A stretch of 64,000 bases of DNA from assembly GCA_013177855.1 (NCBI GenBank), contig JABLYA010000001.1, positions 1,527,573 through 1,591,572 of the forward strand, in the 5' to 3' direction. The stretch is from Ignavibacteria bacterium. GTDB lineage: Bacteria > Bacteroidota > Ignavibacteria > Ch128b. This document shows positions 1-64,000 of the stretch, in pieces. The notes beneath the pieces are model-generated. The model made no database searches and was not told the origin of the DNA. It was given only the letters and a program-made list of their open reading frames with translations. The position numbers and the translations under genes are program-made. Numbering within the stretch: the first letter of the stretch is position 1; each line of letters opens with the position of its first letter.

Positions 1-1
1 T

Positions 2-2236
2 CTTCAAGCGGGTGTAATTGACGGACATTTTCGTGGTGGTCGAGCAAACGATGTTGCATATCTTATTGATGGTGTGATGGTTACTGACCCATTCAATGGT
101 GGATTTAACATTGAGGTTGAAAACACTTCAATCCGTCAAATGGAAGTTATAACCGGTACATTTAATGCTGAGTATGGTCAGGCACTTTCAGGAGTTGTGA
201 ATATTGTTACTGAAGGTGGTTCAGATAAATTTAAAACAGATATAAGCGCTTACACTGGTAATTTCGTCACCACTCATACAGATATTTTTAGAAATTTAGA
301 TCGGGTTGACAGAATATCTCAAAAGAATTTACAAATCACCATTAGTGGACCTTTAAGGCCAATTAAAAATCTTTATTACTTTTTGACAGTCCGCTACTAC
401 GATGATATTGGTCATTTATATGGAAAAAGAGTTTATAATACCTGGGATGATGTTCCCTTTTATCCCGATCCATTAAATAAATCTATATGGATTCCTCGAA
501 ACACAGGCGATGGTGCCTATGTGCCGATGAATCCATTCACAAAGTATTCAGCAAATGGGAAGTTGACTTATGCTCTTCCATCAATTGTTCTTTCTTATTC
601 ATTCTTCTATGATAAAACCAGAAACAAATACTATGACCATTACTGGTCCTGGACACCCGACGGAATGATGACGCATTACGGAAATGATTGGATTCATAAT
701 TTTCAATTGACACATTATATCTCTTCAAACACAAGTCACAGTTTCAAATTCACATTTAATAATTACAACTTCAAAGGTTACTTGTACGAAGATGAATTTG
801 ATCCAAGATATGTTGATCCACGACAGGGAATTGCAATATCTGGTTATACTTTTCGATCTGGTGGTAATCAAGGTGGAAGATACACTCGATTCACAAGATC
901 TTACATTGCTCAATGGTCAATTTCTTCTCAGGTAAGCAAAGAGCATAAAATTGGTTCTGGCTTTGAATTGAGATATCATCACATTTATAATCATTACAAA
1001 GATTTAATTAATCTGACAGATGGAGTTGTAGATAGTCTTGGGAATAAAGTCTTTACTCCCGGATATCCTGATAAAGGAACAATTACTGACCGTGGTTCAC
1101 ATATCGAATACACAAGGTTTCCTTATGAAGCTTCGGCTTACATTCAGGACAAAATGGAATACGACATAATGATTATAAACGCCGGTGTGCGGTTTGATTA
1201 TTTCAATGCAAACGCGAAACTTCCTGCAGATAAAAGAAATCCAACTCGAAATCCAAACTTTCCTGGTTACAATGAATGGGTAAAAGCAAAACCGAAAATG
1301 CAGGTCAGTCCGAGACTTGGTGTTTCATTCCCAATCACTGATAAAGGAATCATAAGATTTTCGTATGGACATTTCTTCAAGATTCCGAATTTCGAAAATC
1401 TATATGCAAATCCAGAGTTTGTCGTCCAGCCAGGTAATTCTCTCAGCTCAATTATTGGCAATCCTGATTTAAATGCTGAAAAGAATGTGATTTATGAATT
1501 GGGTCTGCAACAGGTTTTAATGGAAGATCTTGCATTAAACGCTTCGCTTTACTACAGAGATATTCGTAACTGGCTCGGTATGGAGATCGTTAATACTTAT
1601 GAAGGTTTCAAATATGCTCGTTTCATTAATCGTGATTATGCAAATGTTAGAGGCTTGATTGTTACGCTTGATAAGAGATTTTCTAATTATTTCGGAGCTA
1701 AGTTAGATTACACATATCAAATTGCTGAAGGTAATGCTTCTGATCCTTATGCTGTCTACAATTACAATCAAACAAATCCGCCAATTGAAGAATCGAAAAC
1801 CGTTGTGCCTCTTGATTGGGATCAACGACATACTTTGAATCTAAGTATAACTGTAGGAATTCCTGGTGATTGGTCAGCAGGATTAATTTTCCAGTATGGT
1901 TCAGGAACTCCTTATACTGAAGATATCAAGATTTCCCGCGGTGTCCGATTTGAAAATGGCGGTAGAAAGCCAACATTTATTAATCTCGATTTAAGGGCGG
2001 ATAAATTTTTCAAAGTTTTTGGCGTCAATCTTTACACTTACGCTATTATTTATAATGTACTTGATATCAAAAACGAGGTTGGCGTTTATGCAACAACTGG
2101 AAGAGCAACTGCTGATTTAAATGTCAAATATGCTGGTGAAATTATTGGTTTGAATACCATCGATGAGTATATCAAAAATCCAGCAATGTATTCATCACCA
2201 AGACAAATTCGTCTTGGAATCGGATTCCAATTATAA
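2..2236 (+). CDS. TonB-dependent outer membrane receptor, 5' end truncated by window edge
   Basis: Frame is open from position 2 with no stop before the annotated Met at 74. N-terminal plug-like motifs (FRGGRANDVAYLIDGV, NIVTEGG); long beta-barrel-like region rich in Y/F/N/G. Confidence 0.7.
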   Translation, partial: LQAGVIDGHFRGGRANDVAYLIDGVMVTDPFNGGFNIEVENTSIRQMEVITGTFNAEYGQALSGVVNIVTEGGSDKFKTDISAYTGNFVTTHTDIFRNLDRVDRISQKNLQITISGPLRPIKNLYYFLTVRYYDDIGHLYGKRVYNTWDDVPFYPDPLNKSIWIPRNTGDGAYVPMNPFTKYSANGKLTYALPSIVLSYSFFYDKTRNKYYDHYWSWTPDGMMTHYGNDWIHNFQLTHYISSNTSHSFKFTFNNYNFKGYLYEDEFDPRYVDPRQGIAISGYTFRSGGNQGGRYTRFTRSYIAQWSISSQVSKEHKIGSGFELRYHHIYNHYKDLINLTDGVVDSLGNKVFTPGYPDKGTITDRGSHIEYTRFPYEASAYIQDKMEYDIMIINAGVRFDYFNANAKLPADKRNPTRNPNFPGYNEWVKAKPKMQVSPRLGVSFPITDKGIIRFSYGHFFKIPNFENLYANPEFVVQPGNSLSSIIGNPDLNAEKNVIYELGLQQVLMEDLALNASLYYRDIRNWLGMEIVNTYEGFKYARFINRDYANVRGLIVTLDKRFSNYFGAKLDYTYQIAEGNASDPYAVYNYNQTNPPIEESKTVVPLDWDQRHTLNLSITVGIPGDWSAGLIFQYGSGTPYTEDIKISRGVRFENGGRKPTFINLDLRADKFFKVFGVNLYTYAIIYNVLDIKNEVGVYATTGRATADLNVKYAGEIIGLNTIDEYIKNPAMYSSPRQIRLGIGFQL

Positions 2237-2252
2237 AATCGGGAGATGAAGA

Positions 2253-5200
2253 ATGATGCGGAAATTTGTTTTATTTATACTTTTAATTTTGGTTGAGTAT
2301 ACATTTTCACAGGTACCTTATCAAATTCAACTTTATCGTGATGAACCAAAAGGAAACATCCAGTATCGCCGTGAAGGCGTAATGGATGGTAATCAGATTA
2401 GAACATTGTTCTACAATAATGGTGAAGTTGGTCAGTGGCCCTATCAACCTTCTGGGGAATGGCCCAAAGGCAGTGGACATTCTTACCTTGATGGTGTTTG
2501 TGTATTAATTGCATCAGAAGTTACAGCACCAGGAACTGGACAAAAAATTCATCCATTAGAATCATCTTATCGTGAATGGATGGATAAAGATCCTGTAACT
2601 GGAGAAATCTGGGGACTTGAACCAGTCCCGGGTTATGTAAATCCTTCTTCAACAAAACCTGCAATAAACACAGATCCAAAATCCTGGCCACCGATTTGGC
2701 CTCGTGCTTTAAATCTAACCCCTGAATGGAATGGCTATTGGTATGGTTATTTCGGCCGCGGTGTGATGAATTCTGATTTTGAGACTTTCTTTGTTATGGA
2801 TGACTCGAGAGATAAGGAATTTACTCGTCCACCATATTTATATTTTCCAATTGCATCGGATTCGGATCGTGGTGGACTTGGACTTAGAGTTGAAGTTCGC
2901 GGTTTTCAATGGTCTCATGTTTTAGCTGAAGATATAATTTTCTGGCATTATGATATTGTAAATATTTCTGATTTTGATTATCCAACTACAGTTTTTGGTT
3001 TTTATACTGACTGTGGAGTTGGTGGAACTCAAGATTCAGGTGATGATTGTGCATCGTTCGATTTGAAACTCGACCTGGCTTACTGCTATGACAATGATGG
3101 CTTTGGTGTCCCTGATATGTGGAAAACAGGTATGTATGGTTATGCTTATCTGGAAAGTCCCGGAAATCCTTGGAATGGGATTGATGATGATGAAGACGGT
3201 ATGGTCGATGAGCGAAGAGATGATGGTATTGATAATGATGGTGATTGGATTCCATATTCTGATTTAAATGGAAACGGCAAATGGGATCGAGAAGAAAATG
3301 AACCGCTTAATGATGACCTTGGTAAAGATGGTGTGGGTCCTTGGGATAGACAGTACAATGGACCCGACGAAGGTGAAGGTGATGGGATTCCAACAGACGG
3401 TGAACCTCATTTTGACAAAACTGATAAAGATGAATCAGATCAGATTGGTTTAACTGCTGTTTCAATTTATAGACTTGGCGAAGGTGGAACTGGCGGCGGC
3501 TGGCCCAAAGATGATGAATCAATGTGGCTAAAAATGGTTGCCGGCACTTTTGATACCTCACTGCAAAGATCAAACATTTCAATGGTCTTCGCTTCTGGTC
3601 CATTCCCACTTTATAAAGGACTTAGAGAAAGATTCTCGATGGCTTTAGTTTTTGGTGAAGATTTAAATGACTTAGTATTCAACAAAGAAACTGTACAACA
3701 GATTTACAATGCAAATTATAATTTCTCTAAACCACCACTTAAACCAAAACTGACAGCCGTACCTGGTGATGGTAAAGTATTTCTTTACTGGGATAATGTC
3801 GCCGAAGAATCCCGGGATCCATTCTTAGGTTATGAAGATAATGATCCAAGAAAAGGATATAAAAAAGATTTCGAAGGTTATTTAATTTATCGAAGTCAAG
3901 AACCAGAATTCAACGATATCAAAGTTATTACTGACTCTCGCGGATTGCCAAGATACTGGAAACCAATTGCCCAGTTCGATAAGATTGATGGAATAAAAGG
4001 ACCGGATCCAGTTGGAATTAATGGAGCTCATTTCTGGCGTGGTGATGATACTGGTTTACAATATTCTTATGTAGATACTGATGTTAAAAACGGCGTTACA
4101 TATTATTATGCCTGCGTCTCTTATGATATGGGTGATCCAAATTATGGAACAACTGGACTGCAACCTAGTGAATGCACTAAAATTATAACTGTTGATTATG
4201 CCGGTAATGTTCAATTCGTCGATATCAATTGTGCTGTTGTAACTCCAAATGCACCTGTTGCGGGTTATGTGCCTCCGCAAATTTTAGGTGATACTAAACA
4301 AGTTACCGAAGGAGTTGGTACTGGATTTTTACAATTTCATGTTTTCGATCCTAGAGTAGTTGAAGATGGAACCAAATACGAATTTATATTCAAATCAACC
4401 AATGATTATCCACTTTACAAAACTCTGAAATATGAAATTGTTCGAACTAAAGGCAGTGATGTAGATACAATTCTTACTGTTGATTCATCATATATTGGTG
4501 CTGATAAAGTTAGTCCACCATTCGATGGGTTAGCAGTTACAGTAATAAATGATACGGCAGTCACAATCATTGATTCTCTAACCGGCTGGCTTGTCGGAAA
4601 AAGTAATCTTGTTATGAATGTTTTCCCCGATCAAACACCAATTCGTGGTGTTCCCTGGCCCGCTGATTATGAAATTACATTTTACGATGGACCAGCTGAT
4701 ACCTGTTACATTTCTTCACCACCGCTTTACAGGAGATTCCCTGTAAACTTCAAAGTATGGAATAAAACAGAACAAAAATATTGTAAGATAGCAGTTCAGG
4801 ATAGAGATCAATCTCAATCTCTTTCTCTTGGTGATGTGATTCAAATTCTTGAGTTCAAAGATAAAGTCATCACACCTGCAAATATTCGTTTTGCCTGGAA
4901 TATAACTTACAATTCTCCGTTTAATCCAAATGTTCAACCAGAATATCCGAAAGATGGAGATAAATTTATTATAACCACAAGGAAACCATTTAAAACTGGA
5001 GATAAATTCATAGTTACAACTAAAGCAGCTGCCACAGATAATGCGCTGGCGAAATCTCAACTTTCAAAAATTGATGTAGTGCCGAATCCTTATTTAGGTG
5101 CCGCTGCTTGGGAGAAGAGGAATCTTAATACAACCGGTCGTGGTGAACGAAAAATTGATTTTATAAACCTTCCGAATAAATGCACAATTAGAATCTATAC

Positions 5201-5375
5201 ACTTTCAGGACAGCTGATTAAAACTATCTATAAAGATTCGGGTTATCTCGATGGTACTGTCTCCTGGAATTTAATAACTGATGACGGAATGGAAGCAGCC
5301 TACGGTGTCTATGTTTATCATGTTGAAGCTCCCGGCATTGGAGAATACATCGGCAAATTTGCATTAATCAAATAG
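2253..5375 (+). CDS. Large secreted Asp-rich (thrombospondin type 3-like, Ca-binding) repeat protein with T9SS-type C-terminal domain
   Basis: Signal peptide MMRKFVLFILLILVEYTFSQ; D-rich repeats (DNDGDWIPYSDLNGNGKWD, DDLGKDGVGPWD); FN3-like segment (PGDGKVFLYWDN...YLIYRS); C-terminus ...GVYVYHVEAPGIGEYIGKFALIK. Confidence 0.5.
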   Translation: MMRKFVLFILLILVEYTFSQVPYQIQLYRDEPKGNIQYRREGVMDGNQIRTLFYNNGEVGQWPYQPSGEWPKGSGHSYLDGVCVLIASEVTAPGTGQKIHPLESSYREWMDKDPVTGEIWGLEPVPGYVNPSSTKPAINTDPKSWPPIWPRALNLTPEWNGYWYGYFGRGVMNSDFETFFVMDDSRDKEFTRPPYLYFPIASDSDRGGLGLRVEVRGFQWSHVLAEDIIFWHYDIVNISDFDYPTTVFGFYTDCGVGGTQDSGDDCASFDLKLDLAYCYDNDGFGVPDMWKTGMYGYAYLESPGNPWNGIDDDEDGMVDERRDDGIDNDGDWIPYSDLNGNGKWDREENEPLNDDLGKDGVGPWDRQYNGPDEGEGDGIPTDGEPHFDKTDKDESDQIGLTAVSIYRLGEGGTGGGWPKDDESMWLKMVAGTFDTSLQRSNISMVFASGPFPLYKGLRERFSMALVFGEDLNDLVFNKETVQQIYNANYNFSKPPLKPKLTAVPGDGKVFLYWDNVAEESRDPFLGYEDNDPRKGYKKDFEGYLIYRSQEPEFNDIKVITDSRGLPRYWKPIAQFDKIDGIKGPDPVGINGAHFWRGDDTGLQYSYVDTDVKNGVTYYYACVSYDMGDPNYGTTGLQPSECTKIITVDYAGNVQFVDINCAVVTPNAPVAGYVPPQILGDTKQVTEGVGTGFLQFHVFDPRVVEDGTKYEFIFKSTNDYPLYKTLKYEIVRTKGSDVDTILTVDSSYIGADKVSPPFDGLAVTVINDTAVTIIDSLTGWLVGKSNLVMNVFPDQTPIRGVPWPADYEITFYDGPADTCYISSPPLYRRFPVNFKVWNKTEQKYCKIAVQDRDQSQSLSLGDVIQILEFKDKVITPANIRFAWNITYNSPFNPNVQPEYPKDGDKFIITTRKPFKTGDKFIVTTKAAATDNALAKSQLSKIDVVPNPYLGAAAWEKRNLNTTGRGERKIDFINLPNKCTIRIYTLSGQLIKTIYKDSGYLDGTVSWNLITDDGMEAAYGVYVYHVEAPGIGEYIGKFALIK

Positions 5376-5382
5376 CGGAGAG

Positions 5383-6420
5383 ATGAAAATGATGAAAAAG
5401 ATTTTTTACTCAGCTTTGATTTTTGTTATGATATTAAATTATGCTTTTGCACAGACATTCAAAACAAATGTTTCAAAGAGAGGAACTACTGCCGCACCTT
5501 TCCTCTCAATTGGTCAGAGTGCAAGAGCAATTGGTATGGGTTCAGCTTTCGTCGGTGCCGTAAATGATGTGAGCGCAATTTACTGGAATCCTGCTGGACT
5601 AACTAAAGCACAGGGCGGACAAATTCTAGTCGATTACACAAACTGGATTGCCGGCACCAAATACAATTTCCTCGCTGTGAGTTATAATATTGGTGATTAT
5701 GGAACAGTTGGTGTTAGTTTTACAGGTTCTAATATTGGTGATATGAAAGTCACAACGATTGAAGAACCTTGGGGAACTGGTGAGGTCTTCTCCGCTACCG
5801 ATATGGCAATCAGTCTTGCTTATGCTTTGCAATTAACAGATAGATTTTCCATTGGGTTCAATCCTAAATTTGTCTATCAGGGAATCTGGAAAATGAGTGC
5901 AAGTGCTTTTGCAATTGATATGGGTGTTCAATATGTAACTCCATTTGATGATGCAATTCTTGCAATGTCAATTTCAAATTTTGGAACGACAATGCAGCTT
6001 CTTGGCCAGTCGAATCTTGTTTTGTATGATCCAGATCCTTACACAACTGGTAATAACGGCAAAATTCCAGCTTATCTCGAAACAAAAACTTACGATTTGC
6101 CGCTGACATTTAGAGTTGGTGTTGCATATAATCCAATTAGATCTGCAAATCACAGATTGACTTTTGCATTCGATGCTTTGCATCCAAGTGATGACTATGA
6201 AAGTGTCAATGTTGGTTTCGAATATGGATTTCAAGATTTTCTTTTCATTCGTGGTGGATACAAATCTTTATTCCTTGATGACTCAGAAGAATCATTTGCG
6301 CTTGGATTTGGTTTGAAACAAAACCTTATGGGTAATGTAGCTGTTAAAGTTGATTACGCTTATCAAGATTTTGGAAGATTGAACAACATTCAAAAATTTA
6401 CTCTTACTGTTTGTTTCTGA
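5383..6420 (+). CDS. Outer membrane beta-barrel protein, PorV/PorQ-like (possible T9SS shuttle protein)
   Basis: Signal peptide; motif ARAIGMGSAFVGAVNDVSAIYWNPAGL near N-terminus; C-terminal aromatic residue (ends ...TVCF); TGA stop. Confidence 0.5.
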   Translation: MKMMKKIFYSALIFVMILNYAFAQTFKTNVSKRGTTAAPFLSIGQSARAIGMGSAFVGAVNDVSAIYWNPAGLTKAQGGQILVDYTNWIAGTKYNFLAVSYNIGDYGTVGVSFTGSNIGDMKVTTIEEPWGTGEVFSATDMAISLAYALQLTDRFSIGFNPKFVYQGIWKMSASAFAIDMGVQYVTPFDDAILAMSISNFGTTMQLLGQSNLVLYDPDPYTTGNNGKIPAYLETKTYDLPLTFRVGVAYNPIRSANHRLTFAFDALHPSDDYESVNVGFEYGFQDFLFIRGGYKSLFLDDSEESFALGFGLKQNLMGNVAVKVDYAYQDFGRLNNIQKFTLTVCF

Positions 6421-6433
6421 TAGACGCTCTCCT

Positions 6434-6472
6434 CCCGGATTCTGTTTCGACGGAATCCGGGACTGAATTTTT
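6434..6472 (+). terminator. Candidate rho-independent terminator after PorV-like gene
   Basis: Inverted repeat cccggattc / gaatccggg followed a few nt later by a T-run (aatttttt). Confidence 0.45.
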
Positions 6473-6484
6473 TAAGGACTGCCT

Positions 6485-8290
6485 ATGAAAAGAAAAATTT
6501 TACTTCTTGTATTCTTAATAATCCCAATATTTCAACTCCATTCTAAAGATTTTAAAGGAGCTGAATTTAGGACAAAACAATCTTTCCTTTACGGAAGATT
6601 TGAAGTTCGAATGAAATCGGCGTTCCGGGAAGGAATGCTTTCTTCTTTTTTTACATATCATGAATTTTCTGGCGGGATTGAAAACTGGAACGAAATTGAT
6701 ATCGAAATTCTTGGACGATATCCAAACGATATTCAATTCAATACAATCACATCAGGTCAGACCAATCATGTTAGTCATTATCCTTTGCCTTTTTCTCCAC
6801 ACGAAGATTTTCATGTTTACGCTTTTGAATGGACACCAACTTATGTTGCCTGGTTTGTTGATGGAGTTGAAGTTTATCGCCAGACAGGAGATCACATCTC
6901 AACATTAAACAAACCACAGAAGTTAATGATGAACATCTGGAATCCAGAAGCAACAAACTGGGCTGGTCAATTTGATCCAGATGCACTTCCGGCTTTCGCT
7001 TATTATGATTGGGTGAAATATTATTTGTATACTCCCGGCTCCGGAAATTATGGAACTGGGAATAATTTCACTTTATCATGGTCAGATGATTTTAATTACT
7101 GGAATACATCACGATGGGATAAAGCGACTCACACCTGGGTTGGAAATGGATGTGATTTCATCCCTGAGAATACTGTGATTAGAGATGGTTATTTGATTCT
7201 CTGCTTGACAAATAGTGTAAATATTGGATATACCGATGCGAAAGGTCCCGTTCTTTATTCTGCTAAAGTTCACAACGGAAAAATTCTCGTTAATTTCTCT
7301 GAAGAACTTGATGAAGTTTCAAGTCAAAATAAATCAAACTATATAATTTATGGTGTGACAATCGACTCGGCAAAATTACTTTCCGATAAAAAGACAGTCG
7401 AACTTACAGTCTCTGGTTGGGATTTTATCTCACCAAAAACACTTGTTGTTATGAATGTGAAAGATGATTGGAATCCTGCAAATACAATGAGTCCAAAAGC
7501 CGTTAGTATAGTAACGCAAACTCAATTCAATTTTCCTCTAAAAATTAATTGCGGCGGACCTGCTGCACTTGGTTATTTGCCTGAAAAATCCTGGACATTG
7601 ACTTCGGATTACGGTTCAATAGACGGCGGTAATTCAACTTATTCGTTTAACATTAACAATACAGATGAAGATGAAATTTATCAGTCTGAAAAATGGGGGA
7701 TGACAACTTATCGGGTTCGTCTTCCTAATGGCGTTTACAATGTTAAATTAATGTTTGCAGAAAATTATCATAATCAAGCCGGAAAAAGAGTTTTTGATGT
7801 CTGGATTGAACAGGATAGGATATTACAAAATTTTGATATTTATGCCTTAGTGGGAAGAAATACTGCTTATGTAAAAGAAGTTAATAATGTTCAGATTAAT
7901 GATGGTTATCTGGATATTTATTTTGTAACTCATAAAGATAATCCAATGATAAATGGAATAGTCATAGAATTAATATCACTTGGAGTAGATGAATCGGAGC
8001 TTCTACCAGAAAAAAATTTTATGCTTCATCAAAACTCTCCAAATCCTTTCAACGGAATGACAACAATCTCTTATAACATTTACAAACCTGATTATTACTC
8101 TTTTAAGCTTTACACTCTTCTTGGTAAACAAATTATTAAGAAAGATCTCGGTTATTTAACAGAAGGGAGTTACTCTCTTCATCTAAATTTTAATGAGATA
8201 AAAAATTTTACTCCTGCTTCTGGAGTTTACTTTTATGTTTTGCAAAACAGCAATTCACAGCAAACTAAAAAAATGATGTTCCTGAACTAA
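6485..8290 (+). CDS. Glycoside hydrolase family 16 beta-glucanase (laminarinase-like) with malectin-like domain and T9SS C-terminal domain
   Basis: GH16 catalytic signature NEIDIEILG; malectin-like stretch (YRVRLPNGVYNVKLMFAENYH...KRVFDVWIEQ); CTD LHQNSPNPFNGMTTISYNI. Confidence 0.8.
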   Translation: MKRKILLLVFLIIPIFQLHSKDFKGAEFRTKQSFLYGRFEVRMKSAFREGMLSSFFTYHEFSGGIENWNEIDIEILGRYPNDIQFNTITSGQTNHVSHYPLPFSPHEDFHVYAFEWTPTYVAWFVDGVEVYRQTGDHISTLNKPQKLMMNIWNPEATNWAGQFDPDALPAFAYYDWVKYYLYTPGSGNYGTGNNFTLSWSDDFNYWNTSRWDKATHTWVGNGCDFIPENTVIRDGYLILCLTNSVNIGYTDAKGPVLYSAKVHNGKILVNFSEELDEVSSQNKSNYIIYGVTIDSAKLLSDKKTVELTVSGWDFISPKTLVVMNVKDDWNPANTMSPKAVSIVTQTQFNFPLKINCGGPAALGYLPEKSWTLTSDYGSIDGGNSTYSFNINNTDEDEIYQSEKWGMTTYRVRLPNGVYNVKLMFAENYHNQAGKRVFDVWIEQDRILQNFDIYALVGRNTAYVKEVNNVQINDGYLDIYFVTHKDNPMINGIVIELISLGVDESELLPEKNFMLHQNSPNPFNGMTTISYNIYKPDYYSFKLYTLLGKQIIKKDLGYLTEGSYSLHLNFNEIKNFTPASGVYFYVLQNSNSQQTKKMMFLN

Positions 8291-8297
8291 ATCAAAT

Positions 8298-10544
8298 ATG
8301 GGTGTTCAAATGCAGCAAACATTTTTAATTTTTTCAATCTTTGTTTTAGTAATTACATCTCAACTTTTTTCTCAACAGTCAAAATCAATCGATGAGAAAG
8401 TACAGGAATTGCTCTCAAAAATGACAGTTGAAGAAAAAGTTGGTCAAATGACTCAAGTTACGCTCGAGGTTGTTTCTAAAAAACAGGGAACAAAAACTCA
8501 AAAGCACGAACTTGATGAAAAGAAATTAGAAGAAGCAATTGTTAGATATCATGTCGGTTCAATTCTAAATGTCTATGATGTTGCTCATTCAATCGATTAC
8601 TGGCATGAAGTAATTACAAAAATTCAGGACATTGCAACAAAAAAAACGAGGCTCGGAATTCCAGTTATTTATGGCATAGATGCAATTCACGGAGCTACTT
8701 ACACAAAAAACTCAACGCTCTTTCCTCAGGCTTTAGCTGTGGCGTCAACTTTTAACAGAAATATTGCTGAAAGAATTGGTGAGATTACTTCACTAGAAAC
8801 TCGAGCAAGTGGAATTCCCTGGAATTTTTATCCTGTGATGGATCTTGGAAGACAGCCTTTGTGGCCAAGACTGTGGGAAACATTTGGTGAAGATGTATAT
8901 CTTGCTCAGCAGCTTGGAATGGCTTACATTAAAGGTGCTCAGGGGAATGATGTCAGCCGTGCTGATAAACTCGCAACTTGCCTTAAACATTATGTCGGTT
9001 ACAGTTTCCCTTTCAATGGTTTTGATAGAACTCCAGCTTATATGTCCGAAAGAACTTTGCGGGAATATTTTCTGCCGCCTTTCGAAGCAGGAATAAAAGC
9101 CGGGGCAAAAACTATTATGGTCAATTCAGGTGAAGTAGATGGAATTCCCGGTCATGCGAATTATCATCTGCTCACAGAAATTCTTCGTGGTGAATTAAAA
9201 TTTGATGGATTTGTTGTCTCTGATTGGGAAGATATTATACGTCTTCATACAAGAGATAGGGTTGCATCATCACCAAAGGAAGCAGTTAAGATAGCTGTGA
9301 TGGCAGGCGTTGATATGAGTATGGTTCCGTATAATTTTAGTTTTTATGATTTACTTCTTGAGCTTGTAAAAGAAGGCTCTGTTCCAATGTGGAGAATTGA
9401 TGAAGCAGTGAGCAGAATCTTGAAAGTTAAATTTGAACTTGGTTTGTTTGAAAATCCATATCCGAAAAAAGATTACTTAGAAAAATTTGCAAGTTCCGAA
9501 CATACTCAGGCTAATCTGGAAGCAGCAAGAGAATCAATTATTCTTGCAAAGAATGATAACAACATTCTTCCATTAAAAAAGAATAAAAAAGTTTTTGTTA
9601 CAGGACCAACTGCAAATAAACTTTCGGTCTTAAATGGCGGCTGGACAATTACCTGGCAAGGAAATGAAGAAGAACTTTATCCTCAGGAGAAAAACTCAAT
9701 ATTAGAAGCAGTAATCGAAAAAGTAGGGAAGAAAAATGTTTTGTTTGAGGAAGGATGTTCTTTTGATAAAGAATTAAATTCAAACTCAGCAATTCAAAAA
9801 GCAAAACAATCTGATGTAATAATTCTTTGTCTCGGTGAACCAGCTTATTGTGAAACTCCTGGCAATATAAACGATCTCACACTTCCAGAAGCACAGTTGA
9901 ATTATGCCAAAAAATTAATTGCGACTGGTAAACCAGTAATTCTTGTAATCGTTGAGGGCCGCCCAAGATTAATTACAAAAATTTTCAATGACGTGAAAGG
10001 CGCTTTAATTGCTTTTCTGCCGGGTATGGAAGGAGGGAATGCAATCGCTGATGTATTGTTTGGCGATGTAAATCCAAGCGGAAAGCTGCCAATCTCTTAT
10101 CCCAAATATCCAAACGCAATTGTTCATTACGATTATAAACCAATTGAAAATTCTGCTGAGAATAAATATGACCCACTCCTTCCTTTTGGATTTGGTTTGA
10201 GTTATACAAAATTCTCTTACTCAAATTTAAGATTAAACAAAAATGAAATAACTGAAGATGATGAGTTGCTTGTTTCGGTTGATGTGAAAAACGAAGGTTC
10301 AATAAAAGGGAAAGAAGCAGTTTTGATGTACATTACAGATGTTTATGGTCAAGTTAGCCGCCCCAATAAACAATTAAAAGGTTTCGAAAAGATTGAACTT
10401 AATCCTGGCGAGACAAAAACGGTTACTTTCAAGATAAACAAAGATCATCTTTCATTTATTGGAATAAATAACAAAAGAATTATTGAGCCCGGTGAGTTTA
10501 TTGTAACAATTGGTGATCTGCAATCAAAATTTTATTTGAAATAA
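8298..10544 (+). CDS. bglX: Glycoside hydrolase family 3 beta-glucosidase
   Basis: GH3 motifs KHYVGYS and GFVVSDWEDI (nucleophile Asp); signal peptide; about 750 aa as expected for BglX-type enzymes. Confidence 0.8.
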   Translation: MGVQMQQTFLIFSIFVLVITSQLFSQQSKSIDEKVQELLSKMTVEEKVGQMTQVTLEVVSKKQGTKTQKHELDEKKLEEAIVRYHVGSILNVYDVAHSIDYWHEVITKIQDIATKKTRLGIPVIYGIDAIHGATYTKNSTLFPQALAVASTFNRNIAERIGEITSLETRASGIPWNFYPVMDLGRQPLWPRLWETFGEDVYLAQQLGMAYIKGAQGNDVSRADKLATCLKHYVGYSFPFNGFDRTPAYMSERTLREYFLPPFEAGIKAGAKTIMVNSGEVDGIPGHANYHLLTEILRGELKFDGFVVSDWEDIIRLHTRDRVASSPKEAVKIAVMAGVDMSMVPYNFSFYDLLLELVKEGSVPMWRIDEAVSRILKVKFELGLFENPYPKKDYLEKFASSEHTQANLEAARESIILAKNDNNILPLKKNKKVFVTGPTANKLSVLNGGWTITWQGNEEELYPQEKNSILEAVIEKVGKKNVLFEEGCSFDKELNSNSAIQKAKQSDVIILCLGEPAYCETPGNINDLTLPEAQLNYAKKLIATGKPVILVIVEGRPRLITKIFNDVKGALIAFLPGMEGGNAIADVLFGDVNPSGKLPISYPKYPNAIVHYDYKPIENSAENKYDPLLPFGFGLSYTKFSYSNLRLNKNEITEDDELLVSVDVKNEGSIKGKEAVLMYITDVYGQVSRPNKQLKGFEKIELNPGETKTVTFKINKDHLSFIGINNKRIIEPGEFIVTIGDLQSKFYLK

Positions 10545-10601
10545 AAATTTATTTTGAGCTTGTCGAAGGATGACTTTAACGAAAATGTTTTTAATTCTAT
10601 C

Positions 10602-10634
10602 GCTGTCATACTTCGATGAACTCAGTATGACAGC
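10602..10634. repeat. Palindromic hairpin repeat unit (conserved-loop hairpin family) in GH3-GH5 intergenic region
   Basis: gctgtcatacttcgatgaactcagtatgacagc: 11-bp arms around the CTGAG/CGAAG-type loop in reverse orientation; same unit recurs near 39.68 kb and 48.9 kb; partial unit gagcttgtcgaaggatgac at 10553-10571. Confidence 0.6.
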
Positions 10635-10703
10635 ATAAATTGTCATTCTGAATCTTGATTAAATTAATAACTTCGAACGCTAATAAAAATTTGAGAGGAA
10701 AAA

Positions 10704-12701
10704 GTGCTGAAGGTACCAAAAAATTATTTCTCTATTCTCCTTTTACTTTTATTTCTTTTCTTCAATCCAGAAAGTCTTCTTTCGATTGGTTTTCTTAAAG
10801 CAAAAGGAAAAGTAATAGTTGATGGAACAGGTCAAGAATTTTATTTGAAAGGAATTGGACTTGGCGGTTGGCTTTTGCAGGAAGGTTATATGCTTCACAC
10901 CTCTGGTTTTGCAAATGCCCAATGGCAAATCAGACAAAAAATTGTCGATTTAATTGGAGAAGCAAATACAGAAATATTCTATGAAACTTATCGAAGAAAT
11001 TTCATTCGAAAAATTGATATTGATTCAATTAAAGCCTGGGGATTTAATTCAATTCGGCTGCCTTTTCACTGGAATCTATTTGCTGTCAATACGAATCCGC
11101 CTCAATTTATTAACAAAGGTTTCGAAATAATCGACTCCCTTTTAGCATGGTGCGAAGCAAATCAGCTTTATCTTATTCTTGATATGCATGCCGCTCCTGG
11201 TGGACAAAGCGATGAAAACATCAGTGATTATAATCCTGCTTATCCTTCTTTATGGCAAAGTGAACAAAATAAAGATTTGACAGTCAAAATCTGGAGAAAA
11301 ATTGCTGAAAAATACAAAGACAAAGAATGGATTGGTGGTTATGATTTATTGAATGAACCTAAATGGAATCTGCCTCCAAACAATCAGCCGCTTCGAGAGT
11401 TATATATTCGAATTACTGACACAATTAGAGCTGTTGATACAAATCATATAATTTTCATTGAAGGTAATTGGTTTGCGACTGATTTTACGGGACTTACTCC
11501 ACCATGGGATAATAATATGGTTTACAGTTTTCATAAATACTGGAATTCAAATGATCAAGGAAGTATTCAATATTTAATTGATATAAGAAACCAGTATAAT
11601 GTTCCATTGTGGCTTGGCGAGACAGGTGAAAATTCTAACAAGTGGTTTGTTGATTGCGTCGAATTGATGAAACGAAACAATATCGGTTGGGCTTGGTGGA
11701 CTTGGAAAAAAATTGAAACTATTGCAGGTCCGCTTTCAGCTGTTATGTCGCCATTTTATCAAACTTTGTTGAATTATTGGAGCGGCTCGGGTCCAAGACC
11801 GAGCGCAACTTATGCTTTTAATGCACTTATGCTTCAGGCAGAAAATTTAAAATTTGAATTATGTGAATTCAGAAAAGATGTAATTGATGCATTAATGCGG
11901 CAACCAAATAACACTCAGACAATTCCATATAATCAAAACATAATTCCAGGGACTGTTTACGCTACTGAATATGATATGGGAAAATTAAATTATGCTTATT
12001 ATGATGTTGACTATCAAAATGTAGGCGGCGGAACCTGGAACTCTGGAGGAAAATTTAGAAACGATGGCGTTGATATTGAAACCTGTATTGATTTCGGTTC
12101 AAATGGATATAACGTCGGTTGGATTCAAAATGGTGAGTGGTTGAGATATACCTGTAATATTACGCAAAGCGGGACTTATAAAATTAAAATTAATGTAGCT
12201 TCAATGAATACAGGTGGACAAATCCTTTTGCGTCTCGATGGCTTAGTTCTTGGCGGTCTGATCAATGTACCAAACACAAATGGCTGGCAAAACTGGCAAT
12301 TTGTTGAACTTAACAATGTTTATCTCCCGCAAGGCATTCATCAACTTGAAGCAAGATTCTTTAACGGAGGCTTTAATCTCAGTCATTTTGAGTTTGAATT
12401 ACTTTCTACTGATGTGGAAGAAAAAGATTTATTACCGAAAGATTTTGATTTAAAACAAAATTATCCTAATCCGTTTAATTCAAAGACAGTTATTACTTAT
12501 TCAATTCCTGAAATCACAAATATCAAACTCAAAGTTTATGATTTACTCGGTAATGAAACTTTCACCATTGAAGAAGGATTAAAATCTCCAGGAACTTATG
12601 TCGAAGAATTTGATGCTCATAATCTTTCGAGTGGAACTTACTTACTGAGATTAGAAACTGAGAAAAAAACCTTTGTCAGAAAGATGATAATTTTGAAATG
12701 A
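10704..12701 (+). CDS. Glycoside hydrolase family 5 (endo-beta-glucanase/cellulase-like) with carbohydrate-binding domain and T9SS C-terminal domain
   Basis: GH5 catalytic motifs LLNEP (acid/base) and WLGETGEN (nucleophile); GTG start with upstream gagagg RBS; CTD LKQNYPNPFNSKTVITYSIP. Confidence 0.75.
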   Translation: MLKVPKNYFSILLLLLFLFFNPESLLSIGFLKAKGKVIVDGTGQEFYLKGIGLGGWLLQEGYMLHTSGFANAQWQIRQKIVDLIGEANTEIFYETYRRNFIRKIDIDSIKAWGFNSIRLPFHWNLFAVNTNPPQFINKGFEIIDSLLAWCEANQLYLILDMHAAPGGQSDENISDYNPAYPSLWQSEQNKDLTVKIWRKIAEKYKDKEWIGGYDLLNEPKWNLPPNNQPLRELYIRITDTIRAVDTNHIIFIEGNWFATDFTGLTPPWDNNMVYSFHKYWNSNDQGSIQYLIDIRNQYNVPLWLGETGENSNKWFVDCVELMKRNNIGWAWWTWKKIETIAGPLSAVMSPFYQTLLNYWSGSGPRPSATYAFNALMLQAENLKFELCEFRKDVIDALMRQPNNTQTIPYNQNIIPGTVYATEYDMGKLNYAYYDVDYQNVGGGTWNSGGKFRNDGVDIETCIDFGSNGYNVGWIQNGEWLRYTCNITQSGTYKIKINVASMNTGGQILLRLDGLVLGGLINVPNTNGWQNWQFVELNNVYLPQGIHQLEARFFNGGFNLSHFEFELLSTDVEEKDLLPKDFDLKQNYPNPFNSKTVITYSIPEITNIKLKVYDLLGNETFTIEEGLKSPGTYVEEFDAHNLSSGTYLLRLETEKKTFVRKMIILK

Positions 12702-14383
12702 TGAAAATTATAATTCAAAGTTTTTTATTAATCCTTTTTCTGTGCCTGATTTCAATTAGAGCTCAGTCGGTTAATTTCACTTCTTCAAATCTCCCAATAG
12801 TTGTGATAAATACTTTTGGTCAGGAAATTCCAAACGAATATAAAATTCAAGCACGAATGGGAGTAATTTATAATGGTGAAGGTGTAAGAAATTACATTAC
12901 AGATCCATTCAGTCATTACGATGGTTGGATCGGGATTGAATTGCGTGGTTCAAGTTCACTAACATTTCCTAAAAAAAGTTACGCAGTCGAAACAAGAGAC
13001 TCGCTCGGGAACGATAGATCAGTTTCATTGCTCGGTTTCCCATCTGAAGCTGATTGGGTTTTTTATGGTCCATACAATGATAAAACTTTAATTCGCGATG
13101 TTCTTGCTTATAAACTTGCTCGAGATTTGGGTAGATATGCTTCGAGGTCAAAATTTTTTGAACTCGTTATAAATGGCGAATACAAAGGAGTTTATGTTCT
13201 TCTCGAAAAAATTAAAAGAGATGCAAATCGAGTAAATATAAAAAAATTAAATCCAGCTGATACATCAGGCGATGCATTGACTGGCGGATATATCATTAAA
13301 ATTGATAAGCTTGATGGTGAAAATAACGATGGCTGGTATTCTAACTTTCGTCCATTCCCGCAATTAAGTGCAAGAATTTTTTATCAATATCATTATCCAA
13401 AACCCAGTGAAATCGTTGAAGCTCAAAAAAATTACATCAAAGCATGGATTTATGCATTTGAGTCGGCAATGTTTGGACCTTATTACGCCGATTCAATTCT
13501 TGGTTATCAAAAGTATATTGATGTCAATTCGTTTGTTGATTACATTCTCTTAAATGAACTTGTTAAAAATATCGATGCCTACCGATTGAGTACTTTCTTT
13601 TATAAAGATAGGGACAGCCGCAATCCAAAATTATTTGCTGGACCTGTTTGGGATTTCAATTTAGCTTTTGGAAATTGTGATTATTATCAGGCATTCAATT
13701 CAAGTGGATGGTATCTTGAGTATGTTTCGGAATATTCAAACATTCCAAGCTGGGAAAATTATTTCATTCCATTCTGGTGGAAAAAAATTTTTAATGATCA
13801 AAATTTTCGAACTAAATTCAGACAAAGATGGATTGAGCTTAGAAATTCTGTCTGGACAAATGAAAAAATTAATTCTACCATCGATTCGCTTGTTCAATTA
13901 CTTGAAGAATCAAGACAGAGAAACTTTCAGAAATGGCCTGTCATTGGTCAATATGTTTGGCCTAATTACTATGTTGGTCAAACTTACGAAGAAGAAATCA
14001 ACTATCTGAAAAACTGGCTCACATCAAGATTAGCGTGGATGGATTATCAGTTAATTTCTGATGTCGAAAAAGAGAAATCAGAAATTTCAATTAATGACTT
14101 CAAACTTCTACAAAATTATCCGAACCCATTTAATTCAAATACAATAATAAGTTATATCATTCCAGGAAATTTAAACTCACTACAAAAAGTTACTTTGAAA
14201 ATTTATGATGTTCTCGGTAGAGAGATCACAACACTAATTGATGATTATCAAACTGCCGGCTGTTATTCTGTAAATTTTGATATCGAGACAATTAAACAAC
14301 AAAGTATATCGACGAGCGTTTTAATTTGCCAGCTTTTTGTTGGAAATAAAACTCAAACTATCAAAATGCTTTATTTGAAATGA
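12698..14383 (+). CDS. CotH kinase-family protein with T9SS C-terminal domain
   Basis: CotH-like core (YGPYNDKTLIRDVLAYKLARDLGRYASRSKFFELVINGEYKGVYVLLEKIKRD); signal peptide; CTD LLQNYPNPFNSNTIISYIIP; 4-bp overlap with upstream GH5 gene. Confidence 0.65.
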   Translation: MMKIIIQSFLLILFLCLISIRAQSVNFTSSNLPIVVINTFGQEIPNEYKIQARMGVIYNGEGVRNYITDPFSHYDGWIGIELRGSSSLTFPKKSYAVETRDSLGNDRSVSLLGFPSEADWVFYGPYNDKTLIRDVLAYKLARDLGRYASRSKFFELVINGEYKGVYVLLEKIKRDANRVNIKKLNPADTSGDALTGGYIIKIDKLDGENNDGWYSNFRPFPQLSARIFYQYHYPKPSEIVEAQKNYIKAWIYAFESAMFGPYYADSILGYQKYIDVNSFVDYILLNELVKNIDAYRLSTFFYKDRDSRNPKLFAGPVWDFNLAFGNCDYYQAFNSSGWYLEYVSEYSNIPSWENYFIPFWWKKIFNDQNFRTKFRQRWIELRNSVWTNEKINSTIDSLVQLLEESRQRNFQKWPVIGQYVWPNYYVGQTYEEEINYLKNWLTSRLAWMDYQLISDVEKEKSEISINDFKLLQNYPNPFNSNTIISYIIPGNLNSLQKVTLKIYDVLGREITTLIDDYQTAGCYSVNFDIETIKQQSISTSVLICQLFVGNKTQTIKMLYLK

Positions 14384-14844
14384 TAATAAAAAATTTTGTT
14401 CAGGGATCTTATACAGCTCCTCTAAAAATTTCCGGAATGCAATGATTTTTATTTTCTGCTGCGCCTTACTGCTTAATCTTTTTAACCTAAAAATTTGTTA
14501 CCGAGTGTAATTTATTTCGATTTAATGATTACTATTCTCGATTAATATTTCTCAAAGAATTTCCATTCTTATTTCAACTCACCAGTTATATCAAATCCGG
14601 CAATGAAATTCGTTTACTATTTTCATTATACTTAACAAAATTCTTTTTTTACTTCATTGAGCAAGACATATAATTTGTTTTGGGCATTAAAATTCGGGAG
14701 AAATATTTAGCAGATAGTTTTGTTATTCAATAAAAGATTTTAATGGGAAATCTAATAACAGTTCTTTTAATGAAATGTAAAGTCAAATTATTGATTTTGT
14801 TTTTTAGAAAATTTAACTTGACTCAACAAAAGCGGGAGTTCAAA

Positions 14845-16800
14845 ATGAATAAAAATCTTAAACTCATAAAGTTTCTCCCCCTTCTTTTAATCATCTCTTC
14901 TTTAATTTTCACCGGTTTTGGCAGCGAAAAAAACAGAGCAGCGAAAATTAAATCTTTACAGACAGATAGTTACTATCTTAAACTTGACCGTTTTGAATTA
15001 CCTTTTACGAACAATGGAATACTGGCTGATGTGGTAATTTCGTCAAATGAGCCTCAAGCTAAGTTTGATGGCAAACAGGTTATTTTCTCTGGGGGGTTCT
15101 TAATTGGTGGACTAATGTACGCTGGTTCTCCATCTGAGCGTTTTTGGATCAATGGAGTATTCACCAGCTCTCGTGTTGAAGATTATATTCCGGGAAAAGT
15201 TGGTATGGATAAAAACGATCCAAAAGCTAAGCTTTACATTGTTCAAAGTTCAGATCCACCATTTTCTCAAAGCTGGCTGGAGTGGAAAAATGCGGTTGAA
15301 TTAGGAGCAGAATTTTATGACGGTGATAATGATGGTGTTTACAACCCCGTTGATAAAAATGGAAATGGCATCTGGGATGCAGACGAAGATAAACCAAATT
15401 TAATTGGTGATTTCACAGCATGGTGCGTTTATAATGATGGGGTTCCGCAAAATATTCGTCACTTTACATCAATACCACGATTAGGAATTGAAATTCAACA
15501 AACTTTATGGGCATATAAAACAATTCCTAAGCTGGCTAATTCTGTTTTTATTCGATATAGAATTAATTATAAAGGCACTAACGAATTTCCAGATTTAAAT
15601 AAACTCGACAGCGTTATTTTTTCCTTTGTTAACGATTATGATCTTGGTAATTATACTGATGATTTATTTGGTACTGATACTTTGCTGCAATCGAATTATT
15701 GTTATAATGATGGCAGTGATGCTGAATTTGGAAATAATCCTCCTGTTATTATGTCACAGCTTTTGCAGGGACCTTATGCTTTCATCCCTAATGTATCATT
15801 TGTTGATGCAAATGGTAATGGGATTTATGATTCGGGTGATACACCTATTACTTCAGCTAAAATGCTAATTGGAATAAATAAGGTTCAAGAAATTCCCGGT
15901 GCGTTGAATTTAAATATTTCATCATCAAGCTCTCAATTCACAGGTATTGTGGAAATTCCTGAATATGCGTACTGGAATATTATTCAAGGATTAAATCCGG
16001 TTGGTCTAAAATACAATCCTTGTAATTTTGATTACGGAACAGTTGTAGGCGGAGTTAATTGTAATCAAGTCAATCCATATTTCTTGTTTTCGGGTGATCC
16101 TGTTACTAATGTTGGATGGATTAATATTCGGAGTTCTGATGTCCGAGGTTTTCTCAATGTCGGCAGGTTCACACTTGAGAAGAATAAACCAGTTGATGTA
16201 ATAGTTGCTTATGCAATTGGAAGGGGAACTGATCCCATCAATAGTCTTATTGAAACTCGTAAAGTCGCAGCACTAAATAAGTTGTTTTATGAAATGAATT
16301 TTATTCAAACAAAAACATTGCCAACAACAGAATTAAAAATGAGAAGCTTTGAGGATAGATTGGATATATTCTGGCAAACTGCGAATGATTTTCAATTTAA
16401 GGATTTTATGGTTACATCTGCTGGAGATACTTTAATAAATACCGAATTTGAAGCTTATGAGTTGTGGGCTCATTCAACACCTGAGCTTTATTATGGACCA
16501 GATACAAGTCGTTCAAAAAAAGTTGCCGGTTTTGATGTTAAGAATGATATTGAAAGATTGTTTTTTGTGGACGACGATGGAATTACGATTAAAAATGTTT
16601 TCTCAAATTACACTCAACTTGACCCAGTAATTTATTCAAATTCAAATAGAGGATATATTTTGGTTTCTCTCACCGAAAATCCATTTACAGGTAAAAAGTT
16701 GAAGAAAGGGGAAAGACTTTATTTTTCACTTCGAAAAATTTATTTGAATAAAACTTCAACAGAGTTGTTCAGATCAAAGATAAACCCAAAAGTTATTTAG
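14845..16800 (+). CDS. Hypothetical secreted protein with Asp-rich Ca-binding-like loops
   Basis: Start moved to ATG 14845 (in frame with track ORF 14743, preceded by gggag RBS, followed by signal peptide MNKNLKLIKFLPLLLIISSLIFTGFG); motifs DGDNDGVYNPVDKNGNGIWDADEDKP and DANGNGIYDSGDTP. Confidence 0.45.
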   Translation: MNKNLKLIKFLPLLLIISSLIFTGFGSEKNRAAKIKSLQTDSYYLKLDRFELPFTNNGILADVVISSNEPQAKFDGKQVIFSGGFLIGGLMYAGSPSERFWINGVFTSSRVEDYIPGKVGMDKNDPKAKLYIVQSSDPPFSQSWLEWKNAVELGAEFYDGDNDGVYNPVDKNGNGIWDADEDKPNLIGDFTAWCVYNDGVPQNIRHFTSIPRLGIEIQQTLWAYKTIPKLANSVFIRYRINYKGTNEFPDLNKLDSVIFSFVNDYDLGNYTDDLFGTDTLLQSNYCYNDGSDAEFGNNPPVIMSQLLQGPYAFIPNVSFVDANGNGIYDSGDTPITSAKMLIGINKVQEIPGALNLNISSSSSQFTGIVEIPEYAYWNIIQGLNPVGLKYNPCNFDYGTVVGGVNCNQVNPYFLFSGDPVTNVGWINIRSSDVRGFLNVGRFTLEKNKPVDVIVAYAIGRGTDPINSLIETRKVAALNKLFYEMNFIQTKTLPTTELKMRSFEDRLDIFWQTANDFQFKDFMVTSAGDTLINTEFEAYELWAHSTPELYYGPDTSRSKKVAGFDVKNDIERLFFVDDDGITIKNVFSNYTQLDPVIYSNSNRGYILVSLTENPFTGKKLKKGERLYFSLRKIYLNKTSTELFRSKINPKVI

Positions 16801-16874
16801 TTATTACAAAGAGTTTTGGACTAAGGGAGAAAATTTCAGACCTGTACGAATTTAGAGTTGGTGAGTATTTCAAT

Positions 16875-18260
16875 ATGCCTTTAAATTTGATGTCCCCGCC
16901 TATTTCTGCTCAGTTGAATACAACAGAGAGTGAAATTTATTTTGAGGAAGTAGATAATACTCAATTGACAGATGATGAATATCAATTAAGTTTCTTTAAG
17001 GATCTATCTACTACAGATTACTCAATGTTCTGGCGATTAAAAAATTTAACTAAGAACAGAATATTGCTTGACTCACAAAAGGTATATTTCAATTTAGATG
17101 ATAGACCAATTGTTGTTGAAGGGTTGTATCCAAAGATAAGCTGGGTTGAACCAGAAATTAAAAATGTTAATTATAAACCTGAAAACAATAAATGGTTTGG
17201 TGACTTTAGAAGCGAGATTTCGGGTATTTTTTATTTAGGTCCTGAAAAAGTAAAAGGAGTTTCTGCATATAATATTCTTCCATTGGGTAATGTGGGAACA
17301 AAAAAATCCTCCTTAACGACTTTTGATAAATTAAGGAGAATTGAAATTCGTTTTGGCAAATCTCAAAAAGCTTACAGATTTGTCTCAAATTCGTTGGGAA
17401 CAAGATACTTAAGTGGCGCAAGTACTGAAGGGGTATCAGGAATATGGTACCCAGGTGAATATTTTGTTGATGTTCCTTTTCAAGTCTGGATAAAAGATGA
17501 TAGGTTTGGTGAAGAAAAACAACTTACCTGTGGTTTTATAGAAGCAAGAGCACCTTTAGGTGGAAATCCTGATGGTGAATGGGATCCCGGTACAAATATT
17601 AGTTTAACACGAGAATACATTATTATATTTAATCAACCCTACAATCCTTCTGGAAATCAAATGGAGTATGTTGGTTATCTTCCAACAACGGGAACGAAAG
17701 TTTATGCAGATTTGAATGGATGGAATCCACCGGCGGAAGCCAATTTTACACCTGAACAGATTGCACGGGCAAAATCTCCGTGGTTTGATGCTTTGCTTGT
17801 AGTTGGTTTAGAAAGAACTTCAGTTGATACATTTTATAAACCTGGAGATATTTTAACAATACCAATCTCGTATGTAATTACTTCAAGAGATACTTTTTAT
17901 TATAGATCAAAATCAAAAATGAATAAATTAACTCTTGAGGAGAAGAAATCGCAGGTAAGCAAGATTAATGTGTTTCCAAATCCATACTTTGAATGGGAAG
18001 ATTTTAGAGCAGTCAGAAACGGTGTAATAATTTTTTCAAACTTGCCGGAAGAAGTAACTATAAAGATTTATACACTGTCTGGCAATTTAGTTAGAACTTT
18101 GACAGAAAATGATAAATCATCAATAACTTCTCCATTTATCGAATGGGATTTAAGAAATGAGAATGGCAAGAAAGTTGCCGATGGAATTTATCTCGCTCAT
18201 ATTAAAACAAAATTTGGAGATAAGGTTCTAAAATTCTCGATTGTTAAGCAGAAAAGATAA
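16875..18260 (+). CDS. Hypothetical protein with T9SS-like C-terminal domain, paralogous to the C-terminal third of CDS 2253-5375
   Basis: C-terminus KINVFPNPYFEW...VTIKIYTLSGNLVRTL...GIYLAHIKT resembles VVPNPYLGAAAW...TIRIYTLSGQLIKTI...GVYVYHVEA of 2253-5375; no obvious signal peptide at the annotated start. Confidence 0.4.
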   Translation: MPLNLMSPPISAQLNTTESEIYFEEVDNTQLTDDEYQLSFFKDLSTTDYSMFWRLKNLTKNRILLDSQKVYFNLDDRPIVVEGLYPKISWVEPEIKNVNYKPENNKWFGDFRSEISGIFYLGPEKVKGVSAYNILPLGNVGTKKSSLTTFDKLRRIEIRFGKSQKAYRFVSNSLGTRYLSGASTEGVSGIWYPGEYFVDVPFQVWIKDDRFGEEKQLTCGFIEARAPLGGNPDGEWDPGTNISLTREYIIIFNQPYNPSGNQMEYVGYLPTTGTKVYADLNGWNPPAEANFTPEQIARAKSPWFDALLVVGLERTSVDTFYKPGDILTIPISYVITSRDTFYYRSKSKMNKLTLEEKKSQVSKINVFPNPYFEWEDFRAVRNGVIIFSNLPEEVTIKIYTLSGNLVRTLTENDKSSITSPFIEWDLRNENGKKVADGIYLAHIKTKFGDKVLKFSIVKQKR

Positions 18261-18282
18261 ATTATTCAAAATTTAATTCATC

Positions 18283-18326
18283 CAATTCCTCAAAGTTCAA
18301 TTAGAGCTTTGAGGAATTTTCATTTT
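18283..18326 (+). terminator. Candidate rho-independent terminator
   Basis: aattcctcaaag ... ctttgaggaatt 12-bp inverted repeat followed by ttcatttt, 23 nt after the stop codon. Confidence 0.5.
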
Positions 18327-18467
18327 AAATAATAATTGTTCTTGAGTTTGTGGGTTTAAGAGACTTATTTACCAAAAGTAAAATAAGGAAATTGCTTGCT
18401 TTACTTTTCGGGCTGAAAGTAAAATAAGAAATCTAAAAACAGAGGAATTTCAAAAAATTGAAATGAT

Positions 18468-19484
18468 TTACTTCGCGTAAACCATAGCTTTTACTTTGAT
18501 ACCCGAATCAGTTTTCAATTTATAGTAATAAATTCCAGACGATAAATTAAACTCTCCGGCTTCAAAATAAGCTTGATGCAATCCGGATTTTAATTCGCCA
18601 TCAATAAAAGTTGTGATTTCTCGCCCGAGTATATCGAAGATTTTGAGATTGACTTTTTCGTTTCTCTTTAAATTAAACTGAATGATAGTCGAACCATTGA
18701 AAGGATTTGGATAATTCTGATAAAGTTCAAAGTTCTCGATAATTTTATTCTCATTTTCTACTAATGTTGGAGTTTTGAATTCAACAAGCTCACGCATTGA
18801 ACCAGGAATAAATAAATTCAGAGTATCAATTGAAAATGGTTCCTGAATCGATTTAATGATATATCTTCCCTGAGCAAGCCAATCGTTAAATGGAATTGTG
18901 ACTATATCAATTCCAATCGGTGGAAGCGGTGGAGGCAGGGCAACCAGATATTGAACTTTAATTTCAGTCCTAAATTTTACAGCATTGAAAAATCCAGCTG
19001 GAACTGTAACAGTATCAAGACCAAGTCTTGCTCCGCGCATAAGAAATCTTAATGGAAGTGTTCCAAGCTGTGGAACCGTTAGAGTTGTATCAAATCTATA
19101 AATTTGATAGAAAGTGCCAAGCGAAGTTCCAAATCTGTAATATTCAAACCAATCGGGCAATTTGAAAGTTATTAATGTATCGATTTCTAAATCTCTTTGA
19201 TGAATGAAAATGCTTTGAGTTGAAGCAGAAACCCAATTTGTATCTCCAATCTCAACTCCGGCGGGTCGTGATACAATAAAAAGAGTTTGTCTACCTAAAA
19301 AGTTTTGATAAGCCACAGATGAATCAATAATTACTTGTGGTTCACCAACCGGATTTCCAAGTGAATCAAGCAGATAAACATTATTAACCCACACATTTCC
19401 AACTTCAATCGGTAAATATTGCTGCGCATTTTGTGAGTAGAGAATTGAACCCATTAAAATCGAAAGAAGAATAAACTTCCTCAT
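18468..19484 (-). CDS. Hypothetical secreted protein with T9SS C-terminal domain
   Basis: Signal peptide MRKFILLSILMGSILYSQ; CTD LYQNYPNPFNGSTIIQFNL...KIFDILGREI. Confidence 0.5.
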   Translation of the reverse strand: MRKFILLSILMGSILYSQNAQQYLPIEVGNVWVNNVYLLDSLGNPVGEPQVIIDSSVAYQNFLGRQTLFIVSRPAGVEIGDTNWVSASTQSIFIHQRDLEIDTLITFKLPDWFEYYRFGTSLGTFYQIYRFDTTLTVPQLGTLPLRFLMRGARLGLDTVTVPAGFFNAVKFRTEIKVQYLVALPPPLPPIGIDIVTIPFNDWLAQGRYIIKSIQEPFSIDTLNLFIPGSMRELVEFKTPTLVENENKIIENFELYQNYPNPFNGSTIIQFNLKRNEKVNLKIFDILGREITTFIDGELKSGLHQAYFEAGEFNLSSGIYYYKLKTDSGIKVKAMVYAK

Positions 19485-19487
19485 TGC

Positions 19488-20855
19488 TCACTCCACTAAA
19501 ATTTCATAACTAATTTGCTGAACTTCAACGAATTTTTCCAGCTGAGATTTTATCTCTTTCGAATCACCTACTACGACAATCAAAACATTATTTTCCGGGA
19601 AATATTCTCTTATAACTTGCTGAATTTTTTCTTGAGAAGTGTTCTTAATTTTTTCAGAGAAGTTTGTCAATAATTCTTTGTCTTTATTATAGAATATGAT
19701 TTCAGTTAAAGAATTCACAAATCCTTCAGGGGATTGAAGATTTCTTGAAAGATCGCCAATTAGATAATTCTTAGCCTTTTTTATTTCCCAGTCACTAACA
19801 CCGGACTTTTTTAATTTTTTTAATTCATCAAGAATGATTTGAATAACTTCGCCGACTGTTTGATTTTTAGTAAATGTAGATATTAAAAATTTCCCACTTT
19901 GCTTCAGCATTTGAAATGAACTTCTTGCTCCATAAGTCAAGCTTCTCTTTACTCTTATTTCTTCAACAAGCCGGGATGTAAATCCATCGCCTAAAATCGT
20001 ATTAACGATTGATATTGGGATTTCGTCAGGATTGTTTTGACTTATTCCAATGTTACCAACACGAATTTGTGCCTGTGTTAATCCAGGTTTATCTACAAGG
20101 ATTAACTTTAAATTTGAAAGCTTTTGAATAGGTTGATCATTTAATTTTATCTTTTCACCTTTTTGCCAATTTGAAAATAAATTTTTTATAAGTTGTTCCG
20201 CCTCTTGAGTATCGATATCTCCATAAAAAAGAATGGTGGTTTCGTTTGGAACGAAATAAGTTTTGTAGTGATTGCGAATTTGTCTCGCTGAGATATTATC
20301 AATCTGTTTTACAGTTCCACGAATTGATTGAGAGTAAGGATGTCCGTTAAAAATAAATTTATTGAAAAATTGATTAGCAACATAAGTTGGATTTTCGAGA
20401 GAAGATTTTAATTCTGAAATTAACTTATCTTTCTCTTTATCAATTTCTTTAGAATCAAAAGCCGGTGAAGTTAGAATTTCAGCTAAGATGTTCATTCCAT
20501 CTTGAAAATTGTATTTTAAGAATTCAGTTGATACAAGAGTGTAATCGTAATTTGTAGAGATATTTATTGTTGATCCAAGAAATTCAAATTCTTCCGCAAT
20601 CTGCTGAGCAGTTCGTTTTGTTGTTCCTTTCAAAAGCAATTGCCCGGTTAGGTAAGTCAATCCCTGATACTTTTGCGGATCAAGACGCGCTCCGCCGTTG
20701 AAAATAACTCTAACTTGAACAAGCGGAAGCTTTTTGTTTGGGACTATAACATATTTTAATCCGTTATCAAGATTTTTTATTTCAAAATCAGAAACGGTTT
20801 GAGCATTAAGTGTATAAATGCAAATTAGAAGCAGAGTTAATAATATCTTTTTCAT
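19488..20855 (-). CDS. M16 family peptidase, non-catalytic subunit-like (no HxxEH)
   Basis: Signal peptide; M16 fold-like length and position immediately downstream of, and overlapping by 4 bp with, the HxxEH-containing M16 gene; no inverzincin motif seen. Confidence 0.65.
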   Translation of the reverse strand: MKKILLTLLLICIYTLNAQTVSDFEIKNLDNGLKYVIVPNKKLPLVQVRVIFNGGARLDPQKYQGLTYLTGQLLLKGTTKRTAQQIAEEFEFLGSTINISTNYDYTLVSTEFLKYNFQDGMNILAEILTSPAFDSKEIDKEKDKLISELKSSLENPTYVANQFFNKFIFNGHPYSQSIRGTVKQIDNISARQIRNHYKTYFVPNETTILFYGDIDTQEAEQLIKNLFSNWQKGEKIKLNDQPIQKLSNLKLILVDKPGLTQAQIRVGNIGISQNNPDEIPISIVNTILGDGFTSRLVEEIRVKRSLTYGARSSFQMLKQSGKFLISTFTKNQTVGEVIQIILDELKKLKKSGVSDWEIKKAKNYLIGDLSRNLQSPEGFVNSLTEIIFYNKDKELLTNFSEKIKNTSQEKIQQVIREYFPENNVLIVVVGDSKEIKSQLEKFVEVQQISYEILVE

Positions 20856-22159
20856 TGCTTTTCACTTTTTGGTTTTGAAATGATAATTGTTCTTGAACTA
20901 CTTGAAAAATATTTTTGAGCGACTCTCTGAATTTCTTGTGGGGTTACCTGAGCATATTTATCTACAACTTTGAAAAGATTATTGTAATCTCCAGTCAATG
21001 TTTCAAAATATCCTAAAGCAAAGGAAAGTGCTTCGTTTGTTTTGAATGAGTCAAAGTATTCAAGGACTTTAGAGTTTTTTGCTTTTTCAATTTCGTTAGC
21101 CGTCACACCTTTTGTTTTGATATCTTCCAAAATTTTTTCAATCTCTGGTAAAAGTTTTTCGAATTCTTTTTCACCTCTTGCCTGAGCATAAATTTTGAAA
21201 AGCCCTGGATCTTCCATTTGATCCTGATATGCGTAAGCTTCAGTTATTAATTTCTTTTCTTCACTTAAAACTTTGTTGAATCTTGAACTTAAACCTTTGC
21301 TTAATATATTAGCTAACAAATCCATTGCATAGAAATCGCTGTCGTTAATCGAGCAAGATTTATATCCTATCATCAAAGATGGCAATTCAACTTCTTGATA
21401 AAGAGTTATTATTTTTTCTCCGCTTTGATCTGGTTCGGTGATTTTTTTATAAGCAGGAATTTTTGCTTTTGGAATTTTTTCAAAATATCTGGCTATTAAT
21501 TTTTTTGCTTGGGCTTTGTTGAAATTGCCGGTTAAAATTAGAACAGAATTGTTAGGCGAATAATAAGTTTTATAAAAATATTTACAATCATCTAAGGTAA
21601 TGTTTTTCAAATCATTCATCCATCCAATAACAGGTTGACGATAAAGGTGAGAGACAAAAGCATTTGCATAAAGTTCTTCTTCCATTTTTTGTTGTGGATT
21701 ATTATCAACACTTAACCTTCTTTCTTCCATTACAATGTATCGTTCTTGTTCAAGATTTTCAGAATCTAGTTTTAATGCTTTCATTCTGTCCGCTTCCATA
21801 TCTAAAATTAGCTCGAGTTTGTCTGAATTAAATTCTTCCCAGTAATTAGTGAAATCATTCCAGGTGCTTCCGTTTGAATAGCCGCCGTTTTCTTCGAGAA
21901 TTTTATCAAACATACCTGGTTTATATTTTGCTGAGCCATTAAACATCATATGTTCAAAAAGGTGTGAAATACCTGTAGTGCCAGGTGACTCATATTTCCC
22001 GCCAACTTTGAAAAAAATTCGAAAACAAATGCTCGGCACTTCATTGTTTGGTGAAAGAATTACTTTCATCCCGTTTTTTAAGTAATAACTTTCAATATCA
22101 AGATTTTGGGCGGATAATTTTAGAGTGATTAGTAATGTTAAAAAGAAAAATTTTTTCAT
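20852..22159 (-). CDS. M16 family zinc peptidase (insulinase/pitrilysin-like), catalytic subunit
   Basis: Inverzincin motif HLFEHMMFNGS (HxxEH); signal peptide. Confidence 0.8.
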   Translation of the reverse strand: MKKFFFLTLLITLKLSAQNLDIESYYLKNGMKVILSPNNEVPSICFRIFFKVGGKYESPGTTGISHLFEHMMFNGSAKYKPGMFDKILEENGGYSNGSTWNDFTNYWEEFNSDKLELILDMEADRMKALKLDSENLEQERYIVMEERRLSVDNNPQQKMEEELYANAFVSHLYRQPVIGWMNDLKNITLDDCKYFYKTYYSPNNSVLILTGNFNKAQAKKLIARYFEKIPKAKIPAYKKITEPDQSGEKIITLYQEVELPSLMIGYKSCSINDSDFYAMDLLANILSKGLSSRFNKVLSEEKKLITEAYAYQDQMEDPGLFKIYAQARGEKEFEKLLPEIEKILEDIKTKGVTANEIEKAKNSKVLEYFDSFKTNEALSFALGYFETLTGDYNNLFKVVDKYAQVTPQEIQRVAQKYFSSSSRTIIISKPKSEKQ

Positions 22160-22178
22160 TGTGATTTTATCCCTGAGT

Positions 22179-22589
22179 TTAATTCTCTTTTTTTGTTTGA
22201 CAGAATTCTGTTAAAACACCATTTACTGATTTTGGATGAATGAAAGCAATTAAAAAATCTTCAGCACCAATTCTTGGTTTTTCGTCAATAAGACTGAAAT
22301 TCAACTCTTTAAGCTCATTTAATTTGTTCTGCAAATCATCAACTTCAAAAGCAATGTGATGTATTCCTTCGCCGCGTTTTTCAATGAATTTTGCAATTGG
22401 ACTATCTGAAGAAGTGGCTTCCAATAATTCAATTTTTGTTTCACCAACTTTTAAAAATGCAGTTCTGACTTTTTGATCTTCCACTTCTTCGATTTTATAA
22501 CAATTCGTCTCCAAAAGTTTTTCAAATAATGGAATTGCCTGCTCAAGATTTCTTACAGCAATTCCTATGTGTTCAATTTTTTTTACCAT
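22179..22589 (-). CDS. Methylmalonyl-CoA epimerase / VOC (glyoxalase) family protein
   Basis: HIGIAV...IELLEA...[21 protein letters not shown]...HPKS..GVLTEF pattern typical of methylmalonyl-CoA epimerases; 136 aa. Confidence 0.65.
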
Positions 22590-22766
22590 ATGAAACCACC
22601 AGATTTTACATTCAAAATAATATTAAAGGAAAGAAAAAGTAAGAACTATTTAAAGAATTTTATTCAAATCAGTTTTGAGCTCATAAAAAAATCTTGCATT
22701 ATATTTGAATTACTGTGATCTTTCTGGATTATTTAATTTAAATACAACTGCCAATCTTGAGATTTA

Positions 22767-22806
22767 AAACAAAAAACGCCAGTCTTAAAAAATTAAAACT
22801 GGCGTT
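22767..22806 (-). terminator. Candidate rho-independent terminator downstream of fbaB
   Basis: On the minus strand: aacgccagt...actggcgtt hairpin followed by a U-run (plus strand acaaaaaacgccagtcttaaaaaattaaaactggcgtt). Confidence 0.55.
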
Positions 22807-22828
22807 TCGCATTTAAGAACTCAACTAA

Positions 22829-23884
22829 TTATGCAACAGTTACATCTTTGCAGAGATAAACATCTTGAATTGCGTTCAGCAATTTCACACCTTCATTCAT
22901 CGGTTTCTGGAATGCTTTTCTGCCAGAAATCAATCCCATTCCACCAGCTCGCTTGTTAATGACAGCAGTTCTTACGGCTTCAGCAAAATCATTCTCTCCA
23001 GAAGGACCACCAGAATTTATTAATCCAATTCGGCCCATATAGTTATTTACAACTTGATATCTTGTTAAATCAATTGGATGATCACTTGTTAACTGCTCAT
23101 AAACTTTCTTGTGTGTCTTCCCGAATTTTAGAGCGTTATATCCGCCGTTTGTTTCTGGAAGTTTTTGTTTGATAATATCTGCTTCGATTGTTGCACCTAA
23201 ATGATTTGCCTGTCCGGTTAAATCGGCTGCAACATGATAATCTTTGTCACCAACTTTGAAAGCAGAATTTCTCAAATAACACCAGAGAATTGTAACCATT
23301 CCAAGTTCGTGAGCATACTGGAATGCTTGTGAAATTTCCTGAATTTGTCTCTTTGATTCAGCAGAACCAAAATAAATTGTCGCACCAATTGCAACAGCAC
23401 CGAGATCAAAAGCTTGTTTAACTGATGCGAATAAAATTTGGTCGTAAGTATTTGGATAACTCAAAAATTCGTTGTGATTTATTTTAAGTATGAAAGGAAT
23501 TTTATGAGCATATTTTCTTGCAACTGATCCTAATACGCCAAGAGTTGATGCAACAGCATTGCACCCGCCTTCAATAGCGAGCTTTACAATGTTTTCAGGA
23601 TCAAAGTAAATTGGATTTGGGGCAAATGATGCGCCAGCAGAGTGTTCAATTCCCTGATCTACTGGAAGAATTGAGAGGTAACCAGTTCCTGCAAGTCTGC
23701 CAGTATTAAATAAAAGCTGAAGATTTCTTAGAACCTGAGGATTTCTATCGGAAGGAACAAAAATTCTGTCAACAAAATCAGGTCCAGGAAGATGAAGCAT
23801 ATCTTTTGGAACGGTTTTGCATTCATGCTTTAGAAGATAATCTGCTTCATTGCCTAAAAGTTTTACAATTTCATCTATTGTCAT
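22829..23884 (-). CDS. fbaB: Class I fructose-bisphosphate aldolase (FbaB type)
   Basis: Near-colinear with E. coli FbaB-type sequence as recalled: [63 protein letters not shown]. Confidence 0.85.
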
Positions 23885-24171
23885 TGTTATATCTCCAATT
23901 TTAGTTGTGGTTTAAACAAATATAAAAAAATCGTTCAGGACTTTTATTTTTCATTTGACAAATAAGGAGTAGAAGAAACTGATGACAAAGTCTAAGCTGA
24001 CTGAAAACATTAAAAAATTTAAGTATAACTTGAAACTTTTTTGAGTAAATGGTTTACAAAGAAGATAAAAAATGAAGATTTTATGCATTAATCGCTCTTA
24101 TTTTTTTTTCGTTTTAATCTTAGTAAATTGTTTTGCTTTAATCAATTAAATAAAGAGAATGGTTTACGATA

Positions 24172-24972
24172 GTGCAATCAACTGAGGATCAAAAACTTCA
24201 AGAAAAGCTTAAAAATCGGGGAAATTTGCCAAGACATATCGCCATTATCATGGATGGTAATGGCAGATGGGCTAAAAAAAGAGGATTACCTCGAGTCGCA
24301 GGCCATTCTGAAGGTGTTAAATCTGTCCGTGATGTAGTCGAAGCCTGTGCTGAACTTGGAATTGAATATTTAACACTCTACGCTTTTTCCACTGAAAACT
24401 GGAGAAGGCCCAAAGAAGAAGTTTCAACATTAATGAAATTATTACTAAAAACTTTAAAGACAGAAACCGATGAACTTCATAAGAATAATATTCGATTAAG
24501 AATGATCGGAGATTTTGAAAGTTTACCTGAAGCTGTCCAGAAGCAATTGAAAGAGGCTATCAAAAAGACAGAGAAAAATACAAGATTAAATTTAATTTTA
24601 GCTTTGAGTTACTCAGGAAGATGGGATATACTTCAAGCCACAAAAAAAATTGCTGACGATATATCACATAAAAAAATTAAAAAATCTGAAATCGATGAAA
24701 ATACTTTCAAAAAATATCTTTCAACCGCAGAATTCCCCGAACCAGATTTGTTAATCAGAACAAGCGGAGAGATGAGAGTAAGCAATTTTCTATTATGGGA
24801 AATTGCGTACACCGAACTATATGTAACAGAAACTCTCTGGCCAGATTTTAGGAGAAAAGAACTTTATAAAGCGATTGAAGATTATCAGAAAAGAGAAAGA
24901 AAATTCGGTTTAGTCAGTGAACAGATAAAAGGATATGGAAAAAATGCTCTTCTACTCAGGCAAACAAAATAA
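24172..24972 (+). CDS. uppS: Undecaprenyl diphosphate synthase
   Basis: Hallmark HIAIIMDGNGRWA motif and cis-prenyltransferase C-terminal motifs (RTSGE.R.SNFLLWE). Confidence 0.9.
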   Translation: MQSTEDQKLQEKLKNRGNLPRHIAIIMDGNGRWAKKRGLPRVAGHSEGVKSVRDVVEACAELGIEYLTLYAFSTENWRRPKEEVSTLMKLLLKTLKTETDELHKNNIRLRMIGDFESLPEAVQKQLKEAIKKTEKNTRLNLILALSYSGRWDILQATKKIADDISHKKIKKSEIDENTFKKYLSTAEFPEPDLLIRTSGEMRVSNFLLWEIAYTELYVTETLWPDFRRKELYKAIEDYQKRERKFGLVSEQIKGYGKNALLLRQTK

Positions 24973-27448
24973 AATTCATCTTTTGATTCTTTTCGTTCTA
25001 ATTTGTCTATTATTCAATCAGACATTCGCTCAACAAGTTTTGCCTACCTACAAAATTCTTGGAATTTCGGTCGAGGGGAATGTAACTGCCGATCCGACTG
25101 TTATCATAGCATCGAGCGGACTTAAAATTGGTGATGTAATTCAAGTCCCTGGTGATGCAACAATAAATGCAATAAAAAGAATCCTTGCTCTGAATATTTT
25201 CTCCGATGTTCAACTCATTAAAGAAAGACAAATTGGTGATGGAATTTATATCCTCATCAAAGTACAGGAATTTCCAAGGCTTGAAGATTTCGTTTTTGTT
25301 GGCAATGATGAGATAAGTGAGAAAGATCTAAAGAAAGAAGTCACATTAATAAAAGGACAAACATTAAAACCACAGGATATCAGTAAACTTAAAAGAAATA
25401 TTCTTCGTCTTTACGAAGAAAAGGGAATGTTGAATGCTGAAATTTCTGCATCACTTCTTGAATTTTCGAAAGTTGATACAACTAAGAAGAAACTTTTGAT
25501 TCACTGGATAAACAAGTATGATCCCGAAGATACATACACAACAGAAATTAGTCTGAGCGATAAACCTGATGCAGAAACTATCAAAAGAATTCAAAATCGA
25601 GTTTTATTAAAAATTAAAATCGACGAAGGGAATGTTGTTCTTGTAAAGAAAATTAATTTCTACGGCAATAAGAATTTCTCTAAAAGTAAATTGTTAAGCC
25701 AATTTGATGAGATTGTTGAAAAAAGATGGTGGCGTTTCTGGAAAAAAGAAAAGTTCGATAAAAAGAATTTCGAAAAAGACAAAGAAGCTTTAGTCAAATT
25801 TTATAAAAAGAACGGCTATAAAGATATAACGATATTAAAAGATTCTATTTATACAGACGAAAGCAAAAAAAATCTTTACATTGATATTTATCTTTATGAA
25901 GGCCCCCAGTACAAAGTCAGAAATATACAATGGATTGGAAATACCGTTTTTTCAACCGATGTATTGAACAAAAGACTTGGATTCGAAAAAGGTGATATTT
26001 TCGATTATGAAAAATTTGAAAGAAATCTGAGACAGAATGAACAACAAACCGATGTTTCTTCGCTTTATTTTGATAATGGCTATCTTGGATTTTCTCTTAA
26101 AACTGAAGAAGTAAAAGTTGCAGAAGATTCACTCGATATCATTATCAAAATCGCAGAAAGAAATCAGTTTAAAATTGGTCAGGTAGAAATTAAAGGTAAC
26201 GATAAAACGATGGATAAAGTGATTCGTCGTGAATTGTTTACTAGACCTGGTGATTATTTCAATCGTGCTTTGCTTTTGAGAAGTTTGCAGCAACTCGCAA
26301 ATCTCCAGTATTTTAATCCAGAAAAACTTTATCAAGAAGGACTTGATTATTTCCCTTCGAACGATTCAACAGTCGATATAACTTATAAAGTTGAAGAAAA
26401 ATCCAGTGATTACTTAAATGCTTCGGTAGGTTACAGCGGGAGCTGGGGTTTTAGCGGTGCGGTCGGAATCACATTAACAAACTTTTCGCTTGCTCATCCT
26501 TTTACGCTCGGCGGCGGTCAAGTTCTAAACTTTAACTGGCAATTTGGGATTGGAAATTACTACAGAACCTTTCAGCTCGGTTTCACTGAGCCTTGGTTTA
26601 TGGATACACCTACTTCAATTGGATTCGATGTTTTCGATACAAGACAAATTTATATTTATGAGCTCAGACAATACGGTGGGAGCGTTAGAGTTGGAAGAAG
26701 ACTTTCCTGGCCCGATGATTATTTTATGGTTAATGGAAGTTTTAGATATTATATGAACGATGTTAAAGGCGGCGGTGGTTATTACCGCGAAGGAATGTAT
26801 AAACAATATTCATTGACTTTTGGAATTGGAAGAAAAGATATTGATAACCCAATCTTCCCAAGCACAGGAAGTAATCTCGGAATTGATTTTGATTTATCCG
26901 GTGGTCCATTTCTTCCTGGCGATGTAGATTATTTGAAAGCTGATATTAACCTAGAAGTTTATAGGAGATTATTTGGTACAAATAAAGTTACTCTCTTTTT
27001 AGGAAATTATTACGGCTTTATCTACGAACTTGTGCCAAATACTCCAATTCAACCTTTTGAATATTATTATATGGGTGGGAGCGGTTTAATTATTGCAACT
27101 GAACCTTTGCGAGGTTACGATGACCGTTCAATTGGACCCAAAAATGTTAATGGAAATGTAATTGGCGGTAAAATATTTTCGAGAAATACTTTTGAATTAA
27201 GATTTGCTGTAACTCTTCAACCTATGCCTCTCTATGTTCTTGCTTTTGCAGAGGCTGGAAATGTCTGGAGAGATATGAAAGATGTTAATATATTTGATTT
27301 AAAGAGGAGTGTCGGATTCGGTGCGCGTGTGTTAATAAATCCAATTGGAATGATAGGCTTTGATTTCGGTTATGGATTTGATAGAAAATCAGTAAGTGGT
27401 TACGATCCGCAATGGATCTTCCACTTCCAATTTGGTAGAGGAATGTAA
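24935..27448 (+). CDS. bamA: Outer membrane protein assembly factor BamA
   Basis: Signal peptide, POTRA-like N-terminal repeats, C-terminal beta-barrel with GFDFGYGF and terminal ...FHFQFGRGM; followed by skp paralogs and lpxD. Confidence 0.8.
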   Translation: MEKMLFYSGKQNKIHLLILFVLICLLFNQTFAQQVLPTYKILGISVEGNVTADPTVIIASSGLKIGDVIQVPGDATINAIKRILALNIFSDVQLIKERQIGDGIYILIKVQEFPRLEDFVFVGNDEISEKDLKKEVTLIKGQTLKPQDISKLKRNILRLYEEKGMLNAEISASLLEFSKVDTTKKKLLIHWINKYDPEDTYTTEISLSDKPDAETIKRIQNRVLLKIKIDEGNVVLVKKINFYGNKNFSKSKLLSQFDEIVEKRWWRFWKKEKFDKKNFEKDKEALVKFYKKNGYKDITILKDSIYTDESKKNLYIDIYLYEGPQYKVRNIQWIGNTVFSTDVLNKRLGFEKGDIFDYEKFERNLRQNEQQTDVSSLYFDNGYLGFSLKTEEVKVAEDSLDIIIKIAERNQFKIGQVEIKGNDKTMDKVIRRELFTRPGDYFNRALLLRSLQQLANLQYFNPEKLYQEGLDYFPSNDSTVDITYKVEEKSSDYLNASVGYSGSWGFSGAVGITLTNFSLAHPFTLGGGQVLNFNWQFGIGNYYRTFQLGFTEPWFMDTPTSIGFDVFDTRQIYIYELRQYGGSVRVGRRLSWPDDYFMVNGSFRYYMNDVKGGGGYYREGMYKQYSLTFGIGRKDIDNPIFPSTGSNLGIDFDLSGGPFLPGDVDYLKADINLEVYRRLFGTNKVTLFLGNYYGFIYELVPNTPIQPFEYYYMGGSGLIIATEPLRGYDDRSIGPKNVNGNVIGGKIFSRNTFELRFAVTLQPMPLYVLAFAEAGNVWRDMKDVNIFDLKRSVGFGARVLINPIGMIGFDFGYGFDRKSVSGYDPQWIFHFQFGRGM

Positions 27449-27474
27449 AACAAAAACAAATTAAGAGGTTAAAA

Positions 27475-28008
27475 GTGAAAGCGTTAAAATTAATTTTACC
27501 TTTGATTTTGCTTGTATCAAATTTATTATTTGCACAACAACCAGCAGTTAAAATTGGTGTTGTAGATTCAGAAATAATTTTGAGTCAGCTCCCTGAATAC
27601 AAAAAAGCCCAAGATCAATTAAATGAAATCGTTAAAAAATGGCAGGCCGAACTTGATAGTCTCTCAATCGAATATCAAGAACGCATTGATAATTATCGTA
27701 AACAAGAAGCTCTGATGAGTGATGAAGTTAAGCTGAAAGAACAACAAGAGATAATGAAACTCGAACAGGAAATTTATAATTTCCGTCAAAGAAGATTTGG
27801 ACAACAGGGTGACTTTGCTCAGAAGCAAGAAGAATTACTTACACCAATAAAACAAAACATCATCAAAGCAATTGAGAAAGTTGCTAAAGAAGAAAAAGTT
27901 ACAATTGTTTTCGATAAAGCTGGTGATGTTGTGGTTTTGTATTCAGATCCGTCTTATGATTTAACATTTAAAGTTTTAGATCAATTAAGACGCGGGAAAG
28001 TCAAATAA
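27475..28008 (+). CDS. skp: OmpH/Skp periplasmic chaperone
   Basis: About 170 aa, signal peptide, coiled-coil rich in K/E/Q, conserved position between bamA and lpxD. Confidence 0.7.
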   Translation: MKALKLILPLILLVSNLLFAQQPAVKIGVVDSEIILSQLPEYKKAQDQLNEIVKKWQAELDSLSIEYQERIDNYRKQEALMSDEVKLKEQQEIMKLEQEIYNFRQRRFGQQGDFAQKQEELLTPIKQNIIKAIEKVAKEEKVTIVFDKAGDVVVLYSDPSYDLTFKVLDQLRRGKVK

Positions 28009-28020
28009 TAAGAGGCTTTT

Positions 28021-28524
28021 ATGAAAAAGCTAATCATTCTCTCCGCATTATTTTTTGCTCTTCCAATTTTTGCTCAGGTAAAAATTGGTTATATAAATTC
28101 TGAAGCAATTATGAAAGAACTTCCCGAAGCTCAGGATGCTCAACGAAAACTTGATAATCTGGTTCAAGAATGGCAAGCAGAACTCAGAAAACTTGAATCG
28201 GAATGGAAACAAAAATATGATGCTTACGATCGTGATAAATTAATTATGAGTGATCAAACAAGAGCCGAAAAAGAAAAAGAACTTGTTGATCTTGAAAATA
28301 GAATTATGCAATACCGCGAGCAAAAATTTGGACAAAATGGCGAGCTCTTCCAGAAGCAGGAAGAATTTATGAAACCAATTCAAAACAAAATTTTCAATGC
28401 TCTTGAAAAAATAGCTAAAGAAGAAGGATATGATTTTGTTTTCGATAAGAGCGGTGAAATCCTTCTCCTTTATGCAAATGAAAAATATGATTTAACCAAC
28501 AAGGTCTTACAAGCATTAAAATAA
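28021..28524 (+). CDS. skp: OmpH/Skp periplasmic chaperone (second paralog)
   Basis: Paralogous to the preceding ORF (both have ...QKQEE...PI...I..A.EK.AKEE...VFDK...LY... pattern). Confidence 0.7.
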   Translation: MKKLIILSALFFALPIFAQVKIGYINSEAIMKELPEAQDAQRKLDNLVQEWQAELRKLESEWKQKYDAYDRDKLIMSDQTRAEKEKELVDLENRIMQYREQKFGQNGELFQKQEEFMKPIQNKIFNALEKIAKEEGYDFVFDKSGEILLLYANEKYDLTNKVLQALK

Positions 28525-28528
28525 TTCT

Positions 28529-29575
28529 ATGAATATCACAGTAGAAGAGATTGCCGAGCTTGTTAATGGTGAAGTTGTCGGTAATAAAAATAAAGTGATT
28601 AAAAATGTTGCAAAGATCGAAGAAGCAGGTGAAGACGATCTTACATTTTTATATCAAGATAAATACGAAAAATTTTTAAATCCTGCTTCTTCTTTTGCAA
28701 TACTTGTAAAAAAAGACTTCACCAAAAATTTCCCCGCATTAACTTTAATTAAAGTTGCTGACCCTTATCTTTCTTTCATCAAAGTAATTGAGAAGTATTT
28801 TCTACCAGAAGTAGAATTACCTCCGTTATTTGATAAAAAACCCGAAGAGGTTAGCTTTACTTTTGGAAAAAATTTTAGATGCGGAGAGAATGTTTCTATT
28901 GGAAAGAATTGTAGAATTGGTGATAATGTAACTATTTATTCAAATGTGTCTATTTTGAATGATGTTGAAATTGGTAATGATACAATCATCTATCCAAATG
29001 TAACAATTCGTGAAAGATGCAAAGTTGGCAACAGAAATATTATTCATGCAGGGGTTGTAATTGGCAGTGATGGTTTTGGTTATTACAAAAAACCTGATAA
29101 GACATACAAGAAAATTCCACAGATTGGAATTGTAGTTCTTGAAGATGATGTAGAAGTCGGAGCAAATACTTGCATTGATCGAGCAACAATAGGCGAGACA
29201 AGAATCAAAAAAGGAACAAAGATCGATAACCTTGTTCAAATTGCTCACAATGTAGTTATTGGTGAAAATTGTGCCGTCTCTGGTCAGACTGGATTTGCCG
29301 GAAGCACAAAAGTTGGTAACAATGTAATCATTGCTGGTCAGGTAGGTTTTGCTGATCATATTGAAGTTGAAGATGATGTAGTTGTAATGGCTCAATCGGG
29401 AGTATCTCACAGCTTAAAAAAAGGGAAAGTTTATTTTGGATATCCAGCTATGGAAGTTAGAGAAGCATTTAAATTAAATGCTTTGATTAGAAATCTTCCA
29501 GAGCTGAGCGAAAAATTATTTAAATTGAACAAACGTATCGATGAACTTGAACAAAGACTAAAAGAGAGTAAATAG
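28529..29575 (+). CDS. lpxD: UDP-3-O-(3-hydroxyacyl)glucosamine N-acyltransferase
   Basis: N-terminal LpxD domain (ITVEEIAELVNGEVVG), left-handed beta-helix hexapeptide repeats, C-terminal helix; position after skp. Confidence 0.85.
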   Translation: MNITVEEIAELVNGEVVGNKNKVIKNVAKIEEAGEDDLTFLYQDKYEKFLNPASSFAILVKKDFTKNFPALTLIKVADPYLSFIKVIEKYFLPEVELPPLFDKKPEEVSFTFGKNFRCGENVSIGKNCRIGDNVTIYSNVSILNDVEIGNDTIIYPNVTIRERCKVGNRNIIHAGVVIGSDGFGYYKKPDKTYKKIPQIGIVVLEDDVEVGANTCIDRATIGETRIKKGTKIDNLVQIAHNVVIGENCAVSGQTGFAGSTKVGNNVIIAGQVGFADHIEVEDDVVVMAQSGVSHSLKKGKVYFGYPAMEVREAFKLNALIRNLPELSEKLFKLNKRIDELEQRLKESK

Positions 29576-29585
29576 GAGAAATTTT

Positions 29586-31004
29586 ATGGTTGAACAACAG
29601 CGTACCATTGCAAAACCAGTTACAGTTTCAGGGATTGGTATTCATACTGGTACAGAATGTACAATGACATTTAAACCTGCACCAGAAAATTATGGAATTA
29701 GATTTATTCGCGTAGATCTTGGTGGTAATCCAGAAATTCCTGCAATCGTTGAAAATGTTGTTGATGTTTCAAGAGGAACCACAATCGCTGTTGGGGAAGC
29801 GAAGGTTCATACCGTTGAACATGTTCTTGCTGCAGTTTATGGATTGAAAATTGACAACTTAAAAATTGAACTTGATGGAATTGAACCGCCAATTGGTGAT
29901 GGAAGTGCAAAACTTTATGTTGACGCACTTCTTGAAGCTGGTATTGTGGAACAGGAAGCGCCTAAAGATTATTTAGTAATTGATCAAACAGTTATGTATC
30001 ACGACGAAGAAAGAGGAATTGATATAGTTGCACTTCCTCTTGATGACTTTAGAATTACAATAATGATTGATTACAACAATCCTGCTCTCGGAAGTCAGCA
30101 TTCAAGTTTATTTAGCCTTGAAAAAGAATTTATTACAGAGTATTCCACTGCAAGAACATTTTGCTTTTTAAGCGAAGTTGAACAACTCGTTAATCAAAAT
30201 TTAATAAAAGGCGGAGATATTGATAACGCTGTTGTAATTGTTGACAGAAAACTTGATGAAAAAGAATTAAACAATTTAGCTCAAAAGTTAAATATCAAAC
30301 ATCCTTTGTTCATTGGTGAAAATGGAATTCTAAATAACGAGACTCTCCGATTCAAAAATGAACCTGCGCGTCACAAAGTTTTAGATTTGATTGGTGATCT
30401 TGCATTAATTGGTGTCCCGCTTAAAGCACAAATTTTAGCAGCTCGCCCTGGTCATAGAGCAAATGTTGAATTTGCTCGAATGATTAGAAAACTTTATCAG
30501 CAGAAAAAACTTGAGAAGAAATATCAATTTATTAAAAAGGAAGGCGTTGTATTTGATGCAAATGCAATTCTCAGAATCCTTCCCCATCGTTATCCTTTTG
30601 TGCTTGTCGATAAGATCGTTGATTTGAAAATGGGAGAAAGAGTCGTTGGTATTAAAAATGTAACTATCAACGAACCATATTTTCAGGGACATTTCCCGGG
30701 ACAAATGGTTATGCCCGGCGTCTTGATTATTGAAGCTCTTGCCCAAACAAGTGGAATTTTGCTCCTTAATTCTATCCCTGATTTTGAAAATAGTTTAGTT
30801 TACTTTATGGCTATTAACAATGCAAAATTTAGAAAACCAGTTGTTCCAGGTGATCAGTTAGTTTTAGAAGTTGAACTTGTAAATTCAAGAAGCAAAACAT
30901 TCACAATGAAGGGAAGAGCCATCGTTGATGGAAATCTTGCCGCCGAAGCTGAATTTATGGCTGCAGTTGTTCCAAAAGAAGAAAGTCAAAAATCACAGAA
31001 ATAA
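29586..31004 (+). CDS. lpxC/fabZ: Bifunctional UDP-3-O-acyl-GlcNAc deacetylase / 3-hydroxyacyl-ACP dehydratase (LpxC-FabZ fusion)
   Basis: N-terminal LpxC (QRTIAKPVTVSGIGIHTG, HTVEHVLAA) fused to C-terminal FabZ hot-dog domain (LPHRYPFVLVDKIVD...GHFPGQMVMPGVLIIEALAQ). Confidence 0.85.
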   Translation: MVEQQRTIAKPVTVSGIGIHTGTECTMTFKPAPENYGIRFIRVDLGGNPEIPAIVENVVDVSRGTTIAVGEAKVHTVEHVLAAVYGLKIDNLKIELDGIEPPIGDGSAKLYVDALLEAGIVEQEAPKDYLVIDQTVMYHDEERGIDIVALPLDDFRITIMIDYNNPALGSQHSSLFSLEKEFITEYSTARTFCFLSEVEQLVNQNLIKGGDIDNAVVIVDRKLDEKELNNLAQKLNIKHPLFIGENGILNNETLRFKNEPARHKVLDLIGDLALIGVPLKAQILAARPGHRANVEFARMIRKLYQQKKLEKKYQFIKKEGVVFDANAILRILPHRYPFVLVDKIVDLKMGERVVGIKNVTINEPYFQGHFPGQMVMPGVLIIEALAQTSGILLLNSIPDFENSLVYFMAINNAKFRKPVVPGDQLVLEVELVNSRSKTFTMKGRAIVDGNLAAEAEFMAAVVPKEESQKSQK

Positions 31005-31009
31005 GACTT

Positions 31010-31783
31010 ATGCCTGAAATTCATCCTACCTCAATTGTATCAAGCGAAGCACAGATCGCAGATGATGTTGTAATTGGTCCCTTCTGTATTGTTGAAGGAG
31101 ATGTAAAAATTGACAGCGGAACAAAATTATTAAGTCATGTTGTCGTTTATAATGGTGCAAGAATCGGAAAGAACAATAAAATTTTTCCGGGCGCTGTAAT
31201 TGCTGCTGTCCCCCAAGATTTAAAATTTAATAATGAATATACAGAAGTCTTTATCGGTGATAATAATACAATTAGAGAAGCCGTTACGATAAGTCGGGCA
31301 ACTTCGGCAACAAAAAAAACAATTGTTGGAAATAATTGCCTTTTGATGGCTTATGTTCACATTGCTCATGATTGTGTGGTTGGTAATAATTGTATTCTTG
31401 CTAATTCGGTTGAGCTTGCTGGTCATGTGCATGTTGAAGATTATGTTATCATTGGCGGTCTGACGGGTGTTCATCAATTTACAAGTATCGGGCAGCATGC
31501 GATGATTGGTGCTTGTTCAAAAATTGTGAAAGACATTCCTCCTTACACTTTATTCAGCGGCAATCCGATACATTACGAAGGATTAAACATCATTGGATTG
31601 AAGCGGCGTGGATTTTCAGTTGATGCAATCACCTCACTCAAGGAAGCTTATAATATTCTTTACAGTCCATTCTTTAATACTACTCAAGCTGTTGAAAAAA
31701 TCAGGAATGAAATTAAACAGACAAGCGAAGTAAAAAATCTTTTGGACTTTATTGAAAAAAGTCGTCGCGGAATTAGTAAATGA
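31010..31783 (+). CDS. lpxA: Acyl-ACP--UDP-GlcNAc O-acyltransferase
   Basis: N-terminal IHPTSIV...A.I, hexapeptide repeats, about 257 aa, position after lpxC/fabZ. Confidence 0.85.
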   Translation: MPEIHPTSIVSSEAQIADDVVIGPFCIVEGDVKIDSGTKLLSHVVVYNGARIGKNNKIFPGAVIAAVPQDLKFNNEYTEVFIGDNNTIREAVTISRATSATKKTIVGNNCLLMAYVHIAHDCVVGNNCILANSVELAGHVHVEDYVIIGGLTGVHQFTSIGQHAMIGACSKIVKDIPPYTLFSGNPIHYEGLNIIGLKRRGFSVDAITSLKEAYNILYSPFFNTTQAVEKIRNEIKQTSEVKNLLDFIEKSRRGISK

Positions 31784-32526
31784 AAGAATGGTACTATATA
31801 GATACGGGGAAAAACACCGGCACCTTTAATATGGATTTTGATTTAAAGCTTGTTGAAAAAGTTAGGGAAGAAAGAATTCCATTTTTACGTTTCTATCAAT
31901 GGCAGCCTTTTTCTATTTCTTTGGGCTACCATCAAAAAATCGAATCGATTAATTCAAAATTATGCGAAAAAGATTCCATTGATATTGTTAGAAGACCAAC
32001 CGGCGGCAGAGCAATTTTGCATTCCGATGAATTAACCTACTCCGTTACAATACCCCTTGATTTGTTTTCTCCGCACGAAGTTTATTATAAAATTAATTAT
32101 GCATTGCTTGAGGGATTACATCTCTATGATGAAAAATTGAAGTCGGTTGAACTCGAAAAATCACAGATTGATTTCAAGAATTTTTACAAATCATCTCGTT
32201 CTATTCCTTGCTTTTCAAGTTCAGCAAGAAATGAAATTAAATTTCAAAACAAAAAGCTTGTAGGTTCAGCACAAAGAGTTATTAATGATATAACTCTTCA
32301 GCATGGTTCAATTTTAATTGGAGATTATCACAAAAGAATAGTTGATTACCTTAACTTAAATGATGAAGAAAGAAAAATTTTAAGAAGCGATCTTGATGAA
32401 AAAACAATTTCATTAAAAGAAATTCTCAACTCTGAAATTGATCTGGAAAAATTAAAATATTGCTTAAAAAAAGGTTTTGAAAAAGTTTTTGAAGTAAATT
32501 TTATCGAGAGTGAGGTGATGGTATGA
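31780..32526 (+). CDS. Biotin/lipoate A/B protein ligase family protein (lipoate-protein ligase / octanoyltransferase-like)
   Basis: BPL/LPL catalytic-domain-like motifs ([19 protein letters not shown]; KLVGSAQR); 248 aa. Confidence 0.55.
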
Positions 32527-33338
32527 GCTCGACATCAGAAATTAAGAAAGTTACCACGAGAAGAATTCAGGAGATGAAAGATAACGGCGAAAAAATAACT
32601 GCACTTACAGCATATGATTTTTTAATTGCTCGCCTCTGTGATCGTGCTGGGATTGATATTATTCTTGTGGGCGATTCGCTTGGAAATGTTTTTCAAGGAC
32701 ATTTGACAACATTGCCAGTCACTCTCGACGATATGATTTATCATACAAAAGCTGTCCAACGTGGTGTCAAAAGAGCAATGATTGTTGTTGATATGCCCTT
32801 TATGTCTTACCAGACAAACATCGAAGAAGCATTTAGAAATGCTGGAAGAATTATGAAAGAAACTGATGCAGGTGCAGTGAAAATTGAAGGTGGTGAAATT
32901 TTTGCGGAAACAGTTGCAAAGCTTACTGCAAATGGAATTCCAGTAATGGGGCACATTGGATTAACACCACAATCGATTCATCGTTTCGGTGGTTATCAGC
33001 CAAGAGGAAGAGAAAAAGAAGAAGCTCAGCAATTAATTCGTGATGCTAAAGCGCTTGAAGAGGCAGGTGCTTTTGCTATTGTAATTGAAAAAGTACCAGC
33101 AAAACTTGCAAAGAGAATTACTCAATCCGTTAAAATTCCAACAATCGGAATCGGCGCAGGAAAATTTGTTGATGGACAGATACTCGTTGTGTATGATATG
33201 CTTGGTTTGACAGAAGAATTTAATCCTCGATTTGTTAGAAAGTATGCTCATCTCTCTGAAACTATCTTCGATGCATTTAAACATTATATCGAAGATGTTC
33301 GAAGCGGCAATTTCCCAAACGAGAAAGAAAGTTATTAA
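32523..33338 (+). CDS. panB: 3-methyl-2-oxobutanoate hydroxymethyltransferase
   Basis: Typical PanB N-terminus ([37 protein letters not shown]) and K(I)EGG motif. Confidence 0.9.
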
Positions 33339-33653
33339 TAATCACTTCTCCGAGTTTTAATCATTAATCATTTCATAAAAATATTTTTAAACACATCAAA
33401 CAAAATCTTATCTCTCGCATTAAGAATTTTTTTGAGTATGAAAAAGAATTAATAAAAACTTGAATAATGTTTTCTTCTTATTTCAAAAAATCATTCACAT
33501 CATTTTCAACAAGAAAAATTTTTTTATCAACTCACACATCACTCATCAAAAAAAATTTTTAAAATCATTCAAAAACTATTGACAAAAAATTTATAAATCA
33601 TATATTAGCAAGTGAATTAAGTGAATATGTTGAACAAATTGAGAGAGTGATTT

Positions 33654-34736
33654 ATTAGTACTTATACTTCTTCTGGAAAAAAATTAAATGTTGTTCTCAC
33701 CTATAACATTAAGCAGGAAGGTTTTGACACTCCATCGGCTAAGTATCCTTTTCTCAAAAAATTCAATTACAATTCTGAGATCAATCAAGATACTTTTGCA
33801 GAATGGGACACTGAAGAAACAATTAATGCCGTCAGAGATGCACTCGCATTATATCACAATGTAACTTTAGTTGAAGCTGATAATGATGCATTCGAAACAT
33901 TCCGTGAGTTAAATCCCGATATCGTGTTCAATATTGCAGAAGGTTTTAATGGAATTAGTCGTGAAGCCCAGATTCCTGCCATGCTTGAATTCTTAAATAT
34001 TCCATACACTGGTTCAGATCCTGTCACACTTGGAATTTGTTTAGATAAATCTCGAACAAAAGAAATACTTTCGTTTTATAAGATTCCAACCCCTCAATTT
34101 GTTTTGATCGATAAAGATGATGATTATAGTTCAATTGATTTTCCTTTGCCTGCTATCGTAAAACCGGTTGCAGAAGGTTCGAGCAAAGGAATATATAATT
34201 CATCGGTTGTGAGAACAAAAGAAGAATTATTAAGAGAAATTCAAAAAATACATCAGATTTATAATCAATCTGCACTGGTCGAAAAATTTCTGGAAGGAAG
34301 AGAATTTACCGTTGCAATTCTTGGAAATGGAAAAGATGCAAAAGTTTTGCCAATTATTGAGATGAAATTTGAAGAATTGCCGGAAGGAGTTTTGCCAATT
34401 TATTCTTATGAAGCGAAATGGATTTTCGATACAAGAGAAGATCCTCTTGATATTTATGAATGTCCAGCCAATATAGATGAAAGATTAAGAACTCAGATTG
34501 AAAAAATTGCGCTTGCAACATATCGAGTTTTGCGATGCCGAGATTGGTCAAGAATTGATATCAGACTTGATGAAAATGATGTTCCAAATGTACTTGAGAT
34601 AAATCCTTTACCGGGAATTTTGCCCGATCCAAAAGATAATTCCTGTTATCCAAAAGCTGCAAGAGCAGCTGGAATGACTTACGAGGAAATGATAAATGCA
34701 GTTTTGAATGAAGCAAGAAAAAGATATGGAATATGA
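33654..34736 (+). CDS. ATP-grasp ligase, D-Ala-D-Ala ligase-like (first of tandem pair); start codon unresolved
   Basis: Frame is open from 33651 (after TGA 33648-33650) and homologous to the N-terminus of the downstream paralog already from about 33678 (KKLNVVLTYN vs KILLVYNQ), but there is no ATG/GTG/TTG in frame before GTG 33924. ATP-grasp motifs (IVKPV.EGSSKGI, E.FLEGREFTVAILG). Confidence 0.55.
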   Translation: MSTYTSSGKKLNVVLTYNIKQEGFDTPSAKYPFLKKFNYNSEINQDTFAEWDTEETINAVRDALALYHNVTLVEADNDAFETFRELNPDIVFNIAEGFNGISREAQIPAMLEFLNIPYTGSDPVTLGICLDKSRTKEILSFYKIPTPQFVLIDKDDDYSSIDFPLPAIVKPVAEGSSKGIYNSSVVRTKEELLREIQKIHQIYNQSALVEKFLEGREFTVAILGNGKDAKVLPIIEMKFEELPEGVLPIYSYEAKWIFDTREDPLDIYECPANIDERLRTQIEKIALATYRVLRCRDWSRIDIRLDENDVPNVLEINPLPGILPDPKDNSCYPKAARAAGMTYEEMINAVLNEARKRYGI

Positions 34737-35782
34737 AAGAAGATATTAAAATACTTTTAGTATATAACCAACCAGTTGGTGGAATATTCGAAAGTTATGA
34801 TGGCAGGAGGATAAAATCTGAATCTTCTAACTCAATAGATTTATCTGAAGTTGGTGTTTTAGAAGAGTATGAAGAAATTAAAGAAGCATTAACTGAAAGA
34901 GGATATAAAACAGAATCTTTTAATCTTCTTGATAACATTAGTGAATTATGTTCAAAAGTTGGAGCGGGGAATTATGATGTTGTCTTCAATTTAGTTGAGA
35001 GTGTTGGCGGTGAATCAATTAAAGAGATGTATGTTGCTGGAATTTATGAACTTTATAATATCCCTTACACTGGATGCAGCGCTGTTACTCTTGGTCTTTG
35101 TTTGAATAAACATCGTGCAAAATTGCTAATGAAGGGAGCTGGATTTAATGTCCCGGACTGGAAACTTTATGCGAATCCATCAAAAATAATTTTTGATTCA
35201 AAACCTGAATTTCCAATGATTGTGAAACCATCACAGGAAGATGCAAGTGTTGGAATAAGTGAGCAATCGGTTGTATATAATGAAAATGAATTAAAAGAGC
35301 AGCTTGAATTTATTTATAATACTTTAAAGCAGCCAGTTTTGGTTGAAGAATATATTGAAGGAAGAGAAATTAATTCAGCTATTCTTGGTGATAAAGAAAA
35401 AGTCGCTCTTCCACTTTCTGAAATTAGCTTTGATACTTTGCCAGATGATCTACCAAAGATTGTAACTTATGACGGCAAGTGGATTAAAGATAGTCTTTAC
35501 TGTCAAAATACAATCCCTGTGTGCCCTGCACCGCTTGATGATGAACTTGCAGAACATATAAAGAGAATTGCTCTAGATGTTTCAAATCTTTTCGGTTGCC
35601 GAGATTACTGCCGGGTTGATTTTCGAATTGATAAAAATAATAAACCTTACATTCTTGAAGTAAATCCAAATCCAGATATCTCAAAAGATGCTGGTTTTGC
35701 CAGAGCAGCGAAAGCGTACGGATTAGATTATGATGAACTTTTAATTCGCATAATTGAATTTGCTTTAGAAAGAAGAAAATGA
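34733..35782 (+). CDS. ATP-grasp ligase, D-Ala-D-Ala ligase-like (second of tandem pair)
   Basis: Paralog of the preceding ORF (NIPYTGCSAVTLGLCLNKHRAKLLM vs NIPYTGSDPVTLGICLDKSRTKEIL; MIVKPSQEDASVGI; EEYIEGREINSAILG); 4-bp overlap with upstream gene. Confidence 0.7.
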   Translation: MKEDIKILLVYNQPVGGIFESYDGRRIKSESSNSIDLSEVGVLEEYEEIKEALTERGYKTESFNLLDNISELCSKVGAGNYDVVFNLVESVGGESIKEMYVAGIYELYNIPYTGCSAVTLGLCLNKHRAKLLMKGAGFNVPDWKLYANPSKIIFDSKPEFPMIVKPSQEDASVGISEQSVVYNENELKEQLEFIYNTLKQPVLVEEYIEGREINSAILGDKEKVALPLSEISFDTLPDDLPKIVTYDGKWIKDSLYCQNTIPVCPAPLDDELAEHIKRIALDVSNLFGCRDYCRVDFRIDKNNKPYILEVNPNPDISKDAGFARAAKAYGLDYDELLIRIIEFALERRK

Positions 35783-36264
35783 AAATTCGAGAAATGAAAA
35801 AAGAAGACAGAGAAAAATTAAAAGATATTTTATTTAGAACAGAAAATTTTTCACTCGAAGAGAAAGAAGTAGGATTAGAATTAATTGATATTGCCTTGAA
35901 TAATCCAGAACAAAAAGATTATTTCTTCAAAGTTGCCGAAGAAAATGGAAAAGTTTTAGGATATTACTGCATAGGTCATCGTGCATTAACTGATGGAGTT
36001 TATGATTTGTATTGGATTGTTGTTGATCCTGGAACACGCGGTTCAGGAGTTGGATCACAATTGATAAAAGATGCTGAAGAATTTGTTGCATCAAAAAATG
36101 GAAGATTAATTTTAGCAGAAACATCATCGCGTGATGACTATCAAACTACAAGAAATTTTTATAAGAAAAACAATTACAATGAACTTGCTATCATCAAAGA
36201 CTTTTACAAACAGGGTGATAGCTTAATAATCTTCGGCAAATACTTACAAAATCAAGGGGATTAA
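35779..36264 (+). CDS. GNAT family N-acetyltransferase (candidate beta-lysine acetyltransferase)
   Basis: GNAT acetyl-CoA-binding motif IVVDPGTRGSGVGSQL; 161 aa; translationally coupled between ATP-grasp ligase and lysine 2,3-aminomutase. Confidence 0.65.
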   Translation: MKIREMKKEDREKLKDILFRTENFSLEEKEVGLELIDIALNNPEQKDYFFKVAEENGKVLGYYCIGHRALTDGVYDLYWIVVDPGTRGSGVGSQLIKDAEEFVASKNGRLILAETSSRDDYQTTRNFYKKNNYNELAIIKDFYKQGDSLIIFGKYLQNQGD

Positions 36265-36266
36265 CT

Positions 36267-37406
36267 ATGGAACTCTGGCAAAAAATGATCAGAGACAGCA
36301 TTCATTCAGTCGATCAACTCGTCGAGAAATTTAAACTCGATAGACGAGTGGCTGAAAGACTGGATAAATTCTTCCAGGCTCGCATCAATCCATATTATCT
36401 TAGTTTGATCCGTTATCCTGGCGATCCAATATGGTTGCAATGCGTTCCAGATGAAACAGAACTAAATGATATTGACGCTCCTGAAGATCCTTTGGGTGAA
36501 GATTCAATGAGTCCTGTTCCAAATATAACTCACAGATATCCTGATCGTGTTCTCTTTCTTACAACGAGCCAGTGTGGAATGTACTGTCGATTCTGTACAA
36601 GGAAGAGAAAGGTTGGTGATTCATCCAAAATTTCAATGCGAGGTCTTGAGGCAGCATTCAAATACATTGAAGAGCATAAAGAAATTCGAGATGTTATTCT
36701 TTCTGGTGGCGATCCATTGATGTTAACTGATGCAATGCTTGAAAAAATTCTTCAAAGATTAAGACAAATTCCTCATGTTGAAATAATTCGTCTCGGTACT
36801 CGAATGCCAGTAGTTCTTCCACATCGAATTACCCCGAAACTTGTAAGGATGCTGAAGAAATATCATCCAATTTATGTGAATACTCATTTTAATCATCCCT
36901 GGGAAATTACTCCTGAAAGCAAACGAGCCTGCGAACTTTTAGCCGATGCTGGAATTCCGATTGGTAATCAAACCGTACTTATGAAAGGCGTAAATGATGA
37001 TCCAGAAGTTATTAAAGAACTTTTCAGAAAATTACTTTTAATGAGAGTTAGACCTTATTACTTGTATCAAGCTGATTTGACAAAAGGTGCAAATCATTTC
37101 AGAACACCTGTGAAAGTCGGTCTCGAAATTATGGATAAATTGCGTGGACATACATCGGGACTTGCAGTTCCATATTATGTTATTGATGCACCTGGCGGTG
37201 GTGGAAAAATTCCATTGCTTCCTCAATACGTTTTGTATCAGGATGATGAAAAATTAATTCTTAGAAATTACAAATATGAAACTTTCGTTTATCCAGATGT
37301 TAAGCCTGAAGAATACAGATCCGGTATCCCTGTTCAAACAGAAACTTACGAAAGCAATTCAACTATTTCGTTACCTGTAATTCAATACCAGAACGAAAAC
37401 GAATGA
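36267..37406 (+). CDS. kamA: Lysine 2,3-aminomutase (radical SAM, KamA family)
   Basis: HRYPDRVLFLTTSQCGMYCRFCTRKRKVG (CxxxCxxC radical SAM cluster in KamA context); SGGDPLML motif; 379 aa. Confidence 0.85.
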   Translation: MELWQKMIRDSIHSVDQLVEKFKLDRRVAERLDKFFQARINPYYLSLIRYPGDPIWLQCVPDETELNDIDAPEDPLGEDSMSPVPNITHRYPDRVLFLTTSQCGMYCRFCTRKRKVGDSSKISMRGLEAAFKYIEEHKEIRDVILSGGDPLMLTDAMLEKILQRLRQIPHVEIIRLGTRMPVVLPHRITPKLVRMLKKYHPIYVNTHFNHPWEITPESKRACELLADAGIPIGNQTVLMKGVNDDPEVIKELFRKLLLMRVRPYYLYQADLTKGANHFRTPVKVGLEIMDKLRGHTSGLAVPYYVIDAPGGGGKIPLLPQYVLYQDDEKLILRNYKYETFVYPDVKPEEYRSGIPVQTETYESNSTISLPVIQYQNENE

Positions 37407-37428
37407 TTTAAAATTTTAGTTAATCGAA

Positions 37429-37466
37429 AAGGTTTAGCGGATAAACTCTGCTAAACCTTTTTTAAT
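37429..37466 (+). terminator. Rho-independent terminator after kamA
   Basis: aaggtttagc...gctaaacctt 10-bp stem followed directly by a T-run (tttttaatttt). Confidence 0.65.
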
Positions 37467-37563
37467 TTTAAAAACATATCTCGCTTAAAACGGAAGTTCT
37501 GAATTTTCAATTTGTCTAATTTTATTTCTTAAATTCTTTTGCTTTTTATATTTTTTAATTGCT

Positions 37564-38982
37564 ATGAAAAATCTATTTGAAAACTTCGGCCTTTATCTTG
37601 ATTATTATGAGCTTACAATGGCTCAGGGTTATTTTTTGAGCAATCGACGCAATTTAAAAGCAACCTTCGATTACTTTTTCCGCAAAAATCCTTTTGGTTC
37701 TGGTTATACAGTTTTTGCAGGAGTTTCCGATTTACTTGAGTTATTAAAAATTTTTCGTTTTGGAAGTGAAGCAATTGATTTTTTGAAATCGAAAGGCTTT
37801 AAAGATGAATTTCTCGACTACTTGAAAGAATTTCGTTTTGCTGGAAGTATTTATTCTGCTAGAGAAGGTGAAATTGTTTTTCCTTACGAGCCTTTAATTA
37901 GAGTCGAGGGAAATATTATTGAAACTCAGATTATTGAGTCACTTCTTCTTAATCTAATTAATTTTGAATCATTGATTGCAACAAAAGCAAAAAGAATTCG
38001 ATTTGCGGCAAAAGATAAAATTATATCTGACTTTGGATTAAGAAGAGGTCAGGGACTGGCATCTTTATTTGCAAGTCGAGCTGCGGTAATTGGTGGAGTG
38101 AACAGTACTTCTAATGTTTTAGCAGCATTTAATTATGATTTAATTCCAGCTGGTACTCAAGCTCACTCCTGGATTCAAAGTTTCGAAAATGAACTCGAGG
38201 CTTTTAGAAAGTTTGCCGAGTTTTATCCTGATAATTGTATTCTTCTTGTTGATACATTCGACACACTGCGGAGTGGAATTCCAAATGCGATTAAAGTTGC
38301 AAAGGAGCTTGAGCAAAAGGGTAAAAGATTGAAAGCAATTCGATTAGATAGTGGTGACCTTGCTTACTTCTCAAAGAAAGCAAGAAAAATGTTAGACGAG
38401 GCTGGATTGAATTATGTGAAAATTGTCGCTTCTAATCAGCTCGATGAATATCTAATTAAAAGTCTTGACGAACAAAATGCACCAATTGATTTCTTTGGTG
38501 TTGGGACAAATCTAATTACCGGTCAGAAAGATGCAGCGTTGGATGGTGTTTATAAAATCTGTCAGATTGAAGATAATCCAACAATTAAATTATCTGAAGA
38601 TATTAGCAAAGTAACTTTACCGGGACCAAAAAAGATTTACCGTTATTTTAATGGTGAAGGAAAATTCTATGCTGATTGTATCGCGTTGATTGATGAAGAT
38701 GAAATTGACTTAATGATTCATCCGTTCGATATTTATAAAAAATGTAATTTGAAAGAATTGAAAAGAGAAGAAATTCTGGAACAGGTTGTAAAAAATGGTG
38801 ATGTAATTGTTCCCGAAAAATCTGTAAATGAGATTGCATCTTATTCTGAATTTCGTTTCTCGCAACTGCCTGATGAACATAAGAGATTTGAGTATCCCCA
38901 TATCTATAAAGTTGGAATAACTCCGAAACTTTTAGAGCTTCGAGATAATTTAATCAGAAAAAATAAGGAGGGTAAATTATGA
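37564..38982 (+). CDS. pncB: Nicotinate phosphoribosyltransferase
   Basis: About 470 aa NAPRTase-type protein (N-terminal LDYYELTMAQGYF); immediately followed by and overlapping pncA. Confidence 0.75.
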   Translation: MKNLFENFGLYLDYYELTMAQGYFLSNRRNLKATFDYFFRKNPFGSGYTVFAGVSDLLELLKIFRFGSEAIDFLKSKGFKDEFLDYLKEFRFAGSIYSAREGEIVFPYEPLIRVEGNIIETQIIESLLLNLINFESLIATKAKRIRFAAKDKIISDFGLRRGQGLASLFASRAAVIGGVNSTSNVLAAFNYDLIPAGTQAHSWIQSFENELEAFRKFAEFYPDNCILLVDTFDTLRSGIPNAIKVAKELEQKGKRLKAIRLDSGDLAYFSKKARKMLDEAGLNYVKIVASNQLDEYLIKSLDEQNAPIDFFGVGTNLITGQKDAALDGVYKICQIEDNPTIKLSEDISKVTLPGPKKIYRYFNGEGKFYADCIALIDEDEIDLMIHPFDIYKKCNLKELKREEILEQVVKNGDVIVPEKSVNEIASYSEFRFSQLPDEHKRFEYPHIYKVGITPKLLELRDNLIRKNKEGKL

Positions 38983-39521
38983 AAGCGTTATTTATTGTTG
39001 ACCTTCAAAATGATTTTTGCCCGTGGGGAGCTTTACCAACTCCAAAAGGCGATGTAATTATTCCTGTATTGAACAAAATAATGGATAAATTCGATCTTGT
39101 TCTGGCTTCCAAGGATTGGCATCCGGAAGATTCAATTCATTTTCAAAAATGGCCTAAACATTGTGTTCAGAACACGAAAGGTGCAGATTTCCCCGATGGA
39201 TTAAATACTGAAAAAATTAAGAAAGTATTTCTAAAAGGAACTGGCAATAAAGATGATGGTTACTCTGCCTTCGAAGCGACAAACGAAAATCTTGCTGAAT
39301 TTCTGAGAAAGAATAATGTCGATGAGTTATATGTAACTGGTTTAACAGCTGAGTATTGTGTTAAACAGACGGTACTGGATTCATTGAAAAATGGATTTAA
39401 GACTTTTGTTATTAAGGATGGTGTTGAAGGAATCTATCAGAACGAGGGCGATGTTGAAAATGCTTTCAAAGAAATGGAACAAGCTGGAGCAATTCTCATT
39501 ACTTCTAACGATTTGAAATAG
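38979..39521 (+). CDS. pncA: Nicotinamidase/pyrazinamidase (isochorismatase family)
   Basis: LFIVDLQNDFCPWGALP N-terminal motif, catalytic Cys region (LYVTGLTAEYCV). Confidence 0.8.
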   Translation: MKALFIVDLQNDFCPWGALPTPKGDVIIPVLNKIMDKFDLVLASKDWHPEDSIHFQKWPKHCVQNTKGADFPDGLNTEKIKKVFLKGTGNKDDGYSAFEATNENLAEFLRKNNVDELYVTGLTAEYCVKQTVLDSLKNGFKTFVIKDGVEGIYQNEGDVENAFKEMEQAGAILITSNDLK

Positions 39522-39581
39522 ATTAATCACACTCCGACTACTTTATAAAAATCTTTTAATTAAACTGATTTTATTTTTTTT

Positions 39582-40555
39582 GTCAGGCTGAGCTTGTCGA
39601 AGCCTGACGACAATTAAACTTAAAGCATTCTTTAAGGTCATACTTCGTCAAGTCTCAGGATGACCTCAAATTTTCGCTGTCATACTGAGTTCATCGAAGT
39701 ATGACGGCGATTATTGAGAACATTTGAGTTAATATCATCCTTCGTCAAGGCTCAGGTTAACAATTCCTTAAAAAAATCATAATGGGTCGCTCCTATGGAG
39801 CTTAAATATTTTTTGTTGGTTTTGCTCTCTACTACAAATAGGTCGCTTCTACAAAGCTTTTAAAGAATAAAATTTAGTAGGTAAGAAAAATAAAAGTCGC
39901 GTAGTGATGAACGATTTGTAGCAGAATAATTACTGAGCCCGAAACAAATTGAAGTTGCATAGCAACGACCTCTTTGTAGAGAAAATTATGAACAACTAAA
40001 AAGCTAAAGTCGCGTAGCGACGACCTATCGTAGATATAATTATAAACCGCATAAAGAATTAAATCCAAAATGGAAGAAATTATTATAGAGAAAAACAATC
40101 ACAAACAAAAAAATAAAAAAATAAAAACCCCGCAGGGGTTTAATGTGAATAGCCCCCAATCGCATTGGGGGGTAAGTGAGAACAAAAAAACAAAGAACCC
40201 CAAAGGGGTTCAATTATAACAGAAATTGTTTTAAACGATCCTAAAAATTCAATTGCAAATCAAACATTAAAAATATTTTGAACCTCTCATTTAACCCCTT
40301 CAGGGTTGGAATTATCTTTTGGCGATATTTACCGAGTGCAACTCGGGGCTAATCATATTCAACTCCTTCGGAGTTGGTGAAAATCAACCAGAATAAGATA
40401 TTGATTACAATTTCATTAACTGATAAATCCAGAATGGATGAAATTATTATAGAAAGAAGAAGTGCGCATAAGAAAAAATCCTGAAGGTATGACATTCCGT
40501 TCGTCGAGGCTCAGGATTACAATTCTCTGTCAGGCTGAGCTTGTCAAAGCCTGAC
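39582..40555. repeat. Repeat-rich module A: conserved-loop hairpins + GTCGC/TGTAG-type repeats + tetraloop hairpin array
   Basis: Contains gtcaggctgagcttgtcgaagcctgac (39582-39608), gtcatactgagttcatcgaagtatgac (39679-39705), degenerate units, GTCGC..TGTAG modules (39780-40040), core 40061-40456 and a terminal hairpin 40529-40555. Confidence 0.75.
40061..40456. repeat. Core element copy A: array of six GC-stem short-loop hairpins bounded by about 35-bp direct repeats
   Basis: Bounding repeats aaatccaaaatggaagaaattattatagagaaaaa (40061-40095) and aaatccagaatggatgaaattattatagaaag (40425-40456); hairpins at 40126-40140, 40153-40172, 40195-40211, 40293-40309, 40332-40346, 40360-40376. Confidence 0.75.
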
Positions 40556-40748
40556 GACATTAAAACTATAAACATTTTTTAGGATTACATTTTTTAATTC
40601 TGAACGATACTGAAGAAAGGTAATTGTCAGAAAAAAGATGAGTTTAAAAAATAAAAGTAAGAGCTGCCCAGTTTTTTTGTTGATGCTCATTTAAGATAGA
40701 GATATTAAATTTTTTCTCTGGACAGCTCTAATTGAAGAGCAATAATTT

Positions 40749-43700
40749 TTATTTCAAATAGACCATTTTCTTTATTGATTTATAATCTCCAGAAATTAAT
40801 TGGTAGAAATATATTCCACTTGGAATTTTGTACTGAGCAGCATCAAAAATAAAGCTATAGATACCTGCTTCTCTTTCTTCATCAATCAATGTAGAGATTT
40901 CTCTGCCAATCACATCGAACAATTTTAACTGAACTCTGGATTTTTCTTTTAATGCAAACTTAATCTTTGTAACAGGATTAAACGGATTTGGATAATTTTG
41001 ATAAAGTTCAGTTCTATCTGGAATTGTAACAGGTGAAAGTTTTAACAGCTTTATGTTTTTATCCTCGATAACTAATTCATCACCGGGCGTAAGTGTTTGG
41101 CTAATCTCTTGATTAGGCTCGCTTTCAACTTTGACTTTTAATTTTGTTGATTTAATTCTAATTGGATATTCTCCCGAGTTTATGATCAAATAATTTTCCT
41201 TATTAACATTTTCAACAAATCGATTTGAAGAAAATCGAACATCAAAAATTTGAGCTGGTGGAGTTGGTGGCAATTCAAACAAATCATTTTCCAAATTGTC
41301 ACTCAGATAAAGTTTTACGCTTCGATCTTGATTATCTGTAATTATTAATTCACCAGCGTCACTTAATATTTTTTCAAGTGTTGAGAATTTAGACTTTACT
41401 TTCCCCATATTTTGATTAAAAATAATTTTCCCATCTTGAGAAACTTTTATCCAGTAACCTTTGCCTTTTTGAATTGTGCTGGCAACAAAATATCCATTCT
41501 GGTAACCGAAGAAATAAGATTGCAAAATGTCAGGCGGATTCGTTGTAATCGAATTCACTGAAACATCATTTTCAAATCCACCAATTAAATTCCATCCAGC
41601 TTTTACATTAGCAAAAGGATTTTCAATTGGTAAACCGCAAACCGTAACTTGAGTTGAGTTTGGATATTTCAACCAATAACCTTTTCCATTTGAAAGAGTA
41701 TCAACTGTGTAGTAACCGATTGATTGACTAAATGCAAACGCTGATGATGTTGCATTTGGAAAGATATCAGTCTTTGACATATTTGTTCTTGCAACAGGAA
41801 CAGAAACAATATTCCATCCTGAATTTAAAGAAAAGTTAACGCACAACTCAGTTCTAATCGAAAAAGTATTGTCGCTAATATCGAAGACATTTGGATTTTC
41901 AAGAGAAGAAATTTTAATCAAACATTGTTCTGAAGTAGAACCCGTTACTAACCATTCATAAGAACCAGATTGAGCAGCAATGTTTGTTGCAATTAGATTC
42001 CATGTGCTTCCATTATTAGTCGAAATTTCTATTTTCACATTGTTTACATTCGTACTTGTCCACTCAATTAATTTATGTTGATTCACATACCAGATTTCAC
42101 CGCCATTTGGTTTTGTAACTTGAATTGAACTTGCTTGAACAACTACACCACCAGAGAGCAGCGCAACATTACCAAGATTTGACCCAACCAAAATTTCTTT
42201 TGAACCATTATTATCAAGATCAGGGACAACAGCAACTTCTCTTGCCTGAGTATTTCCACCAAATGAATAAAGAGCCAGTTCATTACCATTGCTGCCATTT
42301 ACAATTAGAGCTCCTTGATTTTGTACTGCAAACACAACATCATCGGAGCCGTCTCCATTTAAGTCTGGAATTATATCAACACCCATAGTATTGCCAGTTG
42401 ATTTGTACCATAGAGTATTTCCATTTGCACCATCAACACAAACAGCGCCGCCTGCTAAAATTGAAATTACAACTTCATCAACTCCATCTCCGTTTACATC
42501 TCTTAAGATTTTCATTTGAGTTGGTGCACCGCCGCCGGTTGAAAATGTCCACAGAGGTAAACCAGTTGTTCCTTTCAATCGATAAACTGGGCCCCAGAAA
42601 GCTCCAGCAATTACATCAGGTTTTTGACCTGGAACTGGAAATACTAAAACTTCTTTTGCACCGCCAGTATTCGAACCAACTTGATATGCCCAGATTAAAT
42701 TTCCATTTGCTCCGCTTAATGCCTGAAATTGATAAACTGGTTCACCAACTGTTGCAATGACATCTGGAATTCCATCATTGTTTATATCTGGAATTGCGGT
42801 AACTCCATGAGTAAATCCACCGACAAATCTTTGCCAGATAATTTGTCCATTTGGTCCATTGAAAAGATAAACCGATCTTCTTCCAGCTACTCCGCCTGAT
42901 TGAGTTGCACTTGCAGCTGCTATTACATCTGGAATACCATCGTTATTAAAATCGGTTGTTGCATCGACACCAGTTATATCACCTAAAGCAAAACTATCGG
43001 GATGATCAGTTCCAAATTTCCATAACATTTGACCTGTTTTGCCATTTAAAGCATAAACGGACTCATTTCCACCACCTGTTCCGATTACTACATCATTAAA
43101 GCCATCGCCATTTAAGTCACTTGCGATTGAAAGCGCTTTTTGATAAGAATAATCTCCGGTTGAGCCAATAGAACCTGCACTTGAATTTGAAATGTAAGTA
43201 TTAAAAGACCACAGAGTATCATTCCCGCCTGAAGAATTTCCATTTAATGCTGCAGTCCAATAGTTTTCAGTGCAGACAATTACATCAGATTTGCCATCAC
43301 CGGTTATATCGTTGATAGCTCTAATTCCTTTTATGGTTCTGTATGTGTTTGAAATTGGATGATTGGGCATTGTATGAGTCCATAAAGGTTGAGCAAGTGA
43401 AAGATTCTGAATTTCGCCTGTGCCTGTTAAAAAAATCTTTGCTTCTGGAGCATTTGTAGAATTGTTGATGATTCTTAAAGTATCAGAAATTAATCCTGAA
43501 GATCTTGGATTGAACCACACTCTTACATATTTAAAACTATTAGCAGGTAAATTTAAAGGAAAGATATCTGGTTCAAGATAAAAATCTGGAATTGATGTAT
43601 TCCATGAAAAAATGTTAATTGGTTGATTGCTTAAGTTTTCAATTTTCATCCACCAGAAATTTGTGCTTCCAACTCTTTTGGTTCCAAAATTATAAGACGG

Positions 43701-44885
43701 CGGAACACTAATTACTCCCTGACCATAAATTCCATTTCCAACCAATCTTATCACCTGCGCAGGTCGTGATAAATCATTGTGATAAATATAGAGATGAGAA
43801 CTATCCGAACCGTATGCGATTGGCGAAAAGAAGATTTGAAAGCTCAGATTACCATTTGGTTGAATGATTGCTGGTGTTGTTAGATTAGTTGTAAATCTTG
43901 ATGAGTAGAAAAATCTTAGGCTGTCAATTACGAGATTTGCAGTTCCATTATTAACAATTGTTGCGGTAATCTGTCCTGAATTTCCAAGAACAACATTACC
44001 AAAATCAAAAAATTTTGTTGGGATGTTAATAGATGGACTTCCACCGCCAATTACATATTTAAAGATTTGTCTGCCCGATGATGCACCAACAGGTTCAGCA
44101 AGGAGGTAAAGGTAATTTCCATCCCAAGCAAGTCCTCTTGGATTTTGTCGTTGTCCGGGTGTTTCAGGAAGCGGGAATGAAAAAAGAGTATCTTTTGTAA
44201 ATCTGTTTACAGCATAAATTCTTTCCGGGTCTCCATCAAATCCATCCATTACATAAAATATTGTATCTCCTTTGACTGCAATACCCTGAGGTTGTAAACC
44301 AAAAACTGGAATTGTATCTGTAACCTGACTTGTGTTTATATCAATCCGATAAAGTGCAGCACTTGAATTTGGATAGTAAACTGAAGCCCATATTTGTCCG
44401 TCATAAGCAAGTCCGCCAAGATAAACGCTTGAAGCAGTAGGCCAATTCAATGAATCAAGTATCTGACCATTTTTAGCAATTCTAATAATTCTACATCTTG
44501 CTGTGTATCTTTGAACAAAGTAAAAAACATTTCCATCTGTTGTTAAACCCTGTGATGAGTTCACATGTGAACTGCTAAAGATTACACTATCTCGAATTAT
44601 ACCAAGCGTATCAACTGCATAGAGTTTTGCCCCTAAATTTCCAGTCGAATATGAACTTGAAACCCACAAAAGTCCATCTCGAATTGTTAAACCATATCCA
44701 TAGTTAAAGAAATTGTCGTTGGGCAAATTGATTACCTGGACAAGTGTTTGCCCGTTTAAAATTTTAGTGAGCAACAAATAGATTATTAAAGTTATAATGA
44801 ATGATATTATGAAACTCTTTTTTGGTTTTTGTGGGTTTGTAGTTTTTCTATTAGAAAAAAGCGGCAGGAAATTATCTGATTTCAT
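40749..44885 (-). CDS. Very large secreted FG-GAP/VCBS-repeat beta-propeller protein with T9SS C-terminal domain
   Basis: FG-GAP-like repeats (DLNGDGFNDVVIGTGGG, DINNDGIPDVIATVG, DVNGDGVDEVVISI, DLNGDGSDDVVFAV, DLDNNGSKEILVGS); CTD LYQNYPNPFNPVTKIKFAL...KLFDVIGREI; 1378 aa. Confidence 0.6.
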   Translation of the reverse strand: MKSDNFLPLFSNRKTTNPQKPKKSFIISFIITLIIYLLLTKILNGQTLVQVINLPNDNFFNYGYGLTIRDGLLWVSSSYSTGNLGAKLYAVDTLGIIRDSVIFSSSHVNSSQGLTTDGNVFYFVQRYTARCRIIRIAKNGQILDSLNWPTASSVYLGGLAYDGQIWASVYYPNSSAALYRIDINTSQVTDTIPVFGLQPQGIAVKGDTIFYVMDGFDGDPERIYAVNRFTKDTLFSFPLPETPGQRQNPRGLAWDGNYLYLLAEPVGASSGRQIFKYVIGGGSPSINIPTKFFDFGNVVLGNSGQITATIVNNGTANLVIDSLRFFYSSRFTTNLTTPAIIQPNGNLSFQIFFSPIAYGSDSSHLYIYHNDLSRPAQVIRLVGNGIYGQGVISVPPSYNFGTKRVGSTNFWWMKIENLSNQPINIFSWNTSIPDFYLEPDIFPLNLPANSFKYVRVWFNPRSSGLISDTLRIINNSTNAPEAKIFLTGTGEIQNLSLAQPLWTHTMPNHPISNTYRTIKGIRAINDITGDGKSDVIVCTENYWTAALNGNSSGGNDTLWSFNTYISNSSAGSIGSTGDYSYQKALSIASDLNGDGFNDVVIGTGGGNESVYALNGKTGQMLWKFGTDHPDSFALGDITGVDATTDFNNDGIPDVIAAASATQSGGVAGRRSVYLFNGPNGQIIWQRFVGGFTHGVTAIPDINNDGIPDVIATVGEPVYQFQALSGANGNLIWAYQVGSNTGGAKEVLVFPVPGQKPDVIAGAFWGPVYRLKGTTGLPLWTFSTGGGAPTQMKILRDVNGDGVDEVVISILAGGAVCVDGANGNTLWYKSTGNTMGVDIIPDLNGDGSDDVVFAVQNQGALIVNGSNGNELALYSFGGNTQAREVAVVPDLDNNGSKEILVGSNLGNVALLSGGVVVQASSIQVTKPNGGEIWYVNQHKLIEWTSTNVNNVKIEISTNNGSTWNLIATNIAAQSGSYEWLVTGSTSEQCLIKISSLENPNVFDISDNTFSIRTELCVNFSLNSGWNIVSVPVARTNMSKTDIFPNATSSAFAFSQSIGYYTVDTLSNGKGYWLKYPNSTQVTVCGLPIENPFANVKAGWNLIGGFENDVSVNSITTNPPDILQSYFFGYQNGYFVASTIQKGKGYWIKVSQDGKIIFNQNMGKVKSKFSTLEKILSDAGELIITDNQDRSVKLYLSDNLENDLFELPPTPPAQIFDVRFSSNRFVENVNKENYLIINSGEYPIRIKSTKLKVKVESEPNQEISQTLTPGDELVIEDKNIKLLKLSPVTIPDRTELYQNYPNPFNPVTKIKFALKEKSRVQLKLFDVIGREISTLIDEEREAGIYSFIFDAAQYKIPSGIYFYQLISGDYKSIKKMVYLK

Positions 44886-45137
44886 AAGTCACCTCAATTA
44901 AATGTTATGACCTGGTTCAAATTAATTAATTATTTTTTTAAAATCCTGGAAAAGATTTGAATGAAAATGAGGGTATTTGATTTTCTTTCTCTATAAATCT
45001 TATAAGGGAAGATTATTGTATTAACAGGCTCGAGGTAATTTGAATTTAAATGAAAGTTCTTTATTAAAAGTCTTAATGGATTTGAATTTCAAATAAAAGC
45101 TGACTACTTTTGAATTGTAAACATAAGGGGTTCAAAA

Positions 45138-45317
45138 ATGAAGAATAAAGTTATTTTAATCCTTCTCATTGTCGCCGCTCTAAGTATTGTAATAGGACTA
45201 ATTGGAAAATTTTCCGGCTCTTTTATTGTTTTTGCAAATGCAACTTGGCATATGTTCGCTCAAACCTGTTTATTGGCTGCCATTGCATTTGGGGTCGGTA
45301 AACTCCTGGAGAAATAA
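45138..45317 (+). CDS. Small predicted membrane protein (59 aa, two hydrophobic helices), not in the supplied ORF track
   Basis: ATG at 45138 preceded by aagggg 8 nt upstream; MKNKVILILLIVAALSIVIGLIGKFSGSFIVFANATWHMFAQTCLLAAIAFGVGKLLEK; TAA stop at 45315-45317. Confidence 0.35.
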   Translation: MKNKVILILLIVAALSIVIGLIGKFSGSFIVFANATWHMFAQTCLLAAIAFGVGKLLEK

Positions 45318-46279
45318 AATTTAATTTGTCTAAAAATTTTTCAGATTAATTCTGCTTAAAAAAGTATTAATTCTTCTCTTTCATTAAAATCATTATTAAA
45401 CACAACTCTTGAAAGTTGCATTGGGTGAAGAGCTTTAAATTCGGGGAATTGTAAATCATTAATTTCAAATTGAACCAGGCTTCTGTGCAGCTGGCATCTT
45501 CAAATGTAAAAGTAAATCTATCATAATCATCTGGTTGAGCTGGTGTCCTTTTACAGGTTAAGGTTGTTAGAGCTGTGGTAAACAAAAAATGAAAAATGAA
45601 AATTTTTTTAAAAGACTAAAAATAAATCCTCCTGTGATATAGGAGAAAAATAAGAATTAATAAAATGAAATCCTTTGCTTGTGATTTTGTAAACAAGAAT
45701 TTTAAAGCTGTTTAATATATGCGGGGGGCGGACATTAGAGGACTTACACTGATTATTGTATTTGAGATTTTAATAATCATCTTTTTCGCTAAAAGGCTTA
45801 ATGGGTATTTACTAATCTAAAAACATTTTTCAATTATGTTTTTATGAGATTTATCTATAACAATACTCAGATTAAAAAATATTGGGATATGAATATTTAT
45901 TGAATGAAATTCATAGAATGTAAATGTTATACAAATAGTTGTTCTTTCTAAAAGAGATTTATTTGTTTCCGGGAAAATTGCTTCGCTTAACTTACAATAG
46001 ATTTTATTTTTGAAAATTTTCCGTTAAAAAATTATTGACCTTAAATGATGATGCACATAAAAAATAGTATTCTTAGCTTATAGAAATTTATCTAAGATGG
46101 AAAGTACAGACACAGAACTGTTCAGTTGTTATTTTTCATTTATCTGTTATTTTTTCGGTATGAGTTAAATTATACTCTTTAATATCAAAATTCCATTTAC
46201 ACAAATTTTAAAGACTCTGAGGTTTGCTTAATTTCATTGGACAAATGTAAGATTAAAGTTAAAATTTTTAATCAATTTC

Positions 46280-48454
46280 TTATTTCATCAAAATAAATTT
46301 TTTAGTTTGAACCAAAGAATTGTTTTTCAATTGATAAATATAAACTCCTGTACTTAGATTATATTGATCGGCATTGAATTCAATTTCGTATTCCCCGATT
46401 TGTTTATGTTCATTCACAAGAGTTACAATTTCCTGGCCGAGTAGGTTGTAGATTCTTAAGCTTGTAAATCCAGAGATAGGGATTGAGAATTTAATTTTTG
46501 TTTTTGAATTAAACGGATTAGGATAGTTTTGAAAGAGAATAAATTTTTTTTCAATGTAATTATTATCATAAACATTGGTTGGTAGATTAACGCCACTTAT
46601 ACCATTTTCATTAAAAATTGCGAGACCCCAGTCTTGGCCATAGTCACTGGCAATCCATTTATTATTGAATTTATCAATTTTTATATCCACAATGCTTCGG
46701 TTAGTTGTTTGATCAAATAAAGTAAAATTTGTCCCATCATATTTCAATAATCCATCATCAGTTCCTATCCAGAGATTATTAAATTTATCAACGGTAATAA
46801 CATTAATATAATTATTAGTGAAAGGTGCGTTATTTGAGTTAAATACAATAAATGTTGAGTCATTTATCCATTTTAATAATCCCATTCTTCTTGTACCAAG
46901 CCAGCGTGTACCATATAAATCTTTAACAAAATAAGTAATTTCTTGACTTGGCATTTTAGTATTAGTTGTATCATAGATTTTCCATTCGTTATTGTATAGT
47001 AAAACCAGCCCTTTAAATGTACAAATCCAAATCGAATCGCCGTAAGGAATTACCAACATACCATTATTTGAGGGTAAAGGAGAATTAGATGTGTTAAAAA
47101 AATAATAATTATTTAAGCTATCAACTTTCAAAACTCCACTTCCTACGGGTGCAATTATCCATTTATTTCTTGACTTATCAATGTTCATTCTTGGATATTT
47201 GACAGCAATTAAAGGAGTAGAGTATGAACTAAAAGAATAACCATCAAAACTGATTAACCCTTTTCCAACCATATATAACCAGATAATGTTGTTACTATCA
47301 ATTGCAGATATAAAATGATTTGGATTAACATTAAATGTGTCTGAGATTTTCCAATAATACCAATTAAATCCATCATACTTTATAAGAGCATTATAAGTAT
47401 TATATAAACTGAATGATAACCATACATTTTCGTTCTTGTCGATAATAATGTTGTATACATCCTGTCGTAAATATTGCGAGGTATCAAATCTAATGAACAA
47501 CCATTGATCTGAATCTTTACTTAGATTTCTTGAAATAAACAGAGGTATCTGAAATGGTTTAAAATTATTGTCACCAGTTAAATTAATTGATTGCTTTTGG
47601 ATTTCAGGATTTATCGTGATGGATTTTATGGGCGAAGGATTACTTGACATAAGATTTGTATTTATTGTCCAGACGCGATATTCAACAGTAATTGAATTAT
47701 TTCCCCCATTCCAGGTAATATCATAATCAATGAAATGATTTTCGTTTGTTTGATTTAATTTAAACCAGTTACTGTTATTTTTTCTTCTTTCTATTAAAAA
47801 TCCTGTATAAAATTCTTTACATTCCCAAAAAAGAAAAGGGTGGTTATCATAATTATTAATATTAAGCTCAATAATTTGTGGCGGTTCAAAATATTTTGTG
47901 ACGGGTAAGCCTTGATTTTTTATCTCCCAAACTTTCAATAATGAACCTGCCTTAAATGTGTACCAATTAGTTTTATCGACACTATAATTTAATGTATTTG
48001 TACCAAAATCAAATTTGATAAAAATATCAGGATTATAGCTGTTTGATACACTACCACTCCATCTACAATCCCTTGTGTCCAGATAAAAATAAAGATTGTT
48101 ATTTTTTGAATTAATTATTTTATAAAATCCATATGTGATTACAGGGGAATAACCACTTCTATAAGAAAACCAGCAGTTCCATTTCGATGGATCATTATTA
48201 CTGATCCCAGTAGTTTCTAATTCACTGTTAATTAAACTCGAGTCGTTAGTAATTGAAAAAATAGTGTCAGATGGATTAATCCAGGTAATTCTTTCACTTT
48301 CAAGAAAATATTTAACCTTTTCGTTTTCATCAACACCAAATGTACCTACAAACAAAACGCCTTCAGTAATTTTTTCTTGAGATAATAAATTAAAATAGGA
48401 TATGAATAATAAAAGGAGTGTGAAAAATTTTTTCATATTATATCTCCTAAACAA
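46280..48454 (-). CDS. Secreted beta-propeller (two-component-regulator-propeller-like repeats) protein with T9SS C-terminal domain
   Basis: Repeats of the type NNLWIGTDDGLLKYDGTNFTLF, NKWIASDYG, RWLGTRRMGLLKW; CTD ILFQNYPNPFNSKTKIKFSIP...RIYNLLGQEI; real start may be the internal Met of MKKFFTLLLLF. Confidence 0.55.
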   Translation of the reverse strand: MFRRYNMKKFFTLLLLFISYFNLLSQEKITEGVLFVGTFGVDENEKVKYFLESERITWINPSDTIFSITNDSSLINSELETTGISNNDPSKWNCWFSYRSGYSPVITYGFYKIINSKNNNLYFYLDTRDCRWSGSVSNSYNPDIFIKFDFGTNTLNYSVDKTNWYTFKAGSLLKVWEIKNQGLPVTKYFEPPQIIELNINNYDNHPFLFWECKEFYTGFLIERRKNNSNWFKLNQTNENHFIDYDITWNGGNNSITVEYRVWTINTNLMSSNPSPIKSITINPEIQKQSINLTGDNNFKPFQIPLFISRNLSKDSDQWLFIRFDTSQYLRQDVYNIIIDKNENVWLSFSLYNTYNALIKYDGFNWYYWKISDTFNVNPNHFISAIDSNNIIWLYMVGKGLISFDGYSFSSYSTPLIAVKYPRMNIDKSRNKWIIAPVGSGVLKVDSLNNYYFFNTSNSPLPSNNGMLVIPYGDSIWICTFKGLVLLYNNEWKIYDTTNTKMPSQEITYFVKDLYGTRWLGTRRMGLLKWINDSTFIVFNSNNAPFTNNYINVITVDKFNNLWIGTDDGLLKYDGTNFTLFDQTTNRSIVDIKIDKFNNKWIASDYGQDWGLAIFNENGISGVNLPTNVYDNNYIEKKFILFQNYPNPFNSKTKIKFSIPISGFTSLRIYNLLGQEIVTLVNEHKQIGEYEIEFNADQYNLSTGVYIYQLKNNSLVQTKKFILMK

Positions 48455-48683
48455 AATCCAAACAAATATATTTTATTTTTTTTTAAAAAACAAATAAGCG
48501 TTAAGTATATATGAAAGCGGCTGATATATTTAAAAATGCTTAAATATGTTTTTTGTATTGGTCTTATTGTTACAGCCAATGTTTCTGAAACAAATTAAAT
48601 ATTTTTATTGTCAACAATTTTTAAAAACGTTTGTTTGAATATTTGACAAGCTCTGCCTTAGATTGAGCTTTTAGAAATTAATT

Positions 48684-49740
48684 GCTGTCATACTTCGATG
48701 AACTAAGTACGACAAAGAAGGGAATGTCATCCTGAGCTTGTCGAAGGGAATGTCATCCTGAGCCCCGACGAAGGATGACACAAAAGAATGTTTTAAATTT
48801 CATTGCTGTCAGGATTCGACTGGCTCAGCCTGACAAAGAATTGGCATCCTGAGGTCAGTCGAAGGATGACCTGAAAGAATATTTTATGTTTGATCGCTGT
48901 AATACTTCGATGAACTCAGTATGACAGCGGAATTGTCAACCTTAGCCCCGACGAATATAATGTCATCCCTTCAGGATTTTTTTATGGGTGCTTGTTTTTT
49001 TCTATAATAATTTCATCCATTCTGGATTTAATTTTCAATTAATCAAAAATAAATCAATATCTTTTTCTGATTGATTTACATCAACTCCAAAGGAGTTGAA
49101 TATGATTAACCCCGAGTTGCACTCGGGGAAATATTGTCAAAAGATGTTTCCAACCCTGAAGGGGTTGAATGTGAATTTCAAAATTTTTTGATGTCTGTTC
49201 TGCAATTGAATTTTTAAGATCGTTTAGAACAAATTCTGTTATAATTGAACCCCTTTGGGGTTCTGTGGGTTTTTGTTCTCATTTACCCCCAATCCGATTG
49301 GGGGCTATTCACATTAAACCCCTGCGGGGTTTTTATATTTTTTGTTTTTTATGTGTAAAGGTTTTTTCTATAATAATTTCATCCATTCTGGATTTAATTT
49401 TTATGCGGCACATAATTATTTCTACAGGGAGGTCGTTGCTGCGCAACTTTAATTTTTTTTCGGGCTTAGTAATTTTTTGAATACAAAGAGTCTATCGCAA
49501 CGCGATTACACATTTTTAGTTTTATCATTTTTATTCTGAAAATAGAACAACGCTATTTTATTTCTTTCAAGTTTGTTTTAATTATTTCATTTTTTTATGG
49601 TTTACTTTGAAATAAAAAATCATTTAGATAGATCTTCTTTCTATTGAACTTAAAAAATCTTCCTTGGAAGCGACCTATTTGTAGAGAAAGAACCAAACAA
49701 AAAATATCAAAGCTCTATCGGAGCGACCTATTAACATTAG
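48684..49740. repeat. Repeat-rich module B, inverted relative to module A
   Basis: Conserved-loop hairpins (e.g. gtcatcctgagccccgacgaaggatgac 48752-48779), core 48997-49402 that is the reverse complement of 40061-40456 by eye (hairpin order and loops inverted), then GTCGC/TGTAG-type modules to about 49740. Confidence 0.75.
48997..49402. repeat. Core element copy B (reverse-complement orientation of copy A)
   Basis: Bounding repeats ttttctataataatttcatccattctggatttaatttt at both ends; hairpins 49081-49099, 49109-49127, 49151-49167, 49247-49263, 49286-49304, 49317-49331 are reverse complements of those in copy A, in reversed order. Confidence 0.75.
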
Positions 49741-49907
49741 CTGTGAAAAACTGAATTTTAAAATATTTTTATTATCAATGGTGAATTAATAAACATTCTC
49801 AATTTTCTGAAAATTTGGAGAGAAATTTACGATCAATCAGATTTTATCAAGTATAAAAATTCTGTCTATGATTAAATCTTTTGATTGAAAAGGGGAGTGC
49901 TTTTTAA

Positions 49908-49963
49908 TTTTAATAAAAAAACAAAAAATCCTTTCTCCACTCTTTAGAAGCAGAGAAAGGATA
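49908..49963 (-). terminator. Candidate rho-independent terminator downstream of icd
   Basis: Minus-strand hairpin atcctttctc...gagaaaggat followed by a U-rich run (plus-strand A-run 49908-49927). Confidence 0.55.
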
Positions 49964-49978
49964 AATTAAATCAACAAA

Positions 49979-51229
49979 TTACATATGATCAACTATGTTC
50001 TTACCGAATTCAGAACATTTAATTTCAGTTGCGCCTTCCATCAATCGGGCAAAATCATAAGTTACTCGTTTGCTTGCAATTGCACCGCTGATTCCTTTTA
50101 TGATTAAATCAGCAGCTTCCGTCCAGCCCATATATCTAAACATCATTTCTCCAGATAAAATTACAGACGAAGGATTTACTTTATCCAGTCCTGCATATTT
50201 TGGAGCGGTTCCGTGAGTTGCTTCAAAGATTGCGTGACCCGATTCGTAATTGATATTTGCACCTGGTGCAATTCCAATTCCTCCGACCTGAGCGGCTAAT
50301 GCATCGGAAATATAATCACCATTTAAGTTCATCGTTGCAATCACATCGTATTCGGCAGGGCGAGTTAAAATTTGTTGTAAGAAGTTATCGGCAATTGCAT
50401 CTTTAATTAAGATTTTTCCTTCAGGAACATTTCCCTGACATTCATCCCAAGTTACAACTTGATCACGAAATTCTCTTGTTGCAAGAGCATAACCCCAGTT
50501 TCTAAATGCACCTTCAGTAAATTTCATAATGTTGCCTTTGTGAACGAGTGTAACGCTTTTTCGATTGTTTTTAATTGCGTAATTAATTGCAGCACGAACA
50601 AGTCTTTCTGTCCCTTCTCGTGAGATTGGTTTAATTCCAATTCCACTTGTATTGGGGAAACGAATCTTTTTTACGCCCATTTCGTTTTGTAGAAATTCAA
50701 TGACTTTTTTTGCTTCAGGTGATTCTGCTTCCCATTCAATTCCTGCGTAAATATCTTCTGTGTTCTCTCTGAAAATTACCATATCAACAAGTTCAGGATG
50801 TTTGACAGGCGAAGGGACGCCAGGGAAATATTGAACTGGTCTCAAGCAGACATAAAGATCAAGTAACTGTCTTAATGCAACATTAATTGATCTAATTCCA
50901 CCGCCAACAGGAGTTGTCATTGGACCTTTAATTGCAATTAAATATTCTTTAATGGCTTCAAGAGTTTCGTCGGGAAGCCAGGTGTTTGGTCCATAGACTT
51001 CGTTTGATTTTTCACCAGCATAAACTTCCATCCAGACAATTTTTCTTTTTCCACCGTAAGCTTTTTCAACTGCTTTATCAAATACATATTGGGCTGCTCG
51101 CCAAATGTCGGGACCGGTTCCATCTCCTTCAATGAAAGGGATAATTGGTTTATCAGGCACATTTAGTTTTCCGTCCTGAATTGTAATTTTTTCACCTTCA
51201 GTGGGCACTTTGATTTTGTTGTACTTCAT
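49979..51229 (-). CDS. icd: NADP-dependent isocitrate dehydrogenase
   Basis: Typical prokaryotic Icd N-terminus ([39 protein letters not shown]) and isocitrate/isopropylmalate dehydrogenase motifs; 416 aa. Confidence 0.9.
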
Positions 51230-51718
51230 CTCAATAATTCCTCTCTTTTATTTACTACAAATTTAGAAAAATTTATTGCGTGTTTTTTGGCAAGAAGTTT
51301 TATTTGAAGTGAATACGTATGTATGTGAAAATTAAAAATTAATAAACTCCTTTCAATTAAAGATTAAAAATTCTAAGTGTGAAAAGAATTTTTATTATCT
51401 AACGAATTTACTTTTCTGAAATGTGATCATAGCATTCAATTGGCTAATGAATCAACGAATGAAATTGATCTCTCAAATAATTAATAAATGAATGTTAATT
51501 GATTACAAGAGTGACTTACTCGCATAACTAAGAATTAATTTTTTCAATTGTGAAATAAAATTAAAAAAAGCTGTTTCAGAATAAAGATTAAATTTTATTT
51601 TCAAAGCTTTTTGCTGGCATAGGATGTGATTTAATCAGTCGACTATTAAAATTAATCGTTAATGATTAAAAAATTTTTGCATTCGAATAAAAGTCACACC
51701 AATAATTTTTAATGATCT

Positions 51719-53038
51719 ATGCTAATCTCAATTAAAAAATCATTTAAAGGCGGTGTTCATCCTGAAGAGTATAAAGAATTAACTAAAGATAAAGCATTTG
51801 AGAAATTACCAAATCCTGTTGAAATTTCGATTCCTCTTTCACAACATTTAGGGAAGGAATCAATTCCAATTGTTAAGAAAAATGATAAGGTAAAAATCGG
51901 AACATTAATAGCTGCTGAAAACGGATTTATTTCTGCACCAATTCATAGTCCAACAGCGGGAATTGTTTCATCAATCACCAAGACATTTTTACAAACTGGA
52001 TTTCAAATATCATCAATTCAAATTAAGTCTGACTCTTCAAATGAAACAGAATTTTTACAACCGCTTGATTACGATTCAATTTCACCCCAGCAAATAATTC
52101 AAAGAGTTCGTGAAGCTGGAATTGTTGGACTTGGCGGAGCTGCGTTTCCGACATATGTAAAGTTATCTCCTCCAGCAAACAAGAAAATTGATCATATAAT
52201 TTTAAATGCTTGTGAATGTGAGCCTTATTTAACTCGTGACTATCGAATAATTCTTGAAAGAACTGATGATGTGATTAAAGGTCTTCTTTTGATTATGCGA
52301 GCAACGAATGTTAACAATGGTGTGATTGGAATTGAAGACAATAAACCCGCAGCAATTAAAAAGTTAAAAGAAGCTCTATCGAATTATCCGCAAATCAAAT
52401 TAATTGTTCTTAAGACAAAGTATCCTCAAGGCGCTGAGAAAATGTTAATTAAGGCGGTGCTTGGCAGAGAAGTTCCTCCAGGAAAATTACCGCTTGATGT
52501 TGGCGTGATTGTTCAGAATGTTGGAACTGCCGTCTCGATTTATGATGCAGTTGTTAAAGGAATTCCATCAATTTATGCTTATCTGACAGTTAGCGGAAAA
52601 GGAATTAAAGATCCAAAAAATTTAATAGTACCTATTGGAGCAAGTATCAAGGATGTGGTTGAATTTTGCGGCGGCTTGACTGATGATGCAAAAAGAATCG
52701 TAATTGGCGGGCCAATGATGGGCTTTGCTCAGTTTGACTTATCAATTCCTGTGACAAAAGCAACATCGGGAATTCTTGTTTTAACTGAAGAAGAAGTCAA
52801 AGAAATTCCAGAAACTAATTGTTTAAGATGTGGAATTTGCGTAAGTGTGTGTCCATTGAATATTACTCCTACTCGACTTGTGAGATTAATTCAGAAGAAA
52901 AGATTTGAGGAAGCAGCAAAACTCAACGTTTCGCTTTGCATGGAATGCGGAACTTGTGCTTATAGTTGTCCAGCATATATTCCGCTTGTCCAGTGGTTAA
53001 GATTGGGAAAACAATGGGCTTTGAAAAATAAGGTTTAA
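51719..53038 (+). CDS. rnfC: Rnf electron transport complex subunit C
   Basis: N-terminal FKGGVHP, NADH-binding-like GLGGAAFPT, two C-terminal 4Fe-4S ferredoxin motifs (CLRCGICVSVCP, CMECGTCAYSCP). Confidence 0.85.
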   Translation: MLISIKKSFKGGVHPEEYKELTKDKAFEKLPNPVEISIPLSQHLGKESIPIVKKNDKVKIGTLIAAENGFISAPIHSPTAGIVSSITKTFLQTGFQISSIQIKSDSSNETEFLQPLDYDSISPQQIIQRVREAGIVGLGGAAFPTYVKLSPPANKKIDHIILNACECEPYLTRDYRIILERTDDVIKGLLLIMRATNVNNGVIGIEDNKPAAIKKLKEALSNYPQIKLIVLKTKYPQGAEKMLIKAVLGREVPPGKLPLDVGVIVQNVGTAVSIYDAVVKGIPSIYAYLTVSGKGIKDPKNLIVPIGASIKDVVEFCGGLTDDAKRIVIGGPMMGFAQFDLSIPVTKATSGILVLTEEEVKEIPETNCLRCGICVSVCPLNITPTRLVRLIQKKRFEEAAKLNVSLCMECGTCAYSCPAYIPLVQWLRLGKQWALKNKV

Positions 53039-53062
53039 TAAAATTATAATTTTTGAAAAACT

Positions 53063-54019
53063 ATGGATGAGAAGCAAACAAAATATAGTTTTGAATATCG
53101 AACCTCACCGCACTTGCATTCGAAATTTTCAACTTCTCAGGTGATGTGGCTGGTCAATTTAAGTTTACTTCCATGTTTGATTTCTGGAGTTATTTTGTTT
53201 GGAGCTTATCAACTTGTAATAGTTTTGACAGCAATTATTTTTTCTATCTTGACAGAATTCTTAATTCAAAAATTTACAAAGCAAAAAATAACCATCAGCG
53301 ATGGAAGTGCATTCTTAACAGGATTGCTTTTAGCTTTAACTCTTCCACCGAATTTTTCGTTGAGTGCAACTGCAATCGGGGCAATCTTTGCAATAGGAAT
53401 TGGTAAACAAGTTTTTGGCGGTTTAGGATATAACATTTTTAATCCTGCTCTTGCTGGTAGAGCGTTTCTTCAAGCAGCTTTTCCAGTTGAAATCACAACC
53501 TGGACAAAGCCAGCATATTCTGTTGATGCTGTAACTTCAGCAACTCCTCTTGCTGCATTTAAGTACGATAGAGTTTTAACTGAATTAAAACCTTTGATTG
53601 TAGGAAATGTTGGTGGATGTATTGGCGAGACATCGGCAATTGCAATTTTAGCTGGCGGAATATTTTTGATTTTAATTGGTATAGTTAATTATAGAATTCC
53701 TCTTGCGATGATTATTGGGATTTTTCTTTTTGGTGGAATATTTAATCTGATTGATCCAGCAAAATATCCTCCACCAATCTTTCATCTTTTTGCCGGCGGC
53801 TTTTTGTTGGGTGCATTTTTTATGGCAACTGATTATGTAACTTCTCCAATCTCTTCTAAAGGAATGTGGATTTATGGACTTGGAATTTCGCTTGTTATTA
53901 TAATCATTCGTTTGTTTGGCGGAGTCCCTGAAGGCGTAATGTATTCAATTCTCTTTATGAACGCATTTGTTCCATTAATTAATAGATATACGCTTCCAAA
54001 ACCATTTGGAATGAAGTGA
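53063..54019 (+). CDS. rnfD: Rnf complex subunit D
   Basis: Polytopic membrane protein with NqrB/RnfD FMN-attachment-like motif (VDAVTSATPL). Confidence 0.85.
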   Translation: MDEKQTKYSFEYRTSPHLHSKFSTSQVMWLVNLSLLPCLISGVILFGAYQLVIVLTAIIFSILTEFLIQKFTKQKITISDGSAFLTGLLLALTLPPNFSLSATAIGAIFAIGIGKQVFGGLGYNIFNPALAGRAFLQAAFPVEITTWTKPAYSVDAVTSATPLAAFKYDRVLTELKPLIVGNVGGCIGETSAIAILAGGIFLILIGIVNYRIPLAMIIGIFLFGGIFNLIDPAKYPPPIFHLFAGGFLLGAFFMATDYVTSPISSKGMWIYGLGISLVIIIIRLFGGVPEGVMYSILFMNAFVPLINRYTLPKPFGMK

Positions 54020-54579
54020 TGAAAAAGGTTTTACAAATTATTCTTGTTTTAACTTTTACTGCTGTTGTCTCGGGATTTGTTTTATCAAGTGTAAATAACT
54101 GGGCTAAACCATTAATTGAAGAGAATAGAATCAAAGCAATTTCGCAAGCTATCTTTCTTGTTCAACAAAGTGGCGTACGATATGAAAAATTAAAAATTGA
54201 TGAGATAGATGTTTTTGAAGTGTTCGATGAAAATAATAACTCAATTGGTTATGCAGTTGTAAGTGAAGGCAATGGATTTCAAGGAACAATTAAATTAATC
54301 TTTGGAATTGATAAAGATTTAAATCGCATTAAGGCTATCGAAATCCTTGAACAAGTAGAAACTCCAGGACTCGGTTCACTCATTACTGAAGACAATTTCA
54401 AAAATCGATTTAAGAATTTGAATACTCAGCCATTAATTCAAGTTGGGAAAGGTAAAAAACCTTCAAATGATAATGAGGTTCAGGCAATCACTGGTGCAAC
54501 TATCTCCTCCAAAGCAGTTGTGAGAATTGTAAATGATGCAATTAGTAAGTTGAAGAAGTTCAATGGAATTCAGAAATGA
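54016..54579 (+). CDS. rnfG: Rnf complex subunit G (FMN-binding)
   Basis: Single N-terminal TM helix and FMN-attachment motif ITGATISS. Confidence 0.8.
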   Translation: MMKKVLQIILVLTFTAVVSGFVLSSVNNWAKPLIEENRIKAISQAIFLVQQSGVRYEKLKIDEIDVFEVFDENNNSIGYAVVSEGNGFQGTIKLIFGIDKDLNRIKAIEILEQVETPGLGSLITEDNFKNRFKNLNTQPLIQVGKGKKPSNDNEVQAITGATISSKAVVRIVNDAISKLKKFNGIQK

Positions 54580-55226
54580 AAAAGCAAGTCAGTTTACATT
54601 ACGAATTTTTAAAAGGTTTGTGGGATATTAATCCTATCTTTAAACAAATTCTTGGAATGTGTCCAACTCTGGCTGTAACTGTTTCTGCAATCAATGGTCT
54701 GGCAATGGGACTGGCAACTACTTTTGTTTTGATTTTTTCAAGTGTGATAATTTCAAGTGTACGAAAGATTGTTCCAAATCAGGTTAGAATTGCAACTTAC
54801 ATTTTAATTATTTCCACATTTGTTACAATCGTTGACCTCGTGATGAAAGCCAAGTTTCCAGAATTAAGCAAAGCACTCGGACCATTCATTCCTTTGATTG
54901 TTGTGAATTGCATTATCCTGGGTAGAGCTGAAGCTTTTGCATCAAAAAACAATGTGCTTAGATCTTTTTTAGATGCTCTTGGAAATGGGACAGGATTCCT
55001 TCTTGCTCTTCTCGTTCTTGGAAGCATCAGAGAAATCTTAGGAACAAGAAGTGTCTTCGGCTTTCAAATTCTTCCAGATGGATTTTCAACATGGATGGTA
55101 ATGATTTTACCTGCTGGTGCATTCCTCACACTTGGATTGCTGCTTGGATTTGCAAATGCTTATACAAACTGGAAAAAGAAAAATCAAAAGAACAAGTTTT
55201 TCAAACGAAGTGATAAAGTGAGGTGA
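54576..55226 (+). CDS. rnfE: Rnf complex subunit E
   Basis: LGMCPTLAVT motif and RnfE/NqrD-type hydrophobic profile. Confidence 0.8.
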   Translation: MKKQVSLHYEFLKGLWDINPIFKQILGMCPTLAVTVSAINGLAMGLATTFVLIFSSVIISSVRKIVPNQVRIATYILIISTFVTIVDLVMKAKFPELSKALGPFIPLIVVNCIILGRAEAFASKNNVLRSFLDALGNGTGFLLALLVLGSIREILGTRSVFGFQILPDGFSTWMVMILPAGAFLTLGLLLGFANAYTNWKKKNQKNKFFKRSDKVR

Positions 55227-55229
55227 TGG

Positions 55230-55802
55230 ATGGAATTAATTATAATTTTTTTAAGTGCTGCTCTGATTAACAACTTTGTTCTCTCGTATTTTCTTGGAAT
55301 TTGTCCTTTCATTGGAGTATCGAGCAAAATATCTTCCGCTGTTTCGATGGGGCTTGCGGTGATTTTTGTGATGACAATTACTGCTATTGTAAGCTGGCTG
55401 ATTAATCATATGATTTTAATTCCTTATCATCTTGAGTTTCTTACAATCCCTTCTTTTATTCTTGTGATTGCGTCGCTTGTTCAATTTGTTGAAATGGTAA
55501 TTAAAAAAGTCAGCTCGGCAATTTATCGTGCACTTGGAATTTTTCTTCCATTAATAACAACCAATTGCGCAATTCTTGGATTGGCTCTTTTTGCATCAAT
55601 GAGAGAATATACTTTAATTCAAAGTGTGATTTTCGCTCTCGGAGCTGGCAGCGGTTTTACTCTCGCACTTGTAATTATGGCTGGAATTCGTGAAGAACTT
55701 GAATTAGCAAATGTCCCCAAACCTTTTCAAGGTGCTCCAATAACTTTAATTGTTGCTGGACTTTTAGCTTTAACATTTATGGGTTTTGCCGGAATTATTT
55801 AA
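55230..55802 (+). CDS. rnfA: Rnf complex subunit A
   Basis: LGICPFIGVSSK motif and RnfA/NqrE-type hydrophobic profile. Confidence 0.8.
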   Translation: MELIIIFLSAALINNFVLSYFLGICPFIGVSSKISSAVSMGLAVIFVMTITAIVSWLINHMILIPYHLEFLTIPSFILVIASLVQFVEMVIKKVSSAIYRALGIFLPLITTNCAILGLALFASMREYTLIQSVIFALGAGSGFTLALVIMAGIREELELANVPKPFQGAPITLIVAGLLALTFMGFAGII

Positions 55803-55812
55803 GGAGTTAATT

Positions 55813-56583
55813 ATGATTTCAAGAAGAGATTTTTTAAAACTTGCTGGATTATCAACTGTCGCTTTTACTGCTGGAATAAAACTCGGCAATTTTGTGAAGA
55901 ACTCTGAGGGATCACATATTTACTTAACAGCTTTCCTTCCAGAAAATGATCTTTATTTGAATTTTGTTCTTCAAAAATTTTTAGATCAAGTTGAATCTTA
56001 TGAAGGAAGCGACAACAGTGTAAAAAGTTTAAGGAAAATTCGTTTCGCAAAAAATTTATTGTGTGATAATGATAAATCGAACGATTTGAAGAGAATATGT
56101 AATGGAGATTCAGAGATTATTATCTCAGGAGATTGTCTGATTATATTTCAAACTCTCAATGGAAATTTGAATTCAGATATCTTTCTAAAAGACGATAAAC
56201 ATTCCATTTATCAACCTGATGAAATTTCAGAACTATTTTTTATTCGAGATGAAATTTTAAATCAACAAGCAAAATATAAATTGATCTGTGAGTACAAAAA
56301 AGAAAACCTGCTTGATAAATTTCTTCAGTTTAAAGAGAAAAAGGTCATTGTTGAAGTTGATAATGATATTGTAGAAGAAATTCCTATTAGCAAAACTTAT
56401 AAGCAAATTTCGGTTAATGGGTCATCGGGTAAAATACATTTTTCAGTTCAGGATGGAAAAGTTTTTGTAACCGAATCATCTTGCAGGAATAAGCTGTGTG
56501 TCCACTCAGGATTAATTGAGAATTTAAATCAGAATATCGTGTGTGCACCAAATAAAGTTATAATTAGAATTGGCAATGCATAA
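55813..56583 (+). CDS. TAT-signal exported protein of unknown function with C-terminal Cys-containing (NusG-domain-II-like) motif, embedded in rnf operon
   Basis: Start moved to ATG 55813 (aaggag RBS 7 nt upstream, in frame with track ORF); twin-arginine motif MISRRDFLKLAGLSTVAFTAG; C-terminal SSCRNKLCVHSGLI...VCAPNKVIIRI. Confidence 0.45.
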   Translation: MISRRDFLKLAGLSTVAFTAGIKLGNFVKNSEGSHIYLTAFLPENDLYLNFVLQKFLDQVESYEGSDNSVKSLRKIRFAKNLLCDNDKSNDLKRICNGDSEIIISGDCLIIFQTLNGNLNSDIFLKDDKHSIYQPDEISELFFIRDEILNQQAKYKLICEYKKENLLDKFLQFKEKKVIVEVDNDIVEEIPISKTYKQISVNGSSGKIHFSVQDGKVFVTESSCRNKLCVHSGLIENLNQNIVCAPNKVIIRIGNA

Positions 56584-57637
56584 TCAATCAAGTTTTAAAA
56601 AAAACATTCTTTTTGCTCTTATAATCATTCTGTTTTTTTTGATTGGATTATGGATTAGTAATAAACCAAATGGAGAAAAACTTTATTCTAAAAGTAAATT
56701 TTATCTTGGCTCAATTGTGGAAGTTCAGTTTTATTGTGATGATGAAAAATCAGCCGATCATTTGATGAAAGTTGTTTTTGATGAATTTGAAAGAATAGAC
56801 AAAAAATATTCATTTTACTCGAGTGAAAGTTATTTAGCAGAAGTAAATTCGGATACATCCTCTCTGATTGAAGTCGATGATGAGACTTTTTTAATTATTA
56901 AGCTTTGTGATTCAGTTTACAATATTACTAATGGAAAATTCGACGCATCAATTGGCTCATTAACAAAACTCTGGAAAAAATATATTGAAGGCGAAGATTT
57001 TTCTCTTTTAAGAGTGAGCTATGGTAAAGATGAGCCAGAGAACCCAAAACTAATTCCTGATGAAGAAGAAATTAATTATTCAAAGAACAACTCTGGATGG
57101 ATAAATCTTCGAATTGCAGGCGAAAATAAAATTGAAAGATTTAAGAAGTTCTCTTTAAACTTCGATGCAATTATTCAAGGTTATGCTGCTGATCGTGCAA
57201 TTAAAATATTAAGATCTAATGGAATTGAAAAAGCTCTTGTAAATGCGAGCGGAGAGATACGAGTAATTGGCAATAACTGGAGAATAGGAATAAAACATCC
57301 GAGAAACCTTAATCAATTAATTGAAAAAGTTAAACTATCAGATTACTCTATCGCAACATCGGGCGATTATGAAAAATTTATTGAAGTGGACGGGAGAAGA
57401 TATCATCACATTATTGACCCCGAAACTGGTTTTCCGTCTACAAAAAATATGAGCGTGACTGTTATTGCTAAAGACTGTGCATTAGCTGATGCGCTTGCAA
57501 CCGGATTTTTTTCACTTGAACCCGAAGAGATTATTCGCATAACTAATAGCCTTGATGATGTTTATGTTTTTATAGTCGATTCAAGAAATCAGATCCATAA
57601 ATCTCGAAACTTTGATAAATTTTTGTGGAGGAAATGA
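56570..57637 (+). CDS. apbE: FAD:protein FMN transferase (ApbE family)
   Basis: ApbE signature SIATSGDYEKFIEVDGRRYHHIIDPETGFP; adjacent to FMN-binding RnfG/RnfD. Confidence 0.8.
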   Translation: MAMHNQSSFKKNILFALIIILFFLIGLWISNKPNGEKLYSKSKFYLGSIVEVQFYCDDEKSADHLMKVVFDEFERIDKKYSFYSSESYLAEVNSDTSSLIEVDDETFLIIKLCDSVYNITNGKFDASIGSLTKLWKKYIEGEDFSLLRVSYGKDEPENPKLIPDEEEINYSKNNSGWINLRIAGENKIERFKKFSLNFDAIIQGYAADRAIKILRSNGIEKALVNASGEIRVIGNNWRIGIKHPRNLNQLIEKVKLSDYSIATSGDYEKFIEVDGRRYHHIIDPETGFPSTKNMSVTVIAKDCALADALATGFFSLEPEEIIRITNSLDDVYVFIVDSRNQIHKSRNFDKFLWRK

Positions 57638-58470
57638 TGACAGCTGATTTAACAATTGCAATTTTTACAATGGGTGGATTGGGTTTATTGTTTTCATCAA
57701 TACTTGTTTTTGCAGATAAAAAATTAAGAGTTCAAGAAAATCCACTTATTGGTCAGATAGCTGAATTGTTACCGAATGCAAATTGTGGTGCCTGCGGTTT
57801 TGCCGGCTGCTATGATTTTGCAACGAAAGTTCTTGAAGGCAAAATTGATTTATCTAAATGTTCTGTTTGCGACAGTGATTCAAGAGAAGAAATTTCAAAA
57901 CTCCTTGGTATTGATTCATCTCAAGCAGAAAAGAAAGTTGCTCGAATTTTGTGTCGTGGTGATAATGAAGCTGCAAAAAGTAAAAATGTTTTTTACATTG
58001 GACCAACTTCCTGTTCGGCTCTTTCCTTGATGGGCGGATTAAAATTATGTCAATATGGTTGTCTTGGAGGCGGTGATTGTGTGGAAGCTTGTCCTTTTGA
58101 TGCGATGTTTATGGCAGATAATGGATTGCCAGTTGTAATCGAAGAAAAATGCACGGGTTGTGGATTGTGTGCAAAAGCTTGTCCGAGAAATATAATTGAA
58201 ATTCACCCGATTGATAGAAATGTTTTCGTTTTCTGCAAAAGTGAAGACGATCCAAAACTATCAAAGGAATTTTGTAAAAATGCCTGCATCGGTTGTGGAA
58301 TTTGTGCGAGAAAATCTGATGGTGGAATTGAAATGGTAAATTATCTTGCCGTAATTAATTATGATAAACTTGACATCTCGAAAATCCCATTTGACAAATG
58401 TTCAACCGAAGCTTTACAATTATTAAATCATCGAGAAGAAATCGTTGAACAAGTTATTCAGGCAAATTGA
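57625..58470 (+). CDS. rnfB: Rnf complex subunit B (polyferredoxin)
   Basis: N-terminal TM helix, CGACGFAGC cluster motif, multiple 4Fe-4S ferredoxin CxxCxxCxxxCP motifs; exact start (ATG 57625 vs 57634/57637) uncertain. Confidence 0.8.
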   Translation: MEEMMTADLTIAIFTMGGLGLLFSSILVFADKKLRVQENPLIGQIAELLPNANCGACGFAGCYDFATKVLEGKIDLSKCSVCDSDSREEISKLLGIDSSQAEKKVARILCRGDNEAAKSKNVFYIGPTSCSALSLMGGLKLCQYGCLGGGDCVEACPFDAMFMADNGLPVVIEEKCTGCGLCAKACPRNIIEIHPIDRNVFVFCKSEDDPKLSKEFCKNACIGCGICARKSDGGIEMVNYLAVINYDKLDISKIPFDKCSTEALQLLNHREEIVEQVIQAN

Positions 58471-58886
58471 TGGTCGAAGAAGTTCTAATTGAAGAAGGTA
58501 TTGTAACCAAAGTAACTGAAAAAGAAATTGAGATAGAGCTTATAAAAACAGGTAATTGCGATAATTGTGGGACAAAGGATTTTTGTAAGGGCGGTGAAAT
58601 AAAAACGATCACTTTAAAAAACGAATATGATTTATCAATGGGTGATAAAGTTATAATTGAAGTTCGTGGGAAAACAATTTTAAAGACGGTTTTCTTGCTT
58701 TATGGAATTCCACTTCTAATATTAATTTTATCATTCCTGATTTCATATCAAATTTTAGAAGTTAATAAAGAGTTAATTGCGAGTTCAGTGAGTTTCACTT
58801 TTATTGGAATTTATTACCTATTAATGGCTACTTATTTCAGAAAATTTGAAAATCAATTTAAAGTAAATTTGACAAGGATGAATTGA
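58467..58886 (+). CDS. rseC: RseC/MucC family protein (SoxR-reducing system component-like)
   Basis: N-terminal soluble domain with Cys cluster (GNCDNCGTKDFCKGG) followed by two TM helices; position at end of rnf operon. Confidence 0.6.
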   Translation: MMVEEVLIEEGIVTKVTEKEIEIELIKTGNCDNCGTKDFCKGGEIKTITLKNEYDLSMGDKVIIEVRGKTILKTVFLLYGIPLLILILSFLISYQILEVNKELIASSVSFTFIGIYYLLMATYFRKFENQFKVNLTRMN

Positions 58887-58974
58887 AAAACGAAAATAAC
58901 CTCTATTCTTTCGTTCTATCTAATTTACTCATCAAAAAAAATTATGAATTAAAAAATTAATGTTTGAGTTTCGT

Positions 58975-61008
58975 TCACTTTAAGAAGAAAAATTTGCCCC
59001 AGTAAAACTCACCATTTGAAATCTGAATAGTATAAAGATAAAAATTTGATTCGGTCGCGATTTCTCTAAGATTAAATTTGATATTATGTTCACCAGGTCT
59101 TAAAAATCCAGAATAAATTGATCTTACAAAGTCACCTCGATTATCATAAAGATTAATCAAGACAAACTCGGGCTTGAAGGGATTAAAAATATCTTTCGCT
59201 TTTGAAATTTTGAAATTAATTGCGAGCTCCTTTGCAAATGGATCAAACGAACTTTCAGTTGGTGTAAAGGTCTCTTTTGCTCTTGCATAAAAGTTTACAA
59301 GATTAAGCGGGAAGTTTGCTTTAAAGTAATAGAAGTTTCCATTGTATTCACCAACTACAAGTTCCGGCCTCCCATCACCATCAAGGTCGGCAAAGCCAGG
59401 AGATGAGTTTTGTTTTACTTTTACATCTTTGAATAAATCTCTGTTTAATTCGAAGTAAGGTTTTTCTGCAATTCCAGTGTTTTCGAAATAAATTAATCTT
59501 CCATCTCTTCCACCGATGATGAGATCAAAATCACCATCGCGATCAACATCAGCAAAAGTTGGTCGTGCATCGTAGGGGAAACTTACTCTTTCAATTAAAG
59601 AATTATCTGGTTTAAAATTTCCTTTACCTTGATTCAGCATAAATAAATATTGATTGGGCAAACCGCTACAAAATAGAAAATCAGTCAGTCCATTATTATT
59701 AATATCCACAGCTGCTGGTGCACTTTTTTCTCTAAATCTTACATTCTTAAAAGGATTTGCATTCTCGATGTATCCGTTTTTAGTGTTGGTAAAAACATAA
59801 ATTCTGCCGTCGAGTGCACCAGAAATGATGTCTAAATCTCCATCATTGTCATAATCAACAAAAATTGGTGTGCTGAAAGATTGAACTTTTAGTGATGTAA
59901 AGCTTGCAGCTGATCTTCTAAAAACAGGCCTGTATTTGTTTCCAATATTTTTGAAATACTGAAATCCACCTAAATAATCACCGCTTAATAAATCATAATC
60001 TCCATCTTTATCGAAATCGGCAAAAGAAACTGAAGGTGAGCCACCAGCAATTCTAATCGGTTCAAACAATTGAGCTTCAAGTTTAAACTTCGGGTTTTTT
60101 CTTGTTCCGATGTTTCGGTAAAAATAAAGTTCACCATCACCTGAGCCGTATATCAAATCCATATCACCATCATTATCAATATCAGCAAATGTCGGATTTT
60201 TCCAATAAGATTTCTTTTCGAAGTCGCCAAATGTTATTGGTTGTCTAATCCACTTTGGATTTTTTTTAGTTCCAGCATTTATGAAATAAGCAAAAGTGTT
60301 TTGATCTCTTCCTATTAAAATTTCATACTTTCCATCGCCATTTAAATCAACAAAAGCAGGAAATGCATTCAAACCAAGGTCTGCAATTCCTGTGGTTAAA
60401 GCTTTATCTCTAACAAATCTTGGAAAAGTTTTTCTACCTGTGTTTCTGAATCCAATTACAGTTCCTGCGACTGGTCCGCCAAAAAGAGATTCACCAATAC
60501 CGATGAATAGATCAAGATCGCCATCACCATCAATATCAACTAGCGCAGGCTTTGCGTCATTACCGGTAAACTTATTTACCTCAAAAAAGAAATTGTCAAT
60601 CTTAAAAAAGATTGGGTAGTTTTTATCACCAACATTACGATAGAATTGTAATCCTTTGAAAGTACTTAGAATTAAATCATAGTCGCCATCTCCATCTAAA
60701 TCCGCAAGGAATGGATAAGAAGGGGAGTTGTGATATTCTTTTAGATTTACTTCTTTTAGTAAATTATCGTCTCTAATAAATCTCGGTTCTGTTGGGCTTC
60801 CCACATTTCTGAAGAATAAGATATTGCTTAACGATGAGCTTCCAATAAAAAGATCAAGATCGCTATCTCCGTCAATATCACAAAAAAACGGAGAACTAAA
60901 ACTAATAGCCTGAATTTCATTAGGTGTAAAAATGGAATCTATTCTTATCCAATTTTGCGAATATGCAATTTGGATAAAAGTAAGAAGGAGTGAGAAGAGT
61001 AATTTCAT
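58975..61008 (-). CDS. Secreted FG-GAP/VCBS-repeat protein (ASPIC/UnbV-like), probable T9SS cargo
   Basis: Signal peptide; repeated D.DGDGD.DL...G motifs (DIDGDSDLDLFIG, DLDGDGDYDLIL, DIDGDGDLDLFIG, DLNGDGKYEILIG, DIDNDGDMDLIYG, DYDNDGDLDIISG, DVDRDGDFDLIIG, DLDGDGRPELVVG). Confidence 0.55.
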   Translation of the reverse strand: MKLLFSLLLTFIQIAYSQNWIRIDSIFTPNEIQAISFSSPFFCDIDGDSDLDLFIGSSSLSNILFFRNVGSPTEPRFIRDDNLLKEVNLKEYHNSPSYPFLADLDGDGDYDLILSTFKGLQFYRNVGDKNYPIFFKIDNFFFEVNKFTGNDAKPALVDIDGDGDLDLFIGIGESLFGGPVAGTVIGFRNTGRKTFPRFVRDKALTTGIADLGLNAFPAFVDLNGDGKYEILIGRDQNTFAYFINAGTKKNPKWIRQPITFGDFEKKSYWKNPTFADIDNDGDMDLIYGSGDGELYFYRNIGTRKNPKFKLEAQLFEPIRIAGGSPSVSFADFDKDGDYDLLSGDYLGGFQYFKNIGNKYRPVFRRSAASFTSLKVQSFSTPIFVDYDNDGDLDIISGALDGRIYVFTNTKNGYIENANPFKNVRFREKSAPAAVDINNNGLTDFLFCSGLPNQYLFMLNQGKGNFKPDNSLIERVSFPYDARPTFADVDRDGDFDLIIGGRDGRLIYFENTGIAEKPYFELNRDLFKDVKVKQNSSPGFADLDGDGRPELVVGEYNGNFYYFKANFPLNLVNFYARAKETFTPTESSFDPFAKELAINFKISKAKDIFNPFKPEFVLINLYDNRGDFVRSIYSGFLRPGEHNIKFNLREIATESNFYLYTIQISNGEFYWGKFFFLK

Positions 61009-61037
61009 AAGATTAAATTTGGTGGTAGAGACTGGAT

Positions 61038-61388
61038 TTAATTTTTAACTTGTGTGAAATTGTTGACTGCTTCATCAACTGTTGAAAAGATTTTAAATAT
61101 TTTACTCATTCGAGTCATATCTAAGCTTGCAATAATATTTTGATTATTAACAACCAGATGAATATTCCCACCAATTGGGATTAGCCTTTTGTATGAAATC
61201 ACAAGTACTCCCAGAAATGTACTGTCAACGAATTCGCACTTGGAAAAATCAACTATTATGTATTTTTCTCCGTTTTCAATTGCGTTGAAAATGAGTTCTT
61301 TAAAGTCATTTGCCAGATAGATACTTGTTCGTGGAATATTTACATCTACAACGAAAATATCATTTAGTCTATTTGTTCTTAGGGTCAT
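61038..61388 (-). CDS. STAS-domain protein (anti-sigma-factor antagonist-like)
   Basis: About 116 aa with SpoIIAA-like motif IIVDFSKCEFVDSTFLGVLV. Confidence 0.55.
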   Translation of the reverse strand: MTLRTNRLNDIFVVDVNIPRTSIYLANDFKELIFNAIENGEKYIIVDFSKCEFVDSTFLGVLVISYKRLIPIGGNIHLVVNNQNIIASLDMTRMSKIFKIFSTVDEAVNNFTQVKN

Positions 61389-61485
61389 CGTTATTGAGAA
61401 AATTCTTGTAGCTAAAATAAAAAAAATAGACTACATAAGCATTAGTAAGATGCTCAATAAATAAAAAATAAACTCTAGAAACTGA

Positions 61486-61743
61486 TTATTGATTGAAATT
61501 CTTCAACCAATTTTCTAAAGTTGCTTTAGTGGGAATTTTTCCCTGAATAACAACCTTATTATTTACAACTAACGCAGGGGTTAACATAATACCATATTTC
61601 ATAAATTCTTCTGGTTTAACAACTTTCTCAAGTTTTGCTTCTATGTTATTTTCATGAATTACTTCACTGCAAAGTTTAAAGAGTTTTTCACAATTCATAC
61701 AACCAGGACCAAGAACTTTTATATCAAGCATTTTTTCCTCCAA
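61486..61743 (-). CDS. Small thioredoxin-family protein (redox-active disulfide protein)
   Basis: 85 aa, MLDIKVLGPGCMNCEKL CxxC motif, adjacent to arsC. Confidence 0.6.
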   Translation of the reverse strand: MEEKMLDIKVLGPGCMNCEKLFKLCSEVIHENNIEAKLEKVVKPEEFMKYGIMLTPALVVNNKVVIQGKIPTKATLENWLKNFNQ

Positions 61744-61772
61744 ATTTTTTTGATTTTTGATCTGTTTAGTTT

Positions 61773-62207
61773 TTAAGATTTTAATTCATTTGTATAGAAA
61801 TCGAAAAACGCGTTTTTGATTTCATCTCTAACTTTTCTGAAGACAGCTAAAATTTCTTCTTCAGTACCTGTTGCTTCAGCTGGATCTTCAAATCCGATAT
61901 GTAATTGTTTCCCAACTTTACCCATAAATACCGGACAGGTTTCTTTCGCATTGTCGCAGACTGTTATCACGTAGTCAAAAGATTCATTTATAAATTGCTC
62001 AACATCTTTTGGATAATTTTGACTGATGTCTATTCCAATTTCTTTCATTACAGCAACAGCTTTTGGATTTACTTTATCAGCAGGTTTTGTCCCGGCGGAA
62101 TAAACCTCAAGTTCTGAATCAAATGATTTTAAAAATCCTTCAGCCATTTGACTTCTGCAGGAGTTCCCTGTGCAAAGAATGAGAATTTTCTTTTTCATAT
62201 TTTTCAA
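61773..62207 (-). CDS. arsC: Arsenate reductase, LMW-PTP/thioredoxin-coupled type
   Basis: P-loop ILILCTGNSCRSQMAEGF (CX5R) and downstream Cys (TCPVF) typical of LMW-PTP-type ArsC. Confidence 0.75.
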   Translation of the reverse strand: MKNMKKKILILCTGNSCRSQMAEGFLKSFDSELEVYSAGTKPADKVNPKAVAVMKEIGIDISQNYPKDVEQFINESFDYVITVCDNAKETCPVFMGKVGKQLHIGFEDPAEATGTEEEILAVFRKVRDEIKNAFFDFYTNELKS

Positions 62208-62283
62208 TCTCTTAAGTTTTGAAGAATTAATTTTTTAAGATCAAACTATTATAAAAATCTAAAACAAAATCTTTTTAGTTCTA

Positions 62284-63585
62284 TCAGAACAAGGATCCGT
62301 AAATTAATCCACTAATTGTAGCCATAATTATAACAAGCGAAACATAAACAACAGTTTTCTGTGTTCCAATAACGCTTCTTATAACTAGCATATTTGGTAA
62401 AGATAGTGCTGGTCCCGCAAGTAGTAAAGCTAATGCTGGACCTTTTCCCATTCCATTGTTAATCAATCCTTGAAGAATTGGAATTTCTGTCAATGTTGCA
62501 AAATACATAAAAGCACCAGTAACAGATGCAAATAAATTTGAGAATAAAGAATTTCCACCGACTAATTTATAGATCCATTCTTTAGGAATAATTCCACCAT
62601 TACCTTCTGCAGAACCGAGCAGAAAACCAGCTACGAGCACACCCGCACCGAGAAGAGGCATAATTTGTTTAGTAAATCCCCAGGTTTCACCAAGCCATTG
62701 ATTGGGTTCGCCTTCTGTAAAAGTTAATGCTAATGTTGTTGCAACTACTCCGATTACAAAAGGTATAGTTGGATTATTATAAAAGAATATTGCAGATAGT
62801 ATAACTGCAACGACACCAAACAATACATATAACTTCTTTACACCAATTATATATATCAGTGATAATGCAAAACCAAATCCGAACAATGCTGTGATGAACC
62901 ACTTATTCGCATATATAAAATACCAGAAGCCCTCTGTCTCCAGTGGTTTGCCCCAATTTACAAAAACAAGTATTGCAACAAGAATGAAGAAATGAATTGA
63001 AGTTTGCCAGAGTGGTCGTGGTTCTTCAACTTCTGGCATTGCGAGCTGTGTATCAGCTCTTTCTTTTTCTTCTTTACGATAAATGAAGGCCATAATCAGT
63101 CCAATAACCAAACTAAATGAAACAGCACCGATAACTCTTGCAATTCCGAGCTCAAGACCCAGGACTCTTGCAGTTAAAATAATAGCAAGAATATTTATTG
63201 CTGGTCCCGAGTAAAGGAATGCGATTGCAGGTCCCAGACCCGCTCCTCTCTTATGAATACTTGAAAACAATGGTAAAACTGTGCAAGAGCAAACAGCTAG
63301 AATTGTCCCTGAAACCGAAGCAATAAGATATGCTTTCCACTTTTTTGCTTTTGCACCAAAATGTTTTACTACTGATGCTTGACTTATGAAAACAGCAATT
63401 ACCCCGGCAATAAAGAATGCGGGAACAAGACATAAAAGCACATGTTCCTGTGCATACCACTTAGCCAGGGCAAACGCATCAATTATAGAATTACGAAATG
63501 TCTCGTTATCAATGGGCATAAAGTAAGCAAAGAGAAAAAAGCCCATAATTAGTAGAAAAGTTTTGTATTCTTCTTTCCAGTTCAT
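62284..63585 (-). CDS. Polytopic permease of the DUF318/COG0701 type (ArsP-like putative arsenical efflux permease)
   Basis: About 10 predicted TM segments; CSC motif (ILAVCSCTVLPLF) as found in ArsP-type permeases; located between arsR and arsC. Confidence 0.55.
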   Translation of the reverse strand: MNWKEEYKTFLLIMGFFLFAYFMPIDNETFRNSIIDAFALAKWYAQEHVLLCLVPAFFIAGVIAVFISQASVVKHFGAKAKKWKAYLIASVSGTILAVCSCTVLPLFSSIHKRGAGLGPAIAFLYSGPAINILAIILTARVLGLELGIARVIGAVSFSLVIGLIMAFIYRKEEKERADTQLAMPEVEEPRPLWQTSIHFFILVAILVFVNWGKPLETEGFWYFIYANKWFITALFGFGFALSLIYIIGVKKLYVLFGVVAVILSAIFFYNNPTIPFVIGVVATTLALTFTEGEPNQWLGETWGFTKQIMPLLGAGVLVAGFLLGSAEGNGGIIPKEWIYKLVGGNSLFSNLFASVTGAFMYFATLTEIPILQGLINNGMGKGPALALLLAGPALSLPNMLVIRSVIGTQKTVVYVSLVIIMATISGLIYGSLF

Positions 63586-63622
63586 TTTAATCTCAGCAAT
63601 TTGTTATTAAAATTTTTTTGAA

Positions 63623-63994
63623 TTATCTCTTAACTTTTTTTGAGTTCTTTTTTACAGGTTTGGTTTCAGGAATAATTCCAATAACGCAGCGATTATTTTC
63701 TCTTAAGTTTAATCTTTGCATTAATCTTTTTTCATCCTCTTTCATTAGGTCATTTGATAAAAAATCTCTTAAGAAATCAAAAAGAAGAATATTGTTTTTT
63801 GTTGGATTGAGTTTGTAGTATGTCCATAATCCATCTTTTTCGAAAATTAAAAGTCCAGCCGATCTAAGAATGCTCAATGCTTTTGAAATGGTGTATTGGG
63901 GAAGCTGAAGAGCATCCATTAACTCACAAACACAAATTTTTTCCTGACTTTTAATGAAGAGGTTGATTATTCGAAGTCTTGTTTCGTCAGACAA
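63623..63994 (-). CDS. arsR: ArsR/SmtB family metalloregulatory transcriptional repressor
   Basis: Winged-HTH with metal/arsenite-binding Cys pair (CVCELMDALQLPQYTISKALSILRSAGL). Confidence 0.75.
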   Translation of the reverse strand: MSDETRLRIINLFIKSQEKICVCELMDALQLPQYTISKALSILRSAGLLIFEKDGLWTYYKLNPTKNNILLFDFLRDFLSNDLMKEDEKRLMQRLNLRENNRCVIGIIPETKPVKKNSKKVKR

Positions 63995-64000
63995 AGCTTT

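What the first reader, a model, noticed from the sequence alone, without database searches (positions are those of the whole stretch)
33627..33926. First ATP-grasp gene has no canonical start codon; short upstream ORF ends in TGA just before the homologous reading frame
Homology to the downstream paralog begins near 33678, but the frame (open from 33651) has no ATG/GTG/TTG until GTG 33924, which would delete about 80 conserved residues. An in-frame ATG at 33627 is followed 7 codons later by TGA (33648-33650), giving MLNKLRE-stop directly abutting the frame; an A7 homopolymer lies at 33677-33683. Possibilities: rare initiation codon (ATT 33654), a regulatory leader peptide with reinitiation, stop-codon readthrough, or a sequencing/assembly error or early pseudogenisation. 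TGA is a genuine stop elsewhere (e.g. the gene ending at 6420).
Basis: seen in the sequence. Interest (0 to 1): 0.5.

Follow-up and report, generated by a model that had tools for sequence, protein, structure and literature searches.

The report
Conserved AUU start behind tiny uORF
The first gene of a four-gene operon in this Ignavibacteria genome is intact and most likely starts at a rare AUU codon just after a 7-codon upstream mini-ORF, a layout shared by related genomes and regularly mis-annotated by gene finders.

Summary
An ATG at 33627 is followed by 7 codons and TGA 33648-50. The homologous frame opens at 33651 and has no ATG/GTG/TTG until GTG 33924.

It is not a sequencing error, a pseudogene or readthrough. 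At least 13 independent assemblies carry the same TGA. Other relatives have the stop at codon 6 (TGA) or codon 4 (TAA). The coding sequence is under purifying selection.

About ten Ignavibacteriales and Melioribacteraceae lineages (53-100% aa identity) keep a Shine-Dalgarno motif. An in-frame ATT, ATA or ATC follows it after 3-9 nt, 8-10 codons before the first beta-strand. In 11 of 25 loci no canonical start could give the conserved protein. Gene callers place the start at 14 or more different positions.

The best reading is that translation starts at ATT 33654, 6 nt after GAGAGAG. In the window's clade a short uORF ends 3-15 nt upstream, and the SD there is weaker (-3.8 against -6.8 kcal/mol). 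This suggests termination-reinitiation, with the same geometry as E. coli thrS-infC (stop, 3 nt, AUU). No experiment supports either step.

It is a new member of a known kind: a conserved non-AUG start, as in infC, pcnB, cvfC1 and ccpN. Interest is moderate.

The parts
33579..33606 (+). Sigma-70-type promoter, TTGACA (33579-84), 16-nt spacer, TATATT (33601-06). The predicted transcription start is about 33612-33615.
   Evidence: It matches 11 of 12 consensus positions. It is conserved (0.90) in all close orthologs while the rest of the intergenic region is not (0.57). The same TTGACA...TATATT is seen in distant orthologs. The transcription start is inferred and has not been mapped.
33627..33650 (+). 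Seven-codon upstream ORF, ATG TTG AAC AAA TTG AGA GAG TGA (MLNKLRE-stop), in the same frame as the gene.
   Evidence: Sequence. The ATG is present in all 20 loci of the clade with 79% or more aa identity, always with an in-frame stop before the ATT: TGA at codon 8, TGA at codon 6 or TAA at codon 4. Conservation is 0.925, including third positions at 0.917. The ATG has almost no SD (-1.4 kcal/mol).
33641..33647 (+). Shine-Dalgarno-like GAGAGAG, lying inside the uORF and 6 nt upstream of the ATT.
   Evidence: The duplex with the canonical anti-SD is -4.3 kcal/mol, against a median of -3.5 for genes in this window. A GAGAG/GAGAA core is kept in every clade member. It is positionally homologous to GGAG(AA) in distant orthologs.
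33654..33656 (+). Proposed initiation codon ATT (AUU).
   Evidence: It is the only codon one mismatch from ATG between the stop and the conserved domain. An ATT, ATC or ATA sits at the homologous position behind an SD in 25 of 25 Ignavibacteriales/Melioribacteraceae loci examined.
33654..34736 (+). ATP-grasp gene 1 (D-Ala-D-Ala-ligase-like, 360 aa counted from the ATT). Its stop TGA overlaps the ATG of gene 2 (ATGA).
   Evidence: Pfam PF07478 at 1e-36. Orthologs are conserved over the full length. Conservation at codon positions 1/2/3 is 0.92/0.96/0.71. The AlphaFold2 model has pLDDT 80.5 with beta-1 at residues 12-17.
33684..33686 (+). Leu codon TTA at the position where many gene callers place the start in orthologs (TTG there).
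   Evidence: The codon alternates TTA/TTG/CTG among close relatives, with at least 3 switches on the tree. It therefore behaves as an internal Leu codon. It is ATG in Kryptonia and Deltaproteobacteria orthologs.
33677..33683 (+). A7 run, part of GGA AAA AAA (Gly-Lys-Lys).
   Evidence: Orthologs read GAA AAG AAA, GAA AAT AAA or GAT AAA AGA, in frame in all of them. No slippage is needed.
33924..33926 (+). First canonical in-frame codon (GTG); not a plausible start.
   Evidence: It is residue 91 counted from the ATT. Starting here would remove beta-1, two helices and beta-2 of the N-terminal domain and about 35 invariant or near-invariant columns. The SD here is -2.2 kcal/mol.
34733..37406 (+). 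Rest of the operon: ATP-grasp 2 (34733-35782), GNAT acetyltransferase (35779-36264) and a KamA-family radical-SAM aminomutase (36267-37406). Starts overlap or nearly abut the preceding stops.
   Evidence: The same four genes occur in the same order in L003, L005, L045 and L048.

Best explanation
The first ATP-grasp gene is intact. It is most likely translated from the AUU codon at 33654-33656, which lies 6 nt downstream of an SD-like GAGAGAG in an unusually unstructured leader. The leader is transcribed from the conserved TTGACA-16-TATATT promoter at 33579-33606. An SD followed by an Ile-codon start (AUU, AUA or AUC) is the ancestral arrangement for this gene across Ignavibacteriales and Melioribacteraceae. 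In the window's clade a 3-7-codon uORF starting at ATG 33627 has been added. It always terminates 3-15 nt before the AUU, and the SD in this clade is weaker. I infer that ribosomes terminating at UGA 33648-50 reinitiate at the AUU 3 nt downstream, in addition to de novo SD-directed initiation. This is the same stop, 3 nt, AUU geometry as the E. coli thrS-infC junction. The expected result is low, initiation-fidelity (IF3)-sensitive translation of the first cistron of a tightly coupled four-gene operon. What is shown: the sequence anatomy, its conservation, the absence of a canonical start, and purifying selection on the gene. What is inferred: use of the AUU, translation of the uORF, reinitiation, and IF3 sensitivity. 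The confidence of 0.7 applies to the AUU start; the reinitiation role of the uORF is less certain, at about 0.35-0.4.
For: (1) The gene is functional. Codon-position conservation is 0.92/0.96/0.71, orthologs are conserved over the full length, and the fold is confidently modelled.
(2) No canonical start can give the conserved protein in the window, L002/31/32, L005, L007, L010/35, L011, L014, L016, L017/37/38, L018 or L039/40. That is 11 of 25 distinct loci.
(3) An in-frame ATT, ATA or ATC lies behind GGAG, GAGG or GAGAG in 25 of 25 loci. The spacing is 3-9 nt from the SD core, 8-10 codons before the conserved Leu. Extended database gene calls show the same thing as a 'G-E-x-I-L-S-S' peptide, which is GGA GAA nnn ATT translated.
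(4) The Leu codon where callers put the start alternates TTA/TTG/CTG.
(5) Every ATG-bearing leader has an in-frame stop. TGA at codon 6 and TAA at codon 4 each arose twice on the tree, and TGA at codon 8 was lost only where another stop lies upstream, in 3 of 3 cases.
(6) The SD is weaker in the uORF clade (-3.8 kcal/mol, n=13) than in orthologs without a uORF (-6.8, n=11). The latter have no ATG in any frame within 45 nt upstream.
(7) The leader plus the first 11 codons are conserved at all codon positions (0.90-0.93, against 0.71 for third positions of the CDS). This stretch is less structured than all 200 shuffles.
(8) Precedents exist. The E. coli infC junction UAA GGU AUU draws roughly equally on reinitiation and de novo initiation (PMC3592434). 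Conserved AUU/AUA starts with strong SDs in S. aureus cvfC1 (the first gene of its operon), ccpN and infC give about 10% of AUG expression (PMC13009471).
Against: There is no experimental evidence: no N-terminal peptide, no ribosome profiling and no mapped transcription start. ATH codons are common in a 34% GC genome, about 9% per codon, so any single occurrence proves little; the argument rests on positional conservation. The window's SD, GAGAGAG, is only of average strength. The anti-SD sequence was assumed, not read from this organism's 16S rRNA. In orthologs with TTG at the Leu position, initiation there cannot be excluded. In-frame stops are expected by chance in about 45% of 8-codon AT-rich stretches, and the clade members are related, so the case for selection on the uORF rests on few events. 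uORF translation could repress the gene by occluding the SD rather than feed it.
Confidence: 0.7

Rival explanations
1. The AUU at 33654 is the start, but the upstream ATG-to-stop is incidental or purely inhibitory. It would be an untranslated piece of 5' UTR, or a decoy that lowers access to the SD, with no productive reinitiation.
For: ATG 33627 has essentially no SD (-1.4 kcal/mol). Distant orthologs manage with the SD and ATH alone. In-frame stops are frequent by chance in AT-rich DNA. The uORF overlaps the SD, so a translating ribosome would mask it.
Against: The ATG is kept in 20 of 20 clade loci. Stops were replaced in a compensated way, with TGA at codon 8 lost only when another stop lies upstream. 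The SD weakened exactly in the clade that has the ATG. The stop lies within 3-15 nt of the AUU, a range in which reinitiation is efficient in E. coli reporters.
Confidence: 0.25
2. Translation starts at the Leu codon (33684, TTA here, TTG in many relatives) or at another non-canonical codon downstream of the ATT. The conserved Ile codon would then be just 5' UTR.
For: Kryptonia, Deltaproteobacteria and other orthologs start with ATG exactly at this position. 52 of 120 database calls start there. The A-rich stretch before it could support SD-independent initiation.
Against: The codon is TTA in the window and in at least five other lineages, and CTG in L020. No SD is conserved in front of it: GGA is replaced by GAA or GAT in relatives. 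A strong SD is conserved about 35 nt upstream, too far to serve this codon. The stretch between the ATH and the Leu is always in frame and free of stops.
Confidence: 0.06
3. Translation starts at ATG 33627 and the UGA is decoded, by readthrough, selenocysteine or Trp, giving a 369-aa protein.
For: The peptide frame is continuous across the TGA. The 68%-identical lineage (L012, P0018, P0021) has an open frame from a TTG at the same place (MSNKQRKHFIS). Logan gene calls read 'W' there.
Against: The 'W' comes from code-4 gene calling, which also reads the gene's real terminal TGA as W. TGA ends 17 of 35 ORFs here. Relatives have TAA at codon 4, TGA at codon 6 or two stops, and in L003 the uORF is out of frame. 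No hairpin follows the UGA, and the leader is less structured than shuffles. The aligned residues are His, Leu or Glu, not Cys. The window contains no tRNA-Sec.
Confidence: 0.02
4. A base-call or assembly error, or a recent nonsense mutation that has made the gene a pseudogene.
For: A single-base change (TGA to TGG, or TTA to TTG) would restore an ordinary ORF. NCBI annotation of a 90% relative is truncated to 301 aa.
Against: The identical TGA is found in 13 or more independent assemblies from different projects. The downstream 360 codons are intact and under purifying selection across 53-100% identity. More distant lineages also lack a canonical start.
Confidence: 0.01

Closest known systems
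E. coli infC (IF3) AUU start and the thrS-infC junction UAA GGU AUU
   Same: Both have an Ile-codon start behind an SD. In both, a preceding ORF stops exactly 3 nt upstream of the AUU (here UGA UUU AUU). In reporters, expression is expected from a mix of reinitiation and de novo initiation (PMC3592434).
   Different: Here the upstream ORF is a 3-7-codon mini-ORF, not a full gene. The downstream gene is a metabolic ATP-grasp ligase rather than an initiation factor, so there is no obvious autoregulatory loop. Nothing has been tested experimentally.
Conserved non-canonical starts in Firmicutes: S. aureus cvfC1 (AUU), ccpN (AUA), infC (AUA) (PMC13009471)
   Same: A near-cognate AUU or AUA start is conserved across species together with a well-placed SD. 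cvfC1 is likewise the first gene of its operon. The role there is to limit translation to about 10% of AUG.
   Different: Those sites were mapped by Ribo-RET and tested with reporters. They rely on extended strong SDs, whereas the window's clade has a degenerate SD plus a uORF. The phylum and the gene family are different.
E. coli pcnB AUU start (Binns and Masters 2002, cited in PMC13009471)
   Same: A non-regulatory enzyme gene whose expression is kept low by an AUU start.
   Different: No uORF is involved as far as I recall. That point is from memory and was not checked here.
Bacterial termination-reinitiation / scanning model (Adhin and van Duin 1990; Spanjaard and van Duin 1989, cited in PMC3592434)
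   Same: A ribosome terminating within a few nucleotides of a start codon can restart there, with less dependence on the SD.
   Different: The classical cases concern full-length cistrons or engineered nonsense codons. A natural mini-uORF feeding a non-AUG start is inferred here, not demonstrated.

Membership tests
Genes with a conserved non-canonical AUU/AUA/AUC start (infC, pcnB, cvfC1, ccpN type) | No in-frame ATG/GTG/TTG can produce the conserved protein | tested here: met
   In the window the first canonical codon is at residue 91. The same holds in 11 of 25 distinct orthologous loci. That codon would delete the N-terminal domain.
Genes with a conserved non-canonical AUU/AUA/AUC start (infC, pcnB, cvfC1, ccpN type) | A near-cognate codon conserved at the homologous position across species | tested here: met
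   ATT, ATC or ATA is present in 25 of 25 Ignavibacteriales/Melioribacteraceae loci. A conserved 'I' appears in all extended gene calls.
Genes with a conserved non-canonical AUU/AUA/AUC start (infC, pcnB, cvfC1, ccpN type) | A Shine-Dalgarno sequence at functional spacing | tested here: met
   GGAG, GAGG or AAGGAG lies 3-9 nt upstream in distant orthologs (-5.6 to -9.2 kcal/mol). In the window GAGAGAG lies 6 nt upstream (-4.3, about the median for genes in this window). The anti-SD sequence was assumed to be canonical.
Genes with a conserved non-canonical AUU/AUA/AUC start (infC, pcnB, cvfC1, ccpN type) | Initiation at that codon demonstrated, and sensitive to IF3 | not testable with these tools
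   This needs Ribo-RET, N-terminal proteomics or reporter assays.
Regulatory uORF / leader peptide acting by termination-reinitiation | A start codon inside the transcript with a stop within about 20 nt of the downstream start | tested here: inconclusive
   The stop lies 3 nt (window), 9 nt or 15 nt before the ATT. The ATG lies about 13 nt downstream of the transcription start predicted from the promoter, but that start has not been mapped and the ATG lacks an SD.
Regulatory uORF / leader peptide acting by termination-reinitiation | The uORF (start plus stop) is conserved among relatives | tested here: met
   It is present in 20 of 20 loci with 79% or more identity, and stops were replaced in a compensated way. 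It is absent from more distant orthologs, which have stronger SDs instead.
Regulatory uORF / leader peptide acting by termination-reinitiation | Downstream translation depends on uORF translation | not testable with these tools
   This needs mutagenesis of ATG 33627 and of the stop.
UGA recoding (selenocysteine or programmed readthrough) | UGA conserved at one codon, a downstream RNA structure, and Cys or Sec in homologs | tested here: not met
   The stops are TAA or TGA at codons 4, 6 or 8. The leader is less structured than all shuffles. The aligned residues are His, Leu or Glu. Rfam gives no hit.
Pseudogene or sequencing artefact | The lesion is private to one assembly and constraint is relaxed | tested here: not met
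   The lesion occurs in 13 or more assemblies. Codon-position conservation is 0.92/0.96/0.71.
D-alanine--D-alanine ligase (Ddl) proper | Score above the curated NCBIfam/TIGRFAM Ddl cut-offs | tested here: not met
   Pfam Dala_Dala_lig_C matches at 1e-36. The best NCBIfam Ddl subfamily score is 199 bits against a cut-off of 243. The protein is therefore a Ddl-like ATP-grasp ligase of unknown substrate.

The most novel reading that the evidence does not exclude
In one Ignavibacteria clade a strong Shine-Dalgarno site driving an AUU start has been partly replaced by a 3-7-codon mini-uORF. The stop of this uORF hands ribosomes to the AUU by reinitiation. That would be a natural, lineage-specific swap between two ways of loading ribosomes onto a non-AUG start. 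It would make the whole beta-amino-acid/ATP-grasp operon responsive to initiation fidelity (IF3) or to events at the 5' end.
Probability: 0.35. Interest if true: 0.6.

Novelty: new member of a known kind. Interest (0 to 1): 0.5.

Why it matters
This would be a new, well-supported comparative case of a non-AUG (AUU/AUA/AUC) start conserved across an order of bacteria, in a phylum where translation initiation has hardly been studied. It also explains why public databases hold truncated, over-extended and code-4 versions of this protein. Annotation pipelines that allow only ATG/GTG/TTG will always miscall it. The uORF-plus-AUU layout gives a simple, testable model for how mini-uORFs and weak start codons jointly set expression of an operon.

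Tried and rejected
- **Known RNA family.** Rfam found nothing in the leader (E-value mode) or in the whole window. There are no tRNA genes in the window.
- **Riboswitch, SECIS or attenuator structure.** The leader folds worse than all 200 shuffles, and no terminator-like site was found.
- **A7 slippage or frameshift.** The run is variable and in frame in all orthologs.
- **Out-of-frame GTG 33647.** It gives only GTG ATT TAT TAG. It is in frame only in L003/L036, after a 1-nt deletion, and there it abuts the SD with no spacing.
- **Second promoter-like site 33639-33668.** Its -10 (TATACT) is not conserved; relatives have TCTACT or TTTACT.
- **Paralog comparison for the N-terminus.** The BLASTP alignment starts only at residue 87, so it does not help locate the start.
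- **Literature on the operon's function.** The search returned only ablA/ablB osmolyte papers, none with the two ATP-grasp genes. NCBIfam gives no equivalog.
- **A/T-tract motif AAAAAWTTTTT.** It is not enriched in the window as a whole: 6 matches against 4.4 expected.

Full report
**The observation**

The sequence reads ATG(33627) TTG AAC AAA TTG AGA GAG TGA(33648-50) TTT ATT(33654) AGT ACT TAT ACT TCT TCT GGA AAA AAA TTA(33684) AAT GTT GTT.... The frame is open from 33651, and the first in-frame ATG/GTG/TTG is GTG 33924. The A7 run is at 33677-33683.

The window is 33.7% GC and uses the standard code. TGA ends 17 of 35 long ORFs, several of them in ATGA overlaps. No other long ORF in the window lacks a nearby canonical start.

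The ORF is a D-Ala-D-Ala-ligase-like ATP-grasp protein (Pfam PF07478, 1e-36). It is the first gene of a tightly packed operon:
- ATP-grasp 1.
- ATP-grasp 2, 34733-35782. It is 36% identical to ATP-grasp 1, but BLASTP aligns them only from residue 87.
- A GNAT acetyltransferase.
- A KamA-family radical-SAM aminomutase.

**It is not an artefact, a pseudogene or recoding**

A protein search found close relatives named Ignavibacteria, Ignavibacteriaceae, Melioribacter or Kryptonium. The 100-90% hits of 377 aa read 'MLNKLREWFIST...RKRYGIWKKILKYF'. Both the internal TGA and the gene's real terminal TGA are translated as W, so these are gene calls made with genetic code 4 and are themselves artefacts.

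DNA of orthologous loci shows the same ATG ... TGA(codon 8) TTT ATT in at least 13 independent assemblies: L001, L005, L007-L010, L028-L030 and L033-L035, besides the window. Other relatives differ:
- L002/L031/L032 have TGA at codon 6, with codon 8 = TTA.
- L011 has TGA at codon 6, with codon 8 = GAA.
- L010/L035 add TAA at codon 4 to the TGA at codon 8.
- L003/L036 have TAA at codon 4 plus a 1-nt deletion that puts the uORF out of frame with the gene.

Stops of two kinds at three positions, two stops in one leader and a frame change all rule out readthrough and selenocysteine. In addition, no structure follows the UGA: RNA 33610-33700 folds to -6.4 kcal/mol against -12.6 ± 2.6 for shuffles, and all 200 shuffles fold at least as well. 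Rfam finds nothing.

The coding region is under purifying selection. In a 15-sequence alignment, conservation at codon positions 1/2/3 is 0.92/0.96/0.71.

An AlphaFold2 model (pLDDT 80.5) places beta-1 at residues 12-17, counted from the ATT (N-V-V-L-T-Y). GTG 33924 corresponds to residue 91, so starting there would delete most of the N-terminal domain and many invariant columns.

**Where translation starts**

Gene callers disagree badly. The 120 best homologs start at 14 or more different positions:
- 52 start at the Leu of 'LNVALTYN', called as M or L.
- Some are cut to 251-301 aa.
- Some run upstream through the promoter, where 'LLDK' is TTGACA translated.

The Leu codon alternates TTA/TTG/CTG among close relatives, with at least three switches on an NJ tree. 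It therefore behaves as an internal Leu codon, not a start.

In more distant Ignavibacteriales and Melioribacteraceae orthologs (53-68% identity: L012-L018, L020, L037-L040, L045-L047) the leader consistently shows a strong SD (GGAG, GGAGAA, GAGGA or AAGGAG). An in-frame ATT, ATA or ATC follows it after 3-9 nt, 8-10 codons before the Leu. Often an in-frame stop lies only 3-14 codons further upstream, and there is no ATG/GTG/TTG at all. Two examples:
- L014: TAA agt gac GGA GAA ttt ttt ATA.
- L016: TGA GGA ttt tgt ATC.

In total, 25 of 25 distinct loci have an SD followed by an ATH codon, and 11 of 25 have no usable canonical start. The window's GAGAGAG-tgattt-ATT is positionally homologous to GGAG-ttttt-ATA. 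By contrast, Kryptonia (L048), Deltaproteobacteria and other outgroup orthologs begin with a plain ATG at the Leu position.

ATT is also the only codon one mismatch from ATG between the stop and the Leu in the window. I therefore conclude that ATT 33654 is the initiation codon. This is strong comparative inference; there are no experimental data.

**The uORF**

All 20 loci of the clade with 79% or more identity keep the ATG at the position of 33627, and each has at least one in-frame stop before the ATT. On the tree, TGA at codon 6 arose twice (L011 and the nested L031) and TAA at codon 4 arose twice (L003, L010). TGA at codon 8 was lost only in the three lineages that have another stop upstream.

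The leader from the ATG to the 11th codon of the gene is conserved at all codon positions (0.90-0.93). This compares with 0.71 for third positions of the CDS and 0.57 for the upstream intergenic region. A GAGAG/GAGAA core is never changed.

The predicted SD duplex is weaker in the uORF clade (mean -3.8 kcal/mol, n=13) than in orthologs without a uORF (mean -6.8, n=11). None of the latter has an ATG in any frame within 45 nt upstream.

The promoter TTGACA-16-TATATT (33579-33606, 11 of 12 matches) is conserved. It places the transcription start about 13 nt before the ATG, which itself has no SD (-1.4 kcal/mol).

The junction UGA UUU AUU has the same geometry as E. coli thrS-infC, UAA GGU AUU. 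For that junction, reporters indicate roughly equal contributions from reinitiation and de novo initiation (PMC3592434). My working model is that ribosomes loaded at the 5'-proximal ATG translate 3-7 codons, terminate, and restart at the AUU. This would supplement a weakened SD. It is an inference; an inhibitory or incidental uORF remains possible.

**Comparison with known systems**

Conserved Ile-codon starts are known: infC (AUU or AUA), E. coli pcnB, and S. aureus cvfC1 (AUU, first gene of its operon) and ccpN (AUA). All have well-placed SDs and give about 10% of AUG output (PMC13009471). The present case meets the features of that class that can be tested from sequence: no canonical start, a conserved near-cognate codon, and an SD at functional spacing. 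Proof of use and IF3 sensitivity could not be tested. It is therefore a new member of a known kind. The clade-specific mini-uORF is a possible new variation.

The protein is Ddl-like but scores below the curated Ddl cut-offs (199 against 243 bits). The aminomutase scores below the AblA cut-off (476 against 525). The operon's product is unknown.

**Verdict**

- Confidence that the gene starts at ATT 33654 is about 0.7.
- Confidence that the uORF contributes by reinitiation is about 0.35-0.4.
- Interest is moderate (0.5). This is a clean comparative example of a conserved non-AUG start in an under-studied phylum, with practical consequences for annotation, but the mechanism class is already known.

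Noticed in passing
window 33654-37406; L003 6001-9756; L005 6001-9567; L045 5001-8790; L048 5001-8749: A four-gene operon is conserved in order across Ignavibacteria, Melioribacter and Kryptonia: two Ddl-like ATP-grasp ligases, a GNAT acetyltransferase and a KamA-family 2,3-aminomutase. The aminomutase scores below the AblA and Glu-2,3-aminomutase cut-offs, and no paper found describes this combination. It may make an acetylated beta-amino-acid peptide or solute.
   Followed up: partly
P0001-P0003, P0005, P0007 (Logan contigs, e.g. L001, L002): Database proteins of 377 aa translate both the leader TGA and the gene's real terminal TGA as W and run into the next gene. These are code-4 gene calls on short AT-rich contigs, so the protein collection contains artefactual sequences for this family.
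   Followed up: yes
P0034, P0038, P0040, P0045, P0049, P0057, P0060, P0067 and others; L013, L047: Over-long gene calls (386-398 aa) translate straight through the promoter: 'LLDK' or 'LVDK' is TTGACA and 'NIIF' is the -10 box. NCBI calls P0017, P0019, P0023, P0025 and P0026 are instead truncated to 288-301 aa.
   Followed up: yes
L012 about 1465-1540 (lineage of P0018/P0021, 68% identity): This lineage has an open in-frame TTG where the window has its ATG (MSNKQRKHFIS...). It also has an out-of-frame ATG 32 nt before the ATC, which would give a uORF of about 21 codons overlapping the start. This is a different leader solution from the window's clade.
   Followed up: partly
window 33340-33600 (e.g. 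33514-33524 and 33550-33560): The 290-nt intergenic region upstream of the promoter carries several A5-8/T5-8 tracts (AAAAATTTTTT) about 34-36 nt apart. Similar tracts recur in orthologous spacers although the spacer sequence is otherwise poorly conserved (0.57). They could be a curvature or UP-like element or a regulator site. The motif is not enriched in the window overall.
   Followed up: partly
L003 281-5548 (GCA_900175155.1): In this relative a NiFe-hydrogenase/diaphorase (Hox-like) cluster lies between panB and the ATP-grasp operon. In the window panB (32523-33338) is directly upstream.
   Followed up: no
L005 and L048 (both from GCA_017880035.1): One assembly accession holds both an Ignavibacteria-type locus (90% identity, AUU-type leader) and a Kryptonia-type locus (63% identity, ATG start) on large contigs. 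The record is therefore a mixed or metagenome assembly.
   Followed up: no
window 29586-31004: A 472-aa fused LpxC-FabZ (LpxC plus a FabA-like dehydratase domain) lies within an lpxD-lpxC/fabZ-lpxA cluster. The same gene order is seen in L005.
   Followed up: no

Follow-up and report, generated by a model that had tools for sequence, protein, structure and literature searches.

Probable BIME-like hairpin clusters at both ends of a T9SS cargo segment that is inverted in a conspecific genome assembly

The two repeat modules (A and B) that flank an 8-kb segment with two T9SS cargo genes in the 64-kb window (the whole stretch of DNA analysed) are probably BIME-like clusters of REP-type palindromic hairpins accumulated in two 3' intergenic regions on the chromosome of an uncultured member of the Ignavibacteria, the inversion of the cargo segment being passive. 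Module A lies downstream of an isochorismatase gene and module B downstream of the isocitrate dehydrogenase gene (ICDH), and it is there that the REP-type units would have gathered. The clusters are structurally unstable, as seen in differing unit numbers, presence or absence of the 366-nt core bounded by direct repeats, IS1182 in H loops and the cargo inversion. The inversion would be a passive by-product of illegitimate, short-homology or IS-associated recombination at the palindromes, and the hairpins may be conserved because they serve as terminators or at 3' ends, or because an enzyme that spreads them recognises them.

Each module is a mosaic built from short palindromic hairpins, of which at least four families, named H, G, DR and D, can be told apart. 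The H unit consists of a GTCAnnCT stem (8-11 bp) enclosing a conserved 11-nt loop (GAGCTTGTCGA), and H units form dimers of alternating orientation in tandem repeats of 91-97 nt. The G unit is a GTYGC-NNN-GCRAC hairpin with the tail GACCTnTTTGTAG, the DR unit a hairpin (TCCAGAATGGA) with the tail GAAATTATTATAGA, and the D unit a double hairpin, AACCCCnnnGGGGTT-GAATGTGAATAG-CCCC..GGGG. The units are arranged as follows.

10555-10658, no strand: H units at a third window site (blastn, regex; adjoining gene by Pfam), intergenic, immediately 3' of the stop codon of a GH3 gene
39576-39769, no strand: H array of module A (repeat families D1, D10, D17; regex; sequence); four units with loops alternating in orientation (39582-39608 +, 39637-39665 -, 39679-39705 +, 39734-39762 -), i.e. 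two 97-nt tandem dimers
39780-39860, minus: two G-type units of module A in reverse orientation, hairpin plus GACCT..TTTGTAG tail (sequence, regex; arm I13 matches 49681-49738)
39896-40046, plus: three G-type units of module A (39896-39921, 39954-39979, 40009-40033) with AAATTAT-type tails (sequence, regex)
39998-40539, plus: block A, 550-nt mosaic (blastn and alignment A1)
40060-40094, plus: DR copy 1 of module A, TAAATCCAAAATGGAAGAAATTATTATAGAGAAAA (repeat family D16)
40095-40423, no strand: core interior A (sequence, regex, fold), with facing D double hairpins (40126-40172 +; 40196-40222 +, a half unit; 40332-40375 -) and an additional hairpin (40293-40307)
40424-40458, plus: DR copy 2 of module A (repeat family D16)
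40473-40590, no strand: right end of module A (repeat search, sequence, regex), with a DR-like small hairpin (40478-40490) and H units (40493-40521 -, 40529-40555 +)
48679-48955, no strand: H array of module B, on the segment side of the core (repeat families D2, D3, D5; regex), period 91 nt; units at ~48684-48716, 48726-48752, 48756-48783, 48808-48834, 48845-48872, 48899-48925 and 48930-48955
48915-49458, minus: block B, inverted counterpart of block A (blastn and alignment A1)
48996-49035, minus: DR copy of module B, 40 nt (repeat family D12)
49036-49361, no strand: core interior B (alignments with L139/L143, sequence)
49362-49401, minus: second DR copy of module B (repeat family D12)
49411-49738, minus: G-type units of module B (arms I10, I13, I15; regex) at 49422-49447, ~49470-49505 and 49667-49738, with an AT-rich spacer between
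49928-49962, minus: intrinsic-terminator-like hairpin of ICDH, 15-bp stem plus T run

A blastn comparison of window positions 39480-40780 with 48420-50020 yielded a single colinear minus-strand match (39998-40539 vs 49458-48915; 550 columns, 84.7% identity, 14 gaps, E = 1.3e-169), and the global MAFFT alignment of the two blocks was 84.3% identical (463/549). The initial annotation had described the modules as inverted copies, with cores matching at roughly 85% by eye, and had proposed a BLASTN comparison of 39.5-40.6 kb with 48.6-49.8 kb; the outcome is the inverted colinear match and not scattered short ones. The GTCGC/TGTAG correspondence it had pointed out is recovered as repeat-search arms I22 and I10, and its cores (40061-40456 and 48997-49402) are each bordered by a direct repeat of 35-40 nt, at 40060-40094 and 40424-40458 in module A and at 48996-49035 and 49362-49401 in module B, where the pair is identical at 40/40 positions. 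The repeat search recovers the block match as arms I1, I2, I5, I7 and I9. Block A comprises, in order, a G unit, one DR, the core, the other DR, a small hairpin and an H unit, a succession that block B repeats colinearly in the opposite orientation; the arms differ by 15%, and exact runs reach at most 42 nt. The far-left hairpin units of module A (39576-39769) match module B (48679-48932) at 74-85%, but are not colinear with the block: in A they are placed outside the core, in B between core and segment. The 550-nt mosaic, which each cluster carries once and in opposite orientation, probably goes back to an old duplication rather than to a recombination pair kept homogenised.

Dispersal is shown for H, DR and D units; within the 64-kb window the 550-nt block occurs only at its two sites, A and B. 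H units were also found at two intergenic sites in the sister species L151 and in L009, and single copies of the DR unit in three other MAGs. D units form tandem arrays of 65-70 nt beside unrelated genes in more than 120 metagenome contigs among the matches listed, which is a lower bound; the genome scan covered species other than the source species.

The core might alternatively function primarily as RNA or in transcription (as a bidirectional terminator, an insulator cassette or an array of small structured RNAs) and owe its duplication to selection for that role at either end of the cargo segment. This can be entertained tentatively, as a minority possibility, and is compatible with the repeat-cluster explanation. 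Stems are kept between the block copies (106/110 stem positions identical vs 357/439 elsewhere; Fisher p = 2.7e-5), core interior A folds with an MFE of -95.9 kcal/mol (z = -5.8), hairpin 2 of the D unit shows compensatory changes, and the blocks show one compensatory pair (40011/40019). Terminator-like hairpins are enriched (14 observed vs 4.9 +/- 2.3 expected), mostly within the cores, and on both sides D hairpin 1 with its T run has a terminator-like score on the strand facing transcripts that exit the segment. However, DNA palindromes predict compensatory changes equally. No Rfam family matched the modules above threshold, the 1378-aa gene of the sister species has no core beside it, GCA_029907405.1 dispenses with the core, and tandem and dispersed units beside unrelated genes suit selfish or neutral repeats. 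The terminator-like hairpin of ICDH lies outside the repeats and is kept in the sister species.

The segment between the modules and the junctions mapped at its ends comprise the following features.

39633-39641, no strand: A-side breakpoint, in the 5' stem of H unit 2 (junction alignment with L143)
40749-44885, minus: 1378-aa T9SS cargo gene (domain search; synteny), protein with FG-GAP/PQQ-type propeller repeats, ASH/Ig, choice-of-anchor D and Por_Secre_tail
45138-45317, plus: 59-aa small membrane-like ORF (blast), a called gene in L003, L137, L151-L156 and L159, adjoining the 1378-aa gene in all relatives
45341-49947, no strand: lineage-specific 4.6 kb between ICDH and the 59-aa gene, missing in sister species (940-nt spacer, 724-aa gene and module B)
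46280-48454, minus: 724-aa T9SS cargo ORF (Por_Secre_tail), called as 718 aa with start 48436 in public assemblies
48701-48714, no strand: B-side breakpoint, at 48706 (junction alignment with L143)
48908-48911, no strand: IS1182 join in GCA_029907405.1, in the loop of H unit 48899-48925

Por_Secre_tail on both large products agrees with their earlier description as secreted propeller-type T9SS cargo, propeller repeats being reported for the 1378-aa protein.

In the conspecific MAG GCA_029907405.1 (locus L143) the whole cargo segment is inverted between the same flanking genes, the flanks being 96.5-98.5% identical. L143 1-9739 corresponds to window 29904-39641 (plus strand), 9731-17475 to window 48706-40962 (reverse complement) and 20957-22157 to window 48911-49035 and 49345-50478 (plus strand). 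The left junction falls within H hairpin units of A and B that have about 7-9 nt in common, out of register, whereas on the right side 3.5 kb of DNA has been replaced and a copy of IS1182 is present. Homology ends at 40962, directly past the conserved CTD motif of the 1378-aa gene; both 550-nt blocks are missing, and one DR is kept while core interior B and the other DR are absent. The earlier suggestion that long inverted repeats support inversion of the segment thus holds for the inversion itself; the mapped junction, however, lies outside the inverted blocks of about 550 nt, in short H units, and the other involves IS1182 and replaced DNA. As both blocks are missing from this strain, they may or may not have taken part. 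With the second junction obscured in this way, the repeats rather than the IS are only presumed to be the cause.

An inversion made by IS1182, through recombination of two inverted IS copies or a rearrangement mediated by an IS end, appears unlikely; the hairpin clusters would then matter only in that H loops are preferred by the IS as a target. The element, whose transposase scores 385.9 bits (NCBIfam cutoff 270) and whose terminal inverted repeats are 16 bp long, occupies an H loop precisely at the right junction: the IS inverted repeat stops at L143 20956, and L143 20957-21081 equals window 48911-49035. Its two flanks (GTGTAC and TGAACT) share no target duplication, and in three other assemblies an IS1182 end abuts another H loop at 48701, 5 nt from the left breakpoint at 48706. 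The two sites have a 3-nt offset compatible with a TGA duplication. Against this, the left junction of L143 is without an IS copy, and, as derived from the junctions, replicative inversion predicts matching inverted target duplications, of which the flanks show none. REPs serve as IS targets (PMC1525189); a preference of IS1182 for H loops is suggestive here and not established, because there are only two such sites.

All genomes compared are MAGs or metagenome contigs, short-read contigs break in these repeats (L004-L006, L140 and L142 all end at 49362-49401), and the right junction crosses a multi-copy IS. An assembly artefact, with modules that are merely repeat clusters and no natural inversion, is nevertheless quite improbable. 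The inverted contig is 483 kb long with no Ns, the left junction sequence differs from both parental arrays, and a neighbourhood lookup reported a similar gene neighbourhood at two further places. A k-mer misjoin at the left junction is disfavoured because the 7-9 nt shared by its partners are too few.

The passive inversion favoured here is probably a structural polymorphism and not a programmed switch, since no recombinase is nearby and the arms are 15% diverged. A phase-variation-type T9SS cargo switch, with the modules as arms of an invertible element acted on by a site-specific recombinase, would account for a segment of surface or secreted proteins between inverted repeats and for both orientations in nature, but it is disfavoured and hardly credible. 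The scanned window proteins include neither a recombinase nor a transposase, the genes called in the flanking loci include no recombinase, and no RAYT or dedicated transposase was found within the window; the junction is imprecise, and around it DNA has been deleted or replaced and both blocks have been lost. The upstream region of each cargo gene is retained in both orientations (L143 keeps 48706 to the start codon of the 718-aa gene), so no promoter is switched, and the window source, GCA_037481975.1 and L157 share one orientation.

Regarding the origin of the segment, the ICDH, 59-aa and 1378-aa genes have identical order and orientation in L136/L137, L151-L156 and L158/L159, and in these three sister populations, which are without modules, the 1378-aa and 59-aa genes keep synteny and a common orientation with ICDH and Rnf. 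Both genes therefore appear to be ancestrally linked to, and co-oriented with, ICDH. The presence/absence comparison proposed earlier marks only 45341-49947 as lineage-specific (the L136/L137 alignment skips from window 49948 to 45340). The orthologous ICDH-59-aa spacer is 222 nt and repeat-free in L137 and 220 nt in L159, but holds one to several H-dimers of about 128 nt each in L151-L156, which makes this site a hypervariable repeat hotspot; in strain L157 of the source species the module B H array is 131 nt shorter. Repeat accumulation, one of the options of the initial annotation, is thus upheld by orthologous spacers that are repeat-free in two sister populations but hold H-dimers in a third, and by unit numbers that vary among strains of the source species. 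Its other option, a composite transposon or MITE-bounded insertion with the modules as terminal inverted repeats, fits the bracketing by inverted blocks of about 550 nt and a GC content at 45-50 kb slightly below the flanks, but is refuted for the segment as a whole by the module-free synteny in three sister populations and is extremely improbable, the lineage-specific part being bordered by one module, not two, and the segment having no transposase and, outside the blocks, no target duplication.

The case is a well-documented but ordinary repeat-associated genome rearrangement, and the closest parallels are the REP/BIME clusters of Enterobacteria and Pseudomonas, palindromes that are substrates for rearrangement and IS insertion (PMC3733652, PMC1525189, PMC3333891). 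Shared with these are short imperfect palindromes with variable yet complementary stems, units of alternating orientation reiterated in tandem with linker motifs, 3' intergenic placement between convergent or co-directional genes, copy-number variation from strain to strain, and use as substrates for rearrangement and IS insertion. The modules differ in phylum (Ignavibacteria) and in unrelated unit sequences, in H units with a conserved 11-nt loop and without an unpaired GTAG head, in having four families per cluster of about 1 kb, including a 366-nt core within direct repeats of 35-40 nt, and in that no associated RAYT was found in the window. CGTC-tagged REPs (Di Nocera et al. 2013) occur in Chlorobi and Bacteroidetes as head-to-head dimers without a dedicated transposase, with stems of 8-9 bp, loops of 4-5 nt, an unpaired tag and a CCA tail (PMC3733652). 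H units likewise start with (C/T)GTCAT..., comparable to a CGTC/TGTC tag followed by a stem starting with AT, but their GTCA is paired, the conserved loop has 10-12 nt and the tail is GACAATTAAAC-like. As in REPIN-RAYT systems, inverted REP-like doublets could fold as a larger hairpin and persist vertically in the lineage, whereas here the arrays are tandem and not dispersed doublets, no GTAG head directly adjoins the stem and no RAYT gene was seen in the window. G units weakly resemble the Acido-Lenti-1 RNA motif (RF01687; 18.9 bits at 40008-40033 and 22-29 bits in L043, gathering score 37), but membership was rejected as sub-threshold, with only a hairpin covered. IS1397, ISKpn1, ISPpu9 and ISPpu10, which target REPs, are IS3- or IS110-family elements, unlike the IS1182-family DDE element seen here, which nonetheless likewise sits at a fixed loop position, in two H units. 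Invertons have an invertase, a precise crossover site and promoter switching, none of which was found for this segment, and classical homologous inversions have their junctions within long arms, whereas here the junction lies outside them; with invertons, shufflons and inversions mediated by rRNA operons, IS copies or REPs the locus shares a segment bounded by inverted repeats that occurs in both orientations among strains.

Modules A and B, two clusters of hairpin repeats, lie on either side of a segment of about 8 kb with T9SS cargo genes (Por_Secre_tail, FG-GAP/PQQ propeller). Housekeeping genes are found beyond both modules: NAPRTase and isochorismatase to the left, isocitrate dehydrogenase (ICDH) and the Rnf complex to the right. 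The features discussed are the following.

10555-10658, third intergenic site of one unit family (H)
39576-40590 (approximate), module A, between the convergent isochorismatase and 1378-aa genes
39998-40539, block A, inverted relative to block B
40749-44885, minus strand, gene for a 1378-aa protein
45138-45317, plus strand, gene for a 59-aa protein
46280-48454, minus strand, gene for a 724-aa protein
48679-49738 (approximate), module B, downstream of ICDH
48915-49458, block B, inverted relative to block A

The inverted orientation of the two modules proposed in the initial annotation was confirmed by blastn (39480-40780 against 48420-50020), which gave colinear homology in a single long minus-strand alignment (39998-40539 against 49458-48915; 550 columns, 84.7% identity, E = 1.3e-169). 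Aligned globally, the two blocks are identical at 463 of 549 positions, with 42 nt as the longest exact run; a repeat search of the window recovered the same inverted arms. Apart from the block, which occurs at only two places within the 64-kb window, the modules share short hairpin units whose order does not follow that of the block. The scan for tRNA and tmRNA genes as possible integration targets found none. The 724-aa ORF has no exact record, the gene as called elsewhere being a 718-aa version, and a protein search with a spurious 71-aa ORF across block B gave no homologue. The H-unit site at 10555-10658 directly follows the stop codon of a GH3 gene, which belongs to a polysaccharide-utilisation-like cluster (74-14383) with a TonB-dependent receptor, a PorV-like protein, GH16-malectin, GH3, GH5-CBM6 with a T9SS tail, and CotH.

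Units were delimited by reading the sequence and by pattern location, and at least four families were distinguished.

Hairpin unit families of the modules
H unit: stem of 8-11 bp, GTCAGGCT, GTCATACT or GTCATCCT; conserved loop, GAGCTTGTCGA or GAGTTCATCGA
G unit: GTYGC-NNN-GCRAC hairpin, then GACCTnTTTGTAG, then an AAATTAT-type tail
DR unit: TAAATCCAGAATGGATGAAATTATTATAGAA, the direct repeat bracketing each core (the 366-nt part of the block)
D unit: core interior; AACCCCnnnGGGGTT, linker (T/G)AAT(G/A)TGA(A/T)TAG, second hairpin beginning CCCC

The loop orientation of the H units alternates, and tandem dimers measure 97 nt in module A and 91 nt in module B. The two DR copies of module B are identical at 40/40 positions, those of module A at 89%. 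Within the core, one reverse D unit is faced by two forward D units. From this anatomy the block resolves into G, DR, D units, DR, a small hairpin and H.

A pattern scan of GTDB genomes, a set from which the window's species is absent, found the DR 25-mer at three unrelated loci, where single copies stand amid further small units of a hairpin and a tail; the three MAGs carry the labels Bacteroidetes, Ignavibacteriales and Chitinophagales. The two-hairpin D pattern (AACCCCnnnGGGGTT GAATGTGAATAG CCnnnGGTGAAACCnnnGG) was found at no fewer than 120 metagenome loci, with no further copy of the 550-nt block among the matches listed. In many of the listed loci the D units form tandem arrays with a period of 65-70 nt (e.g., on contigs L012, L026, L043, L046, L052, L057, L073, L084, L095 and L117), several of them from one sample series (Ga0190343, Ga0190344, Ga0190345, Ga0190315), beside unrelated genes (methyltransferase, OYE oxidoreductase, glycogen phosphorylase, CHAT-TPR protein). 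A CRISPR reading of these arrays was rejected, as the entire period repeats, 'spacer' included. In several arrays (L046 2555-2775; L012, L026, L045, L117) the loop of hairpin 2 is split by a short element that has inverted ends, CTTAACTTAATGGCATTGAG, and a repeat of GGTGAAACC(T) on both sides; it may be a small MITE targeting D units.

H units were found only in the window's species, its sister species and one Ignavibacteria-like MAG (L009). Peptides translated from the H loop (..FDKLR.., ..LSLSK.., ..LRQAQ..) are presumably common among the spurious short ORFs annotated across bacteria, which suggests that the loop motif is spread far beyond the window's lineage. A full-text literature search for such strings (FDKLR, LRQAQ and similar) gave no relevant paper. 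In L009 (5990-6080) and a second Ignavibacteria-like MAG (L010, 900-960), a putative his attenuator lies upstream of hisG, beside single DR-type units; it consists of a leader peptide rich in histidine (..HTHHHLHHHP..) and a hairpin after it. Assemblies are also broken by a further family of hairpin repeats, GTCATGCTGAACTTGTTTCAGCATC, at which all four contigs of a sister species (L132-L135, position 1-165; ICDH protein 95% identical) stop, about 150 nt upstream of ICDH.

No Rfam family was matched at the gathering level in the window, and 39400-50100 gave only sub-threshold matches at chance level. The Acido-Lenti-1 RNA motif scored 19-29 bits, below its gathering score of 37, at G units (40008-40033; L043 3377-3470 and 6853-6898). 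Compensatory changes in D hairpin 2 (CG, AU, GC and UA at two pairs) were seen among 21 distinct units, with 16 cells altered on both sides versus 4.6 expected in units pre-filtered for pairing, a pattern that DNA palindromes would also give. When block A is compared with block B, 106/110 positions in the stems of ten small hairpins are identical, versus 357/439 positions elsewhere (p = 2.7e-5), and one change is compensatory (40011/40019). Terminator-like sites number 14 versus 4.9 +/- 2.3 expected, mostly D hairpin 1 and G hairpins. Stem conservation and these terminator-like features would fit a role of the hairpins as terminator or 3'-end structures or as enzyme recognition sites.

Sequences compared with the window were all metagenome-derived, and for the window's own species the comparison covered the 64 kb and loci that overlap it. 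The window orientation and both features are present in GCA_037481975.1 (L003/L144; 99.2-99.7% identical) and in JGI contig L157 (96.8% identical), whose H array is 131 nt shorter than the window's and whose 724-aa gene (L157 12580-14097) has a 641-nt deletion. The conspecific assembly GCA_029907405.1 (L139/L143), on a 483-kb contig without Ns, has a different arrangement.

Correspondence of contig L143 (GCA_029907405.1) to the window
L143 1-9739: window 29904-39641, plus, 96.5% identity
L143 9731-17475: window 48706-40962, reverse complement, 97.0% identity
L143 17476-20956: no counterpart in the window
L143 20957-21081: window 48911-49035
L143 21024-22157: window 49345-50478, plus

The cargo segment thus lies in the opposite orientation between the same flanking genes; two further places with the same gene neighbourhood were recorded. 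At the left junction the first H unit of module A, with its spacer, continues directly into the loop and then the 3' half of the terminal H unit of module B, with the exchange inside T(A/T)AG(G/T)TCAT (about 7-9 nt in common, out of register). As the number of H units differs between strains, the exchange may instead have been in register in an ancestor whose array was different. At the right junction, homology to the 1378-aa gene ends at 40962, just past the conserved T9SS C-terminal domain (CTD) motif YQNYPNPFNPVTKI; beyond it the 1376-aa protein of the inverted strain carries a different CTD (L143 17476-17682), followed by two small ORFs and an IS1182-family element. The YQNYPNPFNPVTKI motif is a dispersed repeat of 40-70 nt among cargo genes (18468-18743, 12429-12701, 46280-46555, 8024-8290), so T9SS CTDs may be exchanged by recombination at this motif.

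The JGI contig L002 (3300038964) matches window 37561-39954 at about 78% through NAPRTase and at 100% from about 38975-38979, where isochorismatase starts, to 39954, then becomes unrelated; either the assembly mixes two species that occur together, or the stretch was recently imported by recombination. Because of the identity switch and the possible chimerism, the alternative junction that this contig would place at 39955 was set aside. As additional T9SS cargo, L002 holds an S8 peptidase gene and a Kelch gene, and a Kelch-type cargo gene adjoins NAPRTase in L144.

The IS1182-family element (L143 19299-20956) encodes a 477-aa transposase (NCBIfam, 385.9 bits) and has 16-bp inverted repeats (GAGACTGTGTCGCAAT). 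Its outer end in L143 abuts the loop of H unit 48899-48925 (window 48911), with no target duplication shared by the two flanks of this copy. Three Logan contigs from other samples (L146, L147 and L148) begin with the same IS end (position 1-13), which runs into the loop of H unit 48684-48716 (window 48701). The two junctions are offset by 3 nt, which fits insertion at a constant position of the loop with TGA as the duplicated target. These two sites suggest that the element targets REP loops.

The inversion is probably a strain-level structural polymorphism that arose at the repeat clusters of the modules. The route to GCA_029907405.1 requires at least one inversion and one replacement whose limits are the CTD motif and the IS, a path with no unique reconstruction. 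Its module B site retains exactly one DR without a core, and block A is absent. We consider unlikely a combined reading in which the core is an undescribed non-autonomous mobile element that inserts into a DR unit and duplicates about 35-40 nt of it, the units together form a new Ignavibacteria REP/BIME system mobilised by some enzyme, and the H loops are in addition an IS1182 landing pad. Such an element would be built of D double-hairpin units, a family with 65-70 nt arrays in many uncultured bacteria and no Rfam entry, and its putative target would be the DR unit, single copies of which occur in other MAGs labelled Ignavibacteria and Chitinophagales. A deletion from one 40-nt direct repeat to the other accounts equally well for the single DR at module B. 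Of the segment inversion put forward in the initial annotation, the opposite orientation was found in nature. Simple reciprocal exchange between the 550-nt blocks was rejected for GCA_029907405.1, the one inverted lineage available, as neither junction contains a hybrid block. A single-step replicative inversion by the IS was rejected from the junctions, whose flanks lack the predicted inverted target duplication. Nor is the inversion a programmed inverton or shufflon, because no site-specific recombinase was found among the window proteins scanned, the two arms differ by 15%, indels accompany the imprecise junctions, and each gene moves with its own upstream region.

Three sister populations (L136/L137, L151-L156 and L158/L159; about 78-82% nucleotide identity) share the relative order and orientation of the Rnf, ICDH, 59-aa and 1378-aa genes with the window (3/3), and the 724-aa gene and both modules are absent from all three. 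In the ancestral arrangement, therefore, the 1378-aa and 59-aa genes neighbour ICDH in the orientation seen in the window, and the species-specific DNA is confined to 45341-49947, which comprises a 940-nt spacer, the 724-aa gene and module B. Within the set of relatives sampled, only the window's species has the 724-aa cargo gene, whose closest other homologues are 76% and 58% identical. Downstream of the 1378-aa gene lies OTCase in one lineage, a CofH-type radical SAM gene in others and isochorismatase in the window; since this DNA differs in each lineage, module A sits at a recurrent synteny breakpoint. In more distant relatives ICDH adjoins cpn10 and mutS. The spacer between ICDH and the 59-aa gene is free of repeats in L137; in L151-L156 it holds an H-dimer of about 128 nt whose copy number ranges by sample from one (L155) to several (L154, L151), a hypervariable tandem array (L151 11252-12320, L152-L156). 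A hotspot of intergenic repeat accumulation, one of the earlier proposals, is borne out by spacer repeats that vary between sister populations and strains. The segment is not a composite transposon or MITE-like insertion, as had also been proposed, given the ancestral synteny of the 1378-aa and 59-aa genes, the restriction of the extra DNA to 45341-49947, and the lack of the target duplication expected of a segment-carrying transposon.

The modules are REP/BIME-like repeat clusters that are recombination-prone, IS-attracting and hypervariable. These natural variants show palindromic intergenic repeat clusters shaping the surroundings of T9SS cargo genes in a lineage of uncultured Ignavibacteria. 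At a single locus, arrays expand and contract, a 366-nt core is gained or lost, an IS is inserted into hairpin loops, a T9SS C-terminal sorting domain is exchanged, and an 8-kb segment is inverted. The inversion locus reveals no new mechanism, inversions associated with repeats or IS being textbook knowledge. REP/BIME-like biology is extended to the phylum of Ignavibacteria, from which, to our knowledge, such repeats have not been described before. The H and D families are missed by annotation pipelines and Rfam, and break short-read assemblies.

As in REP/BIME systems, short (20-40 nt) imperfect palindromes are repeated in the genome: H, G, DR and D recur in the modules, and H also at 10555-10658 and in relatives. 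They share with REP/BIME palindromes the extragenic location, typically behind ORFs where genes converge or run in one direction: module A lies between convergent genes, module B downstream of ICDH and the third site right behind the GH3 stop codon. The units alternate in orientation and are repeated in tandem with linkers (97-nt and 91-nt dimers, about 128 nt in L151-L156). REPs as IS targets and the link between REPs, BIMEs and Y1 transposases have been reported by Tobes and Pareja (PMC1525189) and Ton-Hoang et al. (PMC3333891). No RAYT (Y1/HUH transposase) gene was seen in the scanned ORFs of the window. REPIN-RAYT systems have a GTAG head directly adjoining the palindrome, whereas the H units have a paired GTCA, the G units carry GTAG about 9 nt 3' of the stem, and D hairpin 2 is preceded by ATAG. 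Di Nocera et al. described GTAG- and CGTC-tagged REP superfamilies with head-to-head dimers, large dimer clusters and tandem reiteration including flanking DNA, preferentially downstream of ORFs, and found that Chlorobi and Bacteroidetes carry CGTC repeats without a dedicated transposase (PMC3733652). CGTC-tagged REPs have an unpaired CGTC/TGTC tag, an AT-starting stem of 8-9 bp, a loop of 4-5 nt and a CCA tail (PMC3733652); in the H units (C/T)GTCAT is paired, loops measure 10-12 nt and the CCA tail is absent, so that they depart from this definition in stem, loop and tail but resemble its CGTC/TGTC-AT start.

Follow-up and report, generated by a model that had tools for sequence, protein, structure and literature searches.

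The window, by which we mean the whole 64-kb stretch of Ignavibacteria DNA analyzed here, holds two repeat-rich arms, which consist almost wholly of several kinds of small hairpin repeat. The stretch that separates them carries a 59-aa open reading frame (ORF) and two genes for T9SS-secreted proteins, one of 1378 aa with FG-GAP repeats and one of 724 aa; outside the arms are pncB and pncA on the left and icd and the rnf genes on the right. A preliminary description had reported an array of six GC-rich hairpins bounded by direct repeats (DRs) in the left arm, and both hairpins and repeats are indeed in place, with the loop limits then given one base off in three cases, without consequence. This array, the core, is found as two copies in the 64-kb window, as had also been noticed: copy A (40060-40458), which lies between convergent genes, and copy B (48996-49401), inverted and about 90% identical to the first. 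The window ORFs examined include no transposase, integrase, RAYT or cas gene, and GC skew does not switch here.

The features of the locus are listed below. The hairpins are numbered hp1 to hp6, and bit scores refer to R1, a covariance model built from 15 aligned copies of the two-hairpin module described further on.

39560 to 40600, no strand: left arm, about 1 kb, repeat-rich, containing copy A; it carries GTCA...TGAC hairpin units, CTAC-N-hairpin units, a DR, the core, a DR, a small hairpin and another GTCA unit.
39641 to 48706, no strand: segment inverted in the conspecific assembly GCA_029907405.1, where only 40962-48706 is retained; it holds the two T9SS-cargo genes and the 59-aa ORF, and its breakpoints fall within hairpin units of the GTCA family, outside the core.
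40060 to 40094, plus: copy A outer DR, a small hairpin ATCCA-AAA-TGGA followed by GAAATTATTATAGAG, with 3-4 positions unlike the other three DRs.
40121 to 40175, minus: copy A module P1, made of hp2' CCCCCAAT-GCG-ATTGGGGG, linker CTATTCACATT, hp1' AAACCCC-TGC-GGGGTTT and a T-run; 68.7 bits; terminator-like site.
40125 to 40141: copy A hp1, aaacccc-GCA-ggggttt.
40153 to 40171: copy A hp2, cccccaat-CGC-attggggg.
40195 to 40211: copy A hp3, gaacccc-AAA-ggggttc.
40195 to 40214, minus: hp3 as a single second-hairpin half-unit, GAACCCC-TTT-GGGGTTC plus a T-run; 20.2 bits at model positions 32-51; terminator-like site.
40215 to 40287, no strand: copy A central A/T-rich spacer, separating the two mirror halves.
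40288 to 40308, plus: hp4 as a single second-hairpin half-unit; 20.8 bits.
40294 to 40308: copy A hp4, aaccc-CTTCA-gggtt.
40326 to 40380, plus: copy A module P2, made of hp5 CCGAGT-GCA-ACTCGG, linker CTAATCATATT and hp6 CAACTCC-TTC-GGAGTTG; 64.5 bits; homologous to P1, with four compensatory pair changes.
40332 to 40346: copy A hp5, ccgagt-GCA-actcgg.
40360 to 40376: copy A hp6, caactcc-TTC-ggagttg.
40424 to 40458, plus: copy A inner DR, identical to both copy B DRs and to the solo copies at loci L009, L010, L011 and L012.
48660 to 49760, no strand: right arm, about 1 kb, containing copy B; inverted relative to the left arm, with 74-89% identity by part.
48996 to 49035, minus: copy B inner DR, 40 nt.
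49078 to 49132, minus: copy B module P2'; 68.4 bits.
49147 to 49194, minus: copy B hp4' unit, with a conserved AAATTCACATT flank (as ATTCACATT in the comparison with copy A hp4) and a degenerate first hairpin; 34 bits.
49244 to 49263, plus: copy B hp3' half-unit; 20.2 bits; terminator-like site.
49282 to 49336, plus: copy B module P1', followed by a T-run; 69.2 bits; terminator-like site.
49362 to 49401, minus: copy B outer DR; the stretch 49036-49401, made up of the core and one DR, is absent from the conspecific metagenome-assembled genome (MAG) GCA_029907405.1.

The two cores account for 16 of the 20 perfect GC-rich hairpin records of the whole 64 kb, and the DR pattern has four matches in the window, compared to none in 100 shuffles. 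The DRs of copy A are 35 nt long and 89% identical to each other, and the 40-nt DRs of copy B are 100% identical. Folding gave a z-score of about −4.9 on each strand. No frame in the core is open or conserved between the copies, and this holds for the two ORFs that had been called spurious (39874-40098 on the minus strand and 49265-49480 on the plus strand). A scan for tRNA and tmRNA found none, and the core matches no known Rfam family, either at gathering thresholds over the whole window or at permissive E-values over the region. The earlier characterization of the core as structured, non-coding and repeat-bounded is borne out.

Each core proves to be an inverted duplication of a half of about 105 nt containing three hairpins. 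The left hp1-hp2-hp3 aligns with the reverse complement of hp6-hp5-hp4 with a score of 16-17, compared to 1.8 ± 1.2 and 2.3 ± 1.4 for shuffles and to 2-4 in direct orientation, and the linker lengths are the same in both halves. The six hairpins therefore form three homologous pairs, hp1/hp6, hp2/hp5 and hp3/hp4, and the statement that every stem is different was wrong. Between the homologous hairpins of the two halves there are four compensatory base-pair changes (A-T to C-G and C-G to T-A in hp1/hp6, C-G to G-C and A-T to G-C in hp2/hp5) and no disruptive ones. Copies A and B differ at only 1 of 81 stem positions, compared to 41 of 229 linker positions (Fisher p = 4e-5); no covariation is seen between them because their stems are identical, and it appears only between halves and across organisms. 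The minimum-free-energy fold also contains long-range pairs, which we do not take for real structure: they are a by-product of the mirror duplication, since the compensatory changes keep the local hairpins.

The basic unit of the core is a module of about 55 nt, in which the linker CTAWTCAYATT joins a variable hairpin, with an 8-bp stem and a 3-nt loop, to a second hairpin of the form (A/C)AACCCC-loop-GGGGTT(G/T). The 11-nt linker is conserved and single-stranded and the second hairpin is conserved in sequence, while the first hairpin is free in sequence but covaries. Each half contains one two-hairpin module and one extra second hairpin alone, giving two modules and two half-units per core; R1 finds modules in the two cores only within the window, with hp3 and hp4 as half-units on opposite strands. 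All of these face outward from the A/T-rich center, so that the left half is the right half inverted and diverged. The cluster as a whole is flanked on both sides by the DR, a small hairpin repeat of another kind. What had been proposed as a single novel element of 400 nt is thus a mirror-image cluster of a two-hairpin module and single-hairpin half-units; the structured nature of the unit stands.

The module is not confined to this genome. A repeat-derived 57-aa ORF (40040-40213 on the minus strand, overlapping an ORF that had been called spurious) was compared with 1.84 billion proteins and matched only other repeat-derived ORFs, from many metagenomes, which carry the reiterated motif AIHI[KQ]PL[RQ]G[FW]. 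The DNA of two matched loci, L024 and L025, contains the same two-hairpin module. A follow-up protein search added 15 more repeat-derived ORFs, one of them in a Beggiatoa/Parabeggiatoa MAG, and at three further loci (L026 to L028) as many as ten modules form an array, either in direct tandem or inverted; the tandem arrays run head-to-tail with a 66-nt period. The foreign assembly GCA_029935755.1 has module clusters on at least two contigs. At the foreign arrays the strand of the module is inconsistent with respect to the flanking genes, and the gene tables of L024 to L028 show no transposase, RAYT, integrase or cas gene beside the arrays. An exact-pattern scan with a 23-mer from the core gave no matches in metagenome or viral collections, a BLAST search of the core against phages and plasmids gave nothing, and we found no paper containing the module sequence.

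Fifteen distinct modules could be aligned, and they covary strongly: 94.7% of cells are paired, both sides have changed in 8 of 15 pairs, and 27 cells are compensatory. The covariation score of 0.375 compares with 0.156 ± 0.021 for shuffles, none of 500 of which reached it, and with at most 0.116 for slid controls. The U·G pairs and C·A mismatches give conflicting hints as to which strand of the module is active. The alignment provides a definition and a working covariance model for a strongly covarying two-hairpin repeat that is common to distant lineages and is missed by the current Rfam.

The architecture of the module is that of the Acido-Lenti-1 motif (RF01687), as judged against the Rfam consensus and seed. 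Both have a covarying 8-bp first hairpin with a loop of 3-4 nt, a conserved linker of about 12 nt starting with CUA, and a short second hairpin with a pyrimidine triloop like UUC. Acido-Lenti-1 likewise occurs as many intergenic copies, sometimes in tandem, as well as near mobile elements. The differences are in the details. The Rfam model has an 8-bp hairpin, the linker CUAauuUAUgcC and a 5-bp hairpin with a UUC loop; here the linker is CUAUUCAYAUU, as compared to CUAnnUUAUGnC in Acido-Lenti-1, and the second hairpin is longer (7 bp) and conserved in sequence as CAACCCC/GGGGUUG. The taxa are Ignavibacteria and Beggiatoa-like bacteria here and Acidobacteria and Lentisphaerae for Acido-Lenti-1, which is sometimes found near group II introns (Weinberg et al. 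2010, PMC2864571). RF01687, whose gathering threshold is 37 bits, gives no match to the core modules even at E ≤ 10. It scores 36.2 bits, just below that threshold, on a unit directly beside the L026 array that R1 also matches, and a weak 18.9 bits on a CTAC-N-hairpin half-unit in the left arm of the window (40008-40033, minus strand). With the same architecture and core modules that the Rfam model misses, we treat the core module as a distinct variant related to the Acido-Lenti-1 motif and not as a member. Miropsin and karilysin, two of the KLIKK proteases, are T9SS cargo. In Tannerella, Acido-Lenti-1 has been reported downstream of the miropsin and karilysin genes, beside long unannotated stretches (2026 preprint, bioRxiv 10.64898/2026.02.09.704811), a setting that resembles the present one beside T9SS-cargo genes. 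The comparison links the repeat to an orphan motif whose function has been a puzzle since 2010.

Rfam classes Acido-Lenti-1 as a probable (candidate) sRNA, and the equivalent architecture suggests that each module might be a small structured RNA of the same type, the core then being a divergent pair of sRNA genes or a processed precursor. Such an RNA would have a 5' hairpin, a conserved linker serving as seed or protein-binding site, and a 3' hairpin doubling as intrinsic terminator. The covarying first hairpin and the conserved, unpaired linker are consistent with this, as are the cUUCGg-type loops of hp6 and many foreign copies and the T-runs found here after hp1' and hp3' and at L024 after the second hairpin. 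Other observations weigh on the opposite side: neither the central spacer nor the stretches ahead of the modules contain a promoter-like site, the Beggiatoa-type copies lack a T-run, the 66-nt head-to-tail arrays leave no room for promoters, and the orientation to neighboring genes is mixed. Near-identical linker and hairpin sequence across phyla would also be unusual for sRNAs, and the innermost pair of the second hairpin is frequently a C·A mismatch, which on the opposite strand is a G·U pair; this makes the strand uncertain and counts against an sRNA. We consider this account, the main rival of the reading favored below, possible but doubtful.

The T-runs bear on a second alternative. Terminator-like sites are about seven-fold enriched (7 compared to an expected 1.0 ± 1.2, and 5 compared to 0.8 ± 1.0), and hp1 and hp3 on the minus strand and hp4 on the plus strand have the GC stem and T-run of an intrinsic terminator. 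The hairpins could accordingly be pictured as a local stack of terminators and RNA-stabilizing 3'-UTR hairpins of the convergent genes, especially the 1378-aa T9SS gene, duplicated together with the intergenic region. The position of copy A between convergent genes agrees with this picture, and so does the gene order before inversion, reconstructed below, which puts both arms downstream of the 1378-aa gene. It is nevertheless distinctly unlikely in our estimation: hp2, hp5 and hp6 have no T-run, the ordinary terminators of this genome are of a different kind, with stems of 12-15 bp, the T-run hairpins of copy B point away from any gene, and the same module and linker occur in other phyla without T-runs. 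With three of six hairpins lacking the T-run and all of them belonging to a conserved cross-phylum module, the earlier view that the array is unlike simple terminators is upheld.

Comparison with conspecific genomes showed that the arms coincide with structural differences. Window positions 37561-58436 are 99.2% identical to GCA_037481975.1, and GCA_029907405.1 (locus L012), a conspecific MAG, is about 97% identical to the window. In L012 a segment matching 40962-48706 lies in the opposite orientation directly after pncA, with its left junction inside a GTCA-family hairpin unit, and copy A together with the 3' end of the 1378-aa gene is replaced by 3.5 kb that include an IS. With the inversion undone, the two arms follow each other in direct tandem, downstream of the 1378-aa gene. 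On the icd side of L012 the right arm has one DR and no core: L012 20957-21081 corresponds to window 48911-49035 and L012 21042-22157 to window 49362-50478, and these two matches have exactly the 40-nt DR in common. The junction of the window is confirmed by a short-read contig from a different sample, and in several other contigs the same IS end abuts a GTCA hairpin loop; short-read assemblies of this species break at these repeat nests. The nests therefore coincide with an inversion of about 8-9 kb, a precise deletion of 366 bp and IS insertions between conspecific genomes, and these differences cluster around genes for secreted surface proteins.

The clean single-DR site of L012, with unchanged flanks, could be read instead as an empty site, the core plus DR being a miniature non-autonomous integrative element or MITE that inserted at a pre-existing DR and duplicated it, either as attL/attR-like sites or by a very long staggered cut. 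Like MITEs such as ERIC/IRU and Correia elements, the core is non-coding, a few hundred base pairs long, an imperfect palindrome whose halves are inverted repeats, and present or absent between strains. A 29-nt stretch of the DR is also found, identical in sequence but without the core, in three other Bacteroidota-group MAGs of the genome collection, in each case as a single intergenic copy in unrelated contexts, with a second small hairpin 20-25 nt further on. These solo copies, the only ones to come from an exact-pattern scan that gave nothing in metagenome or viral collections, indicate that the DR is a small repeat in its own right rather than a target duplication. At 35-40 nt it far exceeds any MITE target duplication (2-10 bp), and the core halves are only about 60% identical and made of sub-repeats. 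Moreover, copies A and B are 10-18% diverged, with linkers 82% identical, while the strains are 97-98% identical; both diverged copies already have the DR-core-DR arrangement and the strains differ by only 2-3%, so the arrangement must predate the strain split. With 40-nt perfect repeats flanking a palindrome, a precise deletion between the DRs is a simpler account of the single-DR state than an unfilled insertion site, and the divergence of the copies leaves nothing that shows recent movement. Since no recombinase and no other whole-core copy were found either, insertion of the whole core as a MITE is highly unlikely. The initial suggestion of a mobile element thus fares poorly for the whole core; at the level of the module, both it and the alternative suggestion of a structured RNA are still viable.

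The reading that we favor, with a probability of about 0.5, is that the core forms a compound cluster, palindromic within itself, in which copies of a dispersed structured repeat make up a REP/BIME-like mosaic and act as hairpins of DNA or RNA. Like REP, BIME and REPIN elements, the units are short, GC-rich extragenic hairpins in mosaic arrays and inverted dimers between convergent genes, and R1 places them in alternating or inverted orientation in the cores and at L027; the known systems can terminate transcription and serve as hot spots of recombination and IS insertion. We base this preference on the mirror homology, the conservation of the stems, the occurrence of the module across organisms with its covariation, the match to the Acido-Lenti-1 layout, the mixed orientation, the precise absence of the core and one DR from L012, and the lack of a conserved ORF. 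We infer that the module would act through its hairpins in single-stranded DNA or in transcripts, and that it may have spread as a selfish or semi-domesticated repeat, presumably by means of a protein supplied in trans, for which an HUH/RAYT-type enzyme is the obvious candidate. Clusters would then grow through local tandem and inverted duplication, and their side effects here might include instability of the DNA around them and bidirectional transcription termination or insulation, with the T-runs of hp1 and hp3 on one strand and that of hp4 on the other.

Several points count against a REP-like nature. REPs are defined by a conserved tetranucleotide, GTAG or GTGG, that lies 0-2 nt 5' of the foot of the hairpin (PMC6006769), and this tag is absent from both strands of the module, whose unit is instead a pair of hairpins with a conserved linker. 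No RAYT/TnpA-REP gene is present among the window ORFs or in the gene tables of L024 to L028, nor are the transposase, integrase and cas genes sought there; two copies in 64 kb are few, the sequence of the species covered being this window and about 40 kb more, and the metagenome and viral scans and the phage and plasmid BLAST brought no further whole core. The divergence of copies A and B leaves no sign of recent movement, L012 is better accounted for by a deletion, and the covariation, the conserved single-stranded linker, the UUCG-type loops and the T-runs after the second hairpin in this lineage fit RNA equally well.

A broader form of the favored reading can be put forward, which we regard as speculative and rather unlikely. 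The module and its Acido-Lenti-1 relatives might be the cis-acting substrate of an unrecognized mobility or processing system, either an HUH-type enzyme acting on single-stranded DNA or an RNA-based system, that would move the module between phyla (Ignavibacteria, Beggiatoa-like Gammaproteobacteria, Acidobacteria, Lentisphaerae and Bacteroidales), with its clusters both marking and promoting the rearrangement of gene cassettes for T9SS-secreted proteins. Should the module indeed turn out to serve a dedicated enzyme as substrate, or to be an RNA whose partner is defined, Acido-Lenti-1 would come within reach of experiment.

Candidates from further afield were rejected. A dif/Xer site, a diversity-generating retroelement, a retron, an integron attC site and a replication origin lack their defining sequences or genes here, and GC skew, as said, does not switch. 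Neither the promoter scan nor the orientation of the DR in other genomes supports a promoter in the central spacer or at the TATAAT of the DR. The notion that the DR is a diverged member of the module family is likewise unsupported by R1 and remains a weak idea.

The DR itself, at 29-40 nt and with a small hairpin, has something of the appearance of a CRISPR repeat, and the two DRs of a core might be taken for a degenerate CRISPR-like mini-array with one over-long spacer. We give this practically no credence, and the original remark that the locus is unlike a CRISPR array is borne out: such arrays have at least three regularly spaced repeats with short unique spacers and usually cas genes, whereas here there are two repeats 330 nt apart, the would-be spacer is itself made of structured repeats, the window ORFs examined include no cas gene, and no CRISPR repeat model rises above noise. 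The reverse complement of the DR, AATTTC with a 5-bp stem, bears a loose likeness to type V-A CRISPR repeats, a Cas12a-like resemblance that we judge to be due to chance. The DR also contains a mini-ORF, MDEIIIE, which we consider meaningless.

The segment that carries the two T9SS-cargo genes lies in the opposite orientation in the conspecific MAG GCA_029907405.1 (window 39641-48706 versus 9731-17475 of its locus, L012), and the left inversion junction falls within a GTCA...TGAC hairpin unit, where the hybrid sequence 'aggtcat|cgaagtatgacagc' is seen when the window and L012 are compared. With the inversion undone in this comparison, both arms, the ~1-kb inverted repeat-rich regions that each hold one hairpin core, follow the 1378-aa gene on its downstream side as a direct tandem. 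The 1.4 kb between these two T9SS genes, at 44886-46279, is gene-poor and carries none of the locus's hairpin repeats; its sole ORF, at 45138-45317, is predicted to encode a 59-aa membrane protein.

The GTCA family of hairpins is separate from the two-hairpin modules of the cores. Its GTCA...TGAC ends are conserved, its inner stems covary (GTCAGGC, GTCATAC, GTCATCC), and its conserved loop, GAG-N6-7-CGAA, appears as the complement, TCG-N6-7-CTC, in copies of opposite orientation. One copy is found outside the arms, immediately upstream of another T9SS-cargo gene.

Hairpin units in the window
10602-10634, GTCA-family hairpin
39580-39710, GTCA-family hairpins
40529-40555, GTCA-family hairpin
48686-48929, GTCA-family hairpins
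39780-40035, CTAC-N5-7-hairpin units, e.g., CTACAAATAGGTCGCTTCC...
49420-49740, CTAC-N5-7-hairpin units

An insertion sequence with a DDE_Tnp_1/DUF772 transposase (L012 19439-20957) has the terminal sequence GCGACACAGTCTC, which also forms the first 13 nt of four other loci (L015, L016, L017, and L021). In different samples this end adjoins a GTCA-family hairpin loop, at two distinct sites in all, which suggests that these hairpins serve as targets for the element in the way that REPs do for some IS elements.

Where the 1378-aa T9SS gene encodes its C-terminal sorting domain, identity to the conspecific gene falls to 84% and similarity is then lost (window 40749-41134 versus L012 17303-17682), which suggests that recombination exchanged the 3' end of this gene together with the downstream arm. 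On the pncB side, Kelch and S8-peptidase T9SS genes precede pncB in GCA_037481975.1 and a JGI contig, whereas the window has a lysine-aminomutase-like gene there; the differing sequence lies left of window 37561 and at 21073-22157 of L013 and 1108-4634 of L002, two further loci compared. Given this difference and the divergence of L002 from the window past 39951, there are additional rearrangement breakpoints around the locus. Logan short-read contigs of the species terminate within DR, the direct repeat bounding each core, or GTCA repeats (the ends of L004, L005, L006, and L001); these repeat nests are break points of its assemblies.

The DR core, AATCCAGAATGGATGAAATTATTATAGAA, which contains the mini-ORF MDEIIIE, recurs with 100% identity in three further MAGs, which carry the labels Bacteroidetes, Ignavibacteriales, and Chitinophagales. 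All three copies are solo, and each is followed 20-25 nt further on by a second hairpin, e.g., ACCCAGAATGGGTGACAT.

Solo DR copies in MAG loci
L009 6316-6346
L010 1220-1249
L011 745-773

Upstream of hisG, the Ignavibacteriales-like MAG loci L009 (5990-6125) and L010 (900-1030) have what looks like a classical his attenuator: a leader peptide rich in histidine (..HTHHHLHHHP..) and then a terminator hairpin.

The linker and second hairpin of the Rfam motif Acido-Lenti-1 are the counterpart of the CTAC-N5-7-hairpin units, and the unit at 40008-40033 scores 18.9 bits against that motif. Similar CTAC-type units form a tandem array at 1490-1660 of L025, a metagenomic contig with a related module array. 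Long arrays of ~60-nt tandem repeats (taattcgttgtactcagtcacagacaaattcgcttatccgcg) lie on either side of that module array (1-400 and 700-1080), and the contig also encodes a CptA-family toxin.

Follow-up and report, generated by a model that had tools for sequence, protein, structure and literature searches.

The window (the whole stretch of DNA that was analysed, 64 kb) contains short hairpins between its genes, at 39582-39708 among other places, for which an earlier note had considered a REP/BIME-like element, a small RNA motif or a DNA-hairpin binding site. We wanted to know which of these they are. We consider it probable that they are extragenic DNA hairpins of a TGTC/CGTC-tagged, REP-like class, to be read as the recognition motif of a stand-alone GIY-YIG nuclease of about 100 amino acids (aa) related to Ssn and UPF0213 proteins.

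Hairpin units in the window

Screening of the 64-kb window with nhmmer and a covariance model (CM) identified 11 full and about five partial or degenerate units with the general form (T)GTCA-NN-CTGAG-loop-CGAAG-NN-TGAC(A). They are located at four loci, 10555-10654 (locus A), 39582-39761, 40492-40555 and 48687-48965 (locus D), and none was detected elsewhere in the window with either method. The CM output consisted of the 11 full copies, which are the seeds of the model, and one partial copy, at these four loci only. The core CTGAG-N3-10-CGAAG is present nine times, versus 0.30 times expected from shuffled sequences, and none of 100 shuffles reached nine. The units and the two arrays that they form are the following.

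10555..10574 (+): partial unit, 3' half only, TGAGCTTGTCGAAGGATGAC; left half of a tail-to-tail doublet (nhmmer E=3.7e-4; CM 19.8 bits; doublet alignment)
10605..10631 (-): full unit GTCATACTGAGTTCATCGAAGTATGAC, stem extending to 11 bp (exact pattern match; CM 47.3 bits; ssDNA fold -10.5 kcal/mol, z -4.85)
10642..10654 (+): 5' fragment GTCATTCTGAATC (weak nhmmer match; sequence read directly)
39582..39608 (+): full unit GTCAGGCTGAGCTTGTCGAAGCCTGAC (pattern match; CM 49 bits; fold -8.0 kcal/mol, z -3.45)
39637..39664 (-): full unit with one C.T stem mismatch, GTCATCCT...AGTATGAC (pattern match; CM 37.4 bits; fold)
39679..39705 (+): full unit GTCATACTGAGTTCATCGAAGTATGAC, 12-bp stem (pattern match; CM 46.2 bits; fold -9.7 kcal/mol, z -4.82)
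39734..39761 (-): degenerate unit GTTAACCTGAGCCTTGACGAAGGATGAT, most of the stem lost (CM 34.3 bits; poor fold, -1.9 kcal/mol)
40492..40521 (-): degenerate unit GTAATCCTGAGCCTCGACGAACGGAATGTC (nhmmer E=0.0028; sequence read directly)
40529..40555 (+): full unit, CAAAG core variant, GTCAGGCTGAGCTTGTCAAAGCCTGAC (CM 43 bits; fold -7.9 kcal/mol)
48687..48713 (-): unit, CTTAG core variant, G.T pair in the tag (CM 37.4 bits; nhmmer)
48726..48746 (+): truncated unit, 5' part through CGAAG; tandem half-unit duplication of the 48752..48779 copy (nhmmer E=1.7e-5; repeat families D2, D14)
48752..48779 (+): full unit GTCATCCTGAGCCCCGACGAAGGATGAC (pattern match; CM 43 bits; fold -7.6 kcal/mol, z -4.75)
48808..48834 (-): unit, CGAAT core variant (CM 44.7 bits; fold z -1.55)
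48843..48870 (+): unit, mutated tag GGCA (pattern with one mismatch; CM 38.3 bits)
48898..48924 (-): unit, one 3'-arm mismatch (TTAC) (CM 42.4 bits; fold -7.7 kcal/mol, z -4.5)
48935..48965 (+): degenerate unit GTCAACCTTAGCCCCGACGAATATAATGTCA (nhmmer E=0.12; inverted-repeat pair I13)
39582..39761 (no strand): array of two tail-to-tail doublets, each hairpin(+) / 28-nt AT-rich spacer / hairpin(-); period 97 nt (repeat families D1, D15; doublet alignment, 66% mean column identity; spacings)
48687..48965 (no strand): array of about seven units, period 91 nt; gaps 27-28 nt tail-to-tail and 8-12 nt head-to-head (repeat families D2-D4; doublet alignment; spacings)

The stretch 39582-39708 thus holds three units, at 39582-39608 (+), 39637-39664 (-) and 39679-39705 (+), followed by a degenerate fourth at 39734-39761 (-). 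The family occupies four loci, for which the earlier note had given four or more, and occurs in both orientations, as stated there. A tail-to-tail doublet consists of two inverted hairpins 27-30 nt apart, and doublets are stacked into BIME-like arrays, in which + and - units alternate with periods of 91 and 97 nt. Two arrays flank an 8-kb segment encoding two secreted (T9SS) proteins. The tag is TGTCAT or TGTCAG in most copies, and the full copies fold as single-stranded DNA with -5 to -10.5 kcal/mol (z down to -4.9).

All 16 full or partial copies lie outside long ORFs, so the claim that they are intergenic stands. The placement mostly at 3' ends of genes, which had also been claimed, was found for part of them: several copies are immediately downstream of genes, but locus A is located between two co-directional genes and locus D 230-500 nt upstream of a gene start. 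Likewise, the NN stem pairs, described earlier as differing yet complementary, are complementary in nine of the 11 full copies but not in all (in the unit at 39637-39664, for instance, TC faces TA), and several copies have other stem or core mismatches. Because only three stem variants (TA, GG and TC) are present, the window by itself does not allow a distinction between compensatory evolution and a multiplication of three subfamilies.

Fold and covariation of the hairpin in other genomes

From the outside inwards, the stem is composed of the conserved GTCA/TGAC, two covarying NN pairs, a C-G and a T-A pair, a conserved tandem G.A/A.G mismatch and a G-C pair, which close a loop of 5-6 nt. The CTGAG...CGAAG ends noted before are indeed conserved. 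However, what had been called the loop is mostly stem with a tandem G.A mismatch: the CT/AG ends of CTGAG/CGAAG are base-paired, and therefore the true loop is 5-6 nt. The stem measures 8 bp as far as the G.A pairs. Nearest-neighbour folding gives a loop of 11-12 nt, and the value of 5-6 nt applies when the G.A/A.G and G-C pairs are treated as stem.

A wider search by pattern and CM, as had been suggested, revealed the motif in at least 120 genome stretches belonging to at least 15 phyla (pattern scan). Among the matches listed, 128 of 150 copies show Watson-Crick complementarity at both NN positions, whereas one in 16 would be expected by chance. In a set of 108 copies from at least 15 phyla, the variable NN pairs are 93-97% paired, with four to five pair types each; stem position 1 is an A-T pair in 107 copies, and position 2 is T-A in 60, the rest covarying. 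The inner helix is 99.8% paired in an independent copy set, and none of 500 shuffles reached the observed covariation score. The decisive covariation evidence is therefore that from other genomes, not that from the window, and it supports the earlier proposal of selection on the hairpin structure.

The bases flanking the motif are often complementary as well (74% at the first position out, falling to about 45%), and in some copies (L014, L024) an extended stem is followed by a T-run. GTCA is preceded mostly by T and more rarely by C. In 95 gene-linked copies, tag position 2 is T in 80 and position 3 is C in 90; positions 1 and 4 are most frequently G (66) and A (85), respectively. There is no conserved tail at the untagged end, the 3' end TGAC(A) being paired with the tag, and the asymmetric core gives a strand preference of about 20 bits. 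Among the matches listed, 24% of the other-genome copies lie in a long ORF, versus 86% for the background (p=1.5e-65). Doublets show no universal spacing across genomes, the 27-30-nt spacing being lineage-specific. The core sequence is absent from the papers searched. A phage origin of the hairpins is unlikely, as a viral collection contained only 14 strict CTGAG-type matches, versus at least 120 for the NTS-type pattern.

These results bear on the possibility that the hairpins are a local artefact, i.e., chance palindromes or part of a duplicated segment without any wider family. The window contains two inverted copies of a module of about 1 kb, which hold three of the four hairpin loci, and this would fit such an origin, as would the presence of three stem variants only. 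However, locus A (at 10.5 kb) is independent of these modules and yet has a 51-nt unit in common with locus D. Together with the shuffles (0.3 matches versus nine observed) and the complementary stems of a family found in 120 or more stretches across many phyla, this refutes the artefact reading, to which we assign practically no probability. The family is thus neither confined to one locus nor complementary at chance level (128/150 versus 1 in 16).

A GIY-YIG nuclease gene flanked by the hairpins

Unbiased clustering of the ORFs in the 120 listed hairpin loci yielded only one recurrent family that is neither housekeeping nor a surface protein. This is a GIY-YIG protein of about 100 aa, present in eight loci, and in five of these a hairpin adjoins its gene. 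We then analyzed 80 metagenomic loci that were selected by protein similarity alone, and in which hairpins were scored by the CM (E<=0.01). A hairpin was present within 150 bp of the GIY-YIG gene in 45 of the 80 loci, and on both sides in 31. The upstream hairpin is in + orientation in 33 of 37 cases and the downstream one in - orientation in 32 of 39, so that the flanking pair is mostly inverted, with the tagged ends outward. Hairpin density is 25-fold higher near the gene than farther out (3.83 versus 0.154 per kb). Without any model, similarity between the two flanks was detected in 47 of 73 loci versus 53 of 362 mismatched pairs; this comparison gives no orientation, because the units are near-palindromic.

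No hairpin was detected by the CM at E<=0.01 in 35 of the 80 loci, most of which contain CTGAG...CGAAG or TCGAG...CGAGA variants discernible by eye. A hand-made, generalised hairpin regex did not increase sensitivity (42/80 loci versus 45/80 by the CM). Four genome loci deviate from the inverted arrangement and have their flanking copies in direct orientation. The partner proteins contain only the Pfam GIY-YIG domain and are 93-125 aa long, and the six that were aligned all have the catalytic Tyr, Tyr, Arg, His and Glu residues of the GIY-YIG fold.

Neither the 64-kb window nor 6.8 kb of additional flank, obtained from a related strain and free of hairpins, contains a GIY-YIG gene. The one related strain that could be compared has hairpin arrays identical to those of the window; the contigs available for comparison either show no difference over the hairpins or break off within them, and neither presence/absence polymorphism nor target-site duplication of hairpins was seen in this comparison. 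The window hairpins are gene-less copies of the hairpin that brackets a GIY-YIG gene in many other bacteria, and they therefore represent a variant of the Ssn/NTS nuclease-plus-repeat systems described below. The tail-to-tail doublets look like the hairpin cassette without its gene, and the partner nuclease gene may reside elsewhere in the source genome.

Comparison with known systems and alternative explanations

Systems in which a nuclease is combined with hairpin repeats (Ssn/NTS) were first described in 2025 (Chenal et al. 2025, Nat Commun, PMC11893778). Ssn GIY-YIG nucleases bind the hairpin repeats that lie next to the gene encoding them and cleave ssDNA immediately upstream, leaving dsDNA, RNA and the opposite strand uncut, and SsnA does not bind RNA (PMC11893778). 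The repeats studied here have in common with Ssn/SRM that they are numerous, intergenic, directional hairpins of 25-30 nt, within the range of 20-50 nt set for Ssn/SRM repeats, starting with (C/T)GTCA(T/C), that they form arrays around particular genes, often those of surface proteins, and that, in related loci though not in the window, they build a motif-gene-motif arrangement around a single-domain GIY-YIG gene of about 94-110 aa. The Ssn/SRM tag HGTCWY is matched by the tags of most window copies. We also reproduced the NTS-type motif-gene-motif architecture, in loci L207, L241 and L299. The differences concern the core, which is CTGAG...CGAAG with a tandem G.A mismatch instead of a perfect GC-rich stem, and the tag, all of which pairs with the 3' end (TGAC), whereas an unpaired ATCYRG tail follows in Ssn/NTS. 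The published SRM pattern, HGTCWYN(0-2)YYVSBRHN(0-5)WNVSBRGN(0-2)RNCYNB, had no match in the window, while the NTS control was matched; in 323 kb of partner-gene loci it matched five times, never at a CTGAG-type hairpin.

The partner and NTS-type proteins are clear homologues (E down to 7e-16). Their mean identity is about 35%, and scores are halved on the reciprocal HMM: partner proteins reach 101-149 bits on the HMM of their own subfamily, versus 59-75 for NTS-type proteins. The hairpin type follows the nuclease subfamily, the NTS type occurring with one clade and the CTGAG type with the other. The closest solved relatives of the partner are UPF0213/COG2827 proteins (E=3e-20 and 4e-17). Members of this family (E. 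coli YhbQ; B. halodurans BH0048, PDB 1zg2; E. faecalis EF2693, PDB 1ywl) resemble the partner in size and single-domain build, and score about twofold higher on the partner HMM than on the NTS-type HMM, at 55-70 bits versus at least 101 for true subfamily members. Judged by HMM scores and identity, the partner therefore appears to form a sister subfamily, distinct from the NTS-flanked proteins and nearer to UPF0213/YhbQ. Since it falls outside the NTS-associated subfamily, the transfer of biochemical activity rests on distant homology. No CTGAG-type hairpins were found near E. coli yhbQ, and our literature searches retrieved no paper linking UPF0213 or YhbQ to repeats, or joining "GIY-YIG" with "repetitive extragenic palindromic".

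CGTC-tagged REPs, which include Neisseria dRS3 and Rickettsia RPE, have been reported without flanking RAYT genes (Di Nocera, De Gregorio, Rocco 2013, PMC3733652). Common traits are a CGTC terminus that often reads TGTC, as it does in most copies of the window, an approximately 8-bp stem with A-T as its usual first pair, the grouping of units into dimers and clusters, occurrence in Bacteroidetes, Chlorobi and Spirochaetes, and the absence of a RAYT partner. In contrast to them, the present hairpins lack a CCA-like unpaired tail and contain an internal tandem G.A mismatch. CGTC-tagged REPs have a 4-5-nt loop on a stem of 8-9 bp; the loop here is 5-6 nt only when the G.A pairs are counted as stem, and the window dimers are regular in both forms, head-to-head and tail-to-tail.

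With REP/BIME and REPIN-RAYT systems, the hairpins share that they are short extragenic palindromes alternating in orientation, with an inverted doublet as the apparent unit, that the enzyme gene is itself flanked by repeats and, by analogy, that the hairpin would be recognised in ssDNA. The earlier label REP/BIME-like is thus apt as far as the alternating arrays and the avoidance of long ORFs (24% versus 86%) are concerned, but the classical GTAG/RAYT type does not apply: the tag is TGTC, with consensus (T)GTCA...TGAC(A), instead of GTAG, and the enzyme is a GIY-YIG nuclease instead of an HUH tyrosine transposase. There is also some likeness to IS200/IS605 elements, in which a compact gene lies between subterminal imperfect hairpins recognised on ssDNA; the enzyme fold is a different one, the hairpins here are mostly inverted and not on the same strand, and no evidence of transposition was found.

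It is very unlikely that the hairpins are REP/BIME elements of the classical kind, generated and mobilised by a RAYT, the REP-associated HUH tyrosine transposase of IS200/IS605 type. BIME-like alternation, extragenic location and imperfect hairpins, which are typical substrates of ssDNA transposases, would agree with it, and in a single locus (L028) an ORF resembling RAYT is located about 600 nt away from hairpins. Against it are the TGTC/CGTC tag, the ORF clustering, which showed no transposase family recurring near the copies, and the report that CGTC-tagged REPs are not flanked by RAYT genes (PMC3733652). We rejected it on the result of a tblastn search with E. coli RayT, which had no match in the window and one weak, non-adjacent match (L028) in 204 related loci. 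An element acting at the RNA level, i.e., a transcribed stem-loop serving as a terminator, a stabiliser of mRNA 3' ends or a small RNA, whose RNA structure would account for the covariation, is improbable too. Covarying stems and a tandem G.A motif would be stable in RNA as well, several copies are directly 3' of genes, and extended stems in L014 and L024 are followed by T-runs. However, Rfam gave no matches in the whole window at gathering thresholds, and only sub-threshold chance matches at E<=10 in 39500-40700; the window copies lack a U-tract and are inconsistently oriented relative to genes, locus D is upstream of a gene, and units of opposite orientation share a site, which would leave only half of the copies readable in a fixed sense. 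Moreover, an RNA-level role leaves the tight link with a DNA-nuclease gene unexplained, and SsnA does not bind RNA (PMC11893778). The small RNA motif among the earlier proposals is accordingly not supported.

Other GIY-YIG enzymes are homing endonucleases. The hairpins might be pre-existing host repeats that are mere landing sites for a homing GIY-YIG cassette, with a nuclease that neither creates nor uses the genome-wide copies. GIY-YIG genes embedded in larger hairpin arrays (L012, L153), and L044, whose flanks resemble a duplicated 38-nt hairpin segment, are in line with this. Nevertheless, we regard it as unlikely, because the inverted arrangement (33/37 and 32/39) resembles the ends of an element and not a split target, because the hairpin type follows the nuclease subfamily, and because, for the published Ssn enzymes, the hairpins beside their genes are sites of both binding and cleavage (PMC11893778).

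The reading as a DNA-hairpin binding site, the third of the earlier proposals, agrees with a hairpin that brackets a GIY-YIG gene elsewhere and, by analogy, with relatives of the nuclease for which binding and cleavage of such hairpins in single-stranded form have been reported (PMC11893778). If the nuclease behaves like its characterised homologue SsnA, it would recognise the hairpin in folded form, in ssDNA only and on one strand only, and would introduce a nick a few bases to the 5' side of the tag. DNA around the repeats would in this way be marked for cutting of one particular strand while it is single-stranded, for example when it enters the cell by transformation or forms an intermediate of replication or repair, and the repeats may owe their spread to the same nuclease activity. 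Whether the repeats are selfish, or host devices controlling ssDNA transactions around surface-protein genes, has become a testable question.

A more far-reaching proposal, which we make tentatively and hold to be somewhat less than an even chance, is that the CTGAG...CGAAG hairpin and its UPF0213-like GIY-YIG partner constitute a second, undescribed pan-bacterial nuclease-repeat system parallel to Ssn/NTS. The enzyme would read the tandem G.A mismatch in folded ssDNA, and the system would have spread as a hairpin-gene-hairpin element leaving gene-less doublets behind. If true, this would account for very widespread "junk" hairpins, from Bacteroidota to Chloroflexota and CPR, and would define a new specificity class of site-specific ssDNA nucleases. 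The results add to the 2025 discovery of Ssn a second hairpin grammar, with a tandem G.A core and a fully paired tag, and an apparent sister nuclease subfamily near the uncharacterised UPF0213/YhbQ; biochemical confirmation would widen the range of sequence- and structure-specific ssDNA nucleases. A very common, unannotated class of bacterial intergenic hairpins is now tied to a protein partner; such hairpins often break assemblies and get translated as spurious small ORFs.

The hairpin family in the window and in other genomes

The repeat units reported in the earlier note, hairpins of the form (T)GTCA-NN-CTGAG-loop-CGAAG-NN-TGAC(A), are present where it had placed them, and all window copies lie outside long ORFs. 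The CTGAG-N3-10-CGAAG core has nine matches in the window, where dinucleotide-preserving shuffles predict 0.30. Every window position was scored with an nhmmer profile and a covariance model, the seed alignment of which included the 11 full window copies. This gave 11 full-length and about five truncated or degenerate units, and neither method detected units in the 64 kb beyond the following four loci:

10555-10654, hairpin locus
39582-39761, hairpin locus
40492-40555, hairpin locus
48687-48965, hairpin locus

The window has a G+C content of 33.7%, and many of its encoded proteins carry T9SS sorting tails, as is seen in Ignavibacteria-like organisms. Its repeating unit is a tail-to-tail doublet, in which a '+' and a '-' hairpin are separated by an AT-rich spacer of 27-30 nt that is moderately conserved among window copies. 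Adjoining doublets meet head-to-head across gaps of 7-14 nt, so that the arrays repeat every 91 or 97 nt. The isolated 10.5-kb locus has 51 nt, made up of spacer and hairpin, in common with three copies at 48.7 kb. Folded as ssDNA, intact copies form stems of 8-12 bp (-7.6 to -10.5 kcal/mol; z about -4.5 to -4.9), and several copies are visibly decayed. The two variable stem pairs (NN) are complementary in 9 of the 11 full copies, with only three stem variants, so that the window alone is no proof of compensatory evolution. The 5' half of a unit is tandemly duplicated at 48720-48772 and also in an unrelated metagenomic stretch (L129:2880-2950); these duplications break just past TCGA or CGAAG, suggestive of a recurrent breakpoint within the hairpin core.

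The hairpin is a real, widespread element. A pattern scan that covered one genome for each species recovered it, with stem complementarity beyond chance, in at least 120 stretches from many phyla (by our own estimate about 50 chance matches are expected in the scanned collection). The matches listed come from Bacteroidota, Ignavibacteria, Calditrichota, Zixibacteria, Acidobacteriota, Chloroflexota, Pseudomonadota and Spirochaetota, and further from Planctomycetota, Bacillota, Nitrospinota, Desulfobacterota, Binatia, Vulcanimicrobiota and two CPR groups. Both NN positions are Watson-Crick complementary in 128 of the 150 matches listed, where chance would give 1 in 16, and over 108 distinct copies the two pairs occur in four to five types, with pairing at 97% and 93%. 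Covariation scores 0.307 versus 0.131 in shuffles (none of 500 reach 0.307), and slid registers give at most 0.132. The compensatory stem changes proposed from the window are thus borne out across genomes. Bases flanking the motif are often complementary though unconserved, 74% being paired one position out and falling to about 45%. The copies avoid long ORFs (24% located in them versus 86% for background).

The CTGAG and CGAAG segments, previously taken for conserved ends of the loop, are actually part of the stem (C-G, T-A, G.A/A.G, G-C): beyond the C-G and T-A pairs lie invariant G.A and A.G juxtapositions, followed by a G-C pair. With these counted as stem, the loop has 5 nt in copies of the CYTGT type and 6 nt in those of the CGNAGT type. 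The context 5'-TGAG/CGAA-3' is classical in DNA for tandem sheared G.A pairs, which we take as a lead only.

A GIY-YIG gene linked to the hairpins

The family, with its covarying fold and extragenic habit, is physically linked to a nuclease gene. When all ORFs of the listed stretches of the at least 120 loci were clustered without prior assumption, the most recurrent family after ABC ATPases and T9SS tails was a protein of about 100 aa, found in 8 of the 120 loci listed and identified by Pfam as a stand-alone GIY-YIG domain. A hairpin abuts its gene in five of these eight loci, usually on both sides, and an alignment of six of the proteins shows conserved catalytic Tyr, Tyr, Arg, His and Glu. 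As an independent set, 80 metagenomic loci were fetched by the six-protein alignment alone, and the hairpin model was then run on them. A match lies within 150 bp of the GIY-YIG ORF in 45 of the 80 loci, and on both sides in 31. The upstream copy is '+' in 33 of 37 cases and the downstream copy '-' in 32 of 39, so that the tagged ends point outward. Hairpin density is 3.83 per kb beside the gene versus 0.154 per kb farther off, and a comparison of the two flanks that uses no hairpin model agrees (47/73 loci versus 53/362 mismatched pairs). Many unmatched loci hold recognisable variants, with long loop inserts or a TCGAG...CGAGA core retaining the tandem G.A. The gene-linked hairpins covary too, with the inner helix 99.8% paired and five pair types per NN pair, in an alignment fitted to the model and hence biased towards the structure. 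No partner gene is present in the 64-kb window or in 6.8 kb of extra flank.

The GIY-YIG ORFs at these loci (L125-L204; for instance L168, L183, L185, L196 and L148) often read through into the downstream hairpin and thereby acquire C-terminal ends like ...STSSG or ...LRQAQDD; hairpins that stand alone probably give rise to spurious small ORFs in annotations.

Published relatives, rival readings and a possible mechanism

A hairpin-flanked GIY-YIG gene is exactly the kind of system described by Chenal et al. 2025 (PMC11893778). Their Ssn nucleases are single-domain GIY-YIG proteins (CDD cd10448), the genes of which are bracketed by hairpin repeats, in Neisseria the NTS, CGTCATTCCCGCGMAVGCGGGAATCYRG, with SRM as the general term. 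These nucleases bind the hairpin and cleave immediately upstream of it, in ssDNA only and on one strand only, and the N. meningitidis system restricts transformation by repeat-carrying DNA; a comparison with REP/RAYT was also made (PMC11893778). The same repeats had been listed earlier as "CGTC-tagged REPs", the tag often being TGTC, in Bacteroidetes, Chlorobi and other phyla, without a transposase (Di Nocera et al. 2013, PMC3733652). We found the NTS(+)-gene-NTS(-) layout reproduced in the viral-collection contigs L207, L241 and L299. The published SRM search pattern recovers the NTS control, yet has no sites in the window and only five in 323 kb around partner genes; it fails because of the A at the G.A positions and the pairing of the 3' end with the tag, whereas SRMs have an unpaired ATCYRG tail. 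The window family is a variant of this recently described nuclease-hairpin kind, not a separate category.

The partner proteins appear by sequence to be a subfamily of their own, with the signature VYILxCxDxSxYTGxT...YTxxRRPVxLV...KGWSRxKKEALI. They score 101-149 bits on the partner HMM, compared with 59-75 for NTS-flanked proteins, to which their mean identity is 35%, and for each of the 80 the partner HMM gives a higher score than the NTS-flanked one (median 126 versus 61). Among solved structures, the UPF0213 proteins BH0048 (E=3e-20) and EF2693 come closest. The partner HMM gives UPF0213 proteins, E. coli YhbQ among them, about double the score that they reach with the NTS-type HMM; no hairpins of this kind occur near E. 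coli yhbQ. A 1.9-Mb contig (L185) carries canonical NTS-type hairpins (4060-4140) about 1 kb from a partner-type gene (2948-3312) itself flanked by weak CTGAG-type matches, so both grammars are able to coexist in one genome.

Chance or purely local duplication is excluded as the origin of the hairpins by the excess over shuffles, the cross-genome family with complementary stems and the 51 nt shared by the 10.5- and 48.7-kb loci. We also rejected mobilization as REPs by a RAYT (REP-associated HUH tyrosine transposase), since the units lack the GTAG tag and a search with E. coli RayT had no match in the window. Across 204 related loci it gave a single RAYT-like ORF (L028:3631-3891, on an Ignavibacterium contig; E=2.7e-7), with two hairpin copies some 600 nt away.

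A primary role as RNA, which the earlier note had considered, is unlikely, given an Rfam search of the window without hits, copies in both orientations and the absence of a U-tract from the window copies. That the hairpins are mere landing sites for a homing cassette fits less well with their consistent inverted arrangement around the gene and with clade-specific hairpin types. By homology to the Ssn enzymes, the nuclease would recognise the folded hairpin on ssDNA and nick 5' of the tag; it would read the tag itself, the tandem G.A that the copies conserve, and the loop base preceding CGAAG. The gene-less tail-to-tail doublets of the window may correspond to the cassette minus its ORF, as REPINs do to RAYT elements. 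Two window arrays bracket two T9SS-secreted proteins, which resembles the placing of Neisseria surface-protein genes between NTS copies (NTS-gene-NTS); this is one example and a parallel only.

Composite modules around the arrays

Two composite modules of about 1 kb are mutually inverted repeats (74-89% identity in colinear blocks), with hairpin arrays at both inner ends and, on the left module, at the outer end too. They enclose an 8-kb segment with two T9SS-tail proteins, and the modules themselves contain further repeats:

39576-40580 and 48680-49740, composite modules
40749-44885, minus, T9SS-tail protein
46280-48454, minus, T9SS-tail protein
40118-40380 and 49080-49335, runs of six short GC-rich stem-loops with AT-rich DNA between
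40060-40094 and 40424-40458 (+), 48996-49035 and 49362-49401 (-), third repeat family, TAAATCCAGAATGGATGAAATTATTATAGAAA
39831-39844, 39967-39980, 49421-49434 and 49672-49685, fourth family, 5-bp stem and triloop followed by GACCTnTTTGTAGA

The GC-rich stem-loops (AAACCCCGCAGGGGTTT, CCCCCAATCGCATTGGGGGG, GAACCCCAAAGGGGTTC, AACCCCTTCAGGGTTGG, CCGAGTGCAACTCGGGG, CAACTCCTTCGGAGTTG) have no Rfam match above threshold. Two 40-nt copies of the TAAATCCAGAATGGATGAAATTATTATAGAAA family, 366 nt apart, are 100% identical. The GACCTnTTTGTAGA family (four matches versus 0.37 expected) includes GTAG, though away from the hairpin foot. Between the two T9SS genes lies a nearly gene-free, AT-rich gap of 1.4 kb (44886-46279), in which the sole called gene is a hydrophobic ORF of 59 aa (about 45139-45318).

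Independent assemblies of the same organism end inside the repeats of the window: L122-L124 about 605 nt past icd, near window position 49374, and L342 at about 10629. A JGI contig (L343) matches the window exactly as far as the end of the hairpin array and is unrelated from 39955, suggesting that the module contains a rearrangement or a chimeric join.
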